Shown one piece after another: positions 1 through 64,000 of a stretch of DNA of 64,000 nucleotides; the first letter of the stretch is position 1, and the number at the start of each line of letters is the position of its first letter. A model generated the notes under the pieces. It saw nothing but the letters and a program-made list of their open reading frames with translations, had not been told where the DNA came from and did not search any database. Origin of the DNA: a bacterium (GTDB lineage: Bacteria; Babelota; Babeliae; Babelales; UBA12409); assembly GCA_018660415.1 (NCBI GenBank), contig JABJKG010000013.1, positions 1,874-65,873 of the forward strand, written 5' to 3'. Position numbers and translations under genes: made by a program.

Positions 1-1381
1 AGTATGCCTCAACACTACCGTCTTTTCCTTTATAAAACCCTGCATGAAACCGTTTTTCTGATGAAAATGGAATCTCCTTAATAACGGTATACTGGTTCTC
101 TAAAGTTTCGGGAGTGACACCCACCTTTTCTGCAAAGATTGTATAAGCTGCCTCGGTTGGATCACCCTTGATACGAAACAACCCTTCTTTTGGCATATAA
201 TTAATTTCAGCATGGTTTAAAATGGATGCCTGCGCTATTTGCTGCAACACCTTTTTATCTTCAAGGGACACGTCCTGATTATCAAGCTGAATAACTCCTT
301 GTGCAAAGTATCCTTCACCTGATACTGAGTACACCTTCCCACCAAAAGCCACCTGAGAAACCATCATCTCATTACGAGTGAGCGTTCCGGTCTTATCAAT
401 CAAAATAGTTTCAATACGTCCCAGGGCCTCTACAGCTTGTAGTTTTTTAACTAGTACTTTCTTACGCGCCATACGATAGGCACCTGATACCAATACCAAC
501 GTCAATACAACAGGCAGCCCTTCTGGAATAACACAGATAAACAAAGCCGTAAGCATGACCAAAAGTTCTCTGAATGGCTTACCGGTAAATAAACCAATAA
601 AAAAAAGGACTACACAAAAAATAAGAACAAATATTAAAATCCAACGCGACAGTTGTTCCAAGTCTTTTTGGATCGGCATCTCTGGATGAATCTCTTTGAG
701 TGTTTTTTGTATAGAACCCACTTCAGTATCAATGCCAGTTGCTGTTACAATCGCTTTTCCAAAACCTGAAATGACAAACGTTCCTTTAAAGATCATATTC
801 TTTTGATCAGCAACAGGAATTGTTCCTGAAAGTTTTTCAACATCCTTAAGAACACCTGCCGATTCACCAGTCAAGATTGACTCATTAACGACCAGGTTAT
901 TGGCAGAAATAAGCCGAGCATCAGCAGGAACCTTACTTCCCTCCTGGAGGATAATGATATCCCCTAACACCAAATCTTTGTCGGGAACTACTACATGCTT
1001 ACCATCACGCAAGACTACCGAGTCGGACATGACAAACTTTTTCAAGCTCGCGAGAATATTTTGAGTTCGTCCTTCTTGAATGGTCCCAATGATGGCATTG
1101 AAAAATAAAATCCCTCCAATAATGAAAGCATCGAGGGACAACCCTATAACAAATATAATCGTGGCCGCACATAACAAAATGTAAATCAATGGGTTTTTAA
1201 ACTGACGAAAAAAAACGAACCATAAGGAATCGGTCGGTGCTTCTGGTAAAACATTTTGACCCTCAGTCTTCAACCGCTCAGCCGCAGATTGAACCGAAAG
1301 CCCAGTATCGAGGTGAGAATTTAAAGCGGGAATAAGCTCATCCATTGACAGCTGATACGCTAATTTACTATTGTATTGCAT
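1..1381 (-). CDS. P-type cation-transporting ATPase, N-terminal ~460 aa (gene runs off the left edge)
   Basis: Manual minus-strand translation from ATG at 1381 gives MQYNSKLAYQLSMDELIPALNSHLDTGLS... It contains the actuator motif LTGES and the phosphorylation motif IDKTGTLT (reverse complement of ~385-410). The frame stays open to position 1. It is absent from the ORF track because no stop lies in the window. Confidence 0.85.
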   Translation of the reverse strand, partial: MQYNSKLAYQLSMDELIPALNSHLDTGLSVQSAAERLKTEGQNVLPEAPTDSLWFVFFRQFKNPLIYILLCAATIIFVIGLSLDAFIIGGILFFNAIIGTIQEGRTQNILASLKKFVMSDSVVLRDGKHVVVPDKDLVLGDIIILQEGSKVPADARLISANNLVVNESILTGESAGVLKDVEKLSGTIPVADQKNMIFKGTFVISGFGKAIVTATGIDTEVGSIQKTLKEIHPEMPIQKDLEQLSRWILIFVLIFCVVLFFIGLFTGKPFRELLVMLTALFICVIPEGLPVVLTLVLVSGAYRMARKKVLVKKLQAVEALGRIETILIDKTGTLTRNEMMVSQVAFGGKVYSVSGEGYFAQGVIQLDNQDVSLEDKKVLQQIAQASILNHAEINYMPKEGLFRIKGDPTEAAYTIFAEKVGVTPETLENQYTVIKEIPFSSEKRFHAGFYKGKDGSVEAY

Positions 1382-1518
1382 TAAGAAATCCTATCGGATA
1401 AAAAAAATAAATAACCTTTGGGGAGAGTGTACCAAAATTATTATAAAATATCGTTGTCAAAAAATAATTACATGATAACATGAAGTTTTGAAATTGATTT
1501 TTTAATAAAAAAGGAGAA

Positions 1519-2304
1519 ATGATGCAAAAAAAGTTAAGGAATATACTGTTTGTTCTTGGGCTACTTTCATTAAGTTTAGCCCATGCTAATGCCCCTGTAT
1601 TTGCTACAAAAAAGTTGGTGAGTTCTTCAGGAATTACTTATAAGGTTCGCTATAATGTAGAACGTTATGCTGGTAACCCTATGGAAGTATCTACCCTCGA
1701 CGCTGAATTCAAAAAACTTTATACCAATCCTAGCTGGTATACCAAGCAACAGCTCAAAAATAATGGCACAATGAAAATTCCTTTCAAAGATAAGGATGTC
1801 GTTGTAGAAGTTAATCTCGACCTCCCTCTCTTACAACATGTCGTTAACAACTACTACGCCAAACAATTAAAAGAAGTTGGCAATAGAGAATATGTTTCAT
1901 TCTGGGTAGACTGGAAAAACAAGTTTGAATGGCACCAACTTAATACAGAAAAAGACGCTGTGTTAGAATCTCTCAGAGCGATCATCCGTGAACAAGTTAA
2001 ACCTGTTGCTCTTACAGAACGTACTGACTTCCGCCTAGCAGCATCAGCACTTGTTGTTGCAGCATTAGCTGGTGGTTATTACTATCGTGATCAAATTAAA
2101 GAAGTAAGCCAGTCTCAATACGGAAAATTCAGCACTCACGCTCAAGCTCTATATACTTCGGTTAAAGAAAAAATGCCTAACATGCCTAGCATGAAACTTC
2201 CAAGCCTACATCTTCCAAGCATCAAAATGCCTAGCATGCCTAGCTTAAAGTTTTGGCAAAAAGCAGCCAAAGCAGCTGAAGAGGTTGCGGCAGAGATAGA
2301 ATAA
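1519..2304 (+). CDS. Hypothetical secreted/membrane-anchored protein with C-terminal MPS-x-K repeats
   Basis: AGGAG RBS before the ATG. Signal peptide LLSLSLAHA-NA. One hydrophobic helix (LAASALVVAALAGGYYY). Tail is MPNMPSMKLPSLHLPSIKMPSMPSLKF. No recognisable family. Confidence 0.6.
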   Translation: MMQKKLRNILFVLGLLSLSLAHANAPVFATKKLVSSSGITYKVRYNVERYAGNPMEVSTLDAEFKKLYTNPSWYTKQQLKNNGTMKIPFKDKDVVVEVNLDLPLLQHVVNNYYAKQLKEVGNREYVSFWVDWKNKFEWHQLNTEKDAVLESLRAIIREQVKPVALTERTDFRLAASALVVAALAGGYYYRDQIKEVSQSQYGKFSTHAQALYTSVKEKMPNMPSMKLPSLHLPSIKMPSMPSLKFWQKAAKAAEEVAAEIE

Positions 2305-2320
2305 ACTTAATAAAAATAAT

Positions 2321-2360
2321 AAAAAAGGCTCTCACTTTTATAAGTGAGAGCCTTTTTTTT
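2321..2360. terminator. Bidirectional rho-independent terminator shared by the 1519-2304 gene and tmRNA
   Basis: Stem ggctctcactt (2327-2337), loop ttat, stem aagtgagagcc (2342-2352). It is flanked by an A6 run upstream and a T8 run downstream. Confidence 0.75.
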
Positions 2361-2367
2361 GAAAAAT

Positions 2368-2758
2368 TGGTGGAGGCGATGGGAGTCGAACCCATGTCCG
2401 CATCACTTTAGCCATAGAGTACTACATGCTTAGTCTTTAAAATTACGTCTATAAACCCGTAAAGACACAAGAAAATATAGCCGTCAGTCCAGTGATACAA
2501 ACCAAGCTACAAAACTAAAAAATCTTACTTGGCGGTCCCATCTGAATTATTACGAGCTAGATCCACTGACAGGCACGTGTCACTAGCAAGAATCATAAGG
2601 CTTTCTTACGCAAAAATTGCGGTAGAAGAACTATATGATTGTGCGTTCCCATAAGGGTTTTCTGCACTTATTGTTTGACTGATTGTTTAACGAGCACTCA
2701 GACAACGCTCGGCATGCACTATATGTCCGCAACAACACGTCGAAGCCATTGCGCCCCC
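2368..2758 (-). ncRNA. ssrA: tmRNA (transfer-messenger RNA), one-piece
   Basis: The minus strand begins GGGGGCGCAATGGCTTCGACG (reverse complement of 2738-2758). It ends GGGTTCGACTCCCATCGCCTCCACCA (reverse complement of 2368-2393), the canonical tRNA-like acceptor/T-arm ends. An internal tag frame at 2650-2606 reads GNAQSYSSSTAIFA-stop. Confidence 0.9.
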
Positions 2759-2788
2759 GTATATTTCAATGATTTTTCATTCATTACT

Positions 2789-2818
2789 ATAATACCACAG
2801 TTTATTACCATTTGTCAA
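2789..2818 (-). promoter_or_regulatory. Sigma70-like promoter for tmRNA
   Basis: Minus strand reads TTGACA (2818-2813), an 18-nt spacer, then TGg-TATTAT (extended -10, 2794-2789). It lies about 30 nt upstream of the mature 5' end, which would leave a short leader. Confidence 0.5.
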
Positions 2819-2945
2819 CAGCTTGATAGTTTCGATAGCACTTGCTACAGCTGTGTTTCATATGATACCACTGGGGGTATTGCTTCTACGGGATTGCATT
2901 TTATAATATAGTGGATATCTTAAACTGGAAAATTGAAAGAAGCTC

Positions 2946-4523
2946 ATGAAACGAATTTTTGTTCTATTGTTTACCTTTATTTTCTTGCCGATAGCGGTTC
3001 AGGGATCACCAAAGTTGACCGTTGTTTTTGTTGTAGACCAACTGGCTTCTCATTATTTAACAAAGCTCGGATCTAAGCTTAGCGGTGGCATTCATAAGTT
3101 TATGGATCAAGGCATTGTCTACTCTGAAGCTTACCATCCTCTAGGAAAACCAACTACAGCAGCCGGACATGTAAGCATTGCTACTGGAACCGTTCCAGCC
3201 CTGCATGGCATTGTTTCTAATAGCTGGTACGAGGATGGAAAAAAAGTAGTTAGTGACACCGACAAACACGGAAAAAAATCAGCAGAGCATCAACAAATTC
3301 CAACTCTCACTGAGCACTTTCTCAAGGCGCACCCACACAACCGTTCTTATGCGCTCTCATACAAAAGCCGCTCAGCTATAGGACTGGCTGGCAGAAACGC
3401 TCCAGCGATATGGTTTGATAAAAAAACTGGTAAATTCAAATCAAGTAAAAAATTCTTTGCAGTCACTCCAGAATGGCTTTCTAGCTTTAACCACAAGCAT
3501 CCCCTTCTTAATAAAAAGAAAAATACGTGGGACCTTAGGCATAACGATAAGAAGTATTATGATTTTCCATGTATTGATAATTATCAATATTCGCGACTTA
3601 AAACCTTGTTTAAATCAGGCAATCTAATATCACGGGCCAAGTCCCCTCTAGGGTTTATTAAACAGTTCATGCTCACTCCTGATGCAAATCAAACGTTGCT
3701 TGATTTAAGTTATCAAGTCATTACGGATACCTTTGATAAAAACCCGGACGCGCACCTTCTTATTTGGATTGGACTGTCTAGTCTTGATAAAATCGGACAT
3801 CGTTTTGGACCACAAAGTAAAGAGGCTGTCGATACTATCTACCACCTTGATACACAAATGGATTCGTTCATGGATCAACTTGCTAAAATAGTTTCACCAA
3901 AACAAACCTTCTATGTATTAACTGCCGACCATGGAATCATGCCGATTCCCGAACTCCTAAAGCAGTGTTATAACAAAAAAAATCCTGGACAACGAGTCTT
4001 GATTCATGAGGTTAAAGATTTAATCAATAAAGATATTAAGCAACAATACGGAGTGGGACATGTAGTCTCTGCACTACCAGCACCGTATGTATATCTCAAC
4101 CAAGAAAAGCTTGATACCCTACCTCCGACAATACAGTTTAATGTTTTAGGACGTATCAAAGAGATTCTTGAATCGATACCAGGCATTAAAAATGTATACA
4201 GTGCTCAAGATTTATATATTCAATCTCTTAAGCGGGGAAACACACAATGGCTTTTTGCCAATCAAATGTATCCTCGCCGTAGTGGTCACTTTGTTCTAGA
4301 GGTAGAACCAGGAGTCTTACTTGCAAAAAAAACTAAAGGCACCGGACATAACTCACCATCAGATTATAACCTTCATGTGCCACTTATTTTCTATCAACCA
4401 CAAGTATCTAACCATAGAGTTATTACTAAAAAAGTTTGGATTCCACAAATGACTCGAACCTTGGCGACTATTTTAAATGTTGAAGCACCATCACCCTACT
4501 CGATGGCCGAGCTACCAGGCTAA
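2946..4523 (+). CDS. Alkaline-phosphatase-superfamily nucleotide pyrophosphatase/phosphodiesterase (NPP-like), secreted
   Basis: Signal peptide is present. Metal/nucleophile region VVFVVDQL...PTTAAGHVSIATGTVPALHGIVSNSWY is typical of type I phosphodiesterase/NPP family proteins. Later DKIGHRFGP and ADHGIMP motifs are also present. Confidence 0.75.
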   Translation: MKRIFVLLFTFIFLPIAVQGSPKLTVVFVVDQLASHYLTKLGSKLSGGIHKFMDQGIVYSEAYHPLGKPTTAAGHVSIATGTVPALHGIVSNSWYEDGKKVVSDTDKHGKKSAEHQQIPTLTEHFLKAHPHNRSYALSYKSRSAIGLAGRNAPAIWFDKKTGKFKSSKKFFAVTPEWLSSFNHKHPLLNKKKNTWDLRHNDKKYYDFPCIDNYQYSRLKTLFKSGNLISRAKSPLGFIKQFMLTPDANQTLLDLSYQVITDTFDKNPDAHLLIWIGLSSLDKIGHRFGPQSKEAVDTIYHLDTQMDSFMDQLAKIVSPKQTFYVLTADHGIMPIPELLKQCYNKKNPGQRVLIHEVKDLINKDIKQQYGVGHVVSALPAPYVYLNQEKLDTLPPTIQFNVLGRIKEILESIPGIKNVYSAQDLYIQSLKRGNTQWLFANQMYPRRSGHFVLEVEPGVLLAKKTKGTGHNSPSDYNLHVPLIFYQPQVSNHRVITKKVWIPQMTRTLATILNVEAPSPYSMAELPG

Positions 4524-4535
4524 AAAAGGAAAACT

Positions 4536-5243
4536 ATGTTACAAGCAATTGCTATTGGCGCAACCGTTCTTAAAATTCTTGTTTTTTCTCCACACCCCGA
4601 CGATGACATTATTGGCTGTGGCGGCAGTATCGCAAAACATGTTCAAGCTGGCAACCAAGTCTCCATCGCTTATATGACCTCTGGTGATGCTGGCAGCCTG
4701 GACTACACAAAAAAAGAACTTGGTGAAATAAGAGAAAAAGAAGCCACTAAAGCAGCAAACAAGCTTGGTGTTAACGATCTTATCTTCCTACACGAACCGG
4801 ATGGCTACATCCAAAACAAGCCTGATGTCCTTATTAAGTTGGTCAACCTTATCCGCGATATGAAACCGGACCTGATTTACATTCCCCATAAAAATGATGC
4901 AGTGCAAGATCACCAACGAACGTACGAGGTCGTACTTGAAGCTACCAAGCGTGCAAGCGGCCCCTGGTTTCAAGAGTGCTCGGGAACTCCCTGGGCAACT
5001 CCTATAGTGTTAGGCTATGAGGTTTGGACACCAATACAAGCACCAGGATATAAGGAAGATATTTCTGAATTTATAGACCTTAAGATTGAGGCACTACTGG
5101 AACATAAGTCACAGGTAAGCTCAATTAAATACGATGAAGCTATTAAGGGTCTTAATCGATATCGCGGGCTTGGTTTTGCTGTTGATAGTGGCCAACCATA
5201 TGGTGAAGCGTTTGAAATTATTAAAACTAAGCAAGTTTATTAA
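4536..5243 (+). CDS. PIG-L/LmbE-family N-acetylglucosaminyl deacetylase
   Basis: N-terminal ILVFSPHPDDDIIGCGG motif. Later H-x-D-H region (VQDHQRTYE). Starts 12 nt after the upstream gene. Confidence 0.8.
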   Translation: MLQAIAIGATVLKILVFSPHPDDDIIGCGGSIAKHVQAGNQVSIAYMTSGDAGSLDYTKKELGEIREKEATKAANKLGVNDLIFLHEPDGYIQNKPDVLIKLVNLIRDMKPDLIYIPHKNDAVQDHQRTYEVVLEATKRASGPWFQECSGTPWATPIVLGYEVWTPIQAPGYKEDISEFIDLKIEALLEHKSQVSSIKYDEAIKGLNRYRGLGFAVDSGQPYGEAFEIIKTKQVY

Positions 5244-5270
5244 AAGCTACAAAAAATTTATTTTAGGTTA

Positions 5271-5300
5271 TGCTTAACATTATTATTAAGCAGTTTTTTA
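5271..5300 (+). terminator. Rho-independent terminator after the deacetylase gene
   Basis: tgcttaa (5271-5277) pairs with ttaagca (5286-5292), followed by gTTTTTT. Confidence 0.5.
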
Positions 5301-5322
5301 TATTAAATGATTGTAAAAACCC

Positions 5323-6531
5323 ATGACCAAAAATAGATTTCTTTCCATTAATTTCCTTATTCTTGTTGGAACCGTGTTAGGTGTTATAACAGGATTGTCA
5401 CATATCCCTTTTCTCTTCCATGCCGCAGACTCAATATCAAAAATCATTGTTAATCTATTGAGCTTGATTAGTATCCCTATGATATTTCTTTCTATCGTAT
5501 CGACCATATCCGGCATGCAAAACATGGACGAAATTAAACTGCTTGGTAAAGAAGTTCTCAAGTATACAATCCTCACAACAATCATCGCAGCCTCAATCGG
5601 TTTAATACTCTTTATCATTATTAATCCTGCACAAAGTGGTATCGGATTACGTGGCCTTATCGAGTCTGCTGGAGAAGGAGAAGGCTATCTTTCTGTAGTG
5701 CTGAGCATGTTCCCATCAAACGTGGTAAAAACATTTAATGATGGCAATGTCATGGGCGTTGTCTTTATAGCCTTGGGACTCAGTCTTTCAATCTTAACCC
5801 TTCCAACAAAAAATAAAGATATTTTACATGATATCTTTTCAAGCCTCTTTGCAGCTATCCTCAAAATAACCACCGTAATTATTTATCTCATGCCAGTAGC
5901 GGTTTGGGCCTTTATCTCAATATTCATTCACAATCTTGCCGGCCAAGACTGGAACAATATCAACAGCCTATTTTGGTATGTCATTACCGTTCTCCTTGCC
6001 AATGTTATCCAAGGTCTTATTGTTCTTCCTCTCTTTCTTCTCTTTAAAGGCATATCTCCAATTCGAGCATTTAAGGGAATGTCGCAAGCACTCACTGTTG
6101 CATTCTTTTCTCGATCATCCGGAGCAGCTCTTCCAATAACCATGCAAAATGCGCAACAAAACTTGGGCGTATCGGAACGAGTTTCTAAATTCACCCTACC
6201 ACTCTGCTCAACTATAAACATGAACGCATGCGCCGCCTTCATCTTAATTACAGTACTCTTTATTGGAACCATCAACGGTGTGTACTTTAGTTGGATTGAT
6301 ATGATCATGTGGATCTTCATTGCAACAATTGCCGCTATTGGAAATGCTGGAGTTCCTATGGGTTGTTACTTTTTAAGTAGTGCACTCTTAGTCGCAATGA
6401 AAATCCCTATCAATATCCTAGTCGTTATCCTTCCTCTTTATGCTTTTATCGACATGGTCGAAACAGCACTAAATGTATGGTCAGATTCAGTTGTCGCACT
6501 TGTTGTAGACAAAGAACTTAAAGCTAAGTAA
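5323..6531 (+). CDS. Dicarboxylate/amino acid:cation symporter (DAACS, GltP-like)
   Basis: 402 aa polytopic protein. RSSGAALP motif region and overall helix pattern fit the sodium:dicarboxylate symporter family. Confidence 0.85.
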   Translation: MTKNRFLSINFLILVGTVLGVITGLSHIPFLFHAADSISKIIVNLLSLISIPMIFLSIVSTISGMQNMDEIKLLGKEVLKYTILTTIIAASIGLILFIIINPAQSGIGLRGLIESAGEGEGYLSVVLSMFPSNVVKTFNDGNVMGVVFIALGLSLSILTLPTKNKDILHDIFSSLFAAILKITTVIIYLMPVAVWAFISIFIHNLAGQDWNNINSLFWYVITVLLANVIQGLIVLPLFLLFKGISPIRAFKGMSQALTVAFFSRSSGAALPITMQNAQQNLGVSERVSKFTLPLCSTINMNACAAFILITVLFIGTINGVYFSWIDMIMWIFIATIAAIGNAGVPMGCYFLSSALLVAMKIPINILVVILPLYAFIDMVETALNVWSDSVVALVVDKELKAK

Positions 6532-6586
6532 CTCCTTTTTAATGTCGAAACCCAATAAGTATTGATGGAGAGTATTAAAACTCTCC

Positions 6587-6615
6587 TTGACAAACCCTTT
6601 GCTCTATAGTACAAT
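6587..6615 (+). promoter_or_regulatory. Near-consensus sigma70 promoter for the 6654/7060 paralog pair
   Basis: TTGACA (6587-6592), 17-nt spacer, TACAAT (6610-6615). It is preceded by the hairpin ggagagt-attaaa-actctcc. Confidence 0.55.
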
Positions 6616-6653
6616 TTCAAAAAGAAACTTCAATTTTATTTTTGGAATTATTT

Positions 6654-7067
6654 ATGTCAAAATATGTTTTTTTATTGTTTTCATTGCTTGTATGTACCAT
6701 ACAGCCCACCCCGCGATTAGTAGGGACCAGGCCAAGTCAAATGACCCCAGAAGATGTGATTAGAAGGATAGAGCAGGGAACGGGTAATCCTAGCGATAGT
6801 TTTGGAGAGACCACTGATCTTTTTCAGTACTTGGAAAACAAACAAAAATTTGTACACCTAGGCAAGCTGTGCCTTCTTGATAGCGATTTCAGAGCCGGCT
6901 TAATTGAAAGAATTACCAAAGACGGATGTGCCTTTTGCCCCTTTTATGCACAACAACTAATAAAGGGTCGACCTAAACCTGTTGGAGCAATCATTCTTGG
7001 AACCAACAGTCCTGTTGTTGCTCAGGACCTAGTATTTCAAGCTGTATTCTGGAAAAGAAATGAATAG
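6654..7067 (+). CDS. Small secreted protein, paralog A (unknown family)
   Basis: ATG at 6654 (the track start at 6642 is TTG). Signal peptide is present. Shares the motifs GNPSDSFGETTDLFQY and GAIILGTNSPVV with the next gene. Confidence 0.6.
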   Translation: MSKYVFLLFSLLVCTIQPTPRLVGTRPSQMTPEDVIRRIEQGTGNPSDSFGETTDLFQYLENKQKFVHLGKLCLLDSDFRAGLIERITKDGCAFCPFYAQQLIKGRPKPVGAIILGTNSPVVAQDLVFQAVFWKRNE

Positions 7068-7476
7068 AATTTTTTTTATCTTGGTTGTGTTCCTATGTAC
7101 ATCACCCTTAATCGCAATGAAAGATCAGCCGTGTTCAAAAGAAGAACTTTTAGCCAAGGTTAGCGTTGCAGGTTCAAATCCTAATGATATATTTGGAGCC
7201 ACAACTGATGTTTTTAGATTTAAAGATGGCAACATGGAAGACCTTGGACCAGTATCAGGGTTTGAAGCTCCAGGATTAGCCTGGTTACAACATCGAATAA
7301 AAACCCTAGAATATCGCTACACAAGTTACTATACGACCACAAAAAACTCTCAAGGTGATTTTGTTAGACGCGGTGTTATCGTATTGAATACCTCTGACCC
7401 TATGGTGGTGTTTGATTTGACAGTTCTAAGTGCAGCCCTGTTAGGAAAAAGAGTAGAACTAAAAAGACTCCCGTAA
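7060..7476 (+). CDS. Small secreted protein, paralog B (unknown family)
   Basis: The start overlaps the upstream stop in ATGAATAG. Signal peptide is present. Motifs SNPNDIFGATTDVFRF and GVIVLNTSDPMV. Confidence 0.6.
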   Translation: MNRIFFILVVFLCTSPLIAMKDQPCSKEELLAKVSVAGSNPNDIFGATTDVFRFKDGNMEDLGPVSGFEAPGLAWLQHRIKTLEYRYTSYYTTTKNSQGDFVRRGVIVLNTSDPMVVFDLTVLSAALLGKRVELKRLP

Positions 7477-7481
7477 TAGCT

Positions 7482-7940
7482 CTATTTATATTTATAAGAA
7501 TCTTTAAGCTCTCGAGCTGTCTCTCGCTTAATGTCTCGCTCGCGCATCTCTTTCTTTTTGCCTGTAGCTTTTTTATGCTTAGCAATACCGAGCTCAAGCT
7601 TAATTTTACCTTTAGAAAAGTACAACTTAAGAGGAACCAGAGTTATACCCTTTTTGGATATATCACCATATAATTTTAGCATCTGACGCTTATGCAGTAA
7701 AAGCTTTCGAGAACGTTCTGGATTTTCTTCCGACTTGGAGTATGCATGAGAATAGGGGCTGATATGTGTTGCAATCAAAAACAACTCACCTTTCGTAAAG
7801 ACTGCATATGAACCAGACATGTTTACATGTCCCGCCCGTAACGACTTTACTTCATCACCCAACAATACTATGCCCGCTTCGAGAGTATCTAAGATCTCAT
7901 AATCAAAGAATGCTTTTTTATTTTTAGTTATAAGCTTCAC
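7482..7940 (-). CDS. smpB: SsrA-binding protein SmpB
   Basis: KNKKAFFDYEILDTLEAGIVLLGDEVKSLR and a basic C-terminal tail. 152 aa. Confidence 0.92.
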   Translation of the reverse strand: MKLITKNKKAFFDYEILDTLEAGIVLLGDEVKSLRAGHVNMSGSYAVFTKGELFLIATHISPYSHAYSKSEENPERSRKLLLHKRQMLKLYGDISKKGITLVPLKLYFSKGKIKLELGIAKHKKATGKKKEMRERDIKRETARELKDSYKYK

Positions 7941-8406
7941 GATTAATCTTTCGTTGTTCGTGCATAGGTGGTACCCATAAGGTAAAAAGGTACTTAATAA
8001 CCGGATACAATAATAAACTTACTACAAGTGTCAAAATACTCGCTCCAATAATAAAACTCCAAAAACAAATCTTTGGAAGCCCAACATAATAGGTCAACGT
8101 CTTATTAAATAATGAAACCCAAGCCGGATTATGAAGATACTTCGACCATCCCAGTAACCCTACAATCCACTTGCCAAACACATACTCGCCAAACAACAAT
8201 GGGCCAACGGTCCACGGGTTATTCAGGTAAGCCACCGCGAAAGTTATAGGCAAGTTTAACCTTAAAGCCCAGGCAAAAATGAAAACCATAGCAGTATGAA
8301 TGCCCATAAATGGAGACAAAGCAATGAAGACCCCGCAGCATACTGACAGGGAAAACTTACTTGGACAACGCTCTTTGAGAGCCAACTGTAATAAAAAGCT
8401 TTTCAT
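7924..8406 (-). CDS. DUF2062-like small membrane protein
   Basis: 160 aa with 3-4 helices. Overlaps the smpB start by 17 nt. The family assignment comes from overall resemblance only. Confidence 0.5.
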   Translation of the reverse strand: MKSFLLQLALKERCPSKFSLSVCCGVFIALSPFMGIHTAMVFIFAWALRLNLPITFAVAYLNNPWTVGPLLFGEYVFGKWIVGLLGWSKYLHNPAWVSLFNKTLTYYVGLPKICFWSFIIGASILTLVVSLLLYPVIKYLFTLWVPPMHEQRKINREAYN

Positions 8407-8488
8407 AATCTTTCATTTTCCACTTTATTGAAACTTAAATACTAGTATACTAAAGAAACAGAAATAAAAAAAATTAGGGAGTTTTCCT

Positions 8489-9181
8489 ATGTTTAAGAAG
8501 ATTTATATCCTTTTAGCCCTCTTTATGGGGTGCTTCTCTCTGCATGCTAATAATCTCTACCTTAACGAAAACAACTATTGCATCGGTACATGGGATGTCC
8601 CAACCAGCCAATCTATACCTTTAATATACCAAGGTGAGATCATAAAAGTAACGAATGGGACTTTTTGTACCAAAATGCCACGTTTTCAAAACAGTATTGC
8701 TCTCCTCTTTATTGATATCAAATATATAAAGTTTGACTCAGAGGGAAACAATGTATCCACTCTCTATATTGATCCCAATACCCCAGAATACGAATATTAC
8801 CGCCTCTCTAAAATATATGCTCCTCAAAGCTATAAGTCGCTTGAAAGCCGCTTTACATGGCGCATCAACCAGGATGAGCTTCCTGTTAAAAGAGGTACCT
8901 CATTACGAGAGATCCCATCAAATACCATCATTATCCCCCTTCAGTCACAATTTTTTGAGCATACCAATCAAGGAGGCATTAAGTTCAAGGTTGATGATTG
9001 GAACGCCTCAAAAAACCTGGTTCGACTTCCTAACCCAGTATTTGATAAAAACAGCACAACCGACCTAGATAACGAAATCAATGAAGTTTACTGCGCTTTA
9101 CCAACACTCAAGGTTATCCACTCTCCTCAAGAAATGGTTACCCTTCGTGCTGATAAAGTAGAAGTTTCATTCGTAAAGTAG
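8489..9181 (+). CDS. Hypothetical secreted protein
   Basis: Signal peptide LFMGCFSLHA-NN. No recognisable domain. Ends 6 nt before tsaD. Confidence 0.55.
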   Translation: MFKKIYILLALFMGCFSLHANNLYLNENNYCIGTWDVPTSQSIPLIYQGEIIKVTNGTFCTKMPRFQNSIALLFIDIKYIKFDSEGNNVSTLYIDPNTPEYEYYRLSKIYAPQSYKSLESRFTWRINQDELPVKRGTSLREIPSNTIIIPLQSQFFEHTNQGGIKFKVDDWNASKNLVRLPNPVFDKNSTTDLDNEINEVYCALPTLKVIHSPQEMVTLRADKVEVSFVK

Positions 9182-9187
9182 ATTATT

Positions 9188-10207
9188 ATGCACAAACTAA
9201 TACTTGGAATCGAAACCTCATGTGATGAAACAGCTGCTAGCGTCTATTGCAGCGTTGACGGTGTTCTATCCAACCCACTCTTCTCCCAAATCGATATCCA
9301 AAAACAGTATGGTGGTGTCGTTCCCGAAGTAGCCTCACGTTCACATCTAGAAAAAATAACACCAATCGTGCAAAAAGCCCTTATAAAGGCCGGCAAGACT
9401 CTTAACGATATAGACGTCATTGCCGTCACAAGTCGTCCAGGGCTGCCTGGATCCTTGCTTGTTGGGGTATGTTTTGCAAAGGCATTAGCCTGGTCAGTAA
9501 AAAAACCCTTAATTGGGGTCAACCACCTTGAAGGTCATGTATTTTCCTCTTTTCTTCAAAATGATGTACCGTTTCCACACCTATGTTTAACAGCATCAGG
9601 GGGACACACAGCACTCTATCTTGTTAAAGGATTTGGTGATTATGAGGTTATTGGAAAAACACTGGATGATGCGGCCGGAGAAGCATTTGATAAAGTAGGT
9701 AAACTTGTAGGTCTTTCCTACCCAGCAGGGCCAACAATAGAGAAATTAGCTGCCAAGCAAGAGTTTAAAGATTTTTTTCAATACCCGCGCGGCCGGAAAG
9801 AAACATTAAACTTCAGCTTTTCTGGATTGAAGACTGCCGTGCTTTATGACCTGGTCGATCGAGGTGTACTCGACCTTAAGACTAAAAAAATTCTTGATAT
9901 CAACCCAACACTACAAGAACAAGTAGCCAGCTCACTCTTGGTGTGCATCAATGATGTCTTTATTAAAAAACTTAAGCTTGCTCTTAAGGCCTATCCTGAC
10001 GTCAAGGCTGTAACCTTTGTAGGCGGCGTTGCCTGTAATCAGTTTATTACAGACAACATCGCACAATTTTGCGAAAAACAAGATATGGAGTTTTTCAGTC
10101 CAACACCACGGTACTGTACCGATAACGCTGCCATGATCGCCTTTGTTGGCAACTATATGGCAAAACAACATAAGTTTTCCGATCTTACATTAGATATCTT
10201 CGAATAA
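9188..10207 (+). CDS. tsaD: tRNA N6-adenosine threonylcarbamoyltransferase TsaD
   Basis: ILGIETSCDETAASV, VASRSH and GVNHLEGH motifs of the Kae1/TsaD family. Confidence 0.92.
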   Translation: MHKLILGIETSCDETAASVYCSVDGVLSNPLFSQIDIQKQYGGVVPEVASRSHLEKITPIVQKALIKAGKTLNDIDVIAVTSRPGLPGSLLVGVCFAKALAWSVKKPLIGVNHLEGHVFSSFLQNDVPFPHLCLTASGGHTALYLVKGFGDYEVIGKTLDDAAGEAFDKVGKLVGLSYPAGPTIEKLAAKQEFKDFFQYPRGRKETLNFSFSGLKTAVLYDLVDRGVLDLKTKKILDINPTLQEQVASSLLVCINDVFIKKLKLALKAYPDVKAVTFVGGVACNQFITDNIAQFCEKQDMEFFSPTPRYCTDNAAMIAFVGNYMAKQHKFSDLTLDIFE

Positions 10208-10231
10208 TATTTTTTTCCACTTACCCTAAGG

Positions 10232-10906
10232 TTAGGACTTGCGTATAAACTGCCACCACTTTTTAGACGTTACGGGTTTTAATGCTGCTACAACATCGGT
10301 ATTTGTTGCCATGTCTAGTGCAACCCTGGAAACAGGTTCACCAACGCTTCTTGTTTCCAAGCTCGCATTTGGATTTTCTCCGTTGTTAAGTAACAACAAA
10401 ACCATAGAAAGATTATTGGTCAAAGCAGCCTCCATTAAAAAAGTCTTGTACCCGCTCTTCAAGTTGCTTTCTTGAACTCTCTTAAGCCGTGGCGCTTTTA
10501 ACAATTCCTCGACCCACTCTGTTTTATTCTCTTTTATTGCATACTTTATAGCCCGATAAACAGTTTCTTCCAGCCCACCCTTCTTTAGTGTGGATGCCAA
10601 ATAACTTGGAACCCAGCGGTCAAACTTATCGTCTATATGTCCTACAGAGTCCTTTCCCAAGCCTACCGCCTCCAAATAAATCGAAACTAATTGAGGGCTG
10701 TAACCTTTCTCCATAGCTAAAATAAGTGGATTAGGATCCAAGGGACTTTTTTCAGACTCTTTTGTTAAGTTTTCTAACTGCTGTTTTAGATCTTGTTGGC
10801 GCATCTGATGTATTTCTTTCAACCCCATATTTGACTCTGCTAAAATAGTCTCATTACAAAGCTGACTTCCCAATACAAACAACATTAATGCTAATATTTT
10901 CTTCAC
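10232..10906 (-). CDS. Hypothetical secreted protein with degenerate ankyrin-like repeats
   Basis: Signal peptide is present. FLMEAALTNNLSMVLLLLNNGENPNA resembles an ankyrin repeat. Otherwise unassigned. Confidence 0.45.
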   Translation of the reverse strand: MKKILALMLFVLGSQLCNETILAESNMGLKEIHQMRQQDLKQQLENLTKESEKSPLDPNPLILAMEKGYSPQLVSIYLEAVGLGKDSVGHIDDKFDRWVPSYLASTLKKGGLEETVYRAIKYAIKENKTEWVEELLKAPRLKRVQESNLKSGYKTFLMEAALTNNLSMVLLLLNNGENPNASLETRSVGEPVSRVALDMATNTDVVAALKPVTSKKWWQFIRKS

Positions 10907-11004
10907 GACTTTCCTCCAGTTTTTAATGATCCATTCATAATAAAACGTACCATTAAAACGAAGCCAGCTTCAACAATAACGCCAAAACATAACATATTGG
11001 TTTA

Positions 11005-11790
11005 TTAAACAGTATCGAGGTTGCGCTTAAGATTGCAAATTCCACGCCATCCAATAGCGATAGTAAATAAAATAAGGACTGGAACACAAATCCAGAAAGA
11101 AATGTACTCGGCTGGTCCAAACACAGCAGACCGTAAACCTTCAGTAGTATAAATATATGGATTTAGAAGATCAATATAAGCAAAATTAGGAGTCATCTTT
11201 TTTAAGGCAAACCAAGAAAACTCAAAGCCGCCCAAGAACCACAAGGGAAACAAAACGCGCATCCATAGATTAATAATCCCCTGAAGACCGGATACCTTAC
11301 TGGATAAGTAAAGACCAAAAAATCCATACGCAAGATTGAAAATCAAGAGGAATGGTACCAACCTAATTAAAGACATATGAGAAAGATCGACGCGACTCCA
11401 AAACAATAACTTGCCTACAGGAAGAACTATCGAAGATACCAGTAGTCCTGTTATGGCAAAATAGAGCGCACGTTGTACAAAGACTAAACCACTCGGCATT
11501 GGTAATAACAAGTCATAATTGATCTGTTCTCTATGCTCATTAATATCTTGTGCAAAAAACTCCATCCTAAACATGATCTCTAGGTTGGCGGCGCTAGAAA
11601 TAGCAGAAACCAATACCAATGAACCGTAGGTCTCTGAAATACCAAAGTAAGGTAAGATATAAATTTTTATAAAGACGGTTACGATTACCCAAATAACCAT
11701 ATTGATTAAAATATCACGCCATGATTTCTTGAGTGTTAACAAGTCACGCTTGAGCATTAATCCAATGATTTTCAAATAATTGAGCCACAT
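11005..11790 (-). CDS. ABC-2-type transporter permease (paralog 2)
   Basis: Six-helix 261-aa protein, clearly paralogous to 11813-12601. Lies downstream of an ABC ATPase. Confidence 0.7.
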   Translation of the reverse strand: MWLNYLKIIGLMLKRDLLTLKKSWRDILINMVIWVIVTVFIKIYILPYFGISETYGSLVLVSAISSAANLEIMFRMEFFAQDINEHREQINYDLLLPMPSGLVFVQRALYFAITGLLVSSIVLPVGKLLFWSRVDLSHMSLIRLVPFLLIFNLAYGFFGLYLSSKVSGLQGIINLWMRVLFPLWFLGGFEFSWFALKKMTPNFAYIDLLNPYIYTTEGLRSAVFGPAEYISFWICVPVLILFTIAIGWRGICNLKRNLDTV

Positions 11791-11812
11791 ATTTTTCCAA
11801 ATGTTTTATTGA

Positions 11813-12601
11813 TTAAACCGCATCTAATTTACGTGTAAGATTAACCAGTGCACGCCAGCCAATAAAAAGAGTAAATAAAACAAGAACGCAAAAGCTAATC
11901 CAAAATGGAATGTATTCAGCTGGTCCAAATACCGCAGACCGTAAACCTTCAGTAGCATAAATATATGGATTACACAAATCAAGATAAGCAAAGTTTGGTG
12001 CCATATCCTTTAAGGCATACCAAGAAAATTCAAAACCACCCAAGAACCACAACGGGAATATGACACGCATCCATAACTTAACAATCGCATGCAACCCAGA
12101 AATTTTACTTGCTAAATAAACAGCAAAATAACTTAAAAAAACATTAGTTAAGATTAGTATAGGAATAAATTTAAACCACGATACTGATCCTAAATTAATA
12201 TGATTCCAAAACAAAAGCTTGCCAACTGGAAGTACTAACATAGAAACTACAAACCCAGCGATAGATAAAAACAACGCTCTTTCTACAAACACCAATTTCG
12301 AAGGTATTGGCAATAAAAGATCATAGTTAATATCTTGACGCTCAGTTGTAATATCATTAGCAAACATCATCATTCGGTGCATGATATCCATGTTCGCAAC
12401 ACTGGCGATTGCACCAATTAAAACAAATGAACCATACGTGTTAGAAACACCAAAGTATGGCAATACATACATTTTGATCCCTACAGTAATGATAACCCAT
12501 GAAAAAACATTAATAAGGTTTCCCCAGAATGACTTTCTAATCCCAAGCAAGTCACGCTGAAGCATGACGCTTATAATTCGAACATATCCCATATTAAACA
12601 T
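11813..12601 (-). CDS. ABC-2-type transporter permease (paralog 1)
   Basis: 262 aa. Shares long blocks with the neighbour (LWMRV.FPLWFLGGFEFSW, GLRSAVFGPAEYI). Confidence 0.7.
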   Translation of the reverse strand: MFNMGYVRIISVMLQRDLLGIRKSFWGNLINVFSWVIITVGIKMYVLPYFGVSNTYGSFVLIGAIASVANMDIMHRMMMFANDITTERQDINYDLLLPIPSKLVFVERALFLSIAGFVVSMLVLPVGKLLFWNHINLGSVSWFKFIPILILTNVFLSYFAVYLASKISGLHAIVKLWMRVIFPLWFLGGFEFSWYALKDMAPNFAYLDLCNPYIYATEGLRSAVFGPAEYIPFWISFCVLVLFTLFIGWRALVNLTRKLDAV

Positions 12602-12610
12602 AATAATTCC

Positions 12611-13354
12611 TTATTCTTCTTCAAATAATTTTATAAAGACATCTTCTAGTGATTTATTATCATGTTTTTTCTTGAGTCCTTCAGGCGTATCCATGAATAA
12701 AAATTTACCTTTATCAAGAAAACAAATGCGATCAGCCAAAACTTCGGCCTCATCAAGATAGTGAGTCGTGAGAATAATCGTTATCCCCTGCTCTTTTAGC
12801 ATCTGGATACACTTCCAAACTTGGCGACGGATGTGGGGATCTAATCCCACTGTAGGCTCATCAAGGATGACAAACTTTGGATTATGCATAAGCGTACGCG
12901 CTAATGCAAATCGACGTAAGTAACCACCAGACAATATCTTAGATGAAGACTCCAGATACTTTCCGAGCGTAAACATCTCTACAAGTTGATCAATTTTTCC
13001 TTGGATTTCTTTATCACTTAAACCATAAAAAAGACCATCAAACTCTAGGTTTTGCTTGAGAGTAAAATTAGGATTAAGGTTAGGATGCTGTGGGCAGTAG
13101 CCCAACAGTTTTCGATAACCGACAATGTCATCATAGATAGAAACACCATCCATGAGCACCTCACCCGATGTTGGAGGATTCAGTGTTGCCAAAATATTGG
13201 ACAACGTAGTCTTTCCTGCACCATTAGGACCTAATAACCCAAGGATTTCACCCTTAGTTATATCTAATGAAACATCAGAAAGTGCATGAATTGTCTCTTT
13301 TTTGCCTTTAAAACTTTTTGAGATATTTTTTATTTGTAGCAGAATATCGGACAT
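12611..13354 (-). CDS. ABC transporter ATP-binding protein
   Basis: Walker A GPNGAGKTT, signature LSGGYLRR, Walker B ILDEPTVGLD. Confidence 0.9.
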   Translation of the reverse strand: MSDILLQIKNISKSFKGKKETIHALSDVSLDITKGEILGLLGPNGAGKTTLSNILATLNPPTSGEVLMDGVSIYDDIVGYRKLLGYCPQHPNLNPNFTLKQNLEFDGLFYGLSDKEIQGKIDQLVEMFTLGKYLESSSKILSGGYLRRFALARTLMHNPKFVILDEPTVGLDPHIRRQVWKCIQMLKEQGITIILTTHYLDEAEVLADRICFLDKGKFLFMDTPEGLKKKHDNKSLEDVFIKLFEEE

Positions 13355-13505
13355 TAAAATCTCCTAAAAACTATAAACTTTTATAAAACGGACTTTGGAA
13401 CTTGATAGACTCTATAGTTAGGAAACTCGCATGTCATAACCCCTTAAACGTAAATCATCTAAACATTAGATAGAATAAGGTGTTTTTAGGGGGCTGTCAA
13501 TCAAC

Positions 13506-15083
13506 CTAATGGTTTCCATTACCATTGTTTTTAGACCCATTGCCGCTACCAGAAACTTTTTTGTTAATTGATTCTAAAAACTCTTCATTGGTTTTATTTT
13601 TCTTCATCTTATCGATCAAAAACTCCATACCTTCAATAGTGTTCATAGTAGATAGGAATTTTTGTAAAACCCAAAGATGTTTCAATTCAGCTTCTTCATG
13701 TAATAAGTCATCACGACGTGTTCCAGAAATAAGAAGATCAAATGCTGGATAAATACGACGGTTAGAAAGCTTACGGCTCATATGGAGTTCCATGTTACCC
13801 GTACCTTTAAACTCTTCGTAGATAACTTCATCCATACGTGAACCAGTTTCAATTAAAGCTGTTCCAATAATAGTAAGCGATCCGCCCTCTTCTACTTTTC
13901 TTGCCGCACCAAAGAATCTTTTAGGTCGCTGCAATGCGTTCGCGTCAATACCACCGGTCAAGACCTTACCGGAAGCAGGCGCTGTAGTATTATACGCTCG
14001 AGCAAGTCGAGTAATCGAATCAAGTAAAACAACAACATCTTTTCCTGACTCAACAAGTCGTTTCGCTTTTTCAATAACGATTTCAGCAACTTGAACATGA
14101 CGCTGTGCTGATTCATCAAACGTTGAGCTCATGACTTCTGCATGTGGACCCTTAATATCACGTCTTAATTCTGCAACTTCTTCAGGACGCTCATCAACCA
14201 ACAATACCATCAAGTAAATCTCAGGATGGTTGGCTACCAATGATTGTGCGATTTCTTTTAAAAGAACTGTTTTACCAGCCTTTGGAGGAGCAACAATCAA
14301 GCCACGCTGCCCTTTACCAATAGGAGTAAAGATATCCATAATCCTACCGGCAACATGGTCAGGGGATGTTTCTAAAGTAAATTTTTCATACGGGTGCGTT
14401 GGGGACAATCTATCAAAATGCAATCGCTCATTGCTTGCCATAGGATCGCCACCATTTACAGAGGAAACCTTTAACAGAGCAAAGTACTTTTCACCTTCTT
14501 TTGGTTTGCGAATAACACCAGCAAGCGAATCACCGGTACGTAAATTAAATCGACGAATCTGGGATGGTGATACATAAACATCATCCGGACCAGCGACATA
14601 GTCATAAGTTTGTGAACGTAAGAACCCAAACCCATCAGGAAGTTTCTCTAAAACACCCTCGACTTCAATCTCCATTTCAGGATTTTTTTGTATAAATTTA
14701 ATTTTTTCGATCAAATCTTCTTTTTTGAGTAAACCAGTTCCAATCACCCCAAAACGCCGTCCATATTGACATAAGTCCTGATAGGTCATTTCTTCTAAGT
14801 TGCGCGGTGCTGTTTCTTTAGCAGGACGCGTATCACGATATTTTTGATTATTAGCTCGTCTTTGAGGTTGACCCTGTGTAGAACCTCTTTGAGCTGGAGC
14901 AGCTTTTACAGGAGCAGTTGAAGCCGGCTTAGGCCTTACCTGCTTATGCTTTACTTCTCTTTTTGGTCTCGGCTCTTGAGTCGGTGCCTTAGGTTTTTTT
15001 TCTTTAACCTCTTGAGGTTTAACCGGTTCTTTCAGAGTAAGTTCTTTTGTGGTTTCACTAAGAATTTTCTTATTTTCTTTCAT
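13506..15083 (-). CDS. rho: Transcription termination factor Rho with a ~100-aa basic N-terminal extension
   Basis: Rho core motifs [17 protein letters not shown] and RLARAYN. The ATG at 15083 has GGAG 6 nt upstream; the track start at 15095 is TTG. Confidence 0.9.
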
Positions 15084-15302
15084 GTAATTCTCCAATCTAT
15101 AGCAATAGTTAGTATTGCTACTATTCCATTACAAAAATTAATAATAATTTATAAAATTTATTAGTTTTTTATCTAATTTCAACGCTCAAACACAACAAAT
15201 ACAATTGTTTTTCTTGAGTGCTTGAACTGAACTCTTCAACAATGAGCCCAACAGAAAGAACTAAAAACGTGGCGTACAATACTTTTAAACAAACTTATTA
15301 AT

Positions 15303-16196
15303 TTATGCTTCTTTATTTTTATAAAACATAAGCATAATAGGGCTTGCAATACAAATGGAAGAATAGGTCCCAAAAATGATCCCCAATAACAACGCAATTG
15401 AAAGACCTCGAAGCGCCTCTCCGCCCAGAACTATCAACGAAATAACTACTAATGCTGTAGATACACTGGTTAAAATCGTTCTTTTTAAAGTTTGATTGAT
15501 ACTTAAGTTAACCACATCAGCTATTGGCATCGAACCTGATGTACGTAAATTTTCCCGTATTCGTGCAAAAATAACAATCGTATCGTTGATCGAATAACCG
15601 AGAGTCATCAATACCGCCCCTACAACGTCAACCGAAATTTCTCGATTGAACAAGAGGAAGAACGCACCAATAACAAACGCATCATGAGCTAATGCTACAA
15701 CCGCACCAATCGAATAGGCAAACCTAAATCGTAGAGCAATATAAATAAGCATTAAGAGTAGCGCTAGTAAAATCGCCCAGATGGACTTTTGTGCCAAATC
15801 AGCACCAACACCTTCACCAACACTGTCTACCTTAAGTATTTCAACATTCTGTTGTCCAAGACCCCGTTCTAATTGCGATCGAATAGAACCTCCAAGTCCC
15901 TGAAGATCACTAGAGAAGTCTCGAACTCTTACTGTGTAATCATGCGAAGAAAATTCTCGCACTACTACACCATCCCATTTTTCTTTTTGCAAAACATCTT
16001 TAATTGCCTGAAGCTTCACCGGCTTGTCAAACCTGAAGATAATCTCTGTGCCCCCAGTAAAATCAACACTATAGTTGAAACCACCTCGGTAAAAAAATGC
16101 ACAAACAAAGACTACTATTACAGTTAAGTAAAAACCATAACTCAAACCACGATACCTGAGAACGTCAAACATACCTCTCTCCACGCTGTACCTCAT
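15303..16196 (-). CDS. secF: Protein translocase subunit SecF
   Basis: GLSYGFY...FNYSVDFTGGT at the N-terminus and a six-helix C-terminal half typical of SecF. Confidence 0.85.
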   Translation of the reverse strand: MRYSVERGMFDVLRYRGLSYGFYLTVIVVFVCAFFYRGGFNYSVDFTGGTEIIFRFDKPVKLQAIKDVLQKEKWDGVVVREFSSHDYTVRVRDFSSDLQGLGGSIRSQLERGLGQQNVEILKVDSVGEGVGADLAQKSIWAILLALLLMLIYIALRFRFAYSIGAVVALAHDAFVIGAFFLLFNREISVDVVGAVLMTLGYSINDTIVIFARIRENLRTSGSMPIADVVNLSINQTLKRTILTSVSTALVVISLIVLGGEALRGLSIALLLGIIFGTYSSICIASPIMLMFYKNKEA

Positions 16197-16275
16197 TTAA
16201 TAAAAAATGTTCCGAAAAATTTAATAGATTTTCATCTTAGATTTACACCAAGCTTGAACACCTGGCAAGCTCTTT

Positions 16276-16536
16276 TTACTCTTCAGTAGCTAAAACTGAA
16301 ACGTATTTACGCCCTTTAGGGCCATAATGAAATTTAATTTTACCTGAAGTTTTAACATAGAGGGTATCATCCTTGCCCCTGCCAACACCTTGGCCGGCAT
16401 GTATGCGTGTTCCTCGTTGACGAACAATAATTTCTCCGCCACCAACTTGATGACCGTCAAATATTTTCACACCTAGTCGCTTACTTTGACTCTCACGACC
16501 GTTGGTAGTCGACCCACCAGATCTACTAGTTGACAT
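16276..16536 (-). CDS. rpmA: 50S ribosomal protein L27
   Basis: [18 protein letters not shown]...[20 protein letters not shown] is the L27 signature. Confidence 0.95.
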
Positions 16537-16665
16537 ACCGTATATCCTCTAATTATATTTTTTGTTTTTGTCAGACTTGAAACAAGGAATTTAAGATCCT
16601 ATTTAGATACCAGTATGCTAGATTGATTATTTTTGTCAAATAAACCTCTGGTTTTCAGGCCTAAA

Positions 16666-18426
16666 CTAGGCCCCCGCAAGCTGTTCTTGCTCTGAAATCC
16701 ATTGTGCCTCTAGGTTGTCGATTAGGTCTTCTAACTCTTTGTATCGACGCTTTTTCTCAACACTAAAGGCATTAGCAGAATCTGCAAACTCAACTTCAAG
16801 CTGTTTCTTCTCTTTTTCCGCCTTTTTAAGCTCTTTTTCAATGTTTCGTAATCCAGCCCGAACTTTTTTACGATCAATTGCCGCTGGTTTTGGCTTGTTG
16901 AGCTCTTTTTCAACCTGTGCCTGCTGCAACAAGTCCTGCTCTATCTTCTCCGAAAGGAAGTATACGTACTCCTCATAATTACCAGAATACCGCTTAACGT
17001 AGCCATTTTTCACTTCTACAATCTCAGATGCAACCATATTCACAAACGTACGGTCGTGACTAATAAAAAACAATGTTCCATTGAATCGCTGTAATGCATC
17101 AGCCAGTGCTTCAACTGTCTCAAAATCTAGGTGGTTGGTCGGCTCATCAAGGAGTAATACCTGATGCTTAGTCAAAAGTATCCCTGCAAGACACAGTCGT
17201 GCTCGCTCACCACCACTCAGGGTTTTAACGCGCTTGTTAACATCATCACCTGAAAAAAGGAAACTTCCAGCCATATCCAAGACCTCTTGGTCTCTAATCG
17301 AATCAGCAGCTACATTCCTTAGGTAGGTATATACATCAAATTCTGGGTTAATACTTTGGTATACATGCTGAGCATAATAACCAATACTCAATTGATGTCC
17401 CCACTGAAATTCGCCGGCCTTAACCTGTAGATCATTGGCCAGGGTACGTAAAAACGTGGTCTTTCCTTGCCCGTTATCACCCAGGATAGCTACATGAGCG
17501 CCACTGGGAATAAAGAAGGATATTTTTCTAGCAATAACCTTGTCCGGATATCCAACCGCAAGATCTTTACACTCAAGCGCTGAGCCACGCTGTTTTTGAA
17601 TCTCTGGAAGCCTGATATTAACTGATCTTTCAGACTTAACCACTTCAAGACTTTCAAGCCTCTTGATCTGCTTGACCTTAGATTGCGCCTGGCGCGCCTT
17701 AGAGGTCTTTGCACTAAACCTATCAATAAACTGCTGTAACTGCTTTTGCTTAGCCATAACATTTTTATTGTGGCTATCCACGTGTCGCTGTTTTTCGTCC
17801 TTGTATTCCATATACGCATCGATCGGTCCTGGAAAGAAGCTCAGCTTGTTCTGAACCACATCAAGCGTCTGATCACAAGTCTTTTTCAAAAACTCACGAT
17901 CGTGAGAAACAATGATAAAACCACCTTTATAGTCGGTTTTTAAAAAATTTTCAATTAATATGAGCGTTGTAAGATCTAAATAGTTGGTCGGCTCATCAAG
18001 AATAAGAAAGTTGGGCTCTCGCAACAACATAGCCGCAAACTTGATCCGCGTCTGATATCCCCCAGACAGCTCTCCAATCTGCATTTTAAGCTGTTCATCA
18101 GTAATTTGAAACTGATGAGCAACCTTACAGCACTTCCATTCTGGCTGCTCGGTATACCGCATAAGAAACTGAACCACTACCTCGTCATGCTCAAATGGAT
18201 CATGCTGCTCTAAATAACTCAGACGAAGGTCACTACTTTTGAGAATAGTACCACAGTCAGGCTCTTCCTGATCAATGATCATCCTACATAATGTAGACTT
18301 TCCTGCCCCATTACGCCCCACAAGGCCAATTTTTTGCCCTTCAAGAATGTGTAATGATGCATTATCGAAAATAGTTTGTGATTGATACTTCTTGCTCAGA
18401 TTATCAATTTGAATGATTGTTTTCAT
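16666..18426 (-). CDS. ABC-F family ATPase (two ABC domains, coiled-coil C-terminus)
   Basis: Two Walker A sites (GRNGAGKST, GDNGQGKTT) and two signatures (LSGGYQTR, LSGGERAR). No transmembrane domain. Confidence 0.9.
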   Translation of the reverse strand: MKTIIQIDNLSKKYQSQTIFDNASLHILEGQKIGLVGRNGAGKSTLCRMIIDQEEPDCGTILKSSDLRLSYLEQHDPFEHDEVVVQFLMRYTEQPEWKCCKVAHQFQITDEQLKMQIGELSGGYQTRIKFAAMLLREPNFLILDEPTNYLDLTTLILIENFLKTDYKGGFIIVSHDREFLKKTCDQTLDVVQNKLSFFPGPIDAYMEYKDEKQRHVDSHNKNVMAKQKQLQQFIDRFSAKTSKARQAQSKVKQIKRLESLEVVKSERSVNIRLPEIQKQRGSALECKDLAVGYPDKVIARKISFFIPSGAHVAILGDNGQGKTTFLRTLANDLQVKAGEFQWGHQLSIGYYAQHVYQSINPEFDVYTYLRNVAADSIRDQEVLDMAGSFLFSGDDVNKRVKTLSGGERARLCLAGILLTKHQVLLLDEPTNHLDFETVEALADALQRFNGTLFFISHDRTFVNMVASEIVEVKNGYVKRYSGNYEEYVYFLSEKIEQDLLQQAQVEKELNKPKPAAIDRKKVRAGLRNIEKELKKAEKEKKQLEVEFADSANAFSVEKKRRYKELEDLIDNLEAQWISEQEQLAGA

Positions 18427-18716
18427 ATTATTAAGGATAAATTATGAGACCAAAACCGTCAAATGGCTTCAATTCAACAAAACCCGCCTATTTAATCTCA
18501 AAATTTAACACTTTTGTCGGTTTTATGCGTTTTACCAACCCAAAGCACAAACCATGCCTGTAGCCCCTCCTAGGCCACACATTGATACCAAATCAATAAC
18601 CAACTTACCCCTCCCACACCATAGGATTGACATATATGGCAAACAAAGCCTTTATTTCCTATTTGGAATTATGCAATACTAGTACTAAGATTGATGATTA
18701 TGTAACAAAAAGGAAA

Positions 18717-18836
18717 ATGGTTATGAAAAAGTTTATTGTATTAAGTTTGATAGTTGGGTTAGGAATAGCCCATACTGGTCTGAATGCTAACTTCTTGGAC
18801 GATATGAGACGGTTCCACAGAGAACTCAAGATTTAA
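18717..18836 (+). CDS. Short signal-peptide ORF, possibly the detached 5' end of the next ORF
   Basis: MVMKKFIVLSLIVGLGIAHTGLNA... then a stop at 18834-18836. The frame of the following ORF is already open from 18791. Confidence 0.3.
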   Translation: MVMKKFIVLSLIVGLGIAHTGLNANFLDDMRRFHRELKI

Positions 18837-18925
18837 GAGATCTTGGACTTGGTGCTGCTAAACTGGGAGCAAGTGCAATAGAGCACACCCCAGAGGCATT
18901 AGATAAAGTAGCCCAGGGAGCTCAG

Positions 18926-19495
18926 TTGTTGGATGAAAGCTCTCAAAAGCTATATTCACAAGCAGGAAGACTTGAAAGAAAACTTGAACGAGAAAAATCA
19001 TCATTTTCTTCATCGCAAGCATCCCAGCTCGAGATACAGAACAACCAATGGGAACCAGATAAAGCATATAGGGCAGCACAATCAATCACAAGAAAACACC
19101 ATGAAGCTCTTGGAGCTATAGAACGTACAAAAGATGCGTGCCTGAATAAACTTCTTAAAACAAACTTCAATAAGAGCATCAGTGTGAAGTTTCAGTATGC
19201 CTATAAGCCTCAATTTTCAGCCAGCGGCAAAAAGCCTTGGACCGAGTTAAGTGATGATGCAGCTTGGGTACATATTCACGCCAAACTAATAAAAGAACAA
19301 GGTAAAAGACAAAAAAGTAGTGTTAAAAGGAAAATAGCACTTATACAGTCCATCCTAAGCGACAAAGCTGCGTGTATAAAAACGAGCGAAGCTGATACTG
19401 CACACGAAAACATTGTGTTTGATGAGGAAATGAAAAACCTTAAAAAGCGAACACTGCGGCTTGAAAGAAAAAAAGCAACACTGCTAGGGCAATAA
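18926..19495 (+). CDS. Hypothetical charged/coiled-coil protein
   Basis: No ATG until near the end of the ORF. The TTG at 18926 is preceded by GGGAG. No recognisable domain. Confidence 0.45.
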   Translation: MLDESSQKLYSQAGRLERKLEREKSSFSSSQASQLEIQNNQWEPDKAYRAAQSITRKHHEALGAIERTKDACLNKLLKTNFNKSISVKFQYAYKPQFSASGKKPWTELSDDAAWVHIHAKLIKEQGKRQKSSVKRKIALIQSILSDKAACIKTSEADTAHENIVFDEEMKNLKKRTLRLERKKATLLGQ

Positions 19496-19497
19496 GC

Positions 19498-20217
19498 TTA
19501 CAACTGAATATCATACTTACGTTGCCATTCGCCTAACGAAATAGGAAAGTGTGGCAGCGTAAGTTTTAATAAAGCACGAGCATAAACTTGAATCTCCCAC
19601 TGAGCGTTCTTAGGAATGCGTAATTTCATAAAATGCATTAAACTATGCAAATTGGTCGTAAAAATAAACTCGGTATACGTACACACCGGCAAACAACCTC
19701 GAGCTTGCTCACGTGCAACACCTGCCTCAAGTAGCTTTTCATATGCTTCAACAGCACTTTCAATATTCTTTTTATACGCTGCGGTTAACTCTTGATTATC
19801 AAAGCCACCAACTGATGCTTGTTTATCAACAGTATCTTGAATACGCCAATTGCTTGGAGTATAGAACTCTAAAGGCGCTTTAACATACCGGTAGCTGATT
19901 TCATTATAAGAGTTCATTCTGTGGCGCATCCACTGCCGAACAACATACATCGGTGCCTTAATTCTAAACGATACTTGGTTATGCTCAAAAGGACTGGTAT
20001 GATCATGCTCCATAAGAAACTTAATCAGTTTAGTGTCACGCTCGTCAAGCTCAGTCGAAACCTTACCCAAGGAAACACGTGCTGCGTTTACGACATCCAA
20101 ATCACTTCCAGAAACTCGCACAAGTTCAACAGAACTAATACTGTCACCTAATGGATCAATCGCTTTCTCAAATTTAAAACCAGACCGATCTTTTAATTCT
20201 TCTTTTTGAAAATCCAT
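19498..20217 (-). CDS. thyX: Flavin-dependent thymidylate synthase ThyX
   Basis: ThyX signature RHRMNSYNEISYRY (RHR-x7-S-x-R). Confidence 0.92.
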   Translation of the reverse strand: MDFQKEELKDRSGFKFEKAIDPLGDSISSVELVRVSGSDLDVVNAARVSLGKVSTELDERDTKLIKFLMEHDHTSPFEHNQVSFRIKAPMYVVRQWMRHRMNSYNEISYRYVKAPLEFYTPSNWRIQDTVDKQASVGGFDNQELTAAYKKNIESAVEAYEKLLEAGVAREQARGCLPVCTYTEFIFTTNLHSLMHFMKLRIPKNAQWEIQVYARALLKLTLPHFPISLGEWQRKYDIQL

Positions 20218-20296
20218 AACGTTTATACCTTTTTTAATTGCAAGCCTATCTTGTTGTCAGTGTAAACAAAGTTCCCAAAAAATAAAACTCTCTTTT

Positions 20297-21793
20297 TTAT
20301 TTCTTATAGGCCTCTTTTGCCATGTTTAAGAAATTCACTAAGTATGGTGTTGCTTCATTATACGGAACCTTTATTTCTGCATGGAACTGTTCACCAATAT
20401 GAAGCTTTTTAGTTGAACGCATCGCTTGATTATAGGATGACTCAGCCAGCAATTCAAAATCGTCCGGCATGATCGCAACAGCCCAGCCATGAACTTCGAT
20501 TGCAGTAAACGGGTTCGGAATATCTTTAAAAAGAGGGCTCTCTTTTACAATATTAACATACGGTTTTATATTTCTAAGCGGCTTGAGCATTGTAATGTCA
20601 TCCCAACCCATACTCCGGATAAATGTATATCCAGACGCACATGCGATCATTTGATGGCCACAACAGATTCCACACAACGGAATATCGCTATGACGAATTA
20701 ATTCAAATTCACCATTATACTCAAACATTGCAAGGTTTGGATAATTCGCATTGTTACCACTTAGTACTATAGCCACTGGCTTTCTTGATAACTTGTTTAC
20801 CATGTCGAGTGATACTTCATAATGCGGAACTACAACAGCATCTAATCCAATATTGAGCCCCTGTATGAATTTTTGTAGCTCGGTAAACGTATAACCATTC
20901 TCTTGGTTACCAACCACCAATACATAATCTCGGTTTGGCAACTCTGGAAGTGGTGGCATACCGGGACTATAGAAAGTAACAGCATTTATCTGAGCCGCAT
21001 ACCCTTCCCAACGATTGATCATCAATCGTAAGTATTGTGTTTTTACTGGAGGGAAATTGAGAATATTTCTAAACGTGTCGTTATTGTTAATACGAGTATC
21101 AGGAATATCTTTCCAGTTTTTTTTATCTTCACTCATTTGCCATACAAAATCGACTAAGCGATTATCTTTCGATGCCGGGTTGGATAACATCCAAATACGA
21201 GTAAGCGTTGTTGGTTTATCAAAACCAAACTCTACCCACTGTGTAGATGATCCGGGAGGTGTGGATTGCCAAAATGATAATTGCCCTGGGTCATCAAGAT
21301 CAATATTGTTCTTTTCATTAAAACCACTAGAAACTGAAACATCTTTTACAGGAACCCGAACAAGGTTCATAAAATGTTTATCTGATTCAGTATCAACATA
21401 AAAGCGCGTCTGTCCCCAGCCACTAGAGTTGCCTGCCTCGTCTGTCGCCTTAGCGCGCCAGTAATAACGAACCCCGTCTTTAAGTTCATTACCTTCTTGA
21501 ACTCGATATCCAGTCACATAGGCCGTCTCTTCTGGAATATTTGTATACGCTATCAAATCTTTAGAGTTAAACTGGTCAGAAGTGTCCAGCTGCATAGAGT
21601 ACGTACGCTTTCCTATACCACCCTTAGAGTTAAAAACCGACAACAACGGCCGATGATTGGTAACAATAACATCAAAACTTGGGTTGTTACCCATCCCCGG
21701 AGACGTTATAGCCTCAACACCACTGTTTTCTTTTTTTCTACAACCTGAGGCCACCAATAAGATACTAATAACTAAAATTTTATAATTTTTCAC
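20297..21793 (-). CDS. Lipoprotein with FN3-like, F5/8-type-C (discoidin)-like and class-I glutamine amidotransferase-like domains
   Basis: Lipobox LVASGC. YYWRAKATDEAGNSSGW is FN3-like. SFWQS...QWVEFGF...YLRLMINRW is discoidin-like. The nucleophile elbow PLCGICCGHQ lies at 20651-20680 on the minus strand. Distal motifs are HGW and EQFHAE. Confidence 0.7.
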   Translation of the reverse strand: MKNYKILVISILLVASGCRKKENSGVEAITSPGMGNNPSFDVIVTNHRPLLSVFNSKGGIGKRTYSMQLDTSDQFNSKDLIAYTNIPEETAYVTGYRVQEGNELKDGVRYYWRAKATDEAGNSSGWGQTRFYVDTESDKHFMNLVRVPVKDVSVSSGFNEKNNIDLDDPGQLSFWQSTPPGSSTQWVEFGFDKPTTLTRIWMLSNPASKDNRLVDFVWQMSEDKKNWKDIPDTRINNNDTFRNILNFPPVKTQYLRLMINRWEGYAAQINAVTFYSPGMPPLPELPNRDYVLVVGNQENGYTFTELQKFIQGLNIGLDAVVVPHYEVSLDMVNKLSRKPVAIVLSGNNANYPNLAMFEYNGEFELIRHSDIPLCGICCGHQMIACASGYTFIRSMGWDDITMLKPLRNIKPYVNIVKESPLFKDIPNPFTAIEVHGWAVAIMPDDFELLAESSYNQAMRSTKKLHIGEQFHAEIKVPYNEATPYLVNFLNMAKEAYKK

Positions 21794-21966
21794 AGTACTC
21801 CTTTATCTTTTCTCCACACTATCTTAGTCGGTTTTATAAATGCAACCTTTAACAGCTGGTACCAAAGATATGCTGAAAAAGTTTTATGGTTTTCTTGGTT
21901 TTTCTTAATATTAGTGCAATATTTTCTTGAAAAGAATTAATACGTTTTTTTTAAATTGGAAAAATC

Positions 21967-22488
21967 ATGATATTTTCAGGTAAAGAAATCAAACGACGTC
22001 TCAATAGCGACATAATCATCATGCCATACAGCGAAAAACAGCTTAACCCCAACAGTTATAATCTACGACTGCACAACGAGCTCCTCACATATAATGACCA
22101 TGTTTTGGATATGAAAAAACAAAACTTAGCCACCCCCTTGATTATACCCCCAGAAGGCCTTGAGCTTGAGGCTAACAAGCTGTATCTAGGGCGAACAGTA
22201 GAATTTACCGCAACCTATAACTGTGTCCCTATGCTCGAAGGTCGTTCGTCTATTGGACGTCTTGGACTCTTTGTACACATAACAGCGGGGTTTGGAGATG
22301 TAGGGTTCAAAGGTTTTTGGACTTTAGAAATATTTTGTGTGCAACCAGTACGTGTTTATCCTGATGTCGAAATTGCACAAATATTTTATCACAGCATCGA
22401 GGGCGACTTCTCTGAATATGAAAGTAATAAATACCAAAACAACGCTGGGGTTCAACCAAGCATGCTGTATAAGGATTTTGAAAAATAA
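21967..22488 (+). CDS. dcd: dCTP deaminase
   Basis: 173 aa. LNPNSYNLRL, RSSIGRLGLFVH and WTLEI motifs of the Dcd/dUTPase-fold family. Confidence 0.85.
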   Translation: MIFSGKEIKRRLNSDIIIMPYSEKQLNPNSYNLRLHNELLTYNDHVLDMKKQNLATPLIIPPEGLELEANKLYLGRTVEFTATYNCVPMLEGRSSIGRLGLFVHITAGFGDVGFKGFWTLEIFCVQPVRVYPDVEIAQIFYHSIEGDFSEYESNKYQNNAGVQPSMLYKDFEK

Positions 22489-22505
22489 TTAAAAAAAGGT
22501 TTTAA

Positions 22506-23300
22506 GTGAAGCTTAAATATACTGTTTTATGGTGTCCAATTTTTATTTCAATGTTGATGTTGGGCGTAGATTTAAACACTAAAAAGGCAATCGTGATTGG
22601 TGCTTCACATGGTATCGGCAAAGAAGTGGCTACAATATTGGTAGATAAGGGATATCATGTTGGGCTCGTAAGTCGAAACACCAAAGCATTGGCGCGCTTA
22701 CAAAAAAACCTTGGTGGTCAAACCATAACCAAAAAAATTGATATAACTAAGCCGGGCGCTCAAAAAAGCCTTGACGATCTTATCTACCAAATGAATGGTG
22801 TTGATGTTGTAGTTATTAGCGCTGGAATCTGGCCTGAAGATGGTGTTTCGATTTCTTGGGAGGATGAACGAAACACAATCGCTACCAATGTTTCAGGCTT
22901 TGTTGCCATGGCCAACATTGCTCTCAATCATTTCATTCAACAGGGTTCCGGACACCTTGTGGGAGTTTCTTCTGTTGATGCTGTTCGTGGTTCAGCTACC
23001 GCTCCAGCCTACTGTGCTTCCAAAGCATTTGTGTCTACCTATATGGAAGGCATGCGTAATAAGTTTATCCAAAGTAAACTTCCCATCTATGTAACCGATG
23101 TACGACCCGGATATGTTAAAACATATGACATACAAGAGTCTGCATACTGGGTGCTTTCTCCTGAGCAAGCTGCTCAAGATATTTATGATGCAATTGTTAA
23201 AAAACAGAGAATAATCTATACAACCAAACGGTGGTGGATTATTGCAAAGCTACTTCAAATAACGCCAGATTTTATTTACAATAAAGTGGGTGGTTTTTAA
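22506..23300 (+). CDS. Short-chain dehydrogenase/reductase (SDR)
   Basis: GASHGIGKE cofactor motif and catalytic YCASK. GTG start with a hydrophobic N-terminal extension; the true start is uncertain. Confidence 0.85.
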   Translation: MKLKYTVLWCPIFISMLMLGVDLNTKKAIVIGASHGIGKEVATILVDKGYHVGLVSRNTKALARLQKNLGGQTITKKIDITKPGAQKSLDDLIYQMNGVDVVVISAGIWPEDGVSISWEDERNTIATNVSGFVAMANIALNHFIQQGSGHLVGVSSVDAVRGSATAPAYCASKAFVSTYMEGMRNKFIQSKLPIYVTDVRPGYVKTYDIQESAYWVLSPEQAAQDIYDAIVKKQRIIYTTKRWWIIAKLLQITPDFIYNKVGGF

Positions 23301-23320
23301 ATTTCATACTAAGGAAAAAT

Positions 23321-23974
23321 ATGAACAAGTCAGAAGTCATTGAAAAAACACGAGAATTTGTACGCAAAGAAATGGAAGGCGAAGGCTCTGGTCATGACTG
23401 GTGGCATATTGATCGTGTTACAAAAACAGCTCTCACTATTGGCAAAGAAGAAAAGGCTGACTTATTTATAGTCGAACTGGGAGCATTGTTGCATGATATT
23501 GCAGACCAAAAATTCCATAACGGCGACGAAACTGTTGGCCCTCGAGTAGCAACCCAATGGCTAGAATCTCTCAATACAGAACAGTATGTCATTGATGCGG
23601 TGTGCCAAATTATTAAAGACATCTCGTACAAGGGCGCCAACACGGCAACACCAATGAAAACCCTCGAAGGACAGATTGTCCAAGATGCTGATCGTCTCGA
23701 TGCACTAGGCGCTGTTGGTATCGCTCGCTGTTTTGCATACGGTGGACACAAACAACAACCTATCCACAGCCCTGATATAAACCCTATCAACCATGCTACT
23801 TTTGAAGAATATAAAAAAACAAAAACGACCAGCATCAACCATTTTTATGAAAAGTTATTACTACTCAAAGATAGAATCAATACCGAATCAGGTAAGAAAA
23901 TAGCTCAAGAGCGTGACCTATTTATGCAACAGTTTTTAGATCAATTTTTTGCTGAGTCTGAAGGTCTAAACTAA
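23321..23974 (+). CDS. HD-domain phosphohydrolase
   Basis: WWHIDRV, LLHDIAD and DADRLDALGAVG motifs. Confidence 0.8.
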   Translation: MNKSEVIEKTREFVRKEMEGEGSGHDWWHIDRVTKTALTIGKEEKADLFIVELGALLHDIADQKFHNGDETVGPRVATQWLESLNTEQYVIDAVCQIIKDISYKGANTATPMKTLEGQIVQDADRLDALGAVGIARCFAYGGHKQQPIHSPDINPINHATFEEYKKTKTTSINHFYEKLLLLKDRINTESGKKIAQERDLFMQQFLDQFFAESEGLN

Positions 23975-23985
23975 AAGGTTGTTTT

Positions 23986-24253
23986 ATGAAAACAAAAGAC
24001 AAGATCTTAGACGGCATTGTTTCGTTTATTTGCATTATATTCCCACTGACCACGATCCCTCAAGTTAAAAAAATTTGGATGGAACAGAACGTAGAGGGAA
24101 TTTCTTTATTAACGTGGGTTTTATACCTCGTCTTTACTATTCCGCTCATTGCCTATGCCATCAAAAAAAAAGGATATGAAGCTAGCTATAATGTGGGTCA
24201 TTTGGGCGTTTGTATACATTCTTGTCATCACTGGGACCGTTTTCTATCAATAG
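23986..24253 (+). CDS. PQ-loop/SemiSWEET-type 3-helix transporter, frame broken at an A9 run
   Basis: TM1 carries the PQ motif (LTTIPQVKKIW), and TM2 is intact. After A9 (24163-24171) the called frame gives non-membrane sequence. The +1 frame gives DMKLAIMWVIWAFVYILVITGTVFYQ-stop at 24251-24253, a clean TM3. Confidence 0.6.
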
Positions 24254-26962
24254 CTACTTTGTAACTGCTTGCCAGTCAGTACCGGACTTGATCCCCACCT
24301 TAAGAGGAACATCCCAGTCAACAATGTTCTCTAGAACATCTAGCGTTAATTTTTGCACCTCTTCCAATTCTGACTCTGGTACCTCTATTAACAATTCATC
24401 ATGAATTTGTAATAAGATTTTTGATTGGAGATTCTTGGTTTTTAATTGCTTATGAAGTTCAATCATACTCAATTTCATAATCTCAGCAGCAGTACCCTGT
24501 GCAACAGTGTTAATAGCAATCCTTTTGGCCGCCTCGAATAACGACTTATTGTTCTCTGTGATTCCGGGAACATCACGCTTACGACCCCAATAGGTAGTGG
24601 TATATCCAAGCTCTTTAGTTTTTTCTACAATGCTCGCCATCCATTGTGCAACACCAGGATATTGCGCAAAATAGCGATCAATATATTCCTTAGCCTGGTG
24701 CATTGGAATCCTCAAATCTTTTGATAGTCCAAAAGGCGTCAAACCATATAAAATACTAAAGTTGATACGCTTACCTACGCCACGCTGTTCTGATGTTACC
24801 TGATCAACAGATATTTCAAACAACCCTGCCGCCGTTTGAGCGTGAATATCTTTATCTTCCAAGAATGCTTTTTTGAGCACTGGGTCTTGCGACAAGAACG
24901 CAAGCACGCGCAATTCAATCTGAGAGTAATCGGCAGAAAGGAAAACATGACCAGGCCGTGCCTTAAACGCTGAACGAATCTGGATACTGGAATCTACTGG
25001 AATGTTCTGTAAATTCGGATCCGAACTCGATAAGCGACCGGTTGCTGTACGGGTTTGACTAAAGCTAGTATGTACCCGTTTAGTATTGGGGTTTACATAC
25101 ACTGGCAACGAACTAATATAGGTACTTTGTAACTTAGAAAGCTCTCGATACTTTAACAATAAAGCTGGTACAGGATGTAACTTAGCAAGGTTTTCGAGCA
25201 CTTCCTGATCGGTAGAATAACCAGTTTTTTTTCTCTTTTGTGGTGGCAACATCAACTGATTAAATAAAATATCTTCTATTTGCTTTGGTGAGTTCAGGTT
25301 AACATCATCCGAACCAACAAGGGCTTTAATTTCATTTTCGATTTTTTTTATTTCTTTTTCAACCAGCACACCAATCTCTTGTAACATTTCAACATCAAGA
25401 GCAATGCCCTCAGCTTCCATGTCAACAAGAACATCTATGAGTGGGTTTTCAATATCGCCATACAACCCCATCAGCTCATTTTTTTCCAAAAGATCCTTAA
25501 AATGATAAAACAATTTTAAAGTTTGATGTGCATCAGAAGCGGCATACTCAGTAGCTAATGCAACCGGAACATAAGAAAAGTCTTTTGCTTTTGATTCGGC
25601 TACAACCATGCTATACGTCAGCATTGATTCTTGGAACACGGACTCTGAAAGTTGCTTTAAACCTACACTTTGCCAAGCCTCTACAACCAGACTCGCACCA
25701 ACCATAGTATCAAAATCTAACCCCTGCATCTTAATGCCACTTTGTGCAAAAACATGCATATCAAATTTAGCATGATGCAAATATTTTTTTATCTTCGGGT
25801 CTTCTAAGATTGGCTTAAGCGCTGTAACAACTTGCTCTAATGAAAGTTGTTTTTGTGTTTCATCCTGATGACCTGTAGGAATATAAAATGATTCTCCTTC
25901 AACAGTAGAAATCGAAGTTCCGATCCATTTATCAATAAACGGATTAACTCCAGTAGTTTCAGTATCAGTTGCAAATGCACCAGCCTTTTTAACTTGCTCT
26001 ACTACAGCATCTAACTCTTGTTGGGTTAATACTACTTTAAAATCATATTTTTTCTTAACAGATAGGTGCTCTTCTGGTAACAACGACAATTGTTTTGGTT
26101 GGTTGACTTCAATCGCCTTAACAAGTGTCTTAAAGTTAAGCTCTTCAAAAAATTTTCTCGCACTTTTCCACTCATCCTTATCAAACTTTAACTCCGATGC
26201 TAGAGTATCTAGCTTGTGATAGCGAAGCTTGAATAACCGCTCGCTTAAAAATGCATTGTCTTTATTGTTTTCTAGGGCTGTTTTAATACGTGGCTTTGCT
26301 ATTTGATCAAGGTTGGCATACATTTGTTCTAAGCTATCAAACTGTTGAACAAGCTCAGTCGCTCCGACCTTACCAATCCCACGAACACCCGGAATATTAT
26401 CAGAAGCGTCACCTAGTAGTGCATGATAGAAAGCAAGCTTTTCAATAGGAAACCCCTTACTTTCTTCAAACTCAGCAACATCGACTATTTTATTTTTAAA
26501 TGGATCAAAAACACGCACCTTATCATCAATCATTTGATAAAGGTCTTTATCAGAACTAATAACAATAACATCATGCTGGGCAGAAAAATCTTTTGCTAAA
26601 GAATAAATAATATCATCGGCTTCAATGCCGGCCATGGCCATCTGCTTTAGGTGAATTAAGTCAGCAAACTCGTTTATCAATATTTTTTGTTCAAATAAGT
26701 CACTCGGAGGCGCCTGGCGCGTTGCCTTGTATGCCTCAAACTCTTCGTGGCGTTCAGTCTTACCCTTACTATCCCATACTAGTACTAACTGCTGAGGATC
26801 AAAACTATCTATAACTTTTTTAATCATTCGTACAAAACCATAAACAGCCTGTACTGGCTTTCCATCACGAGCATGCAAAGGTTTAAGTGCATAATACGCA
26901 CGGTATAAAAATGATGATCCATCAATCAGGTATAGGGTTTTGTCTATTTTTTGTTGTGACAC
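24254..26962 (-). CDS. polA: DNA polymerase I
   Basis: The 5' nuclease region (LIDGSSFLYRAYYA), the 3'-5' exonuclease region and the polymerase motifs (DYSQIELRVLA, QIHDELLIEV) are all present. The likely start is GTG at 26962, with GGAG 6 nt upstream; the track ATG at 27037 would add 25 unlikely residues. Confidence 0.9.
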   Translation of the reverse strand: MSQQKIDKTLYLIDGSSFLYRAYYALKPLHARDGKPVQAVYGFVRMIKKVIDSFDPQQLVLVWDSKGKTERHEEFEAYKATRQAPPSDLFEQKILINEFADLIHLKQMAMAGIEADDIIYSLAKDFSAQHDVIVISSDKDLYQMIDDKVRVFDPFKNKIVDVAEFEESKGFPIEKLAFYHALLGDASDNIPGVRGIGKVGATELVQQFDSLEQMYANLDQIAKPRIKTALENNKDNAFLSERLFKLRYHKLDTLASELKFDKDEWKSARKFFEELNFKTLVKAIEVNQPKQLSLLPEEHLSVKKKYDFKVVLTQQELDAVVEQVKKAGAFATDTETTGVNPFIDKWIGTSISTVEGESFYIPTGHQDETQKQLSLEQVVTALKPILEDPKIKKYLHHAKFDMHVFAQSGIKMQGLDFDTMVGASLVVEAWQSVGLKQLSESVFQESMLTYSMVVAESKAKDFSYVPVALATEYAASDAHQTLKLFYHFKDLLEKNELMGLYGDIENPLIDVLVDMEAEGIALDVEMLQEIGVLVEKEIKKIENEIKALVGSDDVNLNSPKQIEDILFNQLMLPPQKRKKTGYSTDQEVLENLAKLHPVPALLLKYRELSKLQSTYISSLPVYVNPNTKRVHTSFSQTRTATGRLSSSDPNLQNIPVDSSIQIRSAFKARPGHVFLSADYSQIELRVLAFLSQDPVLKKAFLEDKDIHAQTAAGLFEISVDQVTSEQRGVGKRINFSILYGLTPFGLSKDLRIPMHQAKEYIDRYFAQYPGVAQWMASIVEKTKELGYTTTYWGRKRDVPGITENNKSLFEAAKRIAINTVAQGTAAEIMKLSMIELHKQLKTKNLQSKILLQIHDELLIEVPESELEEVQKLTLDVLENIVDWDVPLKVGIKSGTDWQAVTK

Positions 26963-27140
26963 AAAGGACTCCGGTCGTATAAAAACTTGTTTTATACAGT
27001 ATACCGAAATTCTATGTTTTTTATAGATGATGGCCAAGTCGGCAATCCATACATTAGGTGTTTTGTTTGAGCTTTTTCTAGTGGCACATTATACTCTTTT
27101 ATCAACCTTGTATTACAATTTTCAATCAAAAAGTTATTTT

Positions 27141-27536
27141 ATGAAAAGAATATTTTTAATTATTTGTCTTGTATGCATCAATATTCAGTCGTCATTCAAG
27201 GGAGAGGTTGCAGTGCTAAACACCCTCCTTCTTTTAACCGCAGCGAGAAAGGCAAACTATTCGGTTACAGACTTGTGTGCTCGTGGCGCTCAGGCAAACT
27301 GTGTCGACTCCAAAAATAGAACAACACCCTTGCATCTTGCGGCGAGAGCGGTGCAACCAGAAAGAATAAAAGAGTTGCTTGATGCTGGTGCAGACCCCCT
27401 GCAAAAAGATTGTGAAGGGTATACAGCCCTCCAGAGGATTCCATCGAGTTTGCCTGCCGCACATGCACTCGCACATATGTATATCAGTGTAGCAACAGAG
27501 GAGAGAAAAAAATCCCCTAAAAAAGGTTCATCCTAA
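27141..27536 (+). CDS. Secreted ankyrin-repeat protein
   Basis: ATG at 27141 gives the signal peptide MKRIFLIICLVCINIQSSF. Ankyrin repeat: NRTTPLHLAARAVQPERIKELLDAGADP. Confidence 0.7.
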   Translation: MKRIFLIICLVCINIQSSFKGEVAVLNTLLLLTAARKANYSVTDLCARGAQANCVDSKNRTTPLHLAARAVQPERIKELLDAGADPLQKDCEGYTALQRIPSSLPAAHALAHMYISVATEERKKSPKKGSS

Positions 27537-27606
27537 TAAGGCAATATCTTCAATGATTCGTTTTGAAGTCTCAACAAACATCTAAATTTAAGCTATAATT
27601 ACTTCT

Positions 27607-29565
27607 ATGTATATAACAGTAAGGCTCCTTAAGGGATTCCCCAAACCATTAACCTATAAGCTTCCTCGGGAACTTGAAAAAAGTAGCCTTGAAGGAACTA
27701 TTGTCGAAGTTCCCATCCGCACCTATACCTCTTATGCCTTTGTTGAAAAACAATTTCCTTCATTAGCATACAAGCCAGAATTTACTATCAAGACGGCACA
27801 CTCACTCATGCCATTTCCCAGTGATGCTATGTACTTTGAGTTCACTAAAAAGATAAGTGCCTATCATCAAGTAGACGCTCTGGTGTTAATCAAGCGCATT
27901 AGAAATTTTATTGTACAAGATGAACATGACCACATTGCCGCAGGACAACCACAAAAACGTGGCCAGTCTGTAGAGCTCACCAAAGATCAAGAGACTATTG
28001 TCAAAGCAATTGAGCCACATATAAAAAACAGTACATTTTTCCCGGCCCTGATGCATGGTGTTACCGGCTCCGGCAAGACCGAAGTGTATAAAAAACTCAT
28101 CACACAAAATTTTTTACAAAAAAAGACAACAATCCTGTTGTTACCCGAGGTGACACTGGCCCTCCAGTTTGAAAACCTTTTAAAAAGCAGCCTTGAACTT
28201 GATATCCCCGTATTTGGGTTTCACTCTGGCACCTCTCCTAAAAACAAGCGCGAATTGTGGCAAGCGCTCTTAAATGAAGAGCCGGTTTTAATACTTGGAG
28301 TCCATCTTCCCTCCCTATTGCCAATTGCCAACCTGGGACTCATTATCATTGATGAGGAACACGAAACCGGCTACCAAGAAAAAAAACATCCCAAGCTTAA
28401 CACCAAAGAGATTTCCCTTATTCGAGCACAACAATACAAGATCCCTATTGTATTAGGATCAGCAACCCCTTCTCTTTCATCGCTGGATAGTGTTAAAAAA
28501 AAGGGCTGGAAGTTTTTCCAGCTAACCAAGCGCTATCGTGGTAATTTCCCTGAAATAAAAACCGTGTACTTCGATAATAAAGAAAAACGGCGTAATTTTT
28601 GGATATCTCGTGAGCTGGATGAACAGATCACTCAGCGACTTGCCAAGAATGAACAAGTAATCATATTTCTCAATAGGCGCGGATACAGCTTTTTTGTCCA
28701 GTGCAAAGCCTGCAGTTTTATTTTTGAATGCAACTCCTGCTCAGTAAGCTTAACCCTACACGCCAACGGTAAACTTTCTTGCCACTATTGTGAATTTTCC
28801 CAACAACTTCCTGAGGGGTGCCCCGAATGCACCAAGAAGGAATTTATAAAAAAAGGCATTGGAACCCAACAGGTAGTCTCCATCCTAGAAAGACTATTCC
28901 CACAATCACGTGTAGCTCGAGCTGATATGGATACAACCGTTAAACGTAAGCTATGGCAACAAACCCTGGCAGACTTTCAAAGTGGTGATATCGATATCCT
29001 CGTAGGAACACAAACCATAACCAAGGGCTACCACTTCCCACGCGTAACCCTCGTAGGAATTTTATGGGCAGACCTAAACCTGCATTTTCCTGTATATAAT
29101 GCCCCAGAAACCACACTACAACAACTTATCCAGGTGGCCGGCCGAGCAGGAAGAGAGTCTCTCAATAGCTCAGTAGTCGTTCAGGCTATGCAAGAACACC
29201 CTATCTTTGAGTTTTTAAACGAAATAGATTACATGAAGTTTTATAATCAAGAAATTCAAGCCCGCGACATGCTCAAATACCCCCCATGTGGCAGATTTTG
29301 TGAAATAGAGCTGATGCATAACGATAAAAGCACCATTGAAAGGGAGTCTACCCGAGTTGCAGCCCTCCTTCACAAGAAAAACAACAGTGGAGATATGTTT
29401 GTCTTAGGGCCAGCACTCCCACCCATCGATAAGATCAAAAACAGCTACAGGCGCAAGATATACATCAAAGGCCCCAACATGCTCTCTATTATCAACCTGT
29501 ATCAATCTGTCAACCATAAAAACTTCTCATCTAAAATATTTTTCACCCCAAATCCACAGTCATAG
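27607..29565 (+). CDS. priA: Primosomal replication-restart helicase PriA
   Basis: Walker A GVTGSGKTE, DEEH box, and Cys-rich zinc region CKACSFIFECNSCS...CHYC...CPEC. Confidence 0.9.
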   Translation: MYITVRLLKGFPKPLTYKLPRELEKSSLEGTIVEVPIRTYTSYAFVEKQFPSLAYKPEFTIKTAHSLMPFPSDAMYFEFTKKISAYHQVDALVLIKRIRNFIVQDEHDHIAAGQPQKRGQSVELTKDQETIVKAIEPHIKNSTFFPALMHGVTGSGKTEVYKKLITQNFLQKKTTILLLPEVTLALQFENLLKSSLELDIPVFGFHSGTSPKNKRELWQALLNEEPVLILGVHLPSLLPIANLGLIIIDEEHETGYQEKKHPKLNTKEISLIRAQQYKIPIVLGSATPSLSSLDSVKKKGWKFFQLTKRYRGNFPEIKTVYFDNKEKRRNFWISRELDEQITQRLAKNEQVIIFLNRRGYSFFVQCKACSFIFECNSCSVSLTLHANGKLSCHYCEFSQQLPEGCPECTKKEFIKKGIGTQQVVSILERLFPQSRVARADMDTTVKRKLWQQTLADFQSGDIDILVGTQTITKGYHFPRVTLVGILWADLNLHFPVYNAPETTLQQLIQVAGRAGRESLNSSVVVQAMQEHPIFEFLNEIDYMKFYNQEIQARDMLKYPPCGRFCEIELMHNDKSTIERESTRVAALLHKKNNSGDMFVLGPALPPIDKIKNSYRRKIYIKGPNMLSIINLYQSVNHKNFSSKIFFTPNPQS

Positions 29566-29859
29566 CCAGCTACTGTAAGAGTAATTGACGTCTTTTCTAG
29601 GCTAAAACCCCTGTAAACGCGTTAATCTGTAAGTATCGTTAGCTATTTTCTTCAAATCAGTTAAACTATTAGTTGTATATTCTACGATTTTGAAATTTTA
29701 GATTTGTTGGGGTTGAAAGCAATATCGTTGCTTAATCCTCGCTCATGTATAGAATCGTATCCCGTTCAACAGTTTTAAAAGAGAAAGATTCATCACTTAG
29801 AAAAATTTTAGTTTTAGTTGTATGTTTTATTAATTTTAGTATTTAAGAAGTATAAATAA

Positions 29860-30192
29860 ATGAATATTTACGTTGGAAATTTACCTTACTCAATGACAGA
29901 AGAAATTTTAGAAGAGCTATTTAAAGCGTACGGTGAAGTTGCTGCTGTTAGAATCATCAAAGACAAATTCACTGGAAACTCTAAAGGTTTTGCATTCGTA
30001 GAAATGGGTTCAGAAGACTCAGCTACAGAAGCAATCAATGGCCTTAATGGTAAGGAAGTTGAAGGTCGCACACTTAGAATCAACAAAGCGTTGCCTCCTC
30101 AACAAAAAAATGACCGTGGCGGAGACCGTGGTGATCGTCGTGGCGGCGGTGACCGTGGTGGTAATGGCGGTGGTGGACGTTGGGGCTTCTAG
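29860..30192 (+). CDS. RRM-type RNA-binding protein with an RGG/Gly-rich tail
   Basis: RNP2 is NIYVGNL and RNP1 is KGFAFVEM. The tail is RGGDRGDRRGGGDRGGNGGGGRWGF. Confidence 0.9.
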   Translation: MNIYVGNLPYSMTEEILEELFKAYGEVAAVRIIKDKFTGNSKGFAFVEMGSEDSATEAINGLNGKEVEGRTLRINKALPPQQKNDRGGDRGDRRGGGDRGGNGGGGRWGF

Positions 30193-30230
30193 TCTTAACA
30201 ACTACTATTAGCTTCTGCTAATTAAGTTAT

Positions 30231-30270
30231 AAAAAGCCCGCTTGGTTTTCCAAGCGGGCTTTTTTATTTT
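30231..30270. terminator. Bidirectional rho-independent terminator
   Basis: agcccgcttgg (30235-30245) pairs with ccaagcgggct (30250-30260). An A5 run lies upstream and a T6 run downstream. Confidence 0.75.
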
Positions 30271-30543
30271 GTCTTTTTAGGTTAGAAACTATTTAGTTTT
30301 CTTAATCAATTTTTTAAAATCTGATCTTACTTGTTTAAATAAAGCATCTTGTCTTGCACTAGTTCTTTAGCTCTATCTACTTCTCGAGAGTACTCCAAAG
30401 TCTCATCATTTCTAACAGTAAAACACCTCTTATAAGTCGTCCTATTACCCTTTTCCGCTCTAATCCACCCTATCTATTCTAATCAAAAGGCAGTACTATA
30501 AGATCAAAACTGGCTTAAAACCATCGATAAAAGGCCTCTCATT

Positions 30544-31083
30544 ATGAAAAAAACCTTATTAGTGCTCAGTCTTGTACTTTATAGCACTGTATATACAGAA
30601 GTGTATCGCATATATATCACCAATAACACTCAAGAGGTCATTCCACATGTTCGAATTAAAGTACAAAAGAAAGGTTGGAATAAAACCTACCAACGTTCAG
30701 AGCACTGTTATGGGTCGGTTCATATCGATGAGCTTAAGTCTGGCCACACCCAGTCTGTAGTCCTTGAAAACGCAACAAAACGACTCCGAAGCTTTGTACA
30801 TCGGGATCCCAAATACCCATTTCGTGACCACTGGGTTAGGGGTGGCAGAAAGGAAAACGAGTGGTACCCATTAGGGATGCACCTAGAAAATGCTCAAATT
30901 GTACCACTCGGCATTATCGTTGATACAGCAAGTGGTTGCCCTGGTGGCTGTAGGGTCACGCGTAAAGGGAAATGTGCAGAACGGCATGATAATGCCGAAT
31001 ATCACATAGGGGCCGATCCCACCGCAAATAGTTATAGCTTGGCTAGAAAAGACGGTCGAGTCGTAGTAAAAGCAGCAAAATAG
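30544..31083 (+). CDS. Secreted Cys-containing protein, paralog 1 (unknown family)
   Basis: Signal peptide is present. YITNNTQEVIPHVRIKV block. C-terminal GCPGGCRVTRKGKCAERHDNA. Confidence 0.6.
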   Translation: MKKTLLVLSLVLYSTVYTEVYRIYITNNTQEVIPHVRIKVQKKGWNKTYQRSEHCYGSVHIDELKSGHTQSVVLENATKRLRSFVHRDPKYPFRDHWVRGGRKENEWYPLGMHLENAQIVPLGIIVDTASGCPGGCRVTRKGKCAERHDNAEYHIGADPTANSYSLARKDGRVVVKAAK

Positions 31084-31105
31084 TTTCAATTATAGGAGTC
31101 CCATT

Positions 31106-31690
31106 ATGAACAAAGCAATTCTAATTATATGTTTTTTATTGCACACGACTGTCCATGCAGAAGATCATCGCGTATATATCACCAATAACACTCAAGAAGT
31201 CATTCCACATGTTCGAATTAAAGTAACCATGAAAGGTTGGCAAAAGTATGATATTCCCGAACTATTCTTAAAAGCTGGTGCCCCTAAAACAGAAAACGTT
31301 GCTACACTCCGGAGCGGGTCGGTACATATTTTCGACCTTTATCCTGCAGGCACTCAGGTTGCAATACTTGAAAAAGCAAAACACCGACATCGTAGCTCTA
31401 TACTCCCGGACCCTAAGTGTCCACATTTTTACCCGACTGGTGGAAAAAAACTAGATAGCTGGTCCCCCCTAGGAGCTTACCTACAAGATACTGTTGTAAC
31501 CCAATTATGTCGCATCATTGTGGACACCGAAACTAGATGCTCTGATGGTTGCAACCTAACAAGAAAAGGAAAGTGTGCTGAATGTCATGACAATGCAGAT
31601 TTTAGTATATGGGCCGCCCCTACCAAAGAAAACAACCAATATGAGGTGATTAAAGAGAATGGTAAAGTTGTGGTCAAAGCTCTCAAATAA
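31106..31690 (+). CDS. Secreted Cys-containing protein, paralog 2 (unknown family)
   Basis: Signal peptide is present. Same YITNNTQEVIPHVRIKV block. C-terminal RCSDGCNLTRKGKCAECHDNA. Confidence 0.6.
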   Translation: MNKAILIICFLLHTTVHAEDHRVYITNNTQEVIPHVRIKVTMKGWQKYDIPELFLKAGAPKTENVATLRSGSVHIFDLYPAGTQVAILEKAKHRHRSSILPDPKCPHFYPTGGKKLDSWSPLGAYLQDTVVTQLCRIIVDTETRCSDGCNLTRKGKCAECHDNADFSIWAAPTKENNQYEVIKENGKVVVKALK

Positions 31691-31762
31691 CCCTCTACTA
31701 CTCATCTAACTTCATAAATAAGTATGCCTCTGTAAAAGAATATACCTTGTTGCGCAAAACCC

Positions 31763-31818
31763 TTGACTCTTGTTTCAAAATGAATTATTATTGGTTTAAT
31801 AGTGGATAATTATTCATA
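31763..31818 (+). promoter_or_regulatory. Candidate promoter with two ARG-box-like operators upstream of argR
   Basis: TTGACT (31763-31768), 17-nt spacer, TATTAT (31786-31791). The 18-mers aaTGAATtattATTggtt (31779-31796) and agTGgATaattATTCAta (31801-31818) resemble the ARG-box consensus tnTGAATwwwwATTCAnw. Confidence 0.35.
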
Positions 31819-31837
31819 TTTTAAACATAGGGAAAAT

Positions 31838-32317
31838 ATGAAGAAAAGTTTTAAAATTAATACGCGACACGATGCTTTGAAAGCACTTATTGAGCAACAT
31901 CCAGTTGAAAACCAGCTCGAGTTGGTCAAATTGCTCAAGCAGGAGTATAATATAGAGGCAAACCAGGCTATAATTTCACGTGATCTGCATGAACTAGGGA
32001 TTACTAAAAAGTTACAGAACGGCAAGCTCGTATATCAAAACAGCAGCATTGATGTCTCACAGGAAATATTAAACCTGGGTATAACTGACATTGTTTATAA
32101 CGAAGCCATGATTATTGTTAAAACGTTGCCCGGATTGGCTGATTATGTTGGTGATTATCTGGATGGACAAGAAAATAGCGGAATTTTAGCTACGCTTGCA
32201 GGAGAGAATGTAGTTTTCATTACTCCTTGGTCAGTTCAAAACATTGAACACGCGTTTCAACAAGTTTGCTCGATACTAGGCCATAAGCCTGTATCAAGCA
32301 TGAAGAAAGAATTATAA
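31838..32317 (+). CDS. argR: Arginine repressor ArgR
   Basis: Winged-helix N-terminus (RHDALKALIEQHPVENQLELVKLLKQEYNIEANQAIISRDLHELG) and an oligomerisation C-terminal domain. ATG at 31838 follows AGGGA. Confidence 0.8.
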   Translation: MKKSFKINTRHDALKALIEQHPVENQLELVKLLKQEYNIEANQAIISRDLHELGITKKLQNGKLVYQNSSIDVSQEILNLGITDIVYNEAMIIVKTLPGLADYVGDYLDGQENSGILATLAGENVVFITPWSVQNIEHAFQQVCSILGHKPVSSMKKEL

Positions 32318-32318
32318 C

Positions 32319-33077
32319 ATGAAAACGTCTCATTATGTCTCATTATTTATTTTTATAATCGCCGGCATAGGACTATGGAATTATCCTGATAGTCAGCAGC
32401 AACGTGCGCCTAAAAACATTCTGCGCGTAGGAACTAATGCTGAATATCCGCCATTTTCATTAAAAAAAGATGGAAAGATTGTTGGTTTTGATATTGATAT
32501 TGTTAAAGACATTGCCAAACGAATGGGAAAAACGGTTGTTTTTGCCAACATGGACTTTGACATGCTTATACCACAACTTCAGTTCGGTGCTATCGATATT
32601 GTTGCAGCCGGTATTTCAGAAACGCCCGAGCGAGCCAATCAGGTATCATTTACAACACCACACCTGTGCAATGATCCTTTCTTGATTGTAACTCTAGCCA
32701 ACAAGCCACCTGTGACAAGCATTGGTCAATTAATAGGTAAAAAAATAATTGTTAACCAAGGATTTACTGCTGAATTATATATGCAACAAATACCTGGCCC
32801 GATCTTACAGGCACTGCCAACCGTAGCGGACGCTTTTGTTGCACTCGAGCAAGGTAAAGGCTATGCATTTGTAACAGCGGCATCAGCGGTTACCCCCTAT
32901 TTTAAAAAGTATGGTAAAGATAAATTCCGAGTCTCGCGTATCCCAGGATCTGGAGAAAGCTATAACCTTGCGATATCTCGTAAAAACCCAACACTCTTGA
33001 AAAAAGTTCAGGAAACCCTCAATTCCATGAAAAAAGATGGAACTTTAACCAAGTTACAAAATAAGTGGGAATTATAA
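32319..33077 (+). CDS. Polar amino-acid ABC transporter substrate-binding protein (family 3)
   Basis: LRVGTNAEYPPFS, GFDIDIVKDIAKRMG and DIVAAGISETPERA motifs. Confidence 0.85.
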   Translation: MKTSHYVSLFIFIIAGIGLWNYPDSQQQRAPKNILRVGTNAEYPPFSLKKDGKIVGFDIDIVKDIAKRMGKTVVFANMDFDMLIPQLQFGAIDIVAAGISETPERANQVSFTTPHLCNDPFLIVTLANKPPVTSIGQLIGKKIIVNQGFTAELYMQQIPGPILQALPTVADAFVALEQGKGYAFVTAASAVTPYFKKYGKDKFRVSRIPGSGESYNLAISRKNPTLLKKVQETLNSMKKDGTLTKLQNKWEL

Positions 33078-33739
33078 TGATTAATTTAACGATTATTAAA
33101 GAAGCATTACCGTACTTACTACATGGTACAATTGTAACCATAAAGATCGCCTATTTTTCTTGTATTATTGGCATTGTAATGGGTACCATCTTAGCGCTCT
33201 TTCAAACCAGCAAGGTTGCTATATTGGAATGGCCGGTAAAAATATTTGTCACAATTGTACGTGGTACCCCAATGATTATTCAAATATTTTTCATGTATTT
33301 TATACTACTTAATCTCTTGTCTCCTCAACTCCCGGCTATCTATGCGGCAATCATCGCTATTGGTTTAAATAGCTCTGCATATGTAAGCCAAATTATCCGT
33401 GCAGGTATTAACTCTGTGAGTACAGGTCAACAAGAGGCTGCCCAAGTGATGGGGTTAACCCGATTTCAGACTATCCGATTTATTATTCTTCCTCAGGCGC
33501 TACAAATGACGCTTCCAGCTCTTGGAAATGAATTTGCAACACTTATTAAGGATTCAAGTTTAGCTATGTTTATTGGCGTTTCAGAGTTGTTTAAAGAGGG
33601 TCGAGATGTTATAATCATCACTTACGATCAAGTATCAGTGTATATAGCAATTGGCATCATTTATTTAATTCTTACTTCAATTGCGTCTATGTGTGTCAAC
33701 TTTACAGAAAGAAGGATGAGCTGCCATGTTAAAGATTAA
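33077..33739 (+). CDS. Polar amino-acid ABC transporter permease
   Basis: EAA loop QEAAQVMGLTRFQTIRFIILPQA. The ATG overlaps the upstream stop (TAATG). Confidence 0.85.
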   Translation: MINLTIIKEALPYLLHGTIVTIKIAYFSCIIGIVMGTILALFQTSKVAILEWPVKIFVTIVRGTPMIIQIFFMYFILLNLLSPQLPAIYAAIIAIGLNSSAYVSQIIRAGINSVSTGQQEAAQVMGLTRFQTIRFIILPQALQMTLPALGNEFATLIKDSSLAMFIGVSELFKEGRDVIIITYDQVSVYIAIGIIYLILTSIASMCVNFTERRMSCHVKD

Positions 33740-34442
33740 AAATGCATACAAAGCGTTTGGAGATAAAGTTGTTTTAGATGATGTGTCTCTTACGCTACCT
33801 GCTGGACAAGTTGCTATTTTGATAGGACACTCCGGTGTTGGGAAGTCAACCCTCTTGCGAGTGTTAAACAACCTAGAGCCTTTAGATTTAGGCACTGTAT
33901 CACTTAATAATAAAGAGCTTGATCTGTCCGAAATAAATAGTGACCACGGTATTGGAATGGTTTTTCAACAGTTCAATCTGTTTGACCATATGACTGTATT
34001 AGAAAACATTAGTTTTCCTTTAGAAAAAACAACAAAAACATCTAAGGCTGGTGCTCAAAAATCCGCTCTTAATTTGCTAGACAAGTACGGCCTCAAGGAT
34101 AAAGCATATTGTTACCCGTCATCATTGTCGGGTGGACAAAAACAACGGTTGGCAATTGCTCGTACAATCGCTCTAAAGCCTAAAGTTATTTGTATGGATG
34201 AACCAACATCGGCGCTTGATCCCTACTTAACAAACTTTGTTGCAGACAGCATAGAAGGCCTTGCTAAGGAAGGATACTCCGTGTTGGTAGCCTCTCATGA
34301 CACTGCACTTATTGAGCGATTAGACAAAGCAACAATTCATTTAATGGACGCTGGAAAAATTATTGAATCAGCTACATCAAACGAATTATATAAAGAAGCT
34401 AATGAATTTCCACTCTTAAAAAAGTTTATCTGTGGTCAATAA
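33726..34442 (+). CDS. Polar amino-acid ABC transporter ATP-binding protein
   Basis: Walker A GHSGVGKST, signature LSGGQKQR, Walker B ICMDEPTSALD. Confidence 0.9.
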   Translation: MLKIKNAYKAFGDKVVLDDVSLTLPAGQVAILIGHSGVGKSTLLRVLNNLEPLDLGTVSLNNKELDLSEINSDHGIGMVFQQFNLFDHMTVLENISFPLEKTTKTSKAGAQKSALNLLDKYGLKDKAYCYPSSLSGGQKQRLAIARTIALKPKVICMDEPTSALDPYLTNFVADSIEGLAKEGYSVLVASHDTALIERLDKATIHLMDAGKIIESATSNELYKEANEFPLLKKFICGQ

Positions 34443-34539
34443 TTCTTAGTTATTTTGCAACACAAACTTTGACGTAAATTAAAAAAAATGAGAAAATTCC
34501 CTTAGAGTATACATTATAAAACCCTAAGGGAGATTTTCT

Positions 34540-35841
34540 ATGAAACCAACCATTCCACAACTGTTTTTTTCCACACTACTCTTAACATCAATGTATGTTC
34601 AATCTAAGAAAAATACTCCAGAATTTTCTGAACTGGTTTTCACACCAATCAATTCACAACAAATAAGAACTGTAACCATTCCTAAGTCTAAACTTCAGAA
34701 TGCCCTTGATGGCGGTGCAGCGTTTGACGGTTCTTCAATCGGTGGATACGGTACTATCACGGATAGTGACAAGCTCTTAAAGGTCGATTCTAATGCTCAC
34801 TACTCTCTTTATAATGAAGAAAGTGACACAGCTACCGGATTATATTTTTGTGATGTCTACGCCGATGAAAAAACTCCATACCTAGGTGATCCACGCACGT
34901 TATGTAAACATGCAATGCAGGTGCTTCAAGAAAAAACTGGTTATCAAATTTCTGTTGGCACCGAACTAGAATTTTATTTGATAGACAAAGAGGCCTGGGA
35001 ACAAGGCGAAATAACACCTATCAACCAATCACGCTATTTTGATTTAGAGCCAGACCAGGAAATTACTACGTTTAAACTTGAAGCCATGAAAGCTCTAGTT
35101 GAAAGTGGTGTTGATGTAGAAAAATGGCATAGCGAAGTCGGACCCGCACAGTATGAAATTAGTATTCAATATACCGATCCAATTTCACTTGGAGATCAAT
35201 TAATACTCGCTAAACACATTATTGCGCTACACGCAGATAGAGCTGGCATGAAAGCTATTTTCACACCTAAGCCTATTGCTACAGAAAATGGCAGCGGTCT
35301 TCATATCCATTTTAGCTTATGGAATAAAAAAACAAATGCTTTTTACGATGCACAAGTCAACGGCTTATCTCAAACCGCTTACACGTTCTTAGCTGGTATC
35401 ATGAAGTACATTTCTGATGTAGCACCTTTATTCAACTGCGACGAAAATTCTTTCCAGCGATTAGTTCCAGGGTTTGAAGCTCCTATTTACCTCTGTTATG
35501 GAGAAAAAAACCGATCAGCTGCATTTAGAATTCCAGCTACATACGGTAGTGCAAATGCAACACGCTTTGAGTTACGCTGCCCTGATGTATATTGCAACCC
35601 ATACTTAGCGTTTACCGCCATTATACTCACAGGGCTACAAGGTTTAATCGATAACGAACAAGCCGTTCCTGAAATCAAGAGTAATTTGTACACGATGACC
35701 GAAGAAGAAATTGCTAGCCTTAACATTAAGCGCTTACCGCTCTCTCTTAAAGAAGCGTTAGAAAATTTTGAAAACAGTGGGTTTGTAAAACAACACTTAC
35801 CAGAAGAGTTTGTAACAAACTTTTTACACCTTATGAAATAA
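34540..35841 (+). CDS. Glutamine synthetase family protein (type I-like)
   Basis: FDGSSIGG, GTELEFYL, GSGLHIHFSLW and NRSAAFRIP motifs. Confidence 0.85.
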   Translation: MKPTIPQLFFSTLLLTSMYVQSKKNTPEFSELVFTPINSQQIRTVTIPKSKLQNALDGGAAFDGSSIGGYGTITDSDKLLKVDSNAHYSLYNEESDTATGLYFCDVYADEKTPYLGDPRTLCKHAMQVLQEKTGYQISVGTELEFYLIDKEAWEQGEITPINQSRYFDLEPDQEITTFKLEAMKALVESGVDVEKWHSEVGPAQYEISIQYTDPISLGDQLILAKHIIALHADRAGMKAIFTPKPIATENGSGLHIHFSLWNKKTNAFYDAQVNGLSQTAYTFLAGIMKYISDVAPLFNCDENSFQRLVPGFEAPIYLCYGEKNRSAAFRIPATYGSANATRFELRCPDVYCNPYLAFTAIILTGLQGLIDNEQAVPEIKSNLYTMTEEEIASLNIKRLPLSLKEALENFENSGFVKQHLPEEFVTNFLHLMK

Positions 35842-36439
35842 AAAACCTTTGACCATCCTGGTCAAAATAGATAGTTCCAATCAAAGAAAGAGGGCGCTTT
35901 AAAAGCGTCTTCTTTCTTTTTAACAAAAGGAATGCAGGGTTTTTGGTATTAGCGATTAAAAACTCTCTCTTATCATTCAAGAATTTAAAAAACCATTTCC
36001 CATTAGCATGTTGCTTAACAGTGCCATAAAAATTACCAGTAATAGCTTTCAAGTTAAACTTCTGTTGCAGTAGCGCTGTCTCTATTGCTTCTATATTTAA
36101 CTTTTGTTGTAAGTGCTTCATAGCACCATAGCTTTTGTTGCAATCATTCTCTACCCAATGATACTGCGGCTCCTTAAGCCCTCTTATCCCCTTAAGAGCA
36201 ACTGCTGCAGCCTTTGCACACACTCGGCATTCTACTCCTGCAATCCAAAGTTTATATAAACATTCTTGTTGCTTTTTTACCGAATGTTTTTTCACTACCG
36301 GCTTTTTAGCAGGTTGAACTATTGTTGCTTTTTTTTGTTTTCTCTTTTTTGCCCTTCTTTTACGCACACGCGAGTCGGTACTAAAAGCTATGCAAGAAAG
36401 CATTAAAAATAAAACGTATAGTTTGTGTATTTGTTTCAT
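35831..36439 (-). CDS. Secreted basic protein with an HMA-like (CxxC) segment
   Basis: Signal peptide is present, followed by a Lys/Arg-rich linker. IAGVECRVCAKAAAVALKGIRGL resembles the heavy-metal-associated fold motif. The 3' end overlaps the glutamine synthetase stop by 11 nt, convergently. Confidence 0.4.
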   Translation of the reverse strand: MKQIHKLYVLFLMLSCIAFSTDSRVRKRRAKKRKQKKATIVQPAKKPVVKKHSVKKQQECLYKLWIAGVECRVCAKAAAVALKGIRGLKEPQYHWVENDCNKSYGAMKHLQQKLNIEAIETALLQQKFNLKAITGNFYGTVKQHANGKWFFKFLNDKREFLIANTKNPAFLLLKRKKTLLKRPLSLIGTIYFDQDGQRFFIS

Positions 36440-36535
36440 AGTTTTTTCTCCAAAGGCCCCTATGGTACTATATAGTATACACTAGAAAAAAAGTTATCGC
36501 TTGACATAGAAAATTTTGCTTGTTAGTATTCTGGC

Positions 36536-36638
36536 AAGTATATAAAACGTTAAAAACGTCCCTAAAACGAACGATACTTTAAGTATTGTTCACCCCCCTA
36601 TCCCTTCAGCTGTTCTTAGTTGGAGGGATAATTTTTTG
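36536..36638 (+). ncRNA. Candidate small RNA (~100 nt) defined by an orphan promoter and terminator
   Basis: TTGACA (36501-36506), 17-nt spacer ending in TGt, then TAGTAT (36524-36529). The intervening sequence has no ATG. Terminator stem 36599-36608 pairs with 36621-30, followed by aTTTTTT (36631-36637). Both flanking genes are on the minus strand. Confidence 0.3.
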
Positions 36639-36654
36639 CTCTTACAGTACTAGC

Positions 36655-38511
36655 TTATTCTACCTCTTGTTCAATAATAGTAGGTGTAACAAAAATAAAT
36701 CTTTCAGTCGTTTCATTGTAATCAAAATCACTCTTGAATAAAACTTTTCCTATGATTGGCAGCTTACTGAGGTACGGAATATCGTTCGAAGCTGAGTTAT
36801 TTCTATTTCCTGAAAGTCCACCAATAATTGTCGTCTGACCACTCTTTAAAATAACGTTGTTTTTTGCCTTTATAACGGATATTGTTGGCGGGTTGGTCAT
36901 AATACCTTGATCATTGGCGCGCGTGTCACCGGAGGTGACCTGAGAGTCTTCTAGGAAGACATCTAGCGTTACACTCTTACCATCTGAACTTGCTGTCGGC
37001 TTAACCTCTAGAACAATACCAGTATCTTTAAAGTTAATAGTAGTAATGTTTCGTGTGTTAGCAGTAGTAACATCTTCAATTGCAGTTTGAAGTGGAATAC
37101 TTTGTCCAATTAACAACTTAGCAGTTTCATTATTACTGGTCAGAACCGATGGTCGTGAAATAATTTTAAGCTTACTGTGTGTTTCCGCGGCATTGAGTAC
37201 CAAGTTTAAGCGCCGTAAGTTTAAGTCGGGACCACCAAAAACAAATGGTATTTTTATAAAGTCAGCAATTCTACGAATATCAGCCTTATCACTTAATAGT
37301 GAGTTAAGTGATGAGAAAAGATTAACTGAAAAATTGTCTGGATTAACGAGTAGGTTAGAATTATTATCTACCGTACTACTGGTCGGTGTTGGATAGTCTG
37401 TGGATGTAGCACCAAAGCCCCAGAACCCGGTTCCGCTTCTGCTCTCCATTGTTTGCTGTCGGTTATAAATACCAGACCAATCAATACCAAATGCAAAATC
37501 GAAAGATTTTTGTGCTAATACTAAAATCACATCAATACGAATTTGGATAATTGGTTTATCTATCTCAAACAAGAACTTGTAAAGCTCCTGCACTTCTACA
37601 GGATGCCCCCGAACAAGAACCTTCTTTTCTTCATCGTCAATATATAAATACTTGTTGGGGTCTTTTTTGGAACCATCATCGCCACTCACGCTCCTCCAAG
37701 CATTTTTAACTTTCTTAACAAATTTATCGGTAACCCGCGCATGCTTAATAGGCAACGCCTTGTGTACAAGCTTCCCAGCATTTTCTTCACGCAATATTTG
37801 TTGAGCTTCTGAATACAGCATAATGCGCCAAACATCTGCACCCTTTTTGATTACAGCAAGCTTGGGTTTATGGCTATCTGTTATAAGTCGTAACAGCTCT
37901 CCAGGAGTCTTGTTTTTGATTTGCAGTGCTCCAACATTACCCGTTACATCTTGATCAATAAGGAAGCTAATTCCAGAAAGTTTTGCAATGGTTTCAAGCG
38001 CTTTTTTTATACCCATGGGTGGGGTATTAAGACTAATTTTTTTTGCATTGAGTGCTGGATCCTCAAAAACCATATTCAGGTCTTGTTCCAATAAAGAAGT
38101 CGAACTCAAGTCAGAAGAACTGGAAGCATTCATGCCCTGCTGGACTGGTGCTCTTCGAGGTGAACTTTTTGGAACATCCTCTCCGGCCATTCCTTTTTTT
38201 GAAGCCTCTAAAAGCCGACCCTTTTTCAGTCTATCTATGACCTCATCTGCCATATCATCAGTCTTTTTTTTAATGTCTACATCTTGAAGATGACTACGCA
38301 CTAAGTATGGTGAAACATCTACTGGCTTTGGAACAAAAGGGTTATCTCCTGTTGAGGTAAACCCATGAGGGCCAAATTGTTGATCGTGCCCTTGTTCCTG
38401 ACTTCGAGAGTCAGCTGACATAGATGAAAAACCTTGCTCACTTAAGTTGGTAACTCCCATAGCTCCGGTAGCACCTATAAAAAATACTAAAAAAAATCTC
38501 TTCATTACCAT
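36655..38511 (-). CDS. Secretin (PilQ/GspD family)
   Basis: Signal peptide, then a low-complexity N-region. N0-like domain: KKALETIAKLSGISFLIDQDVTGNV. C-terminal secretin domain: ISRPSVLTSNNETAKLLIGQSIPL...FVTPTII. Confidence 0.85.
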   Translation of the reverse strand: MVMKRFFLVFFIGATGAMGVTNLSEQGFSSMSADSRSQEQGHDQQFGPHGFTSTGDNPFVPKPVDVSPYLVRSHLQDVDIKKKTDDMADEVIDRLKKGRLLEASKKGMAGEDVPKSSPRRAPVQQGMNASSSSDLSSTSLLEQDLNMVFEDPALNAKKISLNTPPMGIKKALETIAKLSGISFLIDQDVTGNVGALQIKNKTPGELLRLITDSHKPKLAVIKKGADVWRIMLYSEAQQILREENAGKLVHKALPIKHARVTDKFVKKVKNAWRSVSGDDGSKKDPNKYLYIDDEEKKVLVRGHPVEVQELYKFLFEIDKPIIQIRIDVILVLAQKSFDFAFGIDWSGIYNRQQTMESRSGTGFWGFGATSTDYPTPTSSTVDNNSNLLVNPDNFSVNLFSSLNSLLSDKADIRRIADFIKIPFVFGGPDLNLRRLNLVLNAAETHSKLKIISRPSVLTSNNETAKLLIGQSIPLQTAIEDVTTANTRNITTINFKDTGIVLEVKPTASSDGKSVTLDVFLEDSQVTSGDTRANDQGIMTNPPTISVIKAKNNVILKSGQTTIIGGLSGNRNNSASNDIPYLSKLPIIGKVLFKSDFDYNETTERFIFVTPTIIEQEVE

Positions 38512-38533
38512 CTATTTTTCCATTTTTTGTATT

Positions 38534-38905
38534 TTATGATTCTTTATCTTTCATTATCTTTTGCTTATCACCATCTTGGTGTTGTAGTTCCACATAGTCC
38601 GGAGTTATATTCACAACTTTCCAAACTCCATCAAACTCGTGATCCACGTTAACAATTTGTAGCTCCTTTTTCCACTCAATGAACGCAAACTCTTCACCAT
38701 CACATTCCGCATTTCCCATGTACTTGCAATAGTTTGCTACTATCGCTCGAGGCGGAGCAAAAGGATCTCTTCTTTTTTTCTTTTTTATATTCCCTGGTGT
38801 TGGTTTGTTTTTCTGTGTCTTGACAGCTCCAACGTCCGCACCTTTGCTGTTTATTTCAACAACAAAAAGGGTTAACAACAAAGCGACTAACTGCTTACTG
38901 TTCAT
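38534..38905 (-). CDS. PilP-like lipoprotein/periplasmic pilotin-type protein
   Basis: Signal peptide is present. RRDPFAPP motif followed by a small beta-rich domain. Sits directly upstream of the secretin. Confidence 0.5.
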   Translation of the reverse strand: MNSKQLVALLLTLFVVEINSKGADVGAVKTQKNKPTPGNIKKKKRRDPFAPPRAIVANYCKYMGNAECDGEEFAFIEWKKELQIVNVDHEFDGVWKVVNITPDYVELQHQDGDKQKIMKDKES

Positions 38906-38914
38906 AAAAACTAC

Positions 38915-39469
38915 CTACTCATCAAACGTATAAGCTTGTACAACACATTCCAGCATCAAAATATCATTTTTCTTCTGAATTACCAATTGTGGAACTTTAT
39001 TAAAAAACTTATAGTTTTTTATTTTTTCAAGCAAATCAATACAGTCAAAAAAACTACCCGCAGTTACAAACTTTAAGGGCTGTTTTTTGTACCATTTTTT
39101 CATTTTAACTTTTTGTGGAGAGCAATACGTAAGGAGCAAATCAGAAGAGCTTACATCTTTTAGAACATTTTTAAATAAATTATTAATAGAGCCGAACTTA
39201 TTTAAGGCGAGTTTGGAACCAATATCATTAGATAAAGAATCACAACCGTGACGCAACTTATCAACATCATTATGCAATACATAAAACTGTTGTTGCTGCT
39301 TTTTTAAGCTTTGCAACATTGCGACAGCACGCTGCTCTTGTAACAGTAAAGGAGAATAATAAAAGGAGTACCATGCTACAACAGCACCCGTGAGAATGAT
39401 CAAGGTAACTATGTACCTCGTCCATAATGACATATAAGATACATCATTGGGCATTCTTACCATTTCCAC
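38915..39469 (-). CDS. PilO/PilN-like bitopic membrane protein
   Basis: Single N-terminal transmembrane helix, a coiled-coil segment (QEQRAVAMLQSLKKQQQQF) and a small C-terminal domain. The call rests on gene position and topology only. Confidence 0.4.
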   Translation of the reverse strand: MEMVRMPNDVSYMSLWTRYIVTLIILTGAVVAWYSFYYSPLLLQEQRAVAMLQSLKKQQQQFYVLHNDVDKLRHGCDSLSNDIGSKLALNKFGSINNLFKNVLKDVSSSDLLLTYCSPQKVKMKKWYKKQPLKFVTAGSFFDCIDLLEKIKNYKFFNKVPQLVIQKKNDILMLECVVQAYTFDE

Positions 39470-39510
39470 TCTTCCTTTTTAATGGTAATCCCGATCTTTT
39501 TCCTTTTTAA

Positions 39511-40740
39511 TCAAAAATCAGTCTTTGTCCACTGCATAGGGTCTATAGGTACGTTCTTAAGTCGTTGTTCCCAATGTAAATGTGCACCACTAGCATATCC
39601 TGTCTTGCCCATAACACCAACTGGATTTCCTCGTTTAACTTTATCACCAACTGAGATATCCGCAAATGAATCTAGATGACACAGCAATGAAAGCACTCCA
39701 AGGCCATGATCAATTACAATAGTGTTACCGGTATGAACATACCGCTCTTTAACAACAATAACACCATCGTGAGGCGCCCAAACCACACAATGTAGTGGTC
39801 CGATCACATCGAGAGCACGATGGGCATATCGCCCTTTTTCCTGGGTTATTCTAACAGTACCAAAATCACAAGTCACACGTGACAGCTCTAAAGGAACAAA
39901 AAACGGTCCCTTCCAAAGTTTTTTACTTGGAGAGCTACTAGTACACTCTTCTAGGTGCCTATCCAACTGAGTAGTTGGTAACCCAACTTCCCTTTCTTTT
40001 TCCATTTTATCCGCGCTGACCGTTAAGGTTTGTCTCTTAAATGGATAACCCATAACCTGGAACTTGTCTTCTAAAATCAATGTATTTCCGACCTTATCAA
40101 CAACCTCAATACGAACAGGATGCTCGCTCGGTGACTCCTCATAAGGAACAGGAACAAAACTCTCATAAACAGTAGAATGCTCAGACTCTTGATAGCACGG
40201 ATGAATTCCCGATAATGTTTTTACATTAGCATGGTCAATTTCTTTATTGGCTTGGAACTGCAAGTGTAATGTCCGACCCTGAAAAATTTTATCATCAGCA
40301 CCAGAGCGAACCATGGCTGCCTGGAGCGGCGTATTATCAATTTCAAAGTTGCATTCATAAACCGCAACATTGCCATTATAACTCTTATCACACGCCTCTA
40401 ATTTAAGGGCGTGACGTCCATTGGCAATCGCCTTGGTGGGAATAGGCAGCATGTTTTCTTGCCCTTTACTCACCCTAAACTTAGAAATAACAGGCTTTTT
40501 GTCTAACCAAACAGAAACATCGCTTGGCTTACTTACACCAACCAAACAACGAAGATCGCCAGCATAGCAGGCCCCTTCTTCTAATCCATTGATAGACAAC
40601 GCTGGCAACGTTCTATCAAAGAAATAGTTAAACATACTCCAGGAAAACCACCCTAAAACAATAACCCCAACAACAATTAATACTCTACGTAACGTAACCA
40701 TGCACTCTACTCCAATACCCTTTTTAGCCACTTTTTTCAA
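39511..40740 (-). CDS. M23 (LytM-domain) peptidase, membrane-anchored
   Basis: N-terminal transmembrane helix. C-terminal HRALDV...IDHGLGVLSLLCHL...GYASGAHLHWE is the M23 H-x3-D / H-x-H pattern. Confidence 0.8.
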   Translation of the reverse strand: MKKVAKKGIGVECMVTLRRVLIVVGVIVLGWFSWSMFNYFFDRTLPALSINGLEEGACYAGDLRCLVGVSKPSDVSVWLDKKPVISKFRVSKGQENMLPIPTKAIANGRHALKLEACDKSYNGNVAVYECNFEIDNTPLQAAMVRSGADDKIFQGRTLHLQFQANKEIDHANVKTLSGIHPCYQESEHSTVYESFVPVPYEESPSEHPVRIEVVDKVGNTLILEDKFQVMGYPFKRQTLTVSADKMEKEREVGLPTTQLDRHLEECTSSSPSKKLWKGPFFVPLELSRVTCDFGTVRITQEKGRYAHRALDVIGPLHCVVWAPHDGVIVVKERYVHTGNTIVIDHGLGVLSLLCHLDSFADISVGDKVKRGNPVGVMGKTGYASGAHLHWEQRLKNVPIDPMQWTKTDF

Positions 40741-40852
40741 TGATAATGCTCATTTTCAATATACTTTAGTTTCAGCTTAAGGTAAAACTAAAGACTGTTT
40801 AGATTACAAATACTCAATTTTGTTGTATAATGAAAAAAAAAAGATTCTACCT

Positions 40853-42109
40853 ATGATGATTAAAGATAAGATCAAGTCACTCCCTGATTACTCAGGGATT
40901 TACATTTTCAAGGATGTATATCAAACGATTATATACATTGGCAAGGCAAAATCGCTTAAAACGCGAGTTAAGTCTTATTTCCAAAAAACAATGGATTTTA
41001 AGACGCAGATCCTTTCTGAAGAGATTTATGATGTTGATTATATTCCAACTCAAAATGAAGATGAGGCATTGCTTCTGGAAGCACAGCTGATTAAAAAACA
41101 TCAGCCGAAGTTCAATATTTTACTTAAGGACGGACAACCCTTTATATACCTCGTAATTACTCAAGGTTCGATACCGGAATTTAAAATAGTTCGAAGTAAA
41201 AAGCTTAAGGGCACCTATTTTGGGCCGTTCATTTATAAAACTCAAGCACGACGGGTTCATACTTTTTTAACACAAACGTTTAACACCCGGTTGTGCAACA
41301 AAAAAATTGATAATGGATGCCTGCAATACCATATTGGAATCTGTGCTGGGAACTGCATGAAAAGTTTTGACACACAAGAACACTCACTTAGAGTTGAATT
41401 GGTAAAAAAAATACTGCAACGAAAATACAAAGAGTTTGAACAAGAGGTGCACGCTCAAATTGAACAATACAATAAAGGCATGCTGTTTGAAAAATCTAAA
41501 AAACTTAATGAATATTTAGACAACCTTGAATACATTGTGTCTGTTATCAAGCTTCATTTTTCTACGAAAAAATTTGAACCACAGATCTCCCTTGCTGAAA
41601 AAAAGGCAACACAGCGCTTAATGCCCAAACCCGAAATAGCTGCTGAACTCAAGCAGGAATTTGGCCTTAAGCATAAGGCGCACATTATAGACTGCTTTGA
41701 TATCTCTCATTTCCAAAGCCATTATATCGTAGGATCATGCGTCAGGTTTGTTGATGGCGTACCCGCAAAAAACTATTTCCGTCGCTTTAAGATCAAAACC
41801 CTAGACCAACAAAATGATTACGCTGCGCTTGCTGAGATAGTGCAACGCCGGTATAAGCTCAAAGATTTTCCCGACCTTATCGTCATTGATGGCGGCAAAG
41901 GACAACTTAATGCTATAAAAACATTGTTTAAGAACGTTGAATGTATTAGCTTAGCAAAAAGAGAGGAAAGAATTTTTTGTGATACTTATCCACAGGGAAA
42001 GGTGTTAGATATTCATACAGAGACAGGCAAGCTGTTGATCGCACTGCGTGATTACGCACACCACTTTGCCATTTCGTATCACAGAAAAAGGAGATCTAAA
42101 GGAAATTAA
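40853..42109 (+). CDS. uvrC: UvrC-like excinuclease lacking the C-terminal (HhH)2 domain
   Basis: GIY-YIG N-terminus (GIYIFKD..IIYIGKAKSLKTRVKSYF). UVR-like helix pair. RNase-H-like domain (IDCFDISH ... DYAHHFAISYHRKRR). The protein ends after about 418 aa. TATAAT at 40826-40831 argues against the TTG start at 40820. Confidence 0.8.
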   Translation: MMIKDKIKSLPDYSGIYIFKDVYQTIIYIGKAKSLKTRVKSYFQKTMDFKTQILSEEIYDVDYIPTQNEDEALLLEAQLIKKHQPKFNILLKDGQPFIYLVITQGSIPEFKIVRSKKLKGTYFGPFIYKTQARRVHTFLTQTFNTRLCNKKIDNGCLQYHIGICAGNCMKSFDTQEHSLRVELVKKILQRKYKEFEQEVHAQIEQYNKGMLFEKSKKLNEYLDNLEYIVSVIKLHFSTKKFEPQISLAEKKATQRLMPKPEIAAELKQEFGLKHKAHIIDCFDISHFQSHYIVGSCVRFVDGVPAKNYFRRFKIKTLDQQNDYAALAEIVQRRYKLKDFPDLIVIDGGKGQLNAIKTLFKNVECISLAKREERIFCDTYPQGKVLDIHTETGKLLIALRDYAHHFAISYHRKRRSKGN

Positions 42110-42127
42110 AAAAAGAGGTAGTAGTAC

Positions 42128-44692
42128 ATGAACAAGGAACAATTTACCGATTCCAGCCAAGAACTCATAAATAATAGTGTTCAAATAGCCACCGAGCTAA
42201 GCAACCCATCACTGATCCCCCTTCACACCCTTGCTGCCGGCCTAGAAAATGAGTTTTGCCGTTCTTTTTTTTCAGTATTAAGCCTCCCTGTTGATCAGCT
42301 AGAACAATTGATACAATTGGAACTACAAAAACTTCCCACCGCTCAAGGCAGCCGCCTTGTCATGGATTATGCCATGCAGGATTTCTTGGAAAGCTGTAAA
42401 AAAAGCGCCGAGCAAATGGGCGATAGCTTTATTAGCCTGGAACAATTTCTATTACAATGGGCACTAACCCCACACCTTCCAAACGAAATCCAACAGTTCT
42501 TTACTGATCACAAATTCTCTAAGGAAAAAGTACTTGAACATATGTTCTCTCTTCGTAAAGGTAAAAAAGTAACCGACAAAAAAGCAGAAAAAGAATACGA
42601 AGTTCTTAAAAAGTACGCTCAAAATGTCACAGAGCAAGCCAAGCTGGGAAAGCTCGATCCAGTTATAGGCCGACATGAAGAAATTAGACGAGTCATACAA
42701 ATTTTATCCCGGCGAACCAAGAATAATCCTGTTCTTATTGGAGACCCCGGTGTCGGTAAAACCGCAGTCGTTGAAGGAATAGCACAACGCATTGTTTCTA
42801 ACGATGTCCCAGAAAGCCTCAAAAACAAACAGTTGTGGTCTCTAGATCTAGGACTATTAATTGCTGGAGCCAAGTTCCAGGGGGAGTTTGAAGAACGTCT
42901 CAAGGGGGTTTTAAAAGCTATTGAAGAGTCTCAAGGACAAATAATACTCTTTATTGATGAATTACACATGCTGATTGGTGCAGGACAGAGCGGGTCAGGG
43001 GGCATGGATGCATCCAACCTGCTCAAGCCAGCCCTTGCTCGCGGTGAACTACACTGCATTGGTGCAACAACGCCCCAGGAATATAAAAAATATATTGAAA
43101 AAGATGCTGCCCTTGAGCGTCGATTCCAAAAAGTTATTGTGGAAGAACCCACAGTCGAAGATACCATATCAATTCTTCGTGGACTCAAAGAACGATATGA
43201 GATGCATCATGGAATCAGAATTCAAGATCAAGCGCTAGTAAAAGCCGCAAAGTTAGCTGCTAAACATATTTCTGATCGCTTCTTGCCAGACAAAGCAATC
43301 GATTTAGTCGATGAAGCTGCGTCCATGATCAAAATGGCAATAGACTCTAAACCAGAAAACCTAGACAAGCTTGAGCGCAATATCAGCCAGTTGGAAATTG
43401 AAAAAGTTGCCCTGAGTAAAGAAAAAGATGCCACCTCAAAAAAACGACTCAAGGATTTAGAAAAAGAACTTTCAGAACTCAAAGAAAAACACCAAAAACT
43501 TCTTACAAGCTGGAAGGCCGAAAAAGCACCCCTCGAAAAAATAAAGAAAATCAAAGAAAGCATTGAACAAGCAACCTATGAATATCACCAGGCCGAGCAA
43601 CAAGGTGACTATGCTGCCGCGTCTGAAATCAAGTATGGCAAGCTGGCCGATCTTGAAAAAAAACTTGAAGCAGAACAAAAAAGCCTCGCTAAGCACAACG
43701 GCCAACTTATCAAGGAAGAGGTTGATGAAAGTGATATTGCTGCCGTGCTCGCTCGCTGGACCAAGATTCCAGTAGAAAAACTTCAAGAAAGCGAGACAGA
43801 AAAGCTCCTCCAAATGAATAAAATTTTAGAGAAACGCGTCATAGGCCAAAATGAAGCAATAGAAAAAATCACCCACACCATCCAAATGCATCGTACTGGC
43901 ATGACCGACCCGAATCGCCCAATAGGATCCTTTCTCTTTCTAGGGCCAACAGGCGTGGGGAAGACTGAGGTGGCAAAGACACTGGCTGACTTCCTCTTTA
44001 ATGATCCTAATCGGATGGTTCGTATCGATATGTCAGAATATATGGAAAAACATGCGGTCGCCCGCCTTATCGGCGCCCCTCCAGGATATGTAGGCTATGA
44101 AGAAGGTGGACAACTCACCGAGCAGGTTCGAAGGCACCCTTATAGCGTTATCCTTTTTGATGAAATTGAAAAAGCACACCCTGATGTCTTCAATCTCTTC
44201 CTTCAAATCCTTGATGACGGAAGACTCACTGATGGTCAGGGACGCGTAGTTTCTTTCAAAAACACTATTATTATCATGACCTCGAACATTGGATCTCAAA
44301 TCCTGCTGGATGCCAAAAAAATAACCGAACAGGTTCGAAACGAAATTGATAAAATCCTCCACAAGACCTTTAGACCAGAGTTTCTTAACCGAATCGACAA
44401 CATTGTCTTCTTCCACCGACTCTCAGAGAAAAACATTGAAGAAATTGCTAAAATACACATCAAAGAACTTGAAAAAAGACTCGCTCAACATAATGGTATT
44501 GAATTGAAGGTGTCTCCAGGTGTCTACAAAGAGGTAGCAGAACTAGGATATAGTAGCGAGTTTGGAGCACGGCCACTTAAGCGAGCAGTACAAGAACATA
44601 TCATAGTCCCTCTGTCACAATTTGTACTCCAACACCCGACGGCTAAAAAAATCCATATCGAGTGGAAAGACAAGAAAGTCGTTATTAAATAG
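42128..44692 (+). CDS. clpB: ATP-dependent chaperone ClpB
   Basis: Two AAA+ modules ([18 protein letters not shown]), a long middle coiled-coil domain, 854 aa. Confidence 0.95.
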
Positions 44693-44818
44693 GGCCTGGT
44701 GTTCAGCATTACAATATCACGGTAATTATCAAATAGCTCTATGATGAAAGTTGGGACAAGCTTAAAGCACTTATCTATACTTATATTAAAATACACTTTT
44801 AACAAATAAAGGGTTTTC

Positions 44819-45205
44819 ATGCTTTTTTACCAACGGACAATTTGTTTCTCATTGCTTATTTGTAGCCTATCAATCTTAAACCTAAAAGCTGTGTGGGAAC
44901 TGCCAGCTACTACACCTATGCATGAAGCTGCAAAAACAGAAGAAGGCTGCAAGGGAGTTCTCCGCGAACTACTAGAAAACGGACACAGCGTAAACGCTAT
45001 TGATAGTTCATACCTAACCCCACTACACTGGGCTGTTAAAAAAAACAATAGGCCTGCAGCTTGGGCCTTGATTAGGTACGGAGCCAAGGTAAACGCCACT
45101 GATGATACCGGCAAAACCCCATTCGATTATTGTGGTAAATATGATATAGAAGTTGAAAAACTTTTAATTGAGTATGGCGCTAAGAAAAGCGCCGACATGG
45201 ACTAG
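44819..45205 (+). CDS. Secreted ankyrin-repeat protein
   Basis: Signal peptide is present. Ankyrin repeats: TPLHWAVKKNNRPAAWALIRYGAKVNATDDTGKTPFDY. Confidence 0.75.
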   Translation: MLFYQRTICFSLLICSLSILNLKAVWELPATTPMHEAAKTEEGCKGVLRELLENGHSVNAIDSSYLTPLHWAVKKNNRPAAWALIRYGAKVNATDDTGKTPFDYCGKYDIEVEKLLIEYGAKKSADMD

Positions 45206-45264
45206 CTTAAAATTTTATTCACACTACTGTGTAGTAAAAAATATTTAACAATCTTGGAGGTTTC

Positions 45265-45513
45265 ATGCTTTCATACCATAAAGTCATTTTTTTCTCATTG
45301 CTTATTGGCAATCTATCCGCCTTAAATCTAAGCGCTACAGCCGAAAAACATCCGCTAGTAAAAGGTGATCAAATGGCAATTTTCCAGGGTTTAAAGCGTG
45401 GGTGCTCAGTTAACGCTCTCGACGGTTTAGGGAAAACCCCAGATGACTATTGCACCGAAACAACCCTAAAAAACTGGTTATTAGAAACCATCACGAGCCA
45501 ACAACAGCAATAA
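45265..45513 (+). CDS. Shortened paralog of the upstream ankyrin gene
   Basis: Homologous signal peptide (MLSYHKVIFFSLLIGNLSALNLSA) and one repeat remnant (GCSVNALDGLGKTPDDYC). Confidence 0.5.
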   Translation: MLSYHKVIFFSLLIGNLSALNLSATAEKHPLVKGDQMAIFQGLKRGCSVNALDGLGKTPDDYCTETTLKNWLLETITSQQQQ

Positions 45514-45644
45514 AGCTGCCACCTAACACACCCTTAGAATAATGCTTGCAAGGTAAACAAAAAGACCTTATTTGCGCATACAACAAGAAAAACCTAAGCA
45601 AGCACTTCCAATTAAACCTTTATTTCTGATACTCTTAAAAGAAA

Positions 45645-47306
45645 ATGGGGGTCAAAATGAAGTTAAAGTTATTAGGTATACTGTTTCTAGGATGTTTAGT
45701 TTTAAATACTAGTCCGTCAGATAGTGAAGATGAATTTCATGATGCACTTCCGCCAGCCCGAAAACTACAAGTAGCAGGGGGTGGACTGGGAGCTTTCTCA
45801 CGTATAGACCTATTGGCCCTACAAGAACGACAGCGGGAAAGGTTAGAGCTGGCCAGAGCTCAACAAGAAGCTCGTGCAGCTAGAGCAGCAACTGAAGAGG
45901 CTAGGCTTGCCCACGCTACCTATGAGGGACGAGTGGAAGATTTGGTTGCCGAACAAGTAGACGCACAAAGAAGAACCGAACTGGAAGCTGCTGAACGAGA
46001 AAGACTAGCAGCAACGGTTGCAGCTAGAGAGCAAGCCCGTGAACAGGAGGCAAGAGCAAAGGCTGAAGAAATAGCTCTTCAGGCCCAGGGTGAACTTGCA
46101 CGCATAAGGCGAGGCGTTTCTCCTGAACAACAACTATTCAGACATATTATCAACCCTGATATTCACGCCCTCCCGCTTGTTACTATTACCAAAGAAGCCA
46201 TACTGCTCAATGAATTTAAAATTCCAGAAAAAGAAACAATGTCTCTTTATGTAAAACACATCAATGGAGACACCCTCGTCCAGGACCAAGGTAAAATTAT
46301 GCTTATTAGTGTACATGGAACCTATGCTCACGCGCGGTCGTTTGGTCTTGATAACAACAGGTTAAACTCCCAACAAATTATCAATTTTGCAAAAGTATTA
46401 TCTATCGCCCACAACAAGCCAGTCGACTTGTTAATATTCGAGTGGTCTGGAAAGCTATTACAAGAAGATCGAATAAAGGCTGGAGATGTCCTTGCTGGAT
46501 GGATACAACCAAAATTAGCTCATGAAAATTACTCTGAAATTTGGACCGTCGCTCATAGCCATGGGTGTAATGTTGTTAACAACATGGCAAATACATTAAA
46601 AACTTTAGTGCCAGCACGTCCTATAAATGTTGGAGTACAAATAGCATCTCCTAAGCTAGATCAACCTTTGTTCGATCCTGATGCTCCCAGAACAGTTTCT
46701 GATCTAACAAAAACATATAACTTTAAAAAACTTTACCATTTTTACTCCACAGGAGACAATATACAGGCTGCAGGATCAATGGAACAAAACCGCTACTTTG
46801 GGCTATTCTCACCTACATATTCTGCTGATAGAAAAATCCAAGCACCGCTTTTATACCACGAAAACCGCATCCTTTATAATATAAGAATCCAGGATGGAGA
46901 TATAGAGCCAGATCATATCCTTATAAAAATACCGGTCATGGCCAACCTGCCAAAGCTCTTATCTATTATCGACTATCAATACCCTGAGTATTTTGATCTT
47001 GATGCTGCATTATTTTACAATCCTTTAATCGCGAAATACCCCGAACAACTCAGATGGTTTGTTACTTCTATAGGTAAATACACACAAGCCAATGATGATC
47101 AACCGCTCGTTGCTATCAGAAATCGAGAGTCTTTTCATCAAGGGAGTTTGCTGCCTGATAAGATAATCACCAGTCTTAATTTTAGTGATGAGCAAAAAGA
47201 ACGGTTTAAAAAAGTATACCAACGCGACATTTCTAAAAAAAGAGCTCATAGGCTTGCTCCATTCTTTACCAATGAATTCTATTCTAGCAAGCTAGTTAAC
47301 CTATAA
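45645..47306 (+). CDS. Secreted protein with an Ala/Glu/Arg coiled-coil region and a lipase-like alpha/beta-hydrolase domain
   Basis: Signal peptide is present. About 110 aa of AERQ-rich heptad-like sequence, encoded by a visibly GC-rich stretch (~45790-46130). ISVHGTYAH and a nucleophile-elbow-like VAHSHGCNV (~46548-46571). Confidence 0.6.
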   Translation: MGVKMKLKLLGILFLGCLVLNTSPSDSEDEFHDALPPARKLQVAGGGLGAFSRIDLLALQERQRERLELARAQQEARAARAATEEARLAHATYEGRVEDLVAEQVDAQRRTELEAAERERLAATVAAREQAREQEARAKAEEIALQAQGELARIRRGVSPEQQLFRHIINPDIHALPLVTITKEAILLNEFKIPEKETMSLYVKHINGDTLVQDQGKIMLISVHGTYAHARSFGLDNNRLNSQQIINFAKVLSIAHNKPVDLLIFEWSGKLLQEDRIKAGDVLAGWIQPKLAHENYSEIWTVAHSHGCNVVNNMANTLKTLVPARPINVGVQIASPKLDQPLFDPDAPRTVSDLTKTYNFKKLYHFYSTGDNIQAAGSMEQNRYFGLFSPTYSADRKIQAPLLYHENRILYNIRIQDGDIEPDHILIKIPVMANLPKLLSIIDYQYPEYFDLDAALFYNPLIAKYPEQLRWFVTSIGKYTQANDDQPLVAIRNRESFHQGSLLPDKIITSLNFSDEQKERFKKVYQRDISKKRAHRLAPFFTNEFYSSKLVNL

Positions 47307-47402
47307 ATCACGACAAAATATTGTATTTTGAGGGGTTGATATTAGAGAAGGTTTAATCTACAGTAGTAGTTGAAAATTAAACCCTTCTCTAAGAAAGAAA
47401 CT

Positions 47403-48302
47403 ATGTTTAAAAAAGTAAGCCTACTTCTCATTCTTTTCATCCTTGGAAACATTTCTATGGGTACCAAGCCTTCACAAATGTCTATTCCTACAAGCTATAC
47501 ACTAGAAATACCCCTTGACGCTAAGATTATTATCAATGGCGCCTTAGGGTTTGCAGCTACCTACCTATGTGTACTTGGCGGTAAAAGGCTATACACCAAG
47601 TTTTACACTCCAAAGCCACAACCAAAGGCTCAGATAGGCATAATCGAAATAAACGACCTGAGTAACGCTCCTCACCACTTGTCGCTCATAGAAAAAGTTC
47701 GCTTCGATCAAAACATTAAAGGGGTTATTCTTAAAGTCAATTCTGGCGGTGGCCCAGCAGGTACTTCAGAAACCATCTTTAGAGAGTTGAAAATTCTTCA
47801 GCAACATAAGCCTATTATTGTGTATGTAGAAAATGTCTGCTGCTCAGGGGCATACCTAATCGCTTGTACTGGAAAAATAATCACGCCGCAAATGGCCGAG
47901 GTTGGCAGTATAGGTGTATTGTGCGCTATAGAAAAAATAAAAGACCCTAAAACAAATAAGCGAGAAAACCTTACCATAGACTTTATCTTTGCTGGTGCTG
48001 ATAAGGTATTTAAAAATCCATACTCTGCTGAAGCATCACCAGAACAACGTAAAAAAGTCCAAGACCAAGTTGATCTCGACTATGACTTTTTCTGCTCGGC
48101 TGTGGCACAAGAGCGCAACCTTTCTTTAACAACAAAAGAAAAGTGGGCTAATGCACAAACCTTTGTAGGCCCGGATGCTCTAGAGCTCGGCCTTATTGAT
48201 AAAATTGGTGGGTTTAGTGATGCTAAGGATTATGCTCGTGATCTTGTTAAAGAAAAACTGGAAGACAAAAACACTCAAATTAATTTCATTGAGATTAAAT
48301 AG
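47403..48302 (+). CDS. sppA: Signal peptide peptidase SppA (S49, 36K type)
   Basis: VNSGGGPAGTSE and CCSGAYLIA motifs. ATG at 47403 gives an N-terminal membrane anchor. Confidence 0.8.
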   Translation: MFKKVSLLLILFILGNISMGTKPSQMSIPTSYTLEIPLDAKIIINGALGFAATYLCVLGGKRLYTKFYTPKPQPKAQIGIIEINDLSNAPHHLSLIEKVRFDQNIKGVILKVNSGGGPAGTSETIFRELKILQQHKPIIVYVENVCCSGAYLIACTGKIITPQMAEVGSIGVLCAIEKIKDPKTNKRENLTIDFIFAGADKVFKNPYSAEASPEQRKKVQDQVDLDYDFFCSAVAQERNLSLTTKEKWANAQTFVGPDALELGLIDKIGGFSDAKDYARDLVKEKLEDKNTQINFIEIK

Positions 48303-48815
48303 TTAGTTCGATTCCACTTCGTATATAAACAAGTCAGTGGGCCGCCTAAAGGCGAAAGGTTTATGAGGATCGTCAGGTATCATCATCATATTACCTTTGG
48401 TCATAAAAACCCAAATCATATGAGGAAACTCCTTTATCCTCTCAATACGCTGAATCTTATTATCAAGCCATATTGTTTTGGGGATACGGGTGTGCGTTCC
48501 AAGCGGTTTTGCATCTTCCGAATTCCATTCTATTTCGGGATTATCTTTCACCCGAAAAGAATTGCCACTTGGTGATGCTGTCCATACTCTTCCATAAGGA
48601 AGGCTAGATTGAGGAACACTCGATGGATCCGAAAAAAGATTCCTTTTTGCGAAAAGAATTTTATAAGAATGCAGAGTTGGAACACTCCAAGGACCTTCTC
48701 TTCTATCATAAGGTTGTTGTTGTAAAACACGACCTACACACTCTTCTTCAAAAGTAATCGCCATAGGTTGAATGTTTATAGCTAAGAAAAAAATAACAAC
48801 TAGATGTGACTTCAT
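48303..48815 (-). CDS. Hypothetical secreted protein
   Basis: Signal peptide is present. No recognisable domain. Abuts the sppA stop with zero gap. Confidence 0.5.
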   Translation of the reverse strand: MKSHLVVIFFLAINIQPMAITFEEECVGRVLQQQPYDRREGPWSVPTLHSYKILFAKRNLFSDPSSVPQSSLPYGRVWTASPSGNSFRVKDNPEIEWNSEDAKPLGTHTRIPKTIWLDNKIQRIERIKEFPHMIWVFMTKGNMMMIPDDPHKPFAFRRPTDLFIYEVESN

Positions 48816-48827
48816 AAAAGGTTTTTC

Positions 48828-49640
48828 TTACTTGCTCAAAAATATTTGTTCGCCCTTAACCTCAACCAGCTGGTCGGTCACTAGTTGCGATAAGGCCTTA
48901 CTTGTTTGCTGGTTATCTCTGTTGACGATACTTAATAATGTATCAAAAGACAAGGCTTGATTATCCAATAGCGCTTGTAAAATCAAACCCCTCACTTGAC
49001 GATTAGAACCTTCGAACTTTGATTGAACAGTATAGTGCGCACTTTTTTTGTTAGGATTATAGTTCTGCTTAATAAAGACCCCATAATCCATCAAAGCGTA
49101 ATACCACTTGCGAGGCTCCTTGGTATCTACAGTCTTTTCTACCAAAGCCATGATCTCTTTATCGGTCACCTCAGCACGATCTTTAAAAAAATGGTGTATA
49201 AAAACCGCACGAATGTTGGTCTCAATAAATGAATGTGGTGTATTATAAGCAAAAGTAGGAACCGCACAGCTCGTATAAGCACCAATTCCCGGCATCGTTT
49301 TTAACACGATCGGATCTTTGGGTAATACCCCACTATGTTCCTGCATTACAATCTTGGCACACGACTGTAAGCCTAGCGCTCGTCGATTATAACCAAGCCC
49401 CTTCCATAACAGTAAAACTTCTGAAAAAGGCGCCCGCGCCAGACTTTCAAAGGTTGGAAAGACTTTCATGAAGGCCATATATTTCGGTTCAACACGATAG
49501 GTTTGTGTTTGTTGTAGCATGACCTCTGAAACCAATATAGAATATGGATCAGTTGTTTGCCGCCATGGAAAGTCTCGTCCATTTTCCTTAAAATAAGTCT
49601 TTACAGTTGAACGAAATTGCTTTATCGAAGGTGGTTGCAT
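48828..49640 (-). CDS. HhH-GPD DNA glycosylase, MutY-like catalytic domain without an Fe-S cluster loop or NUDIX-like domain
   Basis: FPWRQTTDPYSILVSEVMLQQTQ aligns with the MutY N-terminus, and the HhH region is LKTMPGIGAYTS. Only 2 Cys in total. ETN replaces the MutY DGN motif. 270 aa. Confidence 0.75.
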   Translation of the reverse strand: MQPPSIKQFRSTVKTYFKENGRDFPWRQTTDPYSILVSEVMLQQTQTYRVEPKYMAFMKVFPTFESLARAPFSEVLLLWKGLGYNRRALGLQSCAKIVMQEHSGVLPKDPIVLKTMPGIGAYTSCAVPTFAYNTPHSFIETNIRAVFIHHFFKDRAEVTDKEIMALVEKTVDTKEPRKWYYALMDYGVFIKQNYNPNKKSAHYTVQSKFEGSNRQVRGLILQALLDNQALSFDTLLSIVNRDNQQTSKALSQLVTDQLVEVKGEQIFLSK

Positions 49641-49657
49641 TCTTATTTGCTCAAGGT

Positions 49658-52291
49658 TTAAACTCTTCCAACACGCACTTTTACCATCTGATTAGTATTG
49701 AGTATCTTGATCGCAGCCTCTCGCACTTCATCAGCGCTAATAGACATCAATTGTTCAGCGCGATAATCAAAATAATTCTTAGGTAAATTATACTGTTTTA
49801 AAAATAAAAACGCTTGCGCTATCTGCCGACTCGTTGCAAAATTGTCTACCAATGAGTTTGCTAAAGCATTACGGGCTTGTTCAAACTCATCTGCTTCAAT
49901 GTAAAGTGGCGCCTTGTTGATCGTCTCAGCGATAACATTTTCAGCCTCTTGCAAACGATCCAGAGATACAATGGTTTTAACAAATGAAATACCAGGCTGC
50001 TCATCGGCACGCGCAATCAAAGACCCTGTAATAGTATAAAACAATCCCGATTGTTCCCGTAAATTAAATAATCGTGAACTCATTGATCCCAAAACCCCTC
50101 CTGAAAAAATTTGTTCAAACAAGAGTAGTTTATCAAAATCGGGATGCAACCTTGAAACAGATAGACCGGCATAAGCAAGAACAACCTGATCACGATTAAT
50201 AGGAAAATTAATCTCTTCCTTATCAACATTACTTAATACAGGAAACTCTATATCAGGAACCTTAGGACCTTCCCAGTCTCCCAAAAAGCGCTCCAATTCT
50301 TGAAGTACGCCTACCTTAGATATGTCACCGACAACTACAAGGCGTGCGCCATGAGGAGTTACCATTTGGCGATAAAAATCAACCAACTGGGCACGATCTA
50401 TATTCTGAATAGACTCAAGAGTCCCGAGTAAGTTCTTGTGATATGGGTGTTGCTTATAGATTGCCTGATTAACTAAAGCTCCAATGAACTGTGATGGTGA
50501 ATCCCAATAGTTTTTAATGTCCGAAACAATACGACCTCGAACCTGTTCAATAGACTTATCCTCAAAAGAAGAGTTCTTGAGTATGTCTGCAAAGATTTTT
50601 ATACCTCGAGAAAAATCTTCACTTAAAACACTAAGCGTTGCATAACCTGGAGAAGTGCTAACGCTCATTCCACGAGACTCAATCTCGTACGCCAGCTGTT
50701 CAGCAGTGTACTCTGTGGTTCCCTGAAGGAGCATCTCACTCACAAAATTACCCAGTCCTTGCTTATCTTCAGGATCATAATAGTGCTTAGCTTTCATCTC
50801 TAAAAATACCTCAACCTTGGGAATGTGTGGGTTGTCATATACAAGAACCTCGAGTCCGTTACTTAAAGTAAAGTCTCGATATTGAGGATAGTGAAACTGA
50901 CTTGGCTCTCGCGGCTCAACCGAGTAAGCCATACTAGGACCCTCAACCTCAGTCTCCCGCACTTTGCCCGATAGAACCTTAGTATCAAGCTCATCAGAAA
51001 TTTCTTGTAACTTGTCCCAATTATCATACTGATCTTCTTCTATTGGAAGTATAACACCCGTATTAAGTAGTATTGGATTGAAATGTTCCTTAAGTAATTC
51101 TTCAACTTTTTGTTTAACGAGAGTAGGGTCTTTTTCAACATAATCAAATACATAGTTCTCATCACCAGTAGCAACAAACATACGCCCTAAAGCATAGGCA
51201 ATTTTTTGATTGCTTTCTAAGGTGGAAAGATAGGCTGACTCTGACTTTTTGATTGCCCGGGTCAACATTTCATCTGAAACCCCATCCTTGGCAAGCTTGG
51301 CAACCTCTTCTTTAATTATTCCAAAAATCTTATCAATATCTTCAGCTTTTTTAGGTTGAAACTCTATAAAAAACAACCCTTGATCAAAAAGATCATAAGC
51401 AAATGCTTCAATATCAGTTACCAACTCCAATTCTTCGACCAGCTTTTTGTACAAGACCGATCCACGCCCTGACCCTATCAACCAACTTAACACATCAAAG
51501 ATGAAATCTTTTTTCTCAAGAGCACCAGGAACTATGAACGCCCCAATGCCAAAAGGTTGTGCCACATCGCGATATAACGTTATAGCCTTAGAAACTAAAT
51601 CACGGTTAAAATAAAACTCTTCCCGTTTGTATCCAGGAACTGCCGCGATAGATCCAAATTCTTCCTCTGCGGCCTTAAAAACTTTTTCTGGATCTATGTC
51701 ACCAACCACAATCAAGGTTGCATTGTTGGGTATGTAGTGCTTCTTATAGAAGTCTAATAGTCCTTGTCGTGTAATGCTCCACAAGTCTTGTTTATATCCA
51801 ATGATAGGATTGTGATACGGATGATCCACAAAAATTGTACCAATCATCTCTTCCACCAACGAAGAAGGATAATTATCTTTATACATTTTTAATTCTTGAA
51901 TAACCGCCTTGAGTTCAGAGTTGAGAAGATCTTCTTTGAAGGTACAGTTCATCATACAATCTGCAAAAAGCTTAAAAGCTTCCTGCCAGTGCTGACTCGG
52001 CATATCAAACAAGTACCCCGTATAGTCATACGACGTAAAGGCATTAGTAGAGCCAGACAATTTCGAAGTAATGATATTAATATCAGATTCAGAGAGCTTT
52101 TCGGTACCTTTAAAAATCATATGCTCTAATAAGTGAGCTAGGCCACGCTCCCCTGTTTGCTCATCTTTAGAACCAACATGGTACCATAGCTGAGTAGAAA
52201 CCTTGGGTATTTGATGGGATGGATAAACGAGCACAGTAAGCCCATTAGAGAGGGTCTTTTTAAAGACTTTCTTGTTCTTAATATCATTCAT
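49658..52291 (-). CDS. M16-family zinc peptidase (duplicated pitrilysin-type module)
   Basis: Inverted zinc motif HLLEHMIF and a downstream E. 877 aa, with two M16 active/inactive domain pairs. Confidence 0.85.
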   Translation of the reverse strand: MNDIKNKKVFKKTLSNGLTVLVYPSHQIPKVSTQLWYHVGSKDEQTGERGLAHLLEHMIFKGTEKLSESDINIITSKLSGSTNAFTSYDYTGYLFDMPSQHWQEAFKLFADCMMNCTFKEDLLNSELKAVIQELKMYKDNYPSSLVEEMIGTIFVDHPYHNPIIGYKQDLWSITRQGLLDFYKKHYIPNNATLIVVGDIDPEKVFKAAEEEFGSIAAVPGYKREEFYFNRDLVSKAITLYRDVAQPFGIGAFIVPGALEKKDFIFDVLSWLIGSGRGSVLYKKLVEELELVTDIEAFAYDLFDQGLFFIEFQPKKAEDIDKIFGIIKEEVAKLAKDGVSDEMLTRAIKKSESAYLSTLESNQKIAYALGRMFVATGDENYVFDYVEKDPTLVKQKVEELLKEHFNPILLNTGVILPIEEDQYDNWDKLQEISDELDTKVLSGKVRETEVEGPSMAYSVEPREPSQFHYPQYRDFTLSNGLEVLVYDNPHIPKVEVFLEMKAKHYYDPEDKQGLGNFVSEMLLQGTTEYTAEQLAYEIESRGMSVSTSPGYATLSVLSEDFSRGIKIFADILKNSSFEDKSIEQVRGRIVSDIKNYWDSPSQFIGALVNQAIYKQHPYHKNLLGTLESIQNIDRAQLVDFYRQMVTPHGARLVVVGDISKVGVLQELERFLGDWEGPKVPDIEFPVLSNVDKEEINFPINRDQVVLAYAGLSVSRLHPDFDKLLLFEQIFSGGVLGSMSSRLFNLREQSGLFYTITGSLIARADEQPGISFVKTIVSLDRLQEAENVIAETINKAPLYIEADEFEQARNALANSLVDNFATSRQIAQAFLFLKQYNLPKNYFDYRAEQLMSISADEVREAAIKILNTNQMVKVRVGRV

Positions 52292-52438
52292 GTTTTTTTC
52301 TCATCAATTCGCTATTATAGATTTTTTATTTTTTACTATTATAAAAAAATAACAACAATATATCAAAGATATGTAGTATATATGGGAATAACCATATATG
52401 GTGGGGAATATTGAACACGGATAAAAGAAAGATATCAT

Positions 52439-53605
52439 ATGAGCTTGTTACAACCACTTATGTCTCGCTTTCCTACCATTCAATACCTCAACATATCTCT
52501 TATTGCTGGCATTCTTTTTGCTTATCAATTTAACTTTCCTATTTCATTCTCTATGCTTTGCTTTGGTGTTTGCTGCTTTTGCTTCACCAGTCTTAAAACC
52601 ACTACAAACAAGATCCAATTTGGTGTTTTGTTTTCCTTTTTATTAGGGATCACCACTTTTCAAGTACATGAACTATCTTTTACTCAAACAGCTCAACAAT
52701 TATCGGGGTTTCAGGCCAAGGTTTGTGGAACTGTTAAAAATATTGAAACTATACACAATAATAAATTTACCTACAAGTCAACAATACAAACTCACCGCGA
52801 TTCTAAAAAAACCGAATACAGCATATGGATTTTTACCAAAAAACAACCCGAATTCAAGATAAGCGACCTTATTGAACTGGAAAAAATATATTTTCAAAGT
52901 CCTCTGAAAAAAAATATCGAACAATGGATGAAAAAAGAAAAAATTATAGGCAGTGCTTTTGTAAAAAATTTAACCTTTACAACAATAAAACAGGGAAAGA
53001 GTTCCAATCTATTTGCACCAATAACCACCTATATTAACCACAAAAGAAACCAAACATTTCAAAATATATACAATAAAGTACCTACTCACGTTGGTGACCT
53101 TATTGGTCTCATTTTTTTTGGCTATAAACAGAATATCGAACCCAATAAGTTAATGGCCCTACGAACTCTTTATCTTAAATGGGGACTTTCTCATTACCTG
53201 GCTCGCTCTGGTCTACATATTGTTATATTGTTTGGACTTCTCAATTTCCTGCTCTCCTTTCTCTATATCCCCTATCGTTCTAAAAAGATAATCCTCCTCC
53301 TTTTTTGTTTAATCTATACAGTTCTTAGTTGGACCAGTATCTCTTATCTTCGAGCGCTCATACTGATTGTCCTTTGCATGATCGCCCAGTTAAACAAACT
53401 TCAACTTTCCTTGTTACACCTTATAAACCTTGCTTGTTTTGCTATCCTGCTGTGGAACCCCCAACAACTTTTTAGCCTCGACTTTCAGCTCAGCTTTGCG
53501 CTCACCTACAGTTTGATTCTTATGAACCTTCTTATACAAATTCCTCCAACCCCGCTACCACAAGCCCTACAAAAATCGAGACCTGTTTCCTCGAGTCATA
53601 CTTAA
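52439..53605 (+). CDS. ComEC/Rec2-like membrane protein, truncated (no metallo-beta-lactamase domain)
   Basis: N-terminal helices plus an OB-like segment. Competence-domain motif WGLSHYLARSGLHIVILFG. The ORF ends about 125 aa after this motif in a non-membrane Pro-rich tail. Confidence 0.65.
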   Translation: MSLLQPLMSRFPTIQYLNISLIAGILFAYQFNFPISFSMLCFGVCCFCFTSLKTTTNKIQFGVLFSFLLGITTFQVHELSFTQTAQQLSGFQAKVCGTVKNIETIHNNKFTYKSTIQTHRDSKKTEYSIWIFTKKQPEFKISDLIELEKIYFQSPLKKNIEQWMKKEKIIGSAFVKNLTFTTIKQGKSSNLFAPITTYINHKRNQTFQNIYNKVPTHVGDLIGLIFFGYKQNIEPNKLMALRTLYLKWGLSHYLARSGLHIVILFGLLNFLLSFLYIPYRSKKIILLLFCLIYTVLSWTSISYLRALILIVLCMIAQLNKLQLSLLHLINLACFAILLWNPQQLFSLDFQLSFALTYSLILMNLLIQIPPTPLPQALQKSRPVSSSHT

Positions 53606-53730
53606 ACAATTTATTTGTTTTTATTTATACTCAAAGCCAATCCATCAAACATCTCTGTAAATAATTGATATATAACCTAAAAATAAGGTATATCTAAAAG
53701 AATTAAGTTAACAAATAACAGGGGATTATT

Positions 53731-55143
53731 ATGAAACAAATGAGATCATGTAAGTTTGTAGGAAGCATGCTTTTATTTTTCTGCATAGTTTTTAGCGGCC
53801 AACAAATTAACGCTATGTCCCCGCTTGACGATGATGGGTACACCGAGTTTAGCGTAGACGATAGTAGCCACCCCATCCAAACACGATCCAAGCGCCAAGA
53901 AAAACCATGGACAATTATGATCTATATCGCAGGCGCAAATGATCTTGAGCCGTTTGTATGGCCCAACATAAGACAATTGGCCCGTATTGGCAGTAATGAT
54001 TTTTGTAACATTATCGTTCAACTGAATGAAAAGAATAAAAATAAACCAACACAGCGTTACTTGATTGTAAAAAACAAAGCTATACTTCTCAATCCTGAAG
54101 AAGCTCAAGCGGGTATCAAGCTAGATAGTGGCAATGAAAAAACCCTTATTGATTTTTGTAGCTTCTGTATTGATGAATACCCAAGTAAGCAAACCTCCCT
54201 TATCTTGTGGAACCATGGGGCCGGGTTTATCGATCCAGGCATTTCAAAAACGACCAACGTTTTAGAAGAATTTTTCTCATTCAACCCAGATAGTCTCATG
54301 CTTGAAATAAATAGAAGTATTGAATTTCTTGAAACAATTATCTTAAAAGACAAGCGAGGGATTTGCTTTGATGAAATATATAAATCTTATCTGACCAATG
54401 CTAAAATTGTTAAAGCATTAAATACGGTAACCAAAAAAATTGGAAAACCTATTGATCTTTTAGGTCTCGATGCGTGTCTTATGGCAATGCATGAATTTGG
54501 TGTTCTGGTCAAACCTTATTGCCGTATGATGGTCGCCTCACAAGAAGTCGAGCTAGGGTGGGGGTGGAATTACGCAACAGCATTGGCTCGTTTTGAACAT
54601 GGAACCCTATCACCAAAAGAATTAGCCGGAGAGATTGTTAAATCATATGGAAACGCCTATAAAGACATAACTCCTGATTATACACTATCTGCATGTAACC
54701 TAGAGAAAATTAATAAGCTGGACGATAATATCTCAGAGGTTGCAGGCTTACTAGTAGAATGCTTAAGACACCAAAAGCATGACTCTGTTCACACCACAGT
54801 TCAATATTGTCGCTCTCGTAAACAATGCACTCACTTTGAGGAACCTTCTTATATCGACCTTGGACACTTCTTTAAAAACCTCATAACCCATATAGACAGA
54901 ATTGATCTAGAATCAGATAAGTCATTCTTGAAAAAAGAATTAGTAAGTAAGCTCAAAAAGAGTTTGGTAACTATCGAACAAGTGGTCTTTGCAAAAGCCA
55001 ACGGAAAGAACCTATCTTCAGCAACAGGACTTTCTATTTATTTCCCACATCAAACAAAGTTTATTCACTCTTCTTACCAATCCTCAACATTTGCACGAGA
55101 CAACCAATGGATCAATTTCTTAAAAACATTTATGAAAAAATAG
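53731..55143 (+). CDS. Secreted clostripain-like cysteine peptidase (family C11)
   Basis: Signal peptide is present. The His region is LILWNHGAGF and the Cys region is LGLDACLMAM, the C11 catalytic dyad contexts. Confidence 0.8.
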   Translation: MKQMRSCKFVGSMLLFFCIVFSGQQINAMSPLDDDGYTEFSVDDSSHPIQTRSKRQEKPWTIMIYIAGANDLEPFVWPNIRQLARIGSNDFCNIIVQLNEKNKNKPTQRYLIVKNKAILLNPEEAQAGIKLDSGNEKTLIDFCSFCIDEYPSKQTSLILWNHGAGFIDPGISKTTNVLEEFFSFNPDSLMLEINRSIEFLETIILKDKRGICFDEIYKSYLTNAKIVKALNTVTKKIGKPIDLLGLDACLMAMHEFGVLVKPYCRMMVASQEVELGWGWNYATALARFEHGTLSPKELAGEIVKSYGNAYKDITPDYTLSACNLEKINKLDDNISEVAGLLVECLRHQKHDSVHTTVQYCRSRKQCTHFEEPSYIDLGHFFKNLITHIDRIDLESDKSFLKKELVSKLKKSLVTIEQVVFAKANGKNLSSATGLSIYFPHQTKFIHSSYQSSTFARDNQWINFLKTFMKK

Positions 55144-55156
55144 AATCTAAGATTCC

Positions 55157-55197
55157 AATTAAGTAAGCCATCTTACATTAAGATGGCTTACTTAATT
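55157..55197. repeat. Perfect 19-bp inverted repeat with a 3-nt loop
   Basis: aattaagtaagccatctta (55157-55175), loop cat, taagatggcttacttaatt (55179-55197). No T-run follows it. Confidence 0.8.
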
Positions 55198-55260
55198 TAA
55201 TCCAAAAAAAAGCACAAAATATAGGTTGCTTCAAACCCAAAAAGAGCCTACAATAAAAAT

Positions 55261-55839
55261 ATGAACATCAAAGAAAAAAAACTATCAGCACTTTACCAGC
55301 CCTTCAAGTCTATGGAAGACAATCCTTTTGTTATTCCAGGAAGCACGCAGATGGTCTTTGGTGAAGGCCCTGCAGATACCAAAATTATGATCATTGGCGA
55401 AGCACCAGGAAAAGAAGAAGACCTGCAGGGACGCCCATTTGTTGGTCGCTCAGGCAGACTTTTAACCAAGTCGCTAGAAAGTATCGGCCTCGCCCGGACC
55501 GACATTTATATAACCAATATCGTAAAAACACGCCCCCCCAACAACAGAACCCCCCTTCCTGCCGAAATAGAAACCGGCCGCAAACTCCTCCTAAAACAGA
55601 TAGAGATCATTCAACCCACCATCATTTGCACCCTAGGCGCCTGCGCACTTGTCGGGCTCGATGCCAGTTCTATATCAAAACCAATCCGTATTACCAAAAT
55701 ACGCGGCAAAATCTTCGAATATCAAAACCGTAAACTTTTGCCTACACTTCACCCCGCTTACATCCTACGAAACCCATCCGCAATCAAACTATTTCTTTCC
55801 GATCTTTTAGCAATAAAAGAACTGTCTGAAAAAAAATAA
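55261..55839 (+). CDS. Family-4-like uracil-DNA glycosylase lacking Fe-S ligand cysteines
   Basis: GEAPGKEEDLQGRPFVGRSG and HPAYILRNP motifs. The usual VKCRPP and downstream Cys are replaced (VKTRPPNNR..EIETG), and there is no N-terminal CxxC. Confidence 0.85.
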   Translation: MNIKEKKLSALYQPFKSMEDNPFVIPGSTQMVFGEGPADTKIMIIGEAPGKEEDLQGRPFVGRSGRLLTKSLESIGLARTDIYITNIVKTRPPNNRTPLPAEIETGRKLLLKQIEIIQPTIICTLGACALVGLDASSISKPIRITKIRGKIFEYQNRKLLPTLHPAYILRNPSAIKLFLSDLLAIKELSEKK

Positions 55840-55875
55840 CAACCCAGAAACGCGAATAATCCTATTGAGACATAG

Positions 55876-55930
55876 TGTGGATAACTTGTGGATAACTTGT
55901 GGATAACTTGTGGATAACTTGTGGATAACT
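55876..55930 (-). repeat. Five head-to-tail perfect DnaA boxes, exact 11-bp period
   Basis: TGTGGATAACT repeated at 55876, 55887, 55898, 55909 and 55920. This is the reverse complement of AGTTATCCACA. Confidence 0.95.
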
Positions 55931-56028
55931 TTTTTGGAAATGCCCAATAGCTGCTCTGGATCGAATAAAGTTATCCACATAGCTCCAATAGCCCCTCAGG
56001 GAGAGGTATATAAAGCTTTAACTTTGAG

Positions 56029-56070
56029 TTATCCACAAGTTATCCACAAGTTATCCACAGGTTATCCACA
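56029..56070 (+). repeat. Four head-to-tail perfect DnaA boxes, exact 11-bp period
   Basis: TTATCCACA at 56029, 56040, 56051 and 56062. The orientation is opposite to the left array. Confidence 0.95.
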
Positions 56071-56313
56071 TAAAAACTGAAGGGTGATATTGCGACTAGC
56101 AGCATGTATTGAAGGGGTTTTTACAAAGTTATCCACAATTTTCGGCTCACCTATTACTATTATATTATATATATATATATTAAGAGAATATTAAGGCGAG
56201 TGAAAAGCACGTAAAACTTCGCAAGCTTCCTTTTTTCCTTAAACATGGTAGAATTGTTCATAAATCCATACAAACCTGTTTATTTTAAGTAAAGCAATCC
56301 GTAAAGGGAAGCT

Positions 56314-57372
56314 GTGAATCTATCTGAAGTAATTAACGACCTCGTTGAAGAGCGTGGTCTTGCACGAGAAGTCCTCAACGAGATCGTTTGTGAGGGCATG
56401 CTTGGTGCGTATCAAAAAAAATATCCCGAAACAGCATTCAAGGTTTACTTTGATAAGAGTACTGGGGACATGGAAGTTCATGCTGAAAAAGAAATTGTTG
56501 CATCGGTAGAAAACGATGACGAACAAATCAGTTCGCGAAAAGCCAAGGCAATAGACTCCAAGCTTTCTGTAGGAGACACAGTTTGGGTTCCTTTTGATGG
56601 AAAGATTGGGCGAGTTGAGATCCTTAAGGCAAAACAAATTATTGCTCAAATGATCCGTGGTGTTGAAACCAAAGAAGTTTACGATGCTTTCAAGAACCAA
56701 GAAGGTACTGTTGTTGTGGGATCTGTGCACAAGTGCGAACGAAGCGGGACTCTGGTTACACTTCAAGACGTTTTGGCCTTTTTACCAAACTCCTTGTCTG
56801 TTCCTGGAGAGCGTTGTGTTCCTGGGTATCCTATCCGTGCGCTTCTAAAAGAAGTCCATGCTGAGCCCAAGGGCGACAACCAGTTGATTTTGGATCGAGC
56901 ATCAGTTGATTTCCTCAAAAAATTGTTTGAACTAGAGATTCCAGAAGTTTTTGAAAAGCTTGTAGAGATTCGTAGCGTTGCTCGTGCTCCGGGGTACAAG
57001 TCTAAGGTTGTAGTATATTCTAACGATCCAAACATTGATCCTGTGGGGACCTGTGTTGGTGTCGGAGGAGGTCGTATTAAGCCGATACTGAAAGAACTTG
57101 GTGGAGAAAAAATAGATATTATTTCATGGAACAACTCTCAAGATGCCCTAGTGCGAGACTCTCTTAAGCCTGCTGAGGTTAATCGCGTTGAGATTGATGG
57201 GGATGTTGCTAAGATTTGGCTCGATGAAGATCAGCGATCTTTGGCTATTGGAAAAATGGGTCAAAATATTCGCTTGGCTTCCCAGCTGACCGGTTTAACT
57301 ATTGAGTTGGTGGACAGCGCTTCAAGTAAAGATGGTGTTCCAGATATTGACCTTGCTGATTTAGAAGATTAA
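56314..57372 (+). CDS. nusA: Transcription termination/antitermination factor NusA
   Basis: N-terminal domain, S1 domain and two KH domains (GVGGGRIKPI, GKMGQNIRLASQLTG). GTG start after AGGGAAG. Confidence 0.9.
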   Translation: MNLSEVINDLVEERGLAREVLNEIVCEGMLGAYQKKYPETAFKVYFDKSTGDMEVHAEKEIVASVENDDEQISSRKAKAIDSKLSVGDTVWVPFDGKIGRVEILKAKQIIAQMIRGVETKEVYDAFKNQEGTVVVGSVHKCERSGTLVTLQDVLAFLPNSLSVPGERCVPGYPIRALLKEVHAEPKGDNQLILDRASVDFLKKLFELEIPEVFEKLVEIRSVARAPGYKSKVVVYSNDPNIDPVGTCVGVGGGRIKPILKELGGEKIDIISWNNSQDALVRDSLKPAEVNRVEIDGDVAKIWLDEDQRSLAIGKMGQNIRLASQLTGLTIELVDSASSKDGVPDIDLADLED

Positions 57373-57400
57373 GAAATTTAATTGTTAGGAAAACTTATAG

Positions 57401-59314
57401 ATGCGCGTATATGAATTTGCGAAAGAACATGGTATTTCAAGTAAAGATGCATTGGGAATGTTGCGAGCGGCCGGCTTCAATGTTGCCAATCATATGGCGC
57501 AGCTTTCCGACCAAGAGCTTCGAGCTCTTGATGATTCATTAAGAAACTCTAAAAGTTTCAATAAAGGCTCTCGGCGTAACAAGGTTGCTGAGGCCAAGCC
57601 CGAAAATCTTGTTGTTGAGGGGGGCATGTCACTAGGTGATTTTGCTGAAAAAATTAAACAACCTATCAATGAGCTTATTATTTTTCTTTTGCATGAAGGT
57701 GTTGCGTGCAACATCAACCAAACTCTTACCGAAGAGTTAATGGGTAAAATTGCTGATCACTATGAAATAAAAATAGAATTTGTTGGCGAGTCCTCAAAAA
57801 AAGAAGATACTCTTGTTGAAAAGGCTCCAGAAAAAGATAAAACAGTTCGTCCACCAGTGGTTGTTGTTATTGGTCACGTTGATCATGGTAAAACAACACT
57901 TCTTGACCACATTCGCAAGACTCGTGTTGCAGAGGGCGAAAAAGGTGGCATTACGCAACACTTGGGTGCGTACGAAGTTGATACATCGCATGGGAAAATA
58001 GTTTTTCTTGATACTCCTGGTCACGAAGCATTTGATAAAATGCGTAAGCGTGGCATTAAGGTTGCCGACGTTGCAATTTTAATTGTGGCTGCCGATGATG
58101 GCGTTATGCCTCAAACGGTAGAAGCTATAGAGCACGCTCGTTCTATGGGTATACCAATGCTTGTTGCTATTAACAAGGTAGATAAGGCTGACAATGCTCG
58201 TATCGAGTCTACGTTGTCTGGCCTGTCTCAGCATGGTGTCCTTGTGGAGTCCTGGGGTGGAGATGTTGTTTCTGTTCCTATTTCTGCTAAAGAGGGAACC
58301 GGTATTGATGACCTTCTAGAGGTTGTTGCCTTGCAGGCTGAAGTCTTAGAGTTGAAGGCGCGTACTTCAGGGGCTGGTATTGGATATGTACTAGAATCAA
58401 AATTAGAAAGAGGTCGTGGTCCTGTTGGGACAGTGTTGTTGCAGCATGGTCTGGCGGCTATAGGTGATTATTTTGTCGCTGGTAAGACCTATGGTCGTAT
58501 TAGCTCAATCTTAAATACTCACAACAAAAGAATAAAATCGTTTGGTGTGGCAACACCTGTTGGCGTTTCCGGCTTTGATGCTTTAGCTGATGCTGGGGAT
58601 GTTTTTAAGGTTGTTCCTTTTGCTGAATATAAAAAAGCTAAGTCCGACAAGAGAGTTCTTAGTGATGTAAACTATTCTCAACTTAATACATTCTCTACGG
58701 GAGAAAAGGTTCACAAGGTTATTCTTAAGGTTGATACCAATTCTTCTCGAGAAGCGTTAATGCAGGCTATTCAAAAGCTTTCTTCTGAGGTAGATGAAAA
58801 CATTGTTATTGTGAGCGCAACAGTGGGTAATATTTCTGAGGGTGATGTGTCTTTAGCTTCTACGCTTGGAGCGACCATCTTTGGTTTTGGTGTAAAAACC
58901 GATATTGGTGCGGTAGCTATTGCTCGGCGATTAAAAGTTTCAATAAAAAGCTTTTATATTATTTACCACCTTGTAGACGCCTTGAAGTTAGAGATTGAGC
59001 AAGCGCGAGAGCCAGAAATTGTGGAAGAAAAAACTGGTGAGGCTGTTGTTCTCAAGGTCTTTAATGTTAAAAGGTTGGGCGTGATTGCTGGTTGTCAGGT
59101 TAAATCTGGAAAAATTGTTCTTGGCGGCAAGGTTGTGGTTTATCGTAACCATGATAAGGTCGGAGAAGGTGTTATAAAAACACTTCAAAAAGAAAAGCGT
59201 TCTCAAAAAGAAGTCGCTGCAGGGTTTGAATGTGCGTTTATAGTTGACGGATTTAGTGAGTGGCAAGAAGGTGATTTTGTTGAAAATTACATTCAAAAAA
59301 AGGTTGAGAAGTAG
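57401..59314 (+). CDS. infB: Translation initiation factor IF-2
   Basis: G-domain motifs GHVDHGKTT, DTPGHEAF and NKVDK. 637 aa. Confidence 0.95.
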   Translation: MRVYEFAKEHGISSKDALGMLRAAGFNVANHMAQLSDQELRALDDSLRNSKSFNKGSRRNKVAEAKPENLVVEGGMSLGDFAEKIKQPINELIIFLLHEGVACNINQTLTEELMGKIADHYEIKIEFVGESSKKEDTLVEKAPEKDKTVRPPVVVVIGHVDHGKTTLLDHIRKTRVAEGEKGGITQHLGAYEVDTSHGKIVFLDTPGHEAFDKMRKRGIKVADVAILIVAADDGVMPQTVEAIEHARSMGIPMLVAINKVDKADNARIESTLSGLSQHGVLVESWGGDVVSVPISAKEGTGIDDLLEVVALQAEVLELKARTSGAGIGYVLESKLERGRGPVGTVLLQHGLAAIGDYFVAGKTYGRISSILNTHNKRIKSFGVATPVGVSGFDALADAGDVFKVVPFAEYKKAKSDKRVLSDVNYSQLNTFSTGEKVHKVILKVDTNSSREALMQAIQKLSSEVDENIVIVSATVGNISEGDVSLASTLGATIFGFGVKTDIGAVAIARRLKVSIKSFYIIYHLVDALKLEIEQAREPEIVEEKTGEAVVLKVFNVKRLGVIAGCQVKSGKIVLGGKVVVYRNHDKVGEGVIKTLQKEKRSQKEVAAGFECAFIVDGFSEWQEGDFVENYIQKKVEK

Positions 59315-59406
59315 AAAATTTTGTGTAAAGCTTTCTAATATGAAGAGTTGGAAGTTGCCGCAAAAACCCCTTTTATTCTGTTACAAGTTCTCGGGAGTAA
59401 GTGACG

Positions 59407-60411
59407 ATGTATGAGATGGAGTTTTTTTATGTTAAGTTGATAAGCGCTTTTTGTGTTGCGTTTATGATAACTTTTTATTTAGTGCCCGTCTTTCGAAACC
59501 TTGCAATCAAGTTTGGTATAATTGATAAGCCCGATGGTAAGCTTAAGGATCATCAAGAACCAGTTGCTTACTTGGGTGGTGTTGCTGTTTTTACTGGATT
59601 TGTAGTCAGTTTGGCCATTCTTTTTCCAGACAGTAAAGAAATTTTCATCTTGTTTCCAGTTACTCTCTTACTTCTTTTGGGTCTAATAGATGATCTTATT
59701 CCACTCAACCCCCTGGTTAAATTTTGTGGCCAAATATTAGCGGCTGTATGTTTTATTAAGTTTGGCTTTGTTTTGTCTTTGGAATATTTTCATTACTATG
59801 TAAATGTTGCACTTTCGTTGCTGTGGTTTTTAACAGTGGTTAATGCAATTAACCTGGTAGACGTTATGGATGGATTAGCAACCTCTCTGAGTATTGCTAC
59901 GCTAGCCTCTTTTCTTGTCTTTTCTATTATATTGTACCAACACGCTTTAGCGCTTTTTTTGGTAATACTTATCGGTTGTTTGATTGCTTTTCTTTATTAC
60001 AATAGGGACCCGGCATCGATCTACTTAGGCGACTCCGGATCTTTATTCTTAGGTGGATGTGTTGCGGCTTGTCCGTTTTTAATAGACTGGACAATCGTGT
60101 CTCCTTTGGGCATTCTAGCTCCTATCTTTATTTTAGGCGTGCCTCTGCTTGAAATAACTCAACTGGTTGTTATTCGAACGATCAAAGGCATTCCTTTTTA
60201 CCGAGGAAGCAAAGATCATTTTTCTATTTACCTTCTCCAGAACGGTTGGTCCAAAATAGTTATCATTGATTACATCTATGTAATGTCGATACTTCTGTTT
60301 TTCATCTCATACTGGTTAGTATTTGAGGCTGTGTCTCTATCTAGGATTGTCATCCTGTTTATTCTTTTCCTTGTTATATGGTTCTTTTTCCTTATTCGCA
60401 AAATTACCTAA
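59407..60411 (+). CDS. Polyprenyl-phosphate N-acetylhexosamine-1-phosphate transferase (MraY/WecA family, GT4)
   Basis: About 10 helices. DDL, NLVDVMDGLA and GDSGSLFLG motifs. ATG at 59407 follows GGGAG; the track start is GTG at 59401. Confidence 0.8.
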   Translation: MYEMEFFYVKLISAFCVAFMITFYLVPVFRNLAIKFGIIDKPDGKLKDHQEPVAYLGGVAVFTGFVVSLAILFPDSKEIFILFPVTLLLLLGLIDDLIPLNPLVKFCGQILAAVCFIKFGFVLSLEYFHYYVNVALSLLWFLTVVNAINLVDVMDGLATSLSIATLASFLVFSIILYQHALALFLVILIGCLIAFLYYNRDPASIYLGDSGSLFLGGCVAACPFLIDWTIVSPLGILAPIFILGVPLLEITQLVVIRTIKGIPFYRGSKDHFSIYLLQNGWSKIVIIDYIYVMSILLFFISYWLVFEAVSLSRIVILFILFLVIWFFFLIRKIT

Positions 60412-60635
60412 TTTTGTTGCTTTTTGTATATATCGCAACAAAATGTAGCTAAGTGCGGCAAAACCCTTGTTTTAAAGCAATAAAAGGTTGTTGCTTTGTG
60501 GTGCAAATAAAAGAAATTGTTATTTGTTGTGTTGCAGGCGAAACTAGTCCTGTGATCTTAGACTATCATAAGGTAAAAATATCATCTGGCATGAAGGGCT
60601 GGTTGTTATTATGGTCTGAGCGCTGCTTACTTATT

Positions 60636-60680
60636 TAGAGCATGTTGTTTTTGGGTTTAAACAATGTGCTCTATTTTTTT
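60636..60680 (+). terminator. Plus-strand rho-independent terminator overlapping the nfo stop codon
   Basis: tagagcatgttg (60636-60647) pairs with caatgtgctcta (60662-60673), with two G-U pairs, followed by T7 (60674-60680). Confidence 0.45.
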
Positions 60681-61588
60681 ATGTATTTTTTCAATGGAGT
60701 TTTCAGAACAAGCTCTTTGTTGTTTTTTTCCACAAGATTAACAAGCAAACTTAAATTGATAGCATCTTCCTTAAGACTGTCCTTGGGAGTTTCTAATATT
60801 TTGGGAACATTGAAAAGTTGTGGGTCATTCATAATAAGCCTAAAACCCTCTATTCCAATCTGACCTTTGCCTATATGGGCATGACGGTCTTTTTTTGATC
60901 CAAGTCCCTGCGCTGAATCATTCAAATGAATCGCCTTAAGGTACCTGAGGCCAACGATTTTTTCAAACTCAGCCCATGTGTTGTTATAGGATTTTTCATT
61001 GCTTAGATCGTATCCTGCTGCATAGATGTGGCACGTGTCTAAGCAAACTCCAATTCGGGATTTGTCTTTGATTTGTTTAATAATGTCGCGAAGGTGTTCG
61101 AAGGTGTATCCTACGTTAGAACCTTGGCCGGCGGTTGTTTCTAGTAAAAGCGTTGAGGTTGTTTTGATGGTATCAAAAACAATATTGATACTTTCGGCGA
61201 TCTTGTTTATACACTCTTCTTCACTAGATTTAAGTGCTGATCCGGGATGAAAGACTAAAAAATCTACACCAAGGTCATCACATCGTCTTAATTCTTCTCT
61301 TAATGCGTCAATGGATTTTTCGAGAGTGATAGGGTTGGGAGATCCTATATTGATAAGATATGAGGCGTGCGCCATGATGGGACCAATGGGAGATTGCTTG
61401 TGTCGGACTTTAAATGCAGAAATGTTGCTTTGAGATAATGTTTTTCCTTTCCACTGGCGGGAGCTTTTTGTGAATATTTGGATAGTGGTACAACCGAGAG
61501 ATTCACCGTCTTCAATTGCTTCTGTAAGCCCCTTTGCAATAGGCATATGTGCTCCAAGAAGGAGGATCGGGTTAATGTTTTTCTTCAT
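60671..61588 (-). CDS. nfo: Endonuclease IV
   Basis: HASYLINIGSP, FHPGS, ETTAGQGSN, CLDTCHIYAAGYD and HLNDS motifs. ATG at 61588 has AGGAG upstream; the track start at 61651 is probably too long. Confidence 0.9.
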   Translation of the reverse strand: MKKNINPILLLGAHMPIAKGLTEAIEDGESLGCTTIQIFTKSSRQWKGKTLSQSNISAFKVRHKQSPIGPIMAHASYLINIGSPNPITLEKSIDALREELRRCDDLGVDFLVFHPGSALKSSEEECINKIAESINIVFDTIKTTSTLLLETTAGQGSNVGYTFEHLRDIIKQIKDKSRIGVCLDTCHIYAAGYDLSNEKSYNNTWAEFEKIVGLRYLKAIHLNDSAQGLGSKKDRHAHIGKGQIGIEGFRLIMNDPQLFNVPKILETPKDSLKEDAINLSLLVNLVEKNNKELVLKTPLKKYIKK

Positions 61589-61758
61589 GAGACTCCTAGA
61601 TTTATATTCTTTTTTAAGTATTATCTTGCCTTTTTTAGCGGTGAAGTACAATGTTTTTTGTTGACAAAATGCAGATATATTTTACCCTTAATAAGAAGAT
61701 ACAATCTATTGTATTAAGTCTTTTCTTTACATAATTTACAAAGGCAAGTGAGTTTCTG

Positions 61759-63735
61759 ATGACCCGTTCAATACGTTCCCTACTAATGTTATCGTTGTTA
61801 TGTGTTTCAACAGTTTTTTCCTCAAAGGAATACTGTGGTGAAGTTTGTGAGAAATGTGAGCAAAATATCACAATTCCTACTAACGCAAAAATTTGTAAAT
61901 TTTTGTCGTACACGGATCCCGCGACAGGATTTAAAATCTGTATTGATTTGCAACAAAAACCAGAACTGTACTATGCGCGAAGTGTTCAGCGGTTTAGTGA
62001 AAACCCTGATGATCAGTGGATCTATGTGCAAAGTATTTGGGATTTAACGTCTGCTATTAATTATCAGGATTCTTTGCAGTCCAAGCTTGGTATTCGTAAC
62101 AAGGCTCGTTGGGGGTCGCCGGCAATTATTAATACGACAGAAGAAACTATTAAGGCTGGTGATGCTGTTACTGGTAAACATCGTCACTATATTGGTCGTC
62201 AATTCATGTGGATTCGGGAAGCGTGGGTTCAGATTAGTTTAAATGAAGCCATTGGTTTGCCAACGTGCAACGAACACTACTTTAAAATTGGGGCCTTCTC
62301 TTTCAAGCTTGGTCGTGGAATTTCATTGGGTGACGCGTATGCGGTTTCGCCGGGTGTTGTTGGTTTCTATGTAGATGATGTTGTTGATCAGTATGCGTAT
62401 GGTCTTTCTGAGCACGGTGAAGTTATTCATTGTCGACTTTCTTATGATTTTTATTATGAAATGGCTCGTAATCGTTCTGGATCATTTAGCGAGGTTGCTG
62501 AAGCTGTTTATGCCCAAGATCCTTCTAGATATAGTTGCCCAAGTCGCGGTTTTGGTAGTATTACTCAGTTGGTAGCATTCAAGTTTGATTATCATCCATT
62601 TGATCCGGAGTCATCGTGTGGGTATTTAAACATGCAGCCATATGTTCTTGGTGCGTATGCTCCTGAACAAAGAGTAGAGGTTCAGCCAGATGCGTTTATG
62701 CAGATGGGTACCTGGGGTTGTGCTTTTGATTATACTCGTCGTAATTTTGTTTGGGGTGGTGAGCTTGCGTTTAACCGTGGAGCTCAAACAGTGCGTCCTT
62801 TAGATCGCAACCAGATTAAAGAGGTCCGCAACAGTGATGGGTTCTTAGTCAATCAGTATACTCAAGTTTATACTGATGCTGCTCTTACAACCAAGGCTCT
62901 TGTGTCTGATGCAAACAAGGTAATTGTTGATGCGGACAATGGAAGCCCGGTTAGTAATGGAACTGAAATTGGTTCTACTGGTTTATATAATGGTTTGAAG
63001 CGCTATCGTCCAAAATATAAAAACCATCTTGGTGGTTTTATGGCGATTACGGACTTTGGTTGGACTGTGTGTAATGAGAATATAAAACTAGTAGGTACGT
63101 TGGCATATGCGAGTGGTGATCAGGATCCTAATAAAAACCTTGTTGATCCATTAGATAGTCGTGAAGATAATACCTATAATGGTTTTGTCGGATTACAAGA
63201 AGTGTATGCTGGTAAGCAAGTACAATCTGTATTTGTTATTGGTTCTCACCGTATTTCTCGACCATTATCAACTCCTTCTGAGGGTGTTCCACAGATTGAG
63301 CGATTTGCCTCAACTACTTCAGGGTTTACCAACTTGATGATTGCTGGTTTTGGTGTGCACTGGATGCCACAGACCTGTACAACTCGTTTTAATATGCGTC
63401 CAAACTTGATTGCATATTGGAATGCGACTGCAAGTAATAAATTTGATATAACGACTGGACAAACCATTGACGAACCTGCGAGTAAGTTTTTGGGAGCAGA
63501 ATTTAACTTGTTCTTTGATTTCCGCTTATTAAAAGAAACAATCAAAGTGTTTGGTGTGGGTGCAGCATTCTTCCCTGGACAGCATTATAAAGATGTTCTT
63601 GGAAAACCCCAAAGCGCTGATGAAGCTGCTCGTTTGGCAAAAAATATAAAGAATGGCAACCCTGCTGATACGAACTTGTTATTGGGTGATAGTATGGCCC
63701 TAGCGTTCAATATTGGTTTTGAGTATGCCTTTTAG
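61759..63735 (+). CDS. Putative outer-membrane beta-barrel protein
   Basis: Signal peptide is present. Cys-rich segment CGEVCEKCEQ after the cleavage region. Alternating beta-strand-like composition. C-terminal FNIGFEYAF ends in an aromatic residue. Confidence 0.55.
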   Translation: MTRSIRSLLMLSLLCVSTVFSSKEYCGEVCEKCEQNITIPTNAKICKFLSYTDPATGFKICIDLQQKPELYYARSVQRFSENPDDQWIYVQSIWDLTSAINYQDSLQSKLGIRNKARWGSPAIINTTEETIKAGDAVTGKHRHYIGRQFMWIREAWVQISLNEAIGLPTCNEHYFKIGAFSFKLGRGISLGDAYAVSPGVVGFYVDDVVDQYAYGLSEHGEVIHCRLSYDFYYEMARNRSGSFSEVAEAVYAQDPSRYSCPSRGFGSITQLVAFKFDYHPFDPESSCGYLNMQPYVLGAYAPEQRVEVQPDAFMQMGTWGCAFDYTRRNFVWGGELAFNRGAQTVRPLDRNQIKEVRNSDGFLVNQYTQVYTDAALTTKALVSDANKVIVDADNGSPVSNGTEIGSTGLYNGLKRYRPKYKNHLGGFMAITDFGWTVCNENIKLVGTLAYASGDQDPNKNLVDPLDSREDNTYNGFVGLQEVYAGKQVQSVFVIGSHRISRPLSTPSEGVPQIERFASTTSGFTNLMIAGFGVHWMPQTCTTRFNMRPNLIAYWNATASNKFDITTGQTIDEPASKFLGAEFNLFFDFRLLKETIKVFGVGAAFFPGQHYKDVLGKPQSADEAARLAKNIKNGNPADTNLLLGDSMALAFNIGFEYAF

Positions 63736-63759
63736 TTTTAGATCAGGAGTAAAAAATAG

Positions 63760-64000
63760 ATGATAGAGTCTTTGAAGAGAAGTTTTGGATGTGGAGAAGT
63801 TAATAAAGATTCCCTTGGGAAAGTTATTACTTTAGTTGGTTGGCTTGCAACACGGCGAGATCATGGTGGTCTTATTTTTGTTGATTTGCGTGATCGCAGT
63901 GGGCTTATGCAGGTTGTTTTTAATCCTGAAAAAGCAGCAGAAGCACACAAGCTTGCACATTCTTTGCGTTCAGAGTTTGTTATTGGTGTAACAGGTACCG
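63760..64000 (+). CDS. aspS: Aspartyl-tRNA synthetase, N-terminal fragment (runs off the right edge)
   Basis: Manual translation from the ATG at 63760, after AGGAG, gives [56 protein letters not shown]. This is the canonical anticodon-binding OB-fold start. Confidence 0.9.

What the first reader, a model, noticed from the sequence alone, without database searches (positions are those of the whole stretch)
19498..22488. Surface lipoprotein with discoidin and amidotransferase/C26-like domains sandwiched between thyX and dcd: possible host folate or glutamine scavenging
Seen directly:
- The 498-aa product of 20297-21793 has a lipobox (LVASGC).
- It has an FN3-like segment and an F5/8-type-C-like binding domain.
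- It has a C-terminal class-I glutamine amidotransferase fold, with an intact nucleophile elbow (CGICCGHQ) and a distal His/Glu (EQFHAE).
- It is flanked by thyX (19498-20217) and dcd (21967-22488), the two dTMP-pathway genes. An SDR and an HD hydrolase follow.

Established:
- Class-I GATase domains normally work fused or bound to a cytoplasmic synthase.
- The same clan includes the peptidase C26 gamma-glutamyl hydrolases, which strip polyglutamate tails from folates.
- ThyX needs methylenetetrahydrofolate.

Inference: an exported, lipid-anchored GATase fold cannot feed a synthase, so it is more likely a hydrolase. It could be a glutaminase or a gamma-glutamyl hydrolase. The thymidylate context suggests deconjugation of host folylpolyglutamates for uptake by a folate auxotroph. 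I know of no described system with this domain combination and context.
Basis: inference. Interest (0 to 1): 0.66.

Follow-up and report, generated by a model that had tools for sequence, protein, structure and literature searches.

The report
Exported glutaminase-like enzyme, Gad-operon family
The gene is a real exported lipoprotein carrying a glutamine-hydrolysing domain, but its position next to the thymidylate genes is an insertion accident; in other bacteria its relatives sit beside the glutamate/GABA acid-resistance genes, so it is most likely an envelope glutaminase and not a folate-scavenging enzyme.

Summary
ORF 20297-21793 (-) encodes a 498-aa protein with a lipobox (LVASGC), an Ig-like domain, an F5/8-type-C (CBM32-like) domain and a class-I GATase domain. 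The triad C377/H471/E473 is invariant in 28 aligned homologues. thyX and dcd flank the gene.

The folate/thymidylate reading does not hold.
- The window comes from a Dependentiae (Babeliales) genome.
- In its two closest relatives, dcd and thyX are directly adjacent and divergent, 75 bp apart. The gene is therefore a lineage-specific insertion.
- 0 of 80 thyX loci carry the family, and 0 of 67 family loci carry thyX or dcd.
- 41 of 67 family loci, from about seven phyla, have gadC (Glu/Gln:GABA antiporter) and/or gadB (glutamate decarboxylase) within 3 kb. These occur in several gene orders, and no glsA is nearby.
- The catalytic domain is closest in sequence and fold to glutamine-using GATases (GuaA subunit A, PabA, TrpG). 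It is less like C26 gamma-glutamyl hydrolases.

Best explanation (confidence about 0.55): a synthase-independent, mostly exported glutaminase that fills the GlsA/YbaS role of glutamine-dependent Gad modules. Here it is an orphan copy. I found no description of the family. I rate it a new variant of a known kind, of moderate interest.

The parts
20297..21793 (-). Complete ORF (498 aa plus stop) of the exported Ig-like / F5/8-type-C / class-I GATase protein
   Evidence: ORF listing. Pfam and NCBIfam matches. 218 homologues. AF2 model with pLDDT 87 and pTM 0.85.
21798..21804 (-). Shine-Dalgarno-like AAAGGAG, 4 nt upstream of the GTG start
   Evidence: Read directly from the sequence.
21740..21793 (-). 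Lipoprotein-type signal peptide, residues 1-18 (MKNYKILVISILLVASG|C), lipobox Cys18
   Evidence: Sequence. Alignment with the leaders and lipobox Cys of homologues. Census: 93 of 117 family members have a hydrophobic leader and 34 have a strict lipobox.
21389..21706 (-). N-terminal Ig-like beta-sandwich domain (about residues 30-135). It begins with the highly conserved mature N-terminus xPxLxNNPSxDV
   Evidence: AF2 strands 50-133 with pLDDT above 90. Weak Pfam matches to Ig_Rha78A_N and Big_13. The same domain occurs as a 10-36-copy repeat in giant 2000-7000-aa proteins.
20999..21334 (-). F5/8 type C (discoidin, CBM32-like) domain, residues 154-265
   Evidence: Pfam PF00754 at 2.8e-13 and PF22633 at 7.5e-10. 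PDB profile matches to the CBM32 modules of NagH and NagJ.
20300..20932 (-). Class-I (triad) glutamine amidotransferase domain, residues 288-498
   Evidence: Pfam PF00117 at 2.9e-14. PDB profile best match is GMP synthase subunit A at 4.8e-22. The domain-only AF2 model matches M. jannaschii GuaA-A with TM 0.82 and 26% identity.
20663..20665 (-). Codon of the nucleophile Cys377, in the elbow G-I-C-C-G-H-Q
   Evidence: Invariant in 28 sequences. It aligns with the catalytic Cys in the GICLGHQ motif of the M. jannaschii GATase.
20375..20383 (-). Codons of His471-Ala472-Glu473, the rest of the catalytic triad (QFHAE)
   Evidence: H471 and E473 are invariant. They align with QFHPE of GuaA-A.
20719..20761 (-). 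Oxyanion-strand region S345-G-N-N, followed by the start of the family-specific invariant loop YPNLxMFEYNG (the loop continues to residue 361)
   Evidence: S345, G346, N347, M356, F357, E358, N360 and G361 are invariant. The loop has pLDDT below 50 in the domain model. Its role is inferred.
19498..20217 (-). thyX. It is the downstream neighbour on the same strand (79-nt gap). It is context only and is not functionally linked
   Evidence: TIGR02170 at 186 bits. In relatives it abuts dcd directly.
21967..22488 (+). dcd (dCTP deaminase), divergently transcribed. It is context only
   Evidence: TIGR02274 at 99 bits. In relatives L090 and L091 it is adjacent to thyX with a 75-bp intergenic region.

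Best explanation
**What the gene encodes.** An envelope-located, lipid-anchored enzyme of three rigidly packed domains: Ig-like, discoidin/CBM32-like and triad class-I GATase.

**What the family is.** It belongs to a compact, uncharacterised family spread across at least seven phyla. Its conserved genomic partners are the Glu/Gln:GABA antiporter GadC and the glutamate decarboxylase GadB. The family occupies the operon slot that the unrelated glutaminase GlsA/YbaS holds in known glutamine-dependent acid-resistance (AR2_Q) loci.

**Most likely mechanism.**
1. Cys377 attacks the amide of L-glutamine, with His471/Glu473 as the relay. No synthase partner is needed.
2. This releases NH3 and glutamate outside the cytoplasmic membrane.
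3. NH3 takes up a proton.
4. Glutamate is taken up. In most genomes GadC imports it in exchange for GABA made by GadB, which consumes a cytoplasmic proton and can build a proton-motive force.

**In this Dependentiae genome.** The gene is an orphan copy, branching next to the chlamydial gadC-gadB-X genes, that was inserted into the dcd/thyX divergent intergenic region. Here it would deamidate host glutamine at the bacterial envelope. That would supply glutamate and ammonia, and possibly buffer an acidic vacuole.

**Shown.** Domain make-up, the conserved triad, the export signal, the Gad linkage, the absence of glsA nearby, and the insertion.

**Inferred.** The substrate, independence from a partner, the fate of the products, and the role in this organism.
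For: **Architecture and triad.**
- Domains and catalytic residues.
- All closest sequence and fold relatives use free L-glutamine. The PDB profile's best match is GuaA-A at 4.8e-22. In the domain-only Foldseek search, ranks 1-39 are GMPS, ADCS/PabA, TrpG and the CPS small subunit.

**Export.**
- 93 of 117 family members have a hydrophobic leader. This copy has a lipobox.

**Gad linkage.**
- 41 of 67 family loci from GTDB genomes have GadB and/or GadC within 3 kb. 33 are on the same strand and 30 have both.
- Gaps are often 6-40 nt. At least five gene orders occur: X-GadC-GadB 13, GadC-GadB-X 9, X-GadB-GadC 4, and others.
- By phylum: Chlamydiota 7/7, Bacteroidota 8/9, Patescibacteria 8/9, Bdellovibrionota 2/2, Omnitrophota 6/9.
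- Control: 0 of 80 thyX-anchored loci contain gadB or gadC.
- The neighbouring decarboxylase passes the glutamate decarboxylase equivalog (680 bits against a cut-off of 380). The best matches of the permeases are the GadC models.

**Parallel with glsA.**
- No GlsA-type glutaminase lies within +/-10 kb of any of the 67 loci.
- In known systems glsA sits in the same variety of positions next to gadB/gadC (PMC6250119). Glutaminase plus GadC suffices for acid resistance (PMC3641589).
- Seven Omnitrophota loci add an OprB-type porin directly upstream, which gives a complete envelope route.
- Loci without Gad genes still carry a transporter next door: MFS in three loci, CitMHS, and a porin.

**Insertion.**

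**Placement next to the chlamydial clade.**
Against: - No activity has been measured for any family member.
- The closest solved relatives (GuaA-A, PabA, TrpG) are nearly inactive as glutaminases without their synthase partner (my knowledge of the family). Partner-independent activity must therefore have evolved here and is unproven.
- A free-glutamine glutaminase has no obvious need for Ig-like and CBM32-like domains.
- About 14 Patescibacteria/Saccharibacteria members are leaderless, with an in-frame stop just upstream. The family is therefore not uniformly extracytoplasmic.
- The window (64 kb) contains no gadB, gadC or any APC permease. The coupling partner in this organism is unknown.
- The adjacent permeases score below the equivalog cut-offs of the GadC models.
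- A divergent Desulfobacterota/Alcaligenaceae subclade (39-45% identity) is mostly not linked to Gad genes.
- The NJ tree has no support values.
Confidence: 0.55

Rival explanations
1. Gamma-glutamyl hydrolase or transferase acting on a larger gamma-glutamyl substrate. Candidates include poly-gamma-glutamate, glutathione, gamma-glutamyl peptides, or a glycoconjugate recognised by the CBM32-like domain. The enzyme would release glutamate, which GadC then imports.
For: - The CBM32-like and Ig-like domains are retained and rigidly packed against the catalytic domain (pTM 0.85). This suggests a composite binding site or a polymeric or surface-bound substrate.
- Most homologues also match Peptidase_C26 in the precomputed Pfam lists. 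A C26-like fold (3fij) scores only a little below the glutamine GATases (TM 0.69 against 0.82).
- Two Omnitrophota operons also encode a CBAH-family linear-amide hydrolase. This hints at processing of conjugated amides.
- The Gad linkage requires only that glutamate be the product.
Against: - Sequence and fold are nearest to enzymes specific for free L-glutamine.
- The Peptidase_C26 match in this protein only reaches the cut-off and lies under the GATase match.
- Leaderless cytoplasmic members keep the same domains. This argues against a role for those domains in binding extracellular polymers.
Confidence: 0.2
2. A surface folylpoly-gamma-glutamate hydrolase deconjugates host folates for uptake, and is functionally tied to ThyX and Dcd.
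For: - In this genome the gene lies between thyX and dcd, with no terminator-like signal in the 79-nt gap before thyX.
- The GATase clan includes C26 gamma-glutamyl hydrolases (established knowledge).
- The organism is a host-dependent Dependentiae.
Against: - The adjacency is unique to this lineage. The closest relatives have dcd and thyX abutting with 75 bp between them.
- 0 of 67 family loci have thyX or dcd, and 0 of 80 thyX loci have the family.
- The conserved partners are gadB/gadC.
- The domain is closest to GuaA/PabA/TrpG-type GATases. Human GGH is not among the top 50 fold matches, and no C26 chain appears in the PDB profile search.
- No folate transporter or folate gene was identified beside it.
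Confidence: 0.03
3. A conventional amidotransferase subunit. The GATase domain would deliver ammonia to an unidentified acceptor-activating partner or domain, for example to amidate a cell-envelope component bound by the discoidin domain.
For: - The closest relatives are all subunits of two-component amidotransferases.
- The tight three-domain packing could enclose an ammonia path (inference).
Against: - No synthase-like gene recurs among the +/-3 neighbours in 67 loci. Recurrent clusters are GadC, GadB, OprB, Rrf2, a TonB-dependent receptor, YidC, an SSF symporter and a DEAD-box helicase.
- The protein is exported in about 80% of members. No ATP is available outside the cytoplasm to activate an acceptor (established biochemistry).
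- Neither N-terminal domain resembles a synthetase fold.
Confidence: 0.07
4. A non-enzymatic adhesin or binding lipoprotein, or a decaying horizontally transferred remnant with no current function in this genome.
For: - The gene is an orphan here, away from gadB/gadC.
- Its N-terminal Ig-like domain is homologous to repeats of giant surface-type proteins.
- CBM32 domains are binding modules.
Against: - The ORF is intact. It keeps all 78 family-invariant residues, including the triad and the nucleophile elbow.
- It is 99% identical to the representative of a cluster recorded on 19 contigs from several samples.
- Its composition matches that of the host genome, so it is long resident.
Confidence: 0.08

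Closest known systems
GlsA/YbaS acid glutaminase of the glutamine-dependent Gad system (AR2_Q) in E. coli, Brucella microti, Limosilactobacillus reuteri and Bacteroides
   Same: - It holds the same operon slot. Both are encoded in varying positions directly beside gadB and gadC (PMC6250119).
- The predicted reaction is the same: Gln -> Glu + NH3, feeding GadC/GadB (PMC3641589).
   Different: - The fold is unrelated. GlsA is a serine-dependent, beta-lactamase-like PF04960 enzyme. This family is a Cys-His-Glu class-I GATase.
- GlsA is cytoplasmic. About 80% of this family carries an export signal or lipobox.
- This family has two extra beta-sandwich domains.
- No activity has been shown.
- In the window the gene is not next to gadB/gadC.
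GMP synthase subunit A (archaeal GuaA-A), and PabA/TrpG glutamine amidotransferase subunits
   Same: - These are the closest relatives in sequence (4.8e-22) and in fold (TM 0.82, 26% identity).
- They share the nucleophile elbow G-x-C-x-G-H-Q and the H-x-E triad.
   Different: - Those proteins are cytoplasmic and depend on a synthase partner. This family is exported and has no partner gene nearby.
- The oxyanion strand reads SGNN. In the relatives, as I recall, it reads SGGP.
- That strand is followed by an invariant family-specific loop, YPNLxMFEYNG.
- The domain is fused to Ig-like and discoidin domains.
Peptidase C26 gamma-glutamyl hydrolases (human GGH, E. coli PuuD)
   Same: - Same clan and triad chemistry.
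- They are stand-alone hydrolases. GGH is secreted or lysosomal.
- There is a weak Pfam PF07722 match at the cut-off.
   Different: - C26 proteins are not the nearest relatives. A C26-like fold appears only at rank 40, GGH is absent from the top 50, and no C26 chain appears in the PDB profile search.
- There is no folate or putrescine-pathway context.
Periplasmic deamidases that feed glutamate or aspartate uptake and release ammonia: Helicobacter pylori GGT and AnsB, and the Pseudomonas periplasmic glutaminase-asparaginase (from my own knowledge)
   Same: The logic is the same. Glutamine is deamidated outside the cytoplasmic membrane, the acidic amino acid is imported, and the ammonia helps acid tolerance.
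   Different: - The folds are unrelated (Ntn-hydrolase and type II asparaginase).
- Those enzymes are not linked to gadB/gadC.

Membership tests
Class-I (triad) glutamine amidotransferase domain, Pfam PF00117 | Profile match above the curated threshold | tested here: met
   PF00117 at 53.6 bits against a cut-off of 22.8, residues 313-476.
Class-I (triad) glutamine amidotransferase domain, Pfam PF00117 | Cys-His-Glu triad with the Cys in a G-x-C-x-G nucleophile elbow | tested here: met
   C377 (GICCGHQ), H471 and E473 are invariant in 28 homologues. They align with the catalytic motifs of GuaA-A.
Class-I (triad) glutamine amidotransferase domain, Pfam PF00117 | Alpha/beta fold superposable on solved GATases | tested here: met
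   Domain model with pLDDT 84.5. TM 0.82 and rmsd about 3 A to the M. jannaschii GATase subunit.
Class-I (triad) glutamine amidotransferase domain, Pfam PF00117 | Works with a fused or co-encoded synthase that accepts the ammonia | tested here: not met
   There is no synthase domain in the protein. No recurrent synthase-like neighbour occurs in 67 loci. An export signal is present in about 80% of members.
GMP synthase subunit A (NCBIfam NF001975, equivalog) | Score above the equivalog cut-off | tested here: not met
   56.3 bits against a cut-off of 198. It is the nearest family, but this protein is not a member.
Peptidase C26 gamma-glutamyl hydrolase (PF07722) | Best-matching profile and fold is of the C26 type | tested here: not met
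   PF07722 scores 20.9 bits against a cut-off of 20.5 and lies under the stronger GATase match. No C26 chain appears among 50 PDB profile matches. C26-like 3fij ranks 40th, and human GGH is absent from the top 50.
Peptidase C26 gamma-glutamyl hydrolase (PF07722) | Hydrolysis of gamma-glutamyl bonds of folylpolyglutamates or gamma-Glu-GABA | not testable with these tools
   This needs an enzyme assay.
Glutamine/glutamate-dependent Gad acid-resistance module (gadB + gadC + glutaminase) | Encoded beside gadB (glutamate decarboxylase) and gadC (antiporter) | tested here: inconclusive
   Met for the family: 41 of 67 loci, 30 with both genes, and GadB passes TIGR01788 at 680 bits. Not met in this window: no gadB or gadC in 64 kb. 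The rest of the genome was not available.
Glutamine/glutamate-dependent Gad acid-resistance module (gadB + gadC + glutaminase) | The glutaminase component is a GlsA/YbaS (PF04960) homologue | tested here: not met
   The fold is different. No glsA lies in the 67 loci or in the window. The family can only be an analogue, not a homologue.
Glutamine/glutamate-dependent Gad acid-resistance module (gadB + gadC + glutaminase) | Confers glutamine-dependent acid survival | not testable with these tools
Bacterial lipoprotein (SPase II substrate) | Basic n-region, hydrophobic h-region, and a lipobox [LVI..][ASTVI][GAS]C within the first 15-35 residues or so | tested here: met
   MKNYKILVISILLVASG|C, with Cys18. 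The pattern is shared by 34 of 117 homologues under a strict regular expression. This is a pattern-level test only. No SignalP-type predictor was available, and lgt/lspA were not looked for.
F5/8 type C (discoidin) / CBM32 domain | Profile match above threshold and a beta-sandwich fold | tested here: met
   PF00754 at 50.6 bits against 28.2, and PF22633 at 39.7 against 27.8. PDB matches to the CBM32 modules of NagH and NagJ. AF2 strands 144-277. Ligand binding was not tested.

The most novel reading that the evidence does not exclude
This would be an unrecognised extracytoplasmic arm of the glutamine/glutamate-GABA system. An exported triad GATase has become synthase-independent. Its Ig-like and discoidin domains and the invariant YPNLxMFEYNG loop take over the activating role of the synthase partner. 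The enzyme replaces GlsA in gadBC operons across Omnitrophota, Patescibacteria, Chlamydiota, Bacteroidota, Desulfobacterota and Bdellovibrionota. It would give periplasmic ammonia buffering together with glutamate supply for proton-consuming, energy-conserving Glu/GABA antiport. It would have spread by horizontal transfer, including into Dependentiae, possibly from chlamydia-like co-residents of protists.
Probability: 0.35. Interest if true: 0.7.

Novelty: new variant of a known kind. Interest (0 to 1): 0.5.

Why it matters
- Class-I glutamine amidotransferase domains are textbook cytoplasmic, partner-dependent ammonia donors. A conserved exported, stand-alone version would extend what this fold is known to do.
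- It would add a non-homologous glutaminase to the Gad acid-resistance and energy-conservation module. Many of the carrier lineages are uncultured, small-genome or host-dependent (CPR, Omnitrophota, Chlamydiae, Dependentiae), and their envelope physiology is almost unknown.
- Current annotations are 'discoidin domain-containing protein', 'GMP synthase-like glutamine amidotransferase' and 'aminodeoxychorismate/anthranilate synthase component 2'. These could be replaced by a testable function.
- For this window, the practical lesson is that the thymidylate context is an insertion artefact. It should not be used to infer folate scavenging.

Tried and rejected
- **Folate/thymidylate coupling:** rejected on synteny and on domain affinity.
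- **gadB, gadC, OprB and glsA in the window:** tblastn found none. The only hit was a spurious 35-residue OprB match. Whether this genome has a Gad system elsewhere could not be settled, because only 64 kb plus +/-10 kb flanks were readable.
- **Promoter/terminator scan of 19300-22600:** counts were no higher than in shuffles, and nothing lies in the 79-nt gap before thyX. Co-transcription with thyX is neither shown nor excluded.
- **Compositional test for recent transfer:** GC, GC3 and codon-usage cosine are like those of the neighbours, so there is no signal.
- **Transporter and GS assignment:** NCBIfam could not assign the window's SDF transporter to GltP, DctA or SstT. The GS is below the GlnA cut-off.
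- **Literature:** four full-text searches found no description of this family or of an exported class-I GATase linked to gadBC.
- **Model coordinates:** I could not test whether the N-terminal domains dock on the synthase-binding face of the GATase domain.

Full report
**1. What is in the sequence**

The minus-strand ORF 20297..21793 encodes 498 aa. It starts at GTG, with AAAGGAG 4 nt upstream.

- Its N-terminus, MKNYKILVISILLVASGC, has the shape of a lipoprotein signal, with Cys18 as the lipobox cysteine.
- Pfam places an F5/8-type-C domain at residues 154-265 (E 2.8e-13). It places a class-I GATase domain at 313-476 (E 2.9e-14). A Peptidase_C26 match only reaches its cut-off and lies under the GATase match.
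- Residues about 30-135 form an Ig-like beta-sandwich. Pfam matches there are sub-threshold, but the AF2 prediction is confident.
- thyX (19498-20217, -) lies 79 nt downstream on the same strand. dcd (21967-22488, +) is divergent. An SDR and an HD phosphohydrolase follow.

The one exception is 'surface': exposure on the cell surface is not shown.

**2. It belongs to a family**

A search of 5.8 billion proteins returned 218 homologues. The full-length ones are 50-60% identical and have the same three domains. Where named, they are annotated 'discoidin domain-containing protein', 'GMP synthase-like glutamine amidotransferase' or 'aminodeoxychorismate/anthranilate synthase component 2'. They come from Omnitrophota, Patescibacteria, Parachlamydiales, Anoxychlamydiales and 'Deltaproteobacteria' MAGs.

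- In an alignment of 28 members, C377 (G-I-C-[CA]-G-H-Q), H471 and E473 are invariant. So are S345-G346-N347 on the oxyanion strand and a family-specific loop, M356-F357-E358-x-N360-G361.
- A profile search of 1.84 billion cluster representatives found 175 proteins at E <= 1e-30. Only about ten of these are full-length clusters at the 50% identity level, so the family is compact.
- The other strong matches are to the N-terminal Ig-like domain. It occurs as a 10-36-copy repeat in giant proteins of 2000-7000 aa.

**3. Structure**

- The AF2 model of the whole protein has pLDDT 87 and pTM 0.85. This indicates a rigid three-domain unit.
- A domain-only model of residues 288-498 has pLDDT 84.5.
- Against the PDB, ranks 1-39 are all glutamine-using amidotransferase subunits or domains. 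The best is the M. jannaschii GMP synthetase GATase subunit (E 3.7e-15, TM 0.82, 26% identity). The 4-amino-4-deoxychorismate synthase GATase domain, PabA, TrpG and the CPS small subunit follow.
- A C26-like protein (lin1909, 3fij) appears at rank 40 with TM 0.69. Human GGH is not in the top 50.
- A profile search of PDB sequences agrees. GuaA subunit A scores 4.8e-22, no C26 chain is found, and the discoidin domain matches the CBM32 modules of NagH and NagJ.
- NCBIfam's best hit is GMP synthase subunit A, but far below its cut-off (56 against 198 bits).

**4. Export**

- Of 117 family proteins with a recognisable mature N-terminus, 93 have a hydrophobic leader. 34 of those have a strict lipobox.
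- About eight of the 23 without a leader are truncated start calls.
- About 14, of Patescibacteria/Saccharibacteria type, are truly leaderless. I confirmed in-frame stops immediately upstream in six loci. Three other Patescibacteria copies carry an N-terminal transmembrane anchor.

The family is mostly, but not always, extracytoplasmic.

**5. Organism**

The window's IF-2 is most similar to proteins named Candidatus Babeliales, candidate division TM6 or Dependentiae (up to 68% identity). This is a Dependentiae genome, a lineage of protist-associated bacteria with reduced metabolism.

The window also encodes an SDF-family symporter of unassignable specificity, a GlnA-like glutamine synthetase, a secretin, ClpB, M16, M23 and C11 peptidases, ComEC, NusA, Rho and others.

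**6. The thyX/dcd context is an insertion**

- I anchored on ThyX and fetched 80 metagenome loci. None carries the family within 6 kb.
- The two closest relatives are L090 and L091 (ThyX 85%, Dcd 80-81%, PolA 72-76%, ABC-F 72% identity). Both have the order polA ... dcd(-) | thyX(+) ABC-F. dcd and thyX are divergent and separated by 75 bp.
- In the window, 1749 bp separate the two start codons, and the 498-aa gene fills that gap.
- The SDR, HD and PQ-loop genes and orf189 are also absent from those relatives.
- Conversely, none of 67 family loci from GTDB genomes has thyX or dcd within 10 kb.
- The gene's GC, GC3 and codon usage match its neighbours. The insertion is therefore not compositionally recent.
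- No terminator or promoter signal above background separates it from thyX.

**7. The conserved context is gadB/gadC**

- Four contexts read through the protein index all showed an APC permease and a PLP decarboxylase beside the gene. They came from Parachlamydiales, Anoxychlamydiales, Omnitrophota and Patescibacteria.
- The decarboxylases pass the glutamate decarboxylase equivalog TIGR01788 (660-680 bits against a cut-off of 380). The permeases' best models are the Gln/GABA and Glu/GABA antiporter GadC models, though below the equivalog cut-offs.
- Across 67 family loci, 41 have GadB and/or GadC within 3 kb. 33 are on the same strand and 30 have both. Gaps are often 6-40 nt.
- Several gene orders occur: X-GadC-GadB 13, GadC-GadB-X 9, X-GadB-GadC 4, divergent GadC/X 5, and others.
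- Many of the remaining loci are truncated contigs, or belong to a divergent Desulfobacterota/Alcaligenaceae subclade. Transporters still recur there: an MFS directly downstream in three loci, CitMHS, and a porin.
- Seven Omnitrophota loci have an OprB-type porin gene directly upstream. Two also have a CBAH-family amidase.
- As a control, none of the 80 thyX loci contains gadB or gadC.
- No GlsA/YbaS-type glutaminase is found in any of the 67 loci or in the window.

**8. Comparison with what is known**

- In E. coli, the glutaminase YbaS and GadC together suffice for glutamine-dependent acid resistance, through release of ammonia (PMC3641589).
- A survey of gadBC-carrying bacteria found glsA directly after gadBC, after gadC, after gadB or before gadC (PMC6250119).
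- The family here shows the same positional behaviour relative to gadB/gadC, in loci that lack a nearby glsA. This is the pattern expected for a non-orthologous replacement of the glutaminase.
- It differs in three ways. The fold is a Cys-His-Glu GATase, not a PF04960 enzyme. The location is usually exported. Two extra domains are present.
- From my own knowledge, the closest solved relatives (GuaA-A, PabA, TrpG) need their synthase partner for appreciable glutaminase activity. Independence from a partner is therefore an inference. The invariant loop after the oxyanion strand and the tightly packed N-terminal domains are candidates for providing that activation.
- Also from my own knowledge, periplasmic deamidases that feed glutamate uptake and release ammonia are known in Helicobacter (GGT, AnsB), with unrelated folds.

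**9. Place of this copy in the family**

An NJ tree without support values puts the window protein inside the Gad-linked main clade. It is sister to the Chlamydiota group, whose members are all gadC-gadB-X lipoproteins.

Both lineages live in protists. Transfer of the X gene alone from a chlamydia-like operon, or from a shared donor, is plausible but unproven. The window has no gadB or gadC, and I could not read the rest of the genome.

**10. Verdict**

- The inference that an exported GATase fold is a hydrolase is reasonable. Its 'glutaminase' branch is supported by conserved context and by domain affinity.
- The best explanation is an envelope glutaminase analogous to GlsA (confidence about 0.55). 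The main rival is a hydrolase acting on larger gamma-glutamyl substrates (about 0.2).
- Four literature searches found no description of the family.
- I rate it a new variant of a known kind, with moderate interest. Its value lies in the family-level association with gadBC, not in the local thyX/dcd arrangement.

Noticed in passing
window 22506-24264 (+): The SDR, the HD phosphohydrolase and a 92-aa PQ-loop (SemiSWEET-like) ORF lie between dcd and polA. tblastn does not detect the SDR or the HD gene in the two closest relatives, and in L091 polA lies 437 bp from dcd. This looks like a second lineage-specific insertion next to the first.
   Followed up: partly
window 18926-19495 (+): A 189-aa ORF with no significant Pfam match lies between thyX and the ABC-F gene. 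It is absent from relatives L090 and L091, where thyX is followed directly by ABC-F (44-nt gap). It may be a third insertion, or not a gene at all.
   Followed up: partly
window 57401-59314 (+), and the whole window: The best named relatives of IF-2 are Candidatus Babeliales, TM6 and Dependentiae (68% identity). The window is therefore from a Dependentiae genome. NCBI labels the near-identical MAG only as 'bacterium'.
   Followed up: yes
window 5323-6531 (+) and 34540-35841 (+): An SDF-family cation:dicarboxylate/amino-acid symporter (GltP, DctA and SstT models all far below cut-off) and a GlnA-like glutamine synthetase. Together they could take up glutamate and remake glutamine downstream of an envelope glutaminase. 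This link is speculative.
   Followed up: partly
L008 4376-6986; L015 6435-7550; L011, L014, L016, L022, L036, L052 upstream genes: Omnitrophota versions of the operon add an OprB-family porin directly upstream of the family gene (7 loci). Two of them also have a choloylglycine-hydrolase-family (CBAH) linear-amide hydrolase. This suggests a larger envelope pathway for amide-containing substrates.
   Followed up: partly
L009 2643-6989 (same arrangement in L028 and L025): Patescibacteria loci carry three tandem GadC-like antiporter paralogues upstream of a leaderless family gene. No gadB is nearby.
   Followed up: no
proteins P0254-P0389; window 21389-21706: The N-terminal Ig-like domain of the family is homologous to a unit repeated 10-36 times in giant proteins of 2000-7000 aa in the metagenomic protein library.
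   Followed up: no
window 20711-20743 (-), residues 351-361: The loop YPNLAMFEYNG follows the oxyanion strand. It is invariant or nearly invariant across phyla, yet it is predicted with pLDDT below 50. It could be a mobile lid or an activation element.
   Followed up: no
L038, L045, L049, L050, L062 (Bacteroidota loci), upstream of the family gene: A conserved block of YidC, a TonB-dependent receptor and a divergent Rrf2-family regulator sits upstream of X-gadC-gadB. The Rrf2 regulator may control the operon.
   Followed up: partly
window 45645-47306 (+), 61759-63735 (+), 30544-31083 (+), 11005-11790 (-): Four sizeable ORFs (553, 658, 179 and 261 aa) have no Pfam match at E <= 1e-8.
   Followed up: no
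window 53731-55143 (+) and 49658-52291 (-): A clostripain-family (C11) peptidase and an 877-aa M16 (insulinase-type) peptidase lie near ComEC. They would fit a host-protein-degrading lifestyle.
   Followed up: no

Follow-up and report, generated by a model that had tools for sequence, protein, structure and literature searches.

A PilO–PilP–secretin operon led by an M23 peptidase gene in a Dependentiae bacterium

We analysed a 64-kb stretch of DNA (the window) from a Babeliales (Dependentiae/TM6) bacterium, a source that agrees with the reduced, host-dependent cell envisaged in the original prediction. The window carries a five-gene operon, headed by an M23 peptidase gene, that is probably ancestral in Dependentiae. 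Its products probably form the part of a type IV pilus-like (type IV filament) machine that spans the periplasm and outer membrane. The locus arranges a known machine in an unusual way and is not a novel type of conduit. T4P and T2SS genes belong to the core of TM6 (PMC4776705; PMC4378268 Additional file 11; PMC6561590). The novelty lies in how the genes are linked, as an M23→PilO pair together with a PilP–secretin–lipoprotein cassette.

Five genes and their products

Four of the genes had been proposed as a compact co-directional module. Their coordinates, strand and small gaps (41, 9 and 22 nt, reading from M23 through the PilO-like and PilP-like genes to the secretin) were all reproduced and the four ORFs are real, but a fifth conserved gene, 215 nt beyond the secretin, belongs with them. 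The operon promoter presumably lies in the spacer between M23 and uvrC, whose divergent layout (uvrC(-)/M23(+)) is kept phylum-wide. Consensus-like promoter sites occur there at 40786-40758 (-) and 40803-40831 (+), although the spacer is not richer in them than expected from shuffled sequence.

Table 1 Features of the operon and its upstream spacer (window coordinates)
Feature	Position	Strand	Basis or remark
Lipoprotein-like protein, N-terminal HMA-type (CopZ/MerP-like) domain	35831..36439	-	Family profile
Secretin, closest to PilQ class	36655..38511	-	Pfam, TIGR, AF2, Foldseek
PilP/GspC-HR-like periplasmic connector, 123 aa	38534..38905	-	Family profile
PilO-like bitopic inner-membrane protein, 184 aa	38915..39469	-	Pfam PilO and family profile
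M23 (LytM) peptidoglycan metallopeptidase of the Pgp3/Csd3/ShyA class, bitopic	39511..40740	-	Pfam, NCBIfam, AF2, Foldseek
Intergenic region M23 (-) / uvrC (+)	40741..40819	.	79 nt, divergent

In the M23 protein, residues 17-41 form a TM helix, 48-134 an Ig-like beta-sandwich and 141-238 a second beta domain, from which a helical linker leads to the LytM domain at 288-405. Translation probably begins a few codons 3' of the TTG, and homologues are 396-406 aa long. It matches Pfam Peptidase_M23 (E = 2e-21, residues 307-401) and NCBIfam Pgp3 (E = 2.3e-32, residues 148-405), and the top Foldseek match of its AF2 model (pLDDT 87, pTM 0.76) is C. jejuni Pgp3 (6jmy; E = 1.5e-19, TM(target) 0.80), with N. 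gonorrhoeae M23 structure 6muk also among the matches. All 40 orthologues aligned share the Zn-binding and catalytic residues H307, D311, H355, H387 and H389, and the peptidase appears from its sequence to be catalytically competent and membrane-anchored; a juxtamembrane motif is nearly invariant in the orthologue alignment. Homologues fall into 563 clusters, and among the 120 listed most show ~50% identity over their full length. Within the set, M23 is conserved best: its identity is ~50% phylum-wide versus 36-48% for the secretin, while PilO and PilP are barely alignable.

Profile searches upheld the proposed kinship of the two small proteins with PilO and PilP. The PilO-like protein has a short cytoplasmic tail, a TM helix, a coiled coil and a C-terminal alpha/beta domain. 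It scores 24.4 bits against Pfam PilO (cut-off 22), and its family profile (15 sequences) matches M. xanthus PilO 3jc8_O over the full length (positions 11-183, E = 3.7e-9). Alignment of the family with Dependentiae PilN by hhalign (probability 88%, E = 2.9e-6) points to a paralogue of PilN rather than PilN itself; the PilO-like protein of locus L018 has a weak T2SSM match. In the PilP-like protein, a signal peptide is directly followed by an R[DN]PF motif that hardly varies across the family (P48 and F49 invariant, R46 conserved in at least 90%) and then by a small beta domain; the window copy lacks a lipobox cysteine. Searched alone it has no Pfam match; a profile of 15 orthologues matches GspC HR 2lnv (8.9e-5) and PilP 2ivw (5e-4), and more weakly PilP 4av2_M (1.5e-3) and GspC 3oss_C (0.023). 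Modest E-values underlie this assignment and those of the secretin N0 and N domains.

The secretin starts with a signal peptide and a ~115-aa disordered, non-conserved stretch containing one predicted helix. Its ~150-aa N-terminus had been called low-complexity, a description that does not hold: its entropy (3.95 bits) equals that of the rest of the protein, and residues ~20-135 are instead predicted to be disordered and are unconserved. AF2 confidence delimits N0 (~155-232), one N/ring-building domain (~249-334) and the secretin domain (335-614; Pfam Secretin E = 1.6e-38); AMIN, N2/N3 and S domains are all absent. The TIGR02515 PilQ model aligns over positions 2-428 of 428 (E = 7.4e-48, below the model's cut-off), whereas TIGR02517 GspD aligns only over 299-593 of 600, its C-terminal half. 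Foldseek ranks V. cholerae competence-pilus PilQ first (6w6m, E = 1.9e-19), closely followed by T2SS secretins (PulD and GspD come just after it) and T3SS secretins. Since the PilP-like protein's best PDB match is GspC HR and PulD/GspD follow PilQ so closely, T4P and T2SS classes are not cleanly separable here. The secretin sits in a Dependentiae-specific clade of 75 clusters, with a large gap to other secretins. In one lineage (L103 and L104, sisters in the M23 tree) the PilP-like gene is missing and the secretins have no N0; the two have been lost together.

The fifth gene product carries an invariant E-C-x-x-C (E70, C71 and C74 across the family) in its N-terminal domain, followed by a C-terminal domain of unmatched fold, and most orthologues have lipobox cysteines. 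Its profile (13 sequences) matches HMA domains: ATP7B 7xuk at 5.6e-9, a value that adds up six weak repeats of which the best has a single-domain i-Evalue of 0.85, as well as 2roe (1.1e-5) and CopA 2rml (2.2e-5). Of 24 loci that have a secretin and sequence beyond it, not all of them independent, 18 carry this gene 3' of the secretin. It could conceivably encode a secretin accessory protein, a pilotin or an assembly factor.

Gene linkage and pilus parts across Dependentiae

We compared loci found via the secretin (20 informative) with metagenome loci found via M23. The M23–pilOPQ order looked for in relatives recurs in part: M23 lies upstream in 17 of the 20 informative secretin-sampled loci, but PilP and an adjacent secretin occur in only 5 of 31 M23-sampled loci, which otherwise share the block ClpB-UvrC, M23-PilO, GlnA/ABC. 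PilO follows M23 in 57/61 M23-sampled metagenome loci and in all three loci from very long contigs, at a median gap of 30 nt (100 nt or less in 75 of 85 loci, overlapping in 11). Secretin-less loci form a single clade in the M23 tree, one locus (L093) keeps the lipoprotein without PilP and secretin, and one clade (L011, L012, L014) has PilO-PilP-secretin without M23. M23-PilO is an old, nearly universal gene pair of the phylum, and PilP-secretin-lipoprotein is a cassette lost or moved in the largest clade. Because M23-PilO persists without an adjacent secretin in most Dependentiae, M23 is not a secretin-specific adaptor.

Pfam scans of unassigned ORFs in the 64-kb window revealed no PilM, PilN, pilin, A24 peptidase or T2SSE, and prepilin and Walker-A motif scans and a PilN profile search of the window gave no pilus-part match. 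The proposed lack of such genes nearby is accurate for the 64 kb, but for PilM it depends on where the window ends, because the scaffold has a PilM-type gene 6.6 kb past the window's 3' end. Its 544-aa product (L105; PilM_2 PF11104 E = 4.9e-19, TIGR01175 E = 8.5e-27) continues after the PilM region with a TM helix and periplasmic part, a GspL-like architecture. The scaffold 3-10 kb past that end carries this gene, one for a bitopic protein of 190 aa, and those for two GspD-type secretins that flank the PilM-type gene and align full-length with TIGR02517, the PilM-type gene and secretins lying ~27-33 kb from the M23 operon; the secretin→PilM order recurs in L058. PF05137 PilN is present 4-8 kb downstream in relatives with the same operon (L002, L005-L008), and in L020 a GspC that has both T2SSC and PDZ domains adjoins a 948-aa secretin. 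Published COG tables list PilM, PilB/GspE, PilC/GspF and pseudopilins in Dependentiae other than the window's source, with PilM, two PulE/PilB and two PulF tabulated for Babela and TM6SC1 (PMC4378268 Additional file 11). The PilN, pilins, PilB/PilT, PilC and PilD of this genome were not located, which counts against our preferred reading; we expect its motor and pilin genes to lie elsewhere, a placement shown for other Dependentiae only.

A proposed role for M23 and its alternatives

In the pilus-like machine that we favour, the beta domain of the PilP-like protein would dock on secretin N0 and its R[DN]PF segment on PilO, by analogy with PilP. M23, possibly the phylum's main cross-link-cleaving enzyme, would be made together with PilO and held beside it in the membrane, where it could open the sacculus as trans-envelope machine(s) assemble. 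T4aP systems have no dedicated PG hydrolase and use PilQ AMIN domains instead (PMC5285504); in model T4aP these domains place the machine at the septum, which takes the place of a hydrolase of its own, and the window secretin has no AMIN domain. Full piliation of gonococci requires the M23B peptidase NGO1686/Mpg (PMC3735123). M23 may be a functional partner of the pilus-like proteins, although adjacency is weak evidence for this link because the whole neighbourhood is unusually syntenic phylum-wide.

That synteny also suits a housekeeping DD-endopeptidase of elongation or division, caught in a frozen gene order and playing no part in a secretin machine, a possible but somewhat doubtful explanation. 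The higher conservation of M23, its persistence where the secretin cassette is gone and the L011 clade without it all fit such an enzyme, the ClpB-UvrC-M23-...-GlnA-ABC block is syntenic as a whole, and the nearest structural relatives, Pgp3, Csd3 and ShyA, are cell-shape and growth enzymes. Against coincidence, the co-directional M23-PilO pair has kept short gaps and overlaps through deep divergence, a pattern typical of co-translated partners, and both the gonococcal precedent and the missing AMIN domains speak for a machine role. It is very improbable that M23 stands in for PilM/PilN in a self-contained M23-PilO-PilP-secretin outer-membrane conduit for uptake or secretion, as originally predicted. 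M23 is bitopic like PilN and occupies pilN's usual place directly upstream of pilO, the pair is tight, the juxtamembrane motif is nearly invariant, and the window holds neither PilM nor PilN. Much that contradicts this reading is nevertheless seen: with the GspL-like PilM-type gene ~30 kb away, PilN in relatives with an identical operon and PilM, PulE and PulF of Babela and TM6SC1 in the COG tables, M23 is not a substitute. By the TM position in the AF2 model, its mere ~16 cytoplasmic residues leave no room for a motor-coupling domain, and most lineages retain M23-PilO without the secretin.

A type II secretion outer-membrane complex (GspM-, GspC-HR- and GspD-like) that exports the many signal-peptide effectors of Dependentiae and serves neither pilus nor DNA uptake is unlikely. 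It would accommodate the GspC HR match, the T2SSM match in L018, the report of T2SS as the sole secretion system of Babela, the signal peptides on 44% of C. destructans proteins (PMC6561590) and the naming of both secretins as gspD by Yeoh et al. (PMC4776705). Canonical parts are separate, however, as with the L020 GspC and the scaffold's two GspD-type secretins, and the window secretin aligns end-to-end only with PilQ and has a competence-pilus PilQ as its top structural match, while its neighbour passes the PilO cut-off. We regard as quite unlikely a co-option in which the PilO-like protein is mainly M23's membrane partner or regulator and the PilP-secretin link is ancestral baggage in the window lineage. 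A PilO-like ORF does adjoin M23 in 22 of 26 secretin-less M23-sampled loci with at least 3.5 kb of sequence downstream, the pairing extends to L018-L020, and PDB titles for the related ShyA and Pgp3 name closed, self-inhibited as well as open forms; models for comparison are FtsEX-EnvC and the PilMNO proteins recruited to flagellar motors, a co-option described in PMC10823254. Yet the L011 clade keeps PilO with PilP-secretin though M23 is absent, and the clade-D PilO-like protein could serve a GspD-type system or a relocated secretin.

Comparison with known systems

The operon resembles T4aP PilMNOPQ of P. aeruginosa and M. xanthus (3jc8) in its PilO, PilP-type HR protein and N0-N-secretin channel, its O-P-Q gene order with tiny gaps, and a PilM-type protein in the same genome. 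Unlike T4aP, it has M23 upstream in place of pilM/pilN, a secretin without AMIN domains and a 123-aa non-lipoprotein PilP; no TPR pilotin (PilF/Tgl) was seen and an HMA-fold lipoprotein follows the secretin, while the scaffold's PilM-type protein is GspL-like and sits beside GspD-type secretins. With T2SS GspC-GspD-GspL-GspM it shares an HR protein nearest GspC HR by profile; PilO/GspM and PilM-N/GspL are homologous families, and the genome holds GspD-type secretins and a GspL-like fusion. It differs in its single N domain (versus N1-N3), the missing S domain and an HR protein without the TM/T2SSC region or PDZ domain of a true GspC such as that of L020.

The M23 enzyme shares the second beta and LytM fold and intact HxxxD, H and HxH residues with C. 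jejuni Pgp3, H. pylori Csd3 and V. cholerae ShyA, from which it differs in its N-terminal TM anchor, extra Ig-like domain and position at the head of a pilO-pilP-secretin operon rather than among cell-shape genes. N. gonorrhoeae Mpg/NGO1686 is likewise an M23 peptidoglycan peptidase, and its activity affects type IV pilus elaboration; that link is experimental in Neisseria and putative for the window enzyme, whose gene heads the pilO-pilP-secretin operon. Co-encoding an enzyme with a large envelope-spanning apparatus recalls the dedicated PG hydrolases of other trans-envelope machines. Examples of these, EtgA, VirB1 and FlgJ, are lytic transglycosylases and not M23 endopeptidases. For T4aP systems, the absence of a hydrolase of this kind has been described (PMC5285504).

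Composition of the secretin operon

Four co-directional minus-strand reading frames, encoding an M23 peptidase, a PilO-like protein, a PilP-like protein and a secretin, lie exactly where the original prediction had placed them, separated by 41, 9 and 22 nt; a fifth conserved gene, absent from that prediction, follows the secretin and encodes a lipoprotein. Promoter-like sites from promoter and terminator scans did not rise above shuffled background, and we therefore claim no operon boundary from them. The window's other ORFs are recognisable housekeeping genes (precomputed Pfam labels within 10 kb of the secretin).

The 409-aa M23 protein matches Pfam Peptidase_M23 over residues 307–401 (E = 2e-21) and NCBIfam Pgp3 over residues 148–405 (E = 2.3e-32). 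An AF2 model (pLDDT 87, pTM 0.76), made using 40 orthologues, had C. jejuni Pgp3 as its top Foldseek match (6jmy, E = 1.5e-19, TM 0.80 over the target), followed by 2hsi, ShyA, Csd3, an N. gonorrhoeae M23 structure and NMB0315; the entries matched in fold include 6jmy, 2hsi, 6ue4 and 4rnz. The protein has the active-type LytM motifs and fold of peptidase family M23, and its HxxxD/HxH zinc/catalytic residues and catalytic histidine (H307, D311, H355, H387 and H389) do not vary among 40 sequences, which predicts that the enzyme should be active. Residues ~28–46, comprising the anchor and juxtamembrane segment (consensus GWxGWxxYxYFFDxTxP), are nearly invariant in the 40 orthologues; a simple anchor would not usually be so conserved, and a protein contact within the membrane is suggested.

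The 618-aa secretin matches Pfam Secretin (E = 1.6e-38) and, weakly, N0 and Secretin_N. Its alignment with the PilQ model TIGR02515 spans the whole model (positions 2–428 of 428), at 163.6 bits, below the cut-off of 284; it aligns with the GspD model TIGR02517 over the C-terminal half only (model positions 299–593 of 600). Its AF2 model (pLDDT 68) is confident for N0 (~155–232) and one N domain (~249–334) and disordered at residues 19–78 and 108–133; entropy nonetheless ruled out the low-complexity N-terminus that had been proposed, as this region is not compositionally simple. AMIN (PF11741) had no match in the window secretin and is present in many of the more distant PilQ hits. The top Foldseek match was V. 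cholerae competence-pilus PilQ; T2SS and T3SS secretins followed closely, and this monomer-model search did not separate PilQ from GspD or InvG. The secretin belongs to a Dependentiae-specific clade of 75 clusters at E <= 7e-53, whose members bear the names Candidatus Babeliales, Dependentiae or TM6; beyond a large gap come a Spirochaetes protein (6.5e-19) and then PilQ of other phyla (~1e-15).

Family profiles, built from orthologues gathered at related loci, were required for the small proteins, and they upheld the PilO- and PilP-like identities originally proposed. The 184-aa PilO-like protein reaches 24.4 bits against Pfam PilO (PF04350; cut-off 22), and its family profile matches M. xanthus PilO (3jc8_O) over nearly its full length (E = 3.7e-9). 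Searched singly in Pfam and NCBIfam, the 123-aa PilP-like protein and the 202-aa lipoprotein gave nothing. The profile of the 123-aa family matches the HR domain of GspC (2lnv, 8.9e-5) and N. meningitidis PilP (2ivw, 5e-4) and, more weakly, PilP 4av2_M (1.5e-3) and GspC 3oss_C (0.023), so that the HR domain is supported at profile level only; an R[DN]PF motif directly after the signal peptide is nearly invariant in the family. Searching the window by tblastn with relatives' PilO and PilP returned no match, because these genes evolve too fast. The lipoprotein begins with a leader of lipoprotein type and carries a domain in which an E-C-x-x-C is invariant. Its family profile matches the HMA domains 2roe (1.1e-5) and 2rml (2.2e-5), and ATP7B (7xuk) at 5.6e-9 as the sum of six weak repeats; searched alone, the sequence shows only weak similarity to HMA. 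By its motif and profile matches the domain is of the HMA type, a beta-alpha-beta-beta-alpha-beta fold defined by a CxxC in its first loop. No TPR (PilF/Tgl type) or PulS-like protein was found in the operon or the scanned window ORFs.

Coordinates of the operon, of other window features and of related loci (L002–L104, loci of related Dependentiae; L105, the window's own scaffold past its 3' end)
Feature	Position	Strand	Remarks
tmRNA gene	2368–2758	-	Rfam RF00023, 152 bits; tag peptide AENPYGNAQSYSSSTAIFA
Small signal-peptide protein pair	6642–7067, 7060–7476	+	paralogous by eye; no Pfam match for either
smpB	7482–7940	-	
Small signal-peptide protein pair	30544–31083, 31106–31690	+	paralogous by eye; no Pfam match for 30544–31083
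HMA-type lipoprotein	35831–36439	-	
Secretin	36655–38511	-	
PilP-like protein	38534–38905	-	
PilO-like protein	38915–39469	-	
M23 peptidase	39511–40740	-	
M23 TM helix	residues 17–41		AF2 model
M23 Ig-like sandwich	residues 48–134		AF2 model
M23 second beta domain	residues 141–238		AF2 model; helical linker after
M23 LytM domain	residues 288–405		AF2 model
UvrC	40820–42109	+	429 aa; domains GIY-YIG, UvrC_M, RNase H-like; no HhH match listed at the C-terminus
ComEC	52439–53605	+	388 aa; matches Competence domain only at positions 2–152 of 270
Signal-peptide protein	61759–63735	+	658 aa; no Pfam match; conserved beside endonuclease IV in L019; may be a phylum-specific outer-membrane protein
L093, M23–PilO–lipoprotein	9953–12464		
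L103, M23–PilO–secretin	8187–11599		
L104, M23–PilO–secretin	8183–12089		
L003, tandem secretins	4612–10464		
L037, tandem secretins	4588–10458		
L002, 143–163-aa protein and PilN	18633–19584		between prmC and pth
L005, 143–163-aa protein and PilN	10188–11133		
L006, 143–163-aa protein and PilN	18853–19801		
L007, 143–163-aa protein and PilN	18106–19126		
L105, second filament cluster	15115–21977	-	2.9–9.7 kb past window 3' end
L105 192-aa protein		-	
L105 GspD-type secretin		-	833 aa; TIGR02517 E = 3.3e-69, positions 37–591 of 600
L105 bitopic protein		-	190 aa
L105 PilM-type protein		-	544 aa; PF11104 E = 4.9e-19 (above cut-off), TIGR01175 E = 8.5e-27, T2SSL E = 1.5e-7
L105 second GspD-type secretin		-	at least 793 aa

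Gene order across Dependentiae

Gene order is conserved, with the M23–PilO pair nearly universal and PilP, secretin and lipoprotein behaving as a cassette. Among loci sampled by their secretin, M23 lies directly upstream of PilO(–PilP)–secretin in 17 of 20 informative cases, and three closely related loci (L011, L012 and L014) carry PilO–PilP–secretin–lipoprotein with ClpB in the place of M23. When JGI metagenome loci were followed from M23, a PilO-like gene came directly after it in 57 of the 61 with at least 700 bp downstream, and PilP and secretin followed in only 5 of the 31 with at least 3.5 kb downstream. Three very long contigs all carry M23–PilO only (3/3 loci). The M23 family comprises 563 clusters, mostly ~50% identical over full length among the 120 listed, and the gap from M23 to PilO has a median of 30 nt across 85 loci, with overlaps in 11. 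Loci share a block in which ClpB(-) and UvrC(-) precede M23 and PilO, with or without the cassette, and GlnA(-) or an ABC transporter(-) follows; relatives' UvrC is short (414–493 aa), as in the window, and always divergent from M23.

Neighbour-joining (NJ) trees of M23 place the full operon in three deep groups and gather every secretin-less locus into a single clade that is sister to the window's group; the simplest reading would be that the cassette was lost or relocated once. One locus, L093, has the HMA lipoprotein directly after M23–PilO, without PilP or secretin, and resembles what a cassette deletion would leave behind in the secretin-less clade. Two others, L103 and L104, lack PilP and encode secretins of 532 and 525 aa with a P/T/S-rich N-terminus and without N0; it seems that PilP and the domain on which it presumably docks disappeared jointly, as expected if PilP's partner is N0, the established partner of PilP in PilQ (PMC5285504). 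At L003, and also L037, four tandem secretin genes follow the PilP-like gene; those of L003 (508, 471, 366 and 583 aa) are 26–36% identical to the window secretin, and the locus has no HMA lipoprotein. Five states were seen: full operon, PilP and N0 lost, cassette lost, M23 detached and secretin quadrupled.

PilM, PilN and a second cluster on the scaffold

PilM, PilN, pilins, prepilin peptidase and T2SSE are absent from the 64-kb window, as originally noted: Pfam scans of the unassigned ORFs and motif scans gave no match, and a PilN profile search of the window returned solely the PilO-like gene (E = 0.03), whose family is paralogous to PilN (hhalign probability 88%). PilN (PF05137) is found 4–8 kb downstream of the secretin in L002 and L005–L008, all of which carry the identical operon; it scores above cut-off (E = 9.4e-12), and its profile matches M. 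xanthus PilN (4.5e-4). In four of these five loci (clade A), a 143–163-aa protein without Pfam or PDB match lies directly upstream of PilN, abutting or overlapping it, and may be a candidate PilM remnant. A word-indexed search with the PilN profile found 10 close relatives only, none in the window's clade.

The window occupies record positions 139,111–203,110 (by arithmetic) of a 408-kb scaffold in an ENA metagenome assembly. Followed outward from the last window gene, this scaffold shows a second type IV filament cluster. This cluster places a PilM-type gene ~30 kb from the M23 gene and brings the scaffold to at least three secretins; L058 likewise has the order secretin to PilM-type, 4 kb from M23. 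The PilM-type protein has a TM segment near residues 360–390, followed by ~150 more residues. Neither this periplasmic part against PilN nor the 190-aa protein against PilO was significant in hhalign, so "GspL-like" or "PilM–PilN fusion" describes architecture only. With a PilM-type gene this close and PilN in relatives, the proposal that M23 replaces PilM/PilN in a self-contained conduit is not supported. Related components have been tabulated for Babela/TM6SC1 (PulD 3/2, PulG 3/0, PulF 2/2, PulE-PilB 2/2, PilV 2/0 and PilM 1/1; PMC4378268), and T2SS, and possibly T4P, components were described as core to TM6 with "two gspD copies" (PMC4776705).

Function and relation to known machines

On the best-supported reading, this is an operon for the outer half of a type IV pilus-like machine, joined by a presumably active M23 peptidase anchored in the membrane. 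The outer half would consist of PilO, a connector of PilP type, the AMIN-less PilQ-like secretin and perhaps the accessory lipoprotein, with the M23 gene co-transcribed and the cytoplasmic and motor parts encoded elsewhere. PilP would bridge PilO and N0, the lipoprotein may assist the secretin, and M23 probably acts at or for the machine, whose role could be adhesion, DNA uptake with the short ComEC, or secretion. That ComEC had been described as truncated, but a reading of this as decay is rejected: a 372–388-aa form recurs in distant Dependentiae, and it is a conserved reduced form rather than a local truncation. In both L020 and L103 a short version (372–379 aa) adjoins a C11 clostripain-like peptidase; L104 has the short form as well.

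The evidence for a functional link between M23 and the machine points both ways. A purely housekeeping peptidase with no role in it is a strong rival, given that no gene of the set is better conserved than M23, that M23 persists where the secretin is missing and is detached in one clade, and that the whole region is frozen in synteny. Favouring a functional link are the tight, deeply conserved M23–PilO pairing, the secretin without AMIN domains, and the published statement that T4aP otherwise have no dedicated hydrolase, relying instead on PilQ AMIN domains and septal pre-installation (PMC5285504); gonococcal NGO1686/Mpg, needed for full piliation, provides a precedent (PMC3735123). A bolder version, in which M23 is a built-in filament-machine subunit docked to PilO via its TM/juxtamembrane segment, or conversely PilO was recruited as a membrane regulator of the main PG endopeptidase, so that the pair is a functional unit even without the secretin, is conceivable but doubtful. 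That the operon instead represents type II secretion machinery is unlikely, as canonical GspC and GspD-type genes exist separately.

How large envelope-spanning machines cross peptidoglycan is unresolved for type IV pili, and the co-encoding, in this phylum, of an AMIN-less PilQ-like secretin and PilO with M23 makes a hydrolase-assisted route directly testable. If the subunit reading were true, Dependentiae would own a dedicated wall-cutting module that T4aP are thought to lack. The five operon states also offer a natural deletion series for obligatory machine contacts. That Dependentiae possess T4P/T2SS genes and a "derived" secretin is already published, earlier genome papers reporting "pilQ absent, two gspD copies" and "a derived pulD channel"; the PilQ-like operon is now set apart from the GspD-type secretins flanking a GspL-like protein. 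Our literature search found no description of the M23–PilO–PilP–secretin–lipoprotein operon, the near-universal M23–PilO pair, the modular loss series or the joint loss of PilP and N0, and public databases label as "hypothetical protein" both small proteins, PilP-like and lipoprotein, along with the closest of the secretin and M23 homologues that were checked.

T4aP systems encode PilM and PilN with, or at least alongside, PilOPQ, whereas here neither is in the operon or window; by its sequence, the PilO-like protein fits the PilO of such systems, a bitopic coiled-coil protein whose periplasmic domain is ferredoxin-like. T4aP PilP is a lipoprotein of the inner membrane, disordered at its N-terminus and ending in an HR beta domain; the window's PilP-like copy has profile-level support for the HR domain and lacks a lipobox cysteine. 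The secretin differs from T4aP PilQ, in which AMIN precedes N0, N and secretin domains, in having N0–N–secretin without AMIN. It also differs from T2SS GspD, which has N0–N1–N2–N3 and a GspC partner with T2SSC and PDZ; the window secretin has a single N domain after N0 and a partner with an HR domain only. Finally, known pilotins have PilF/Tgl TPR or PulS/AspS folds, whereas the secretin-adjacent lipoprotein carries an HMA-type domain instead.
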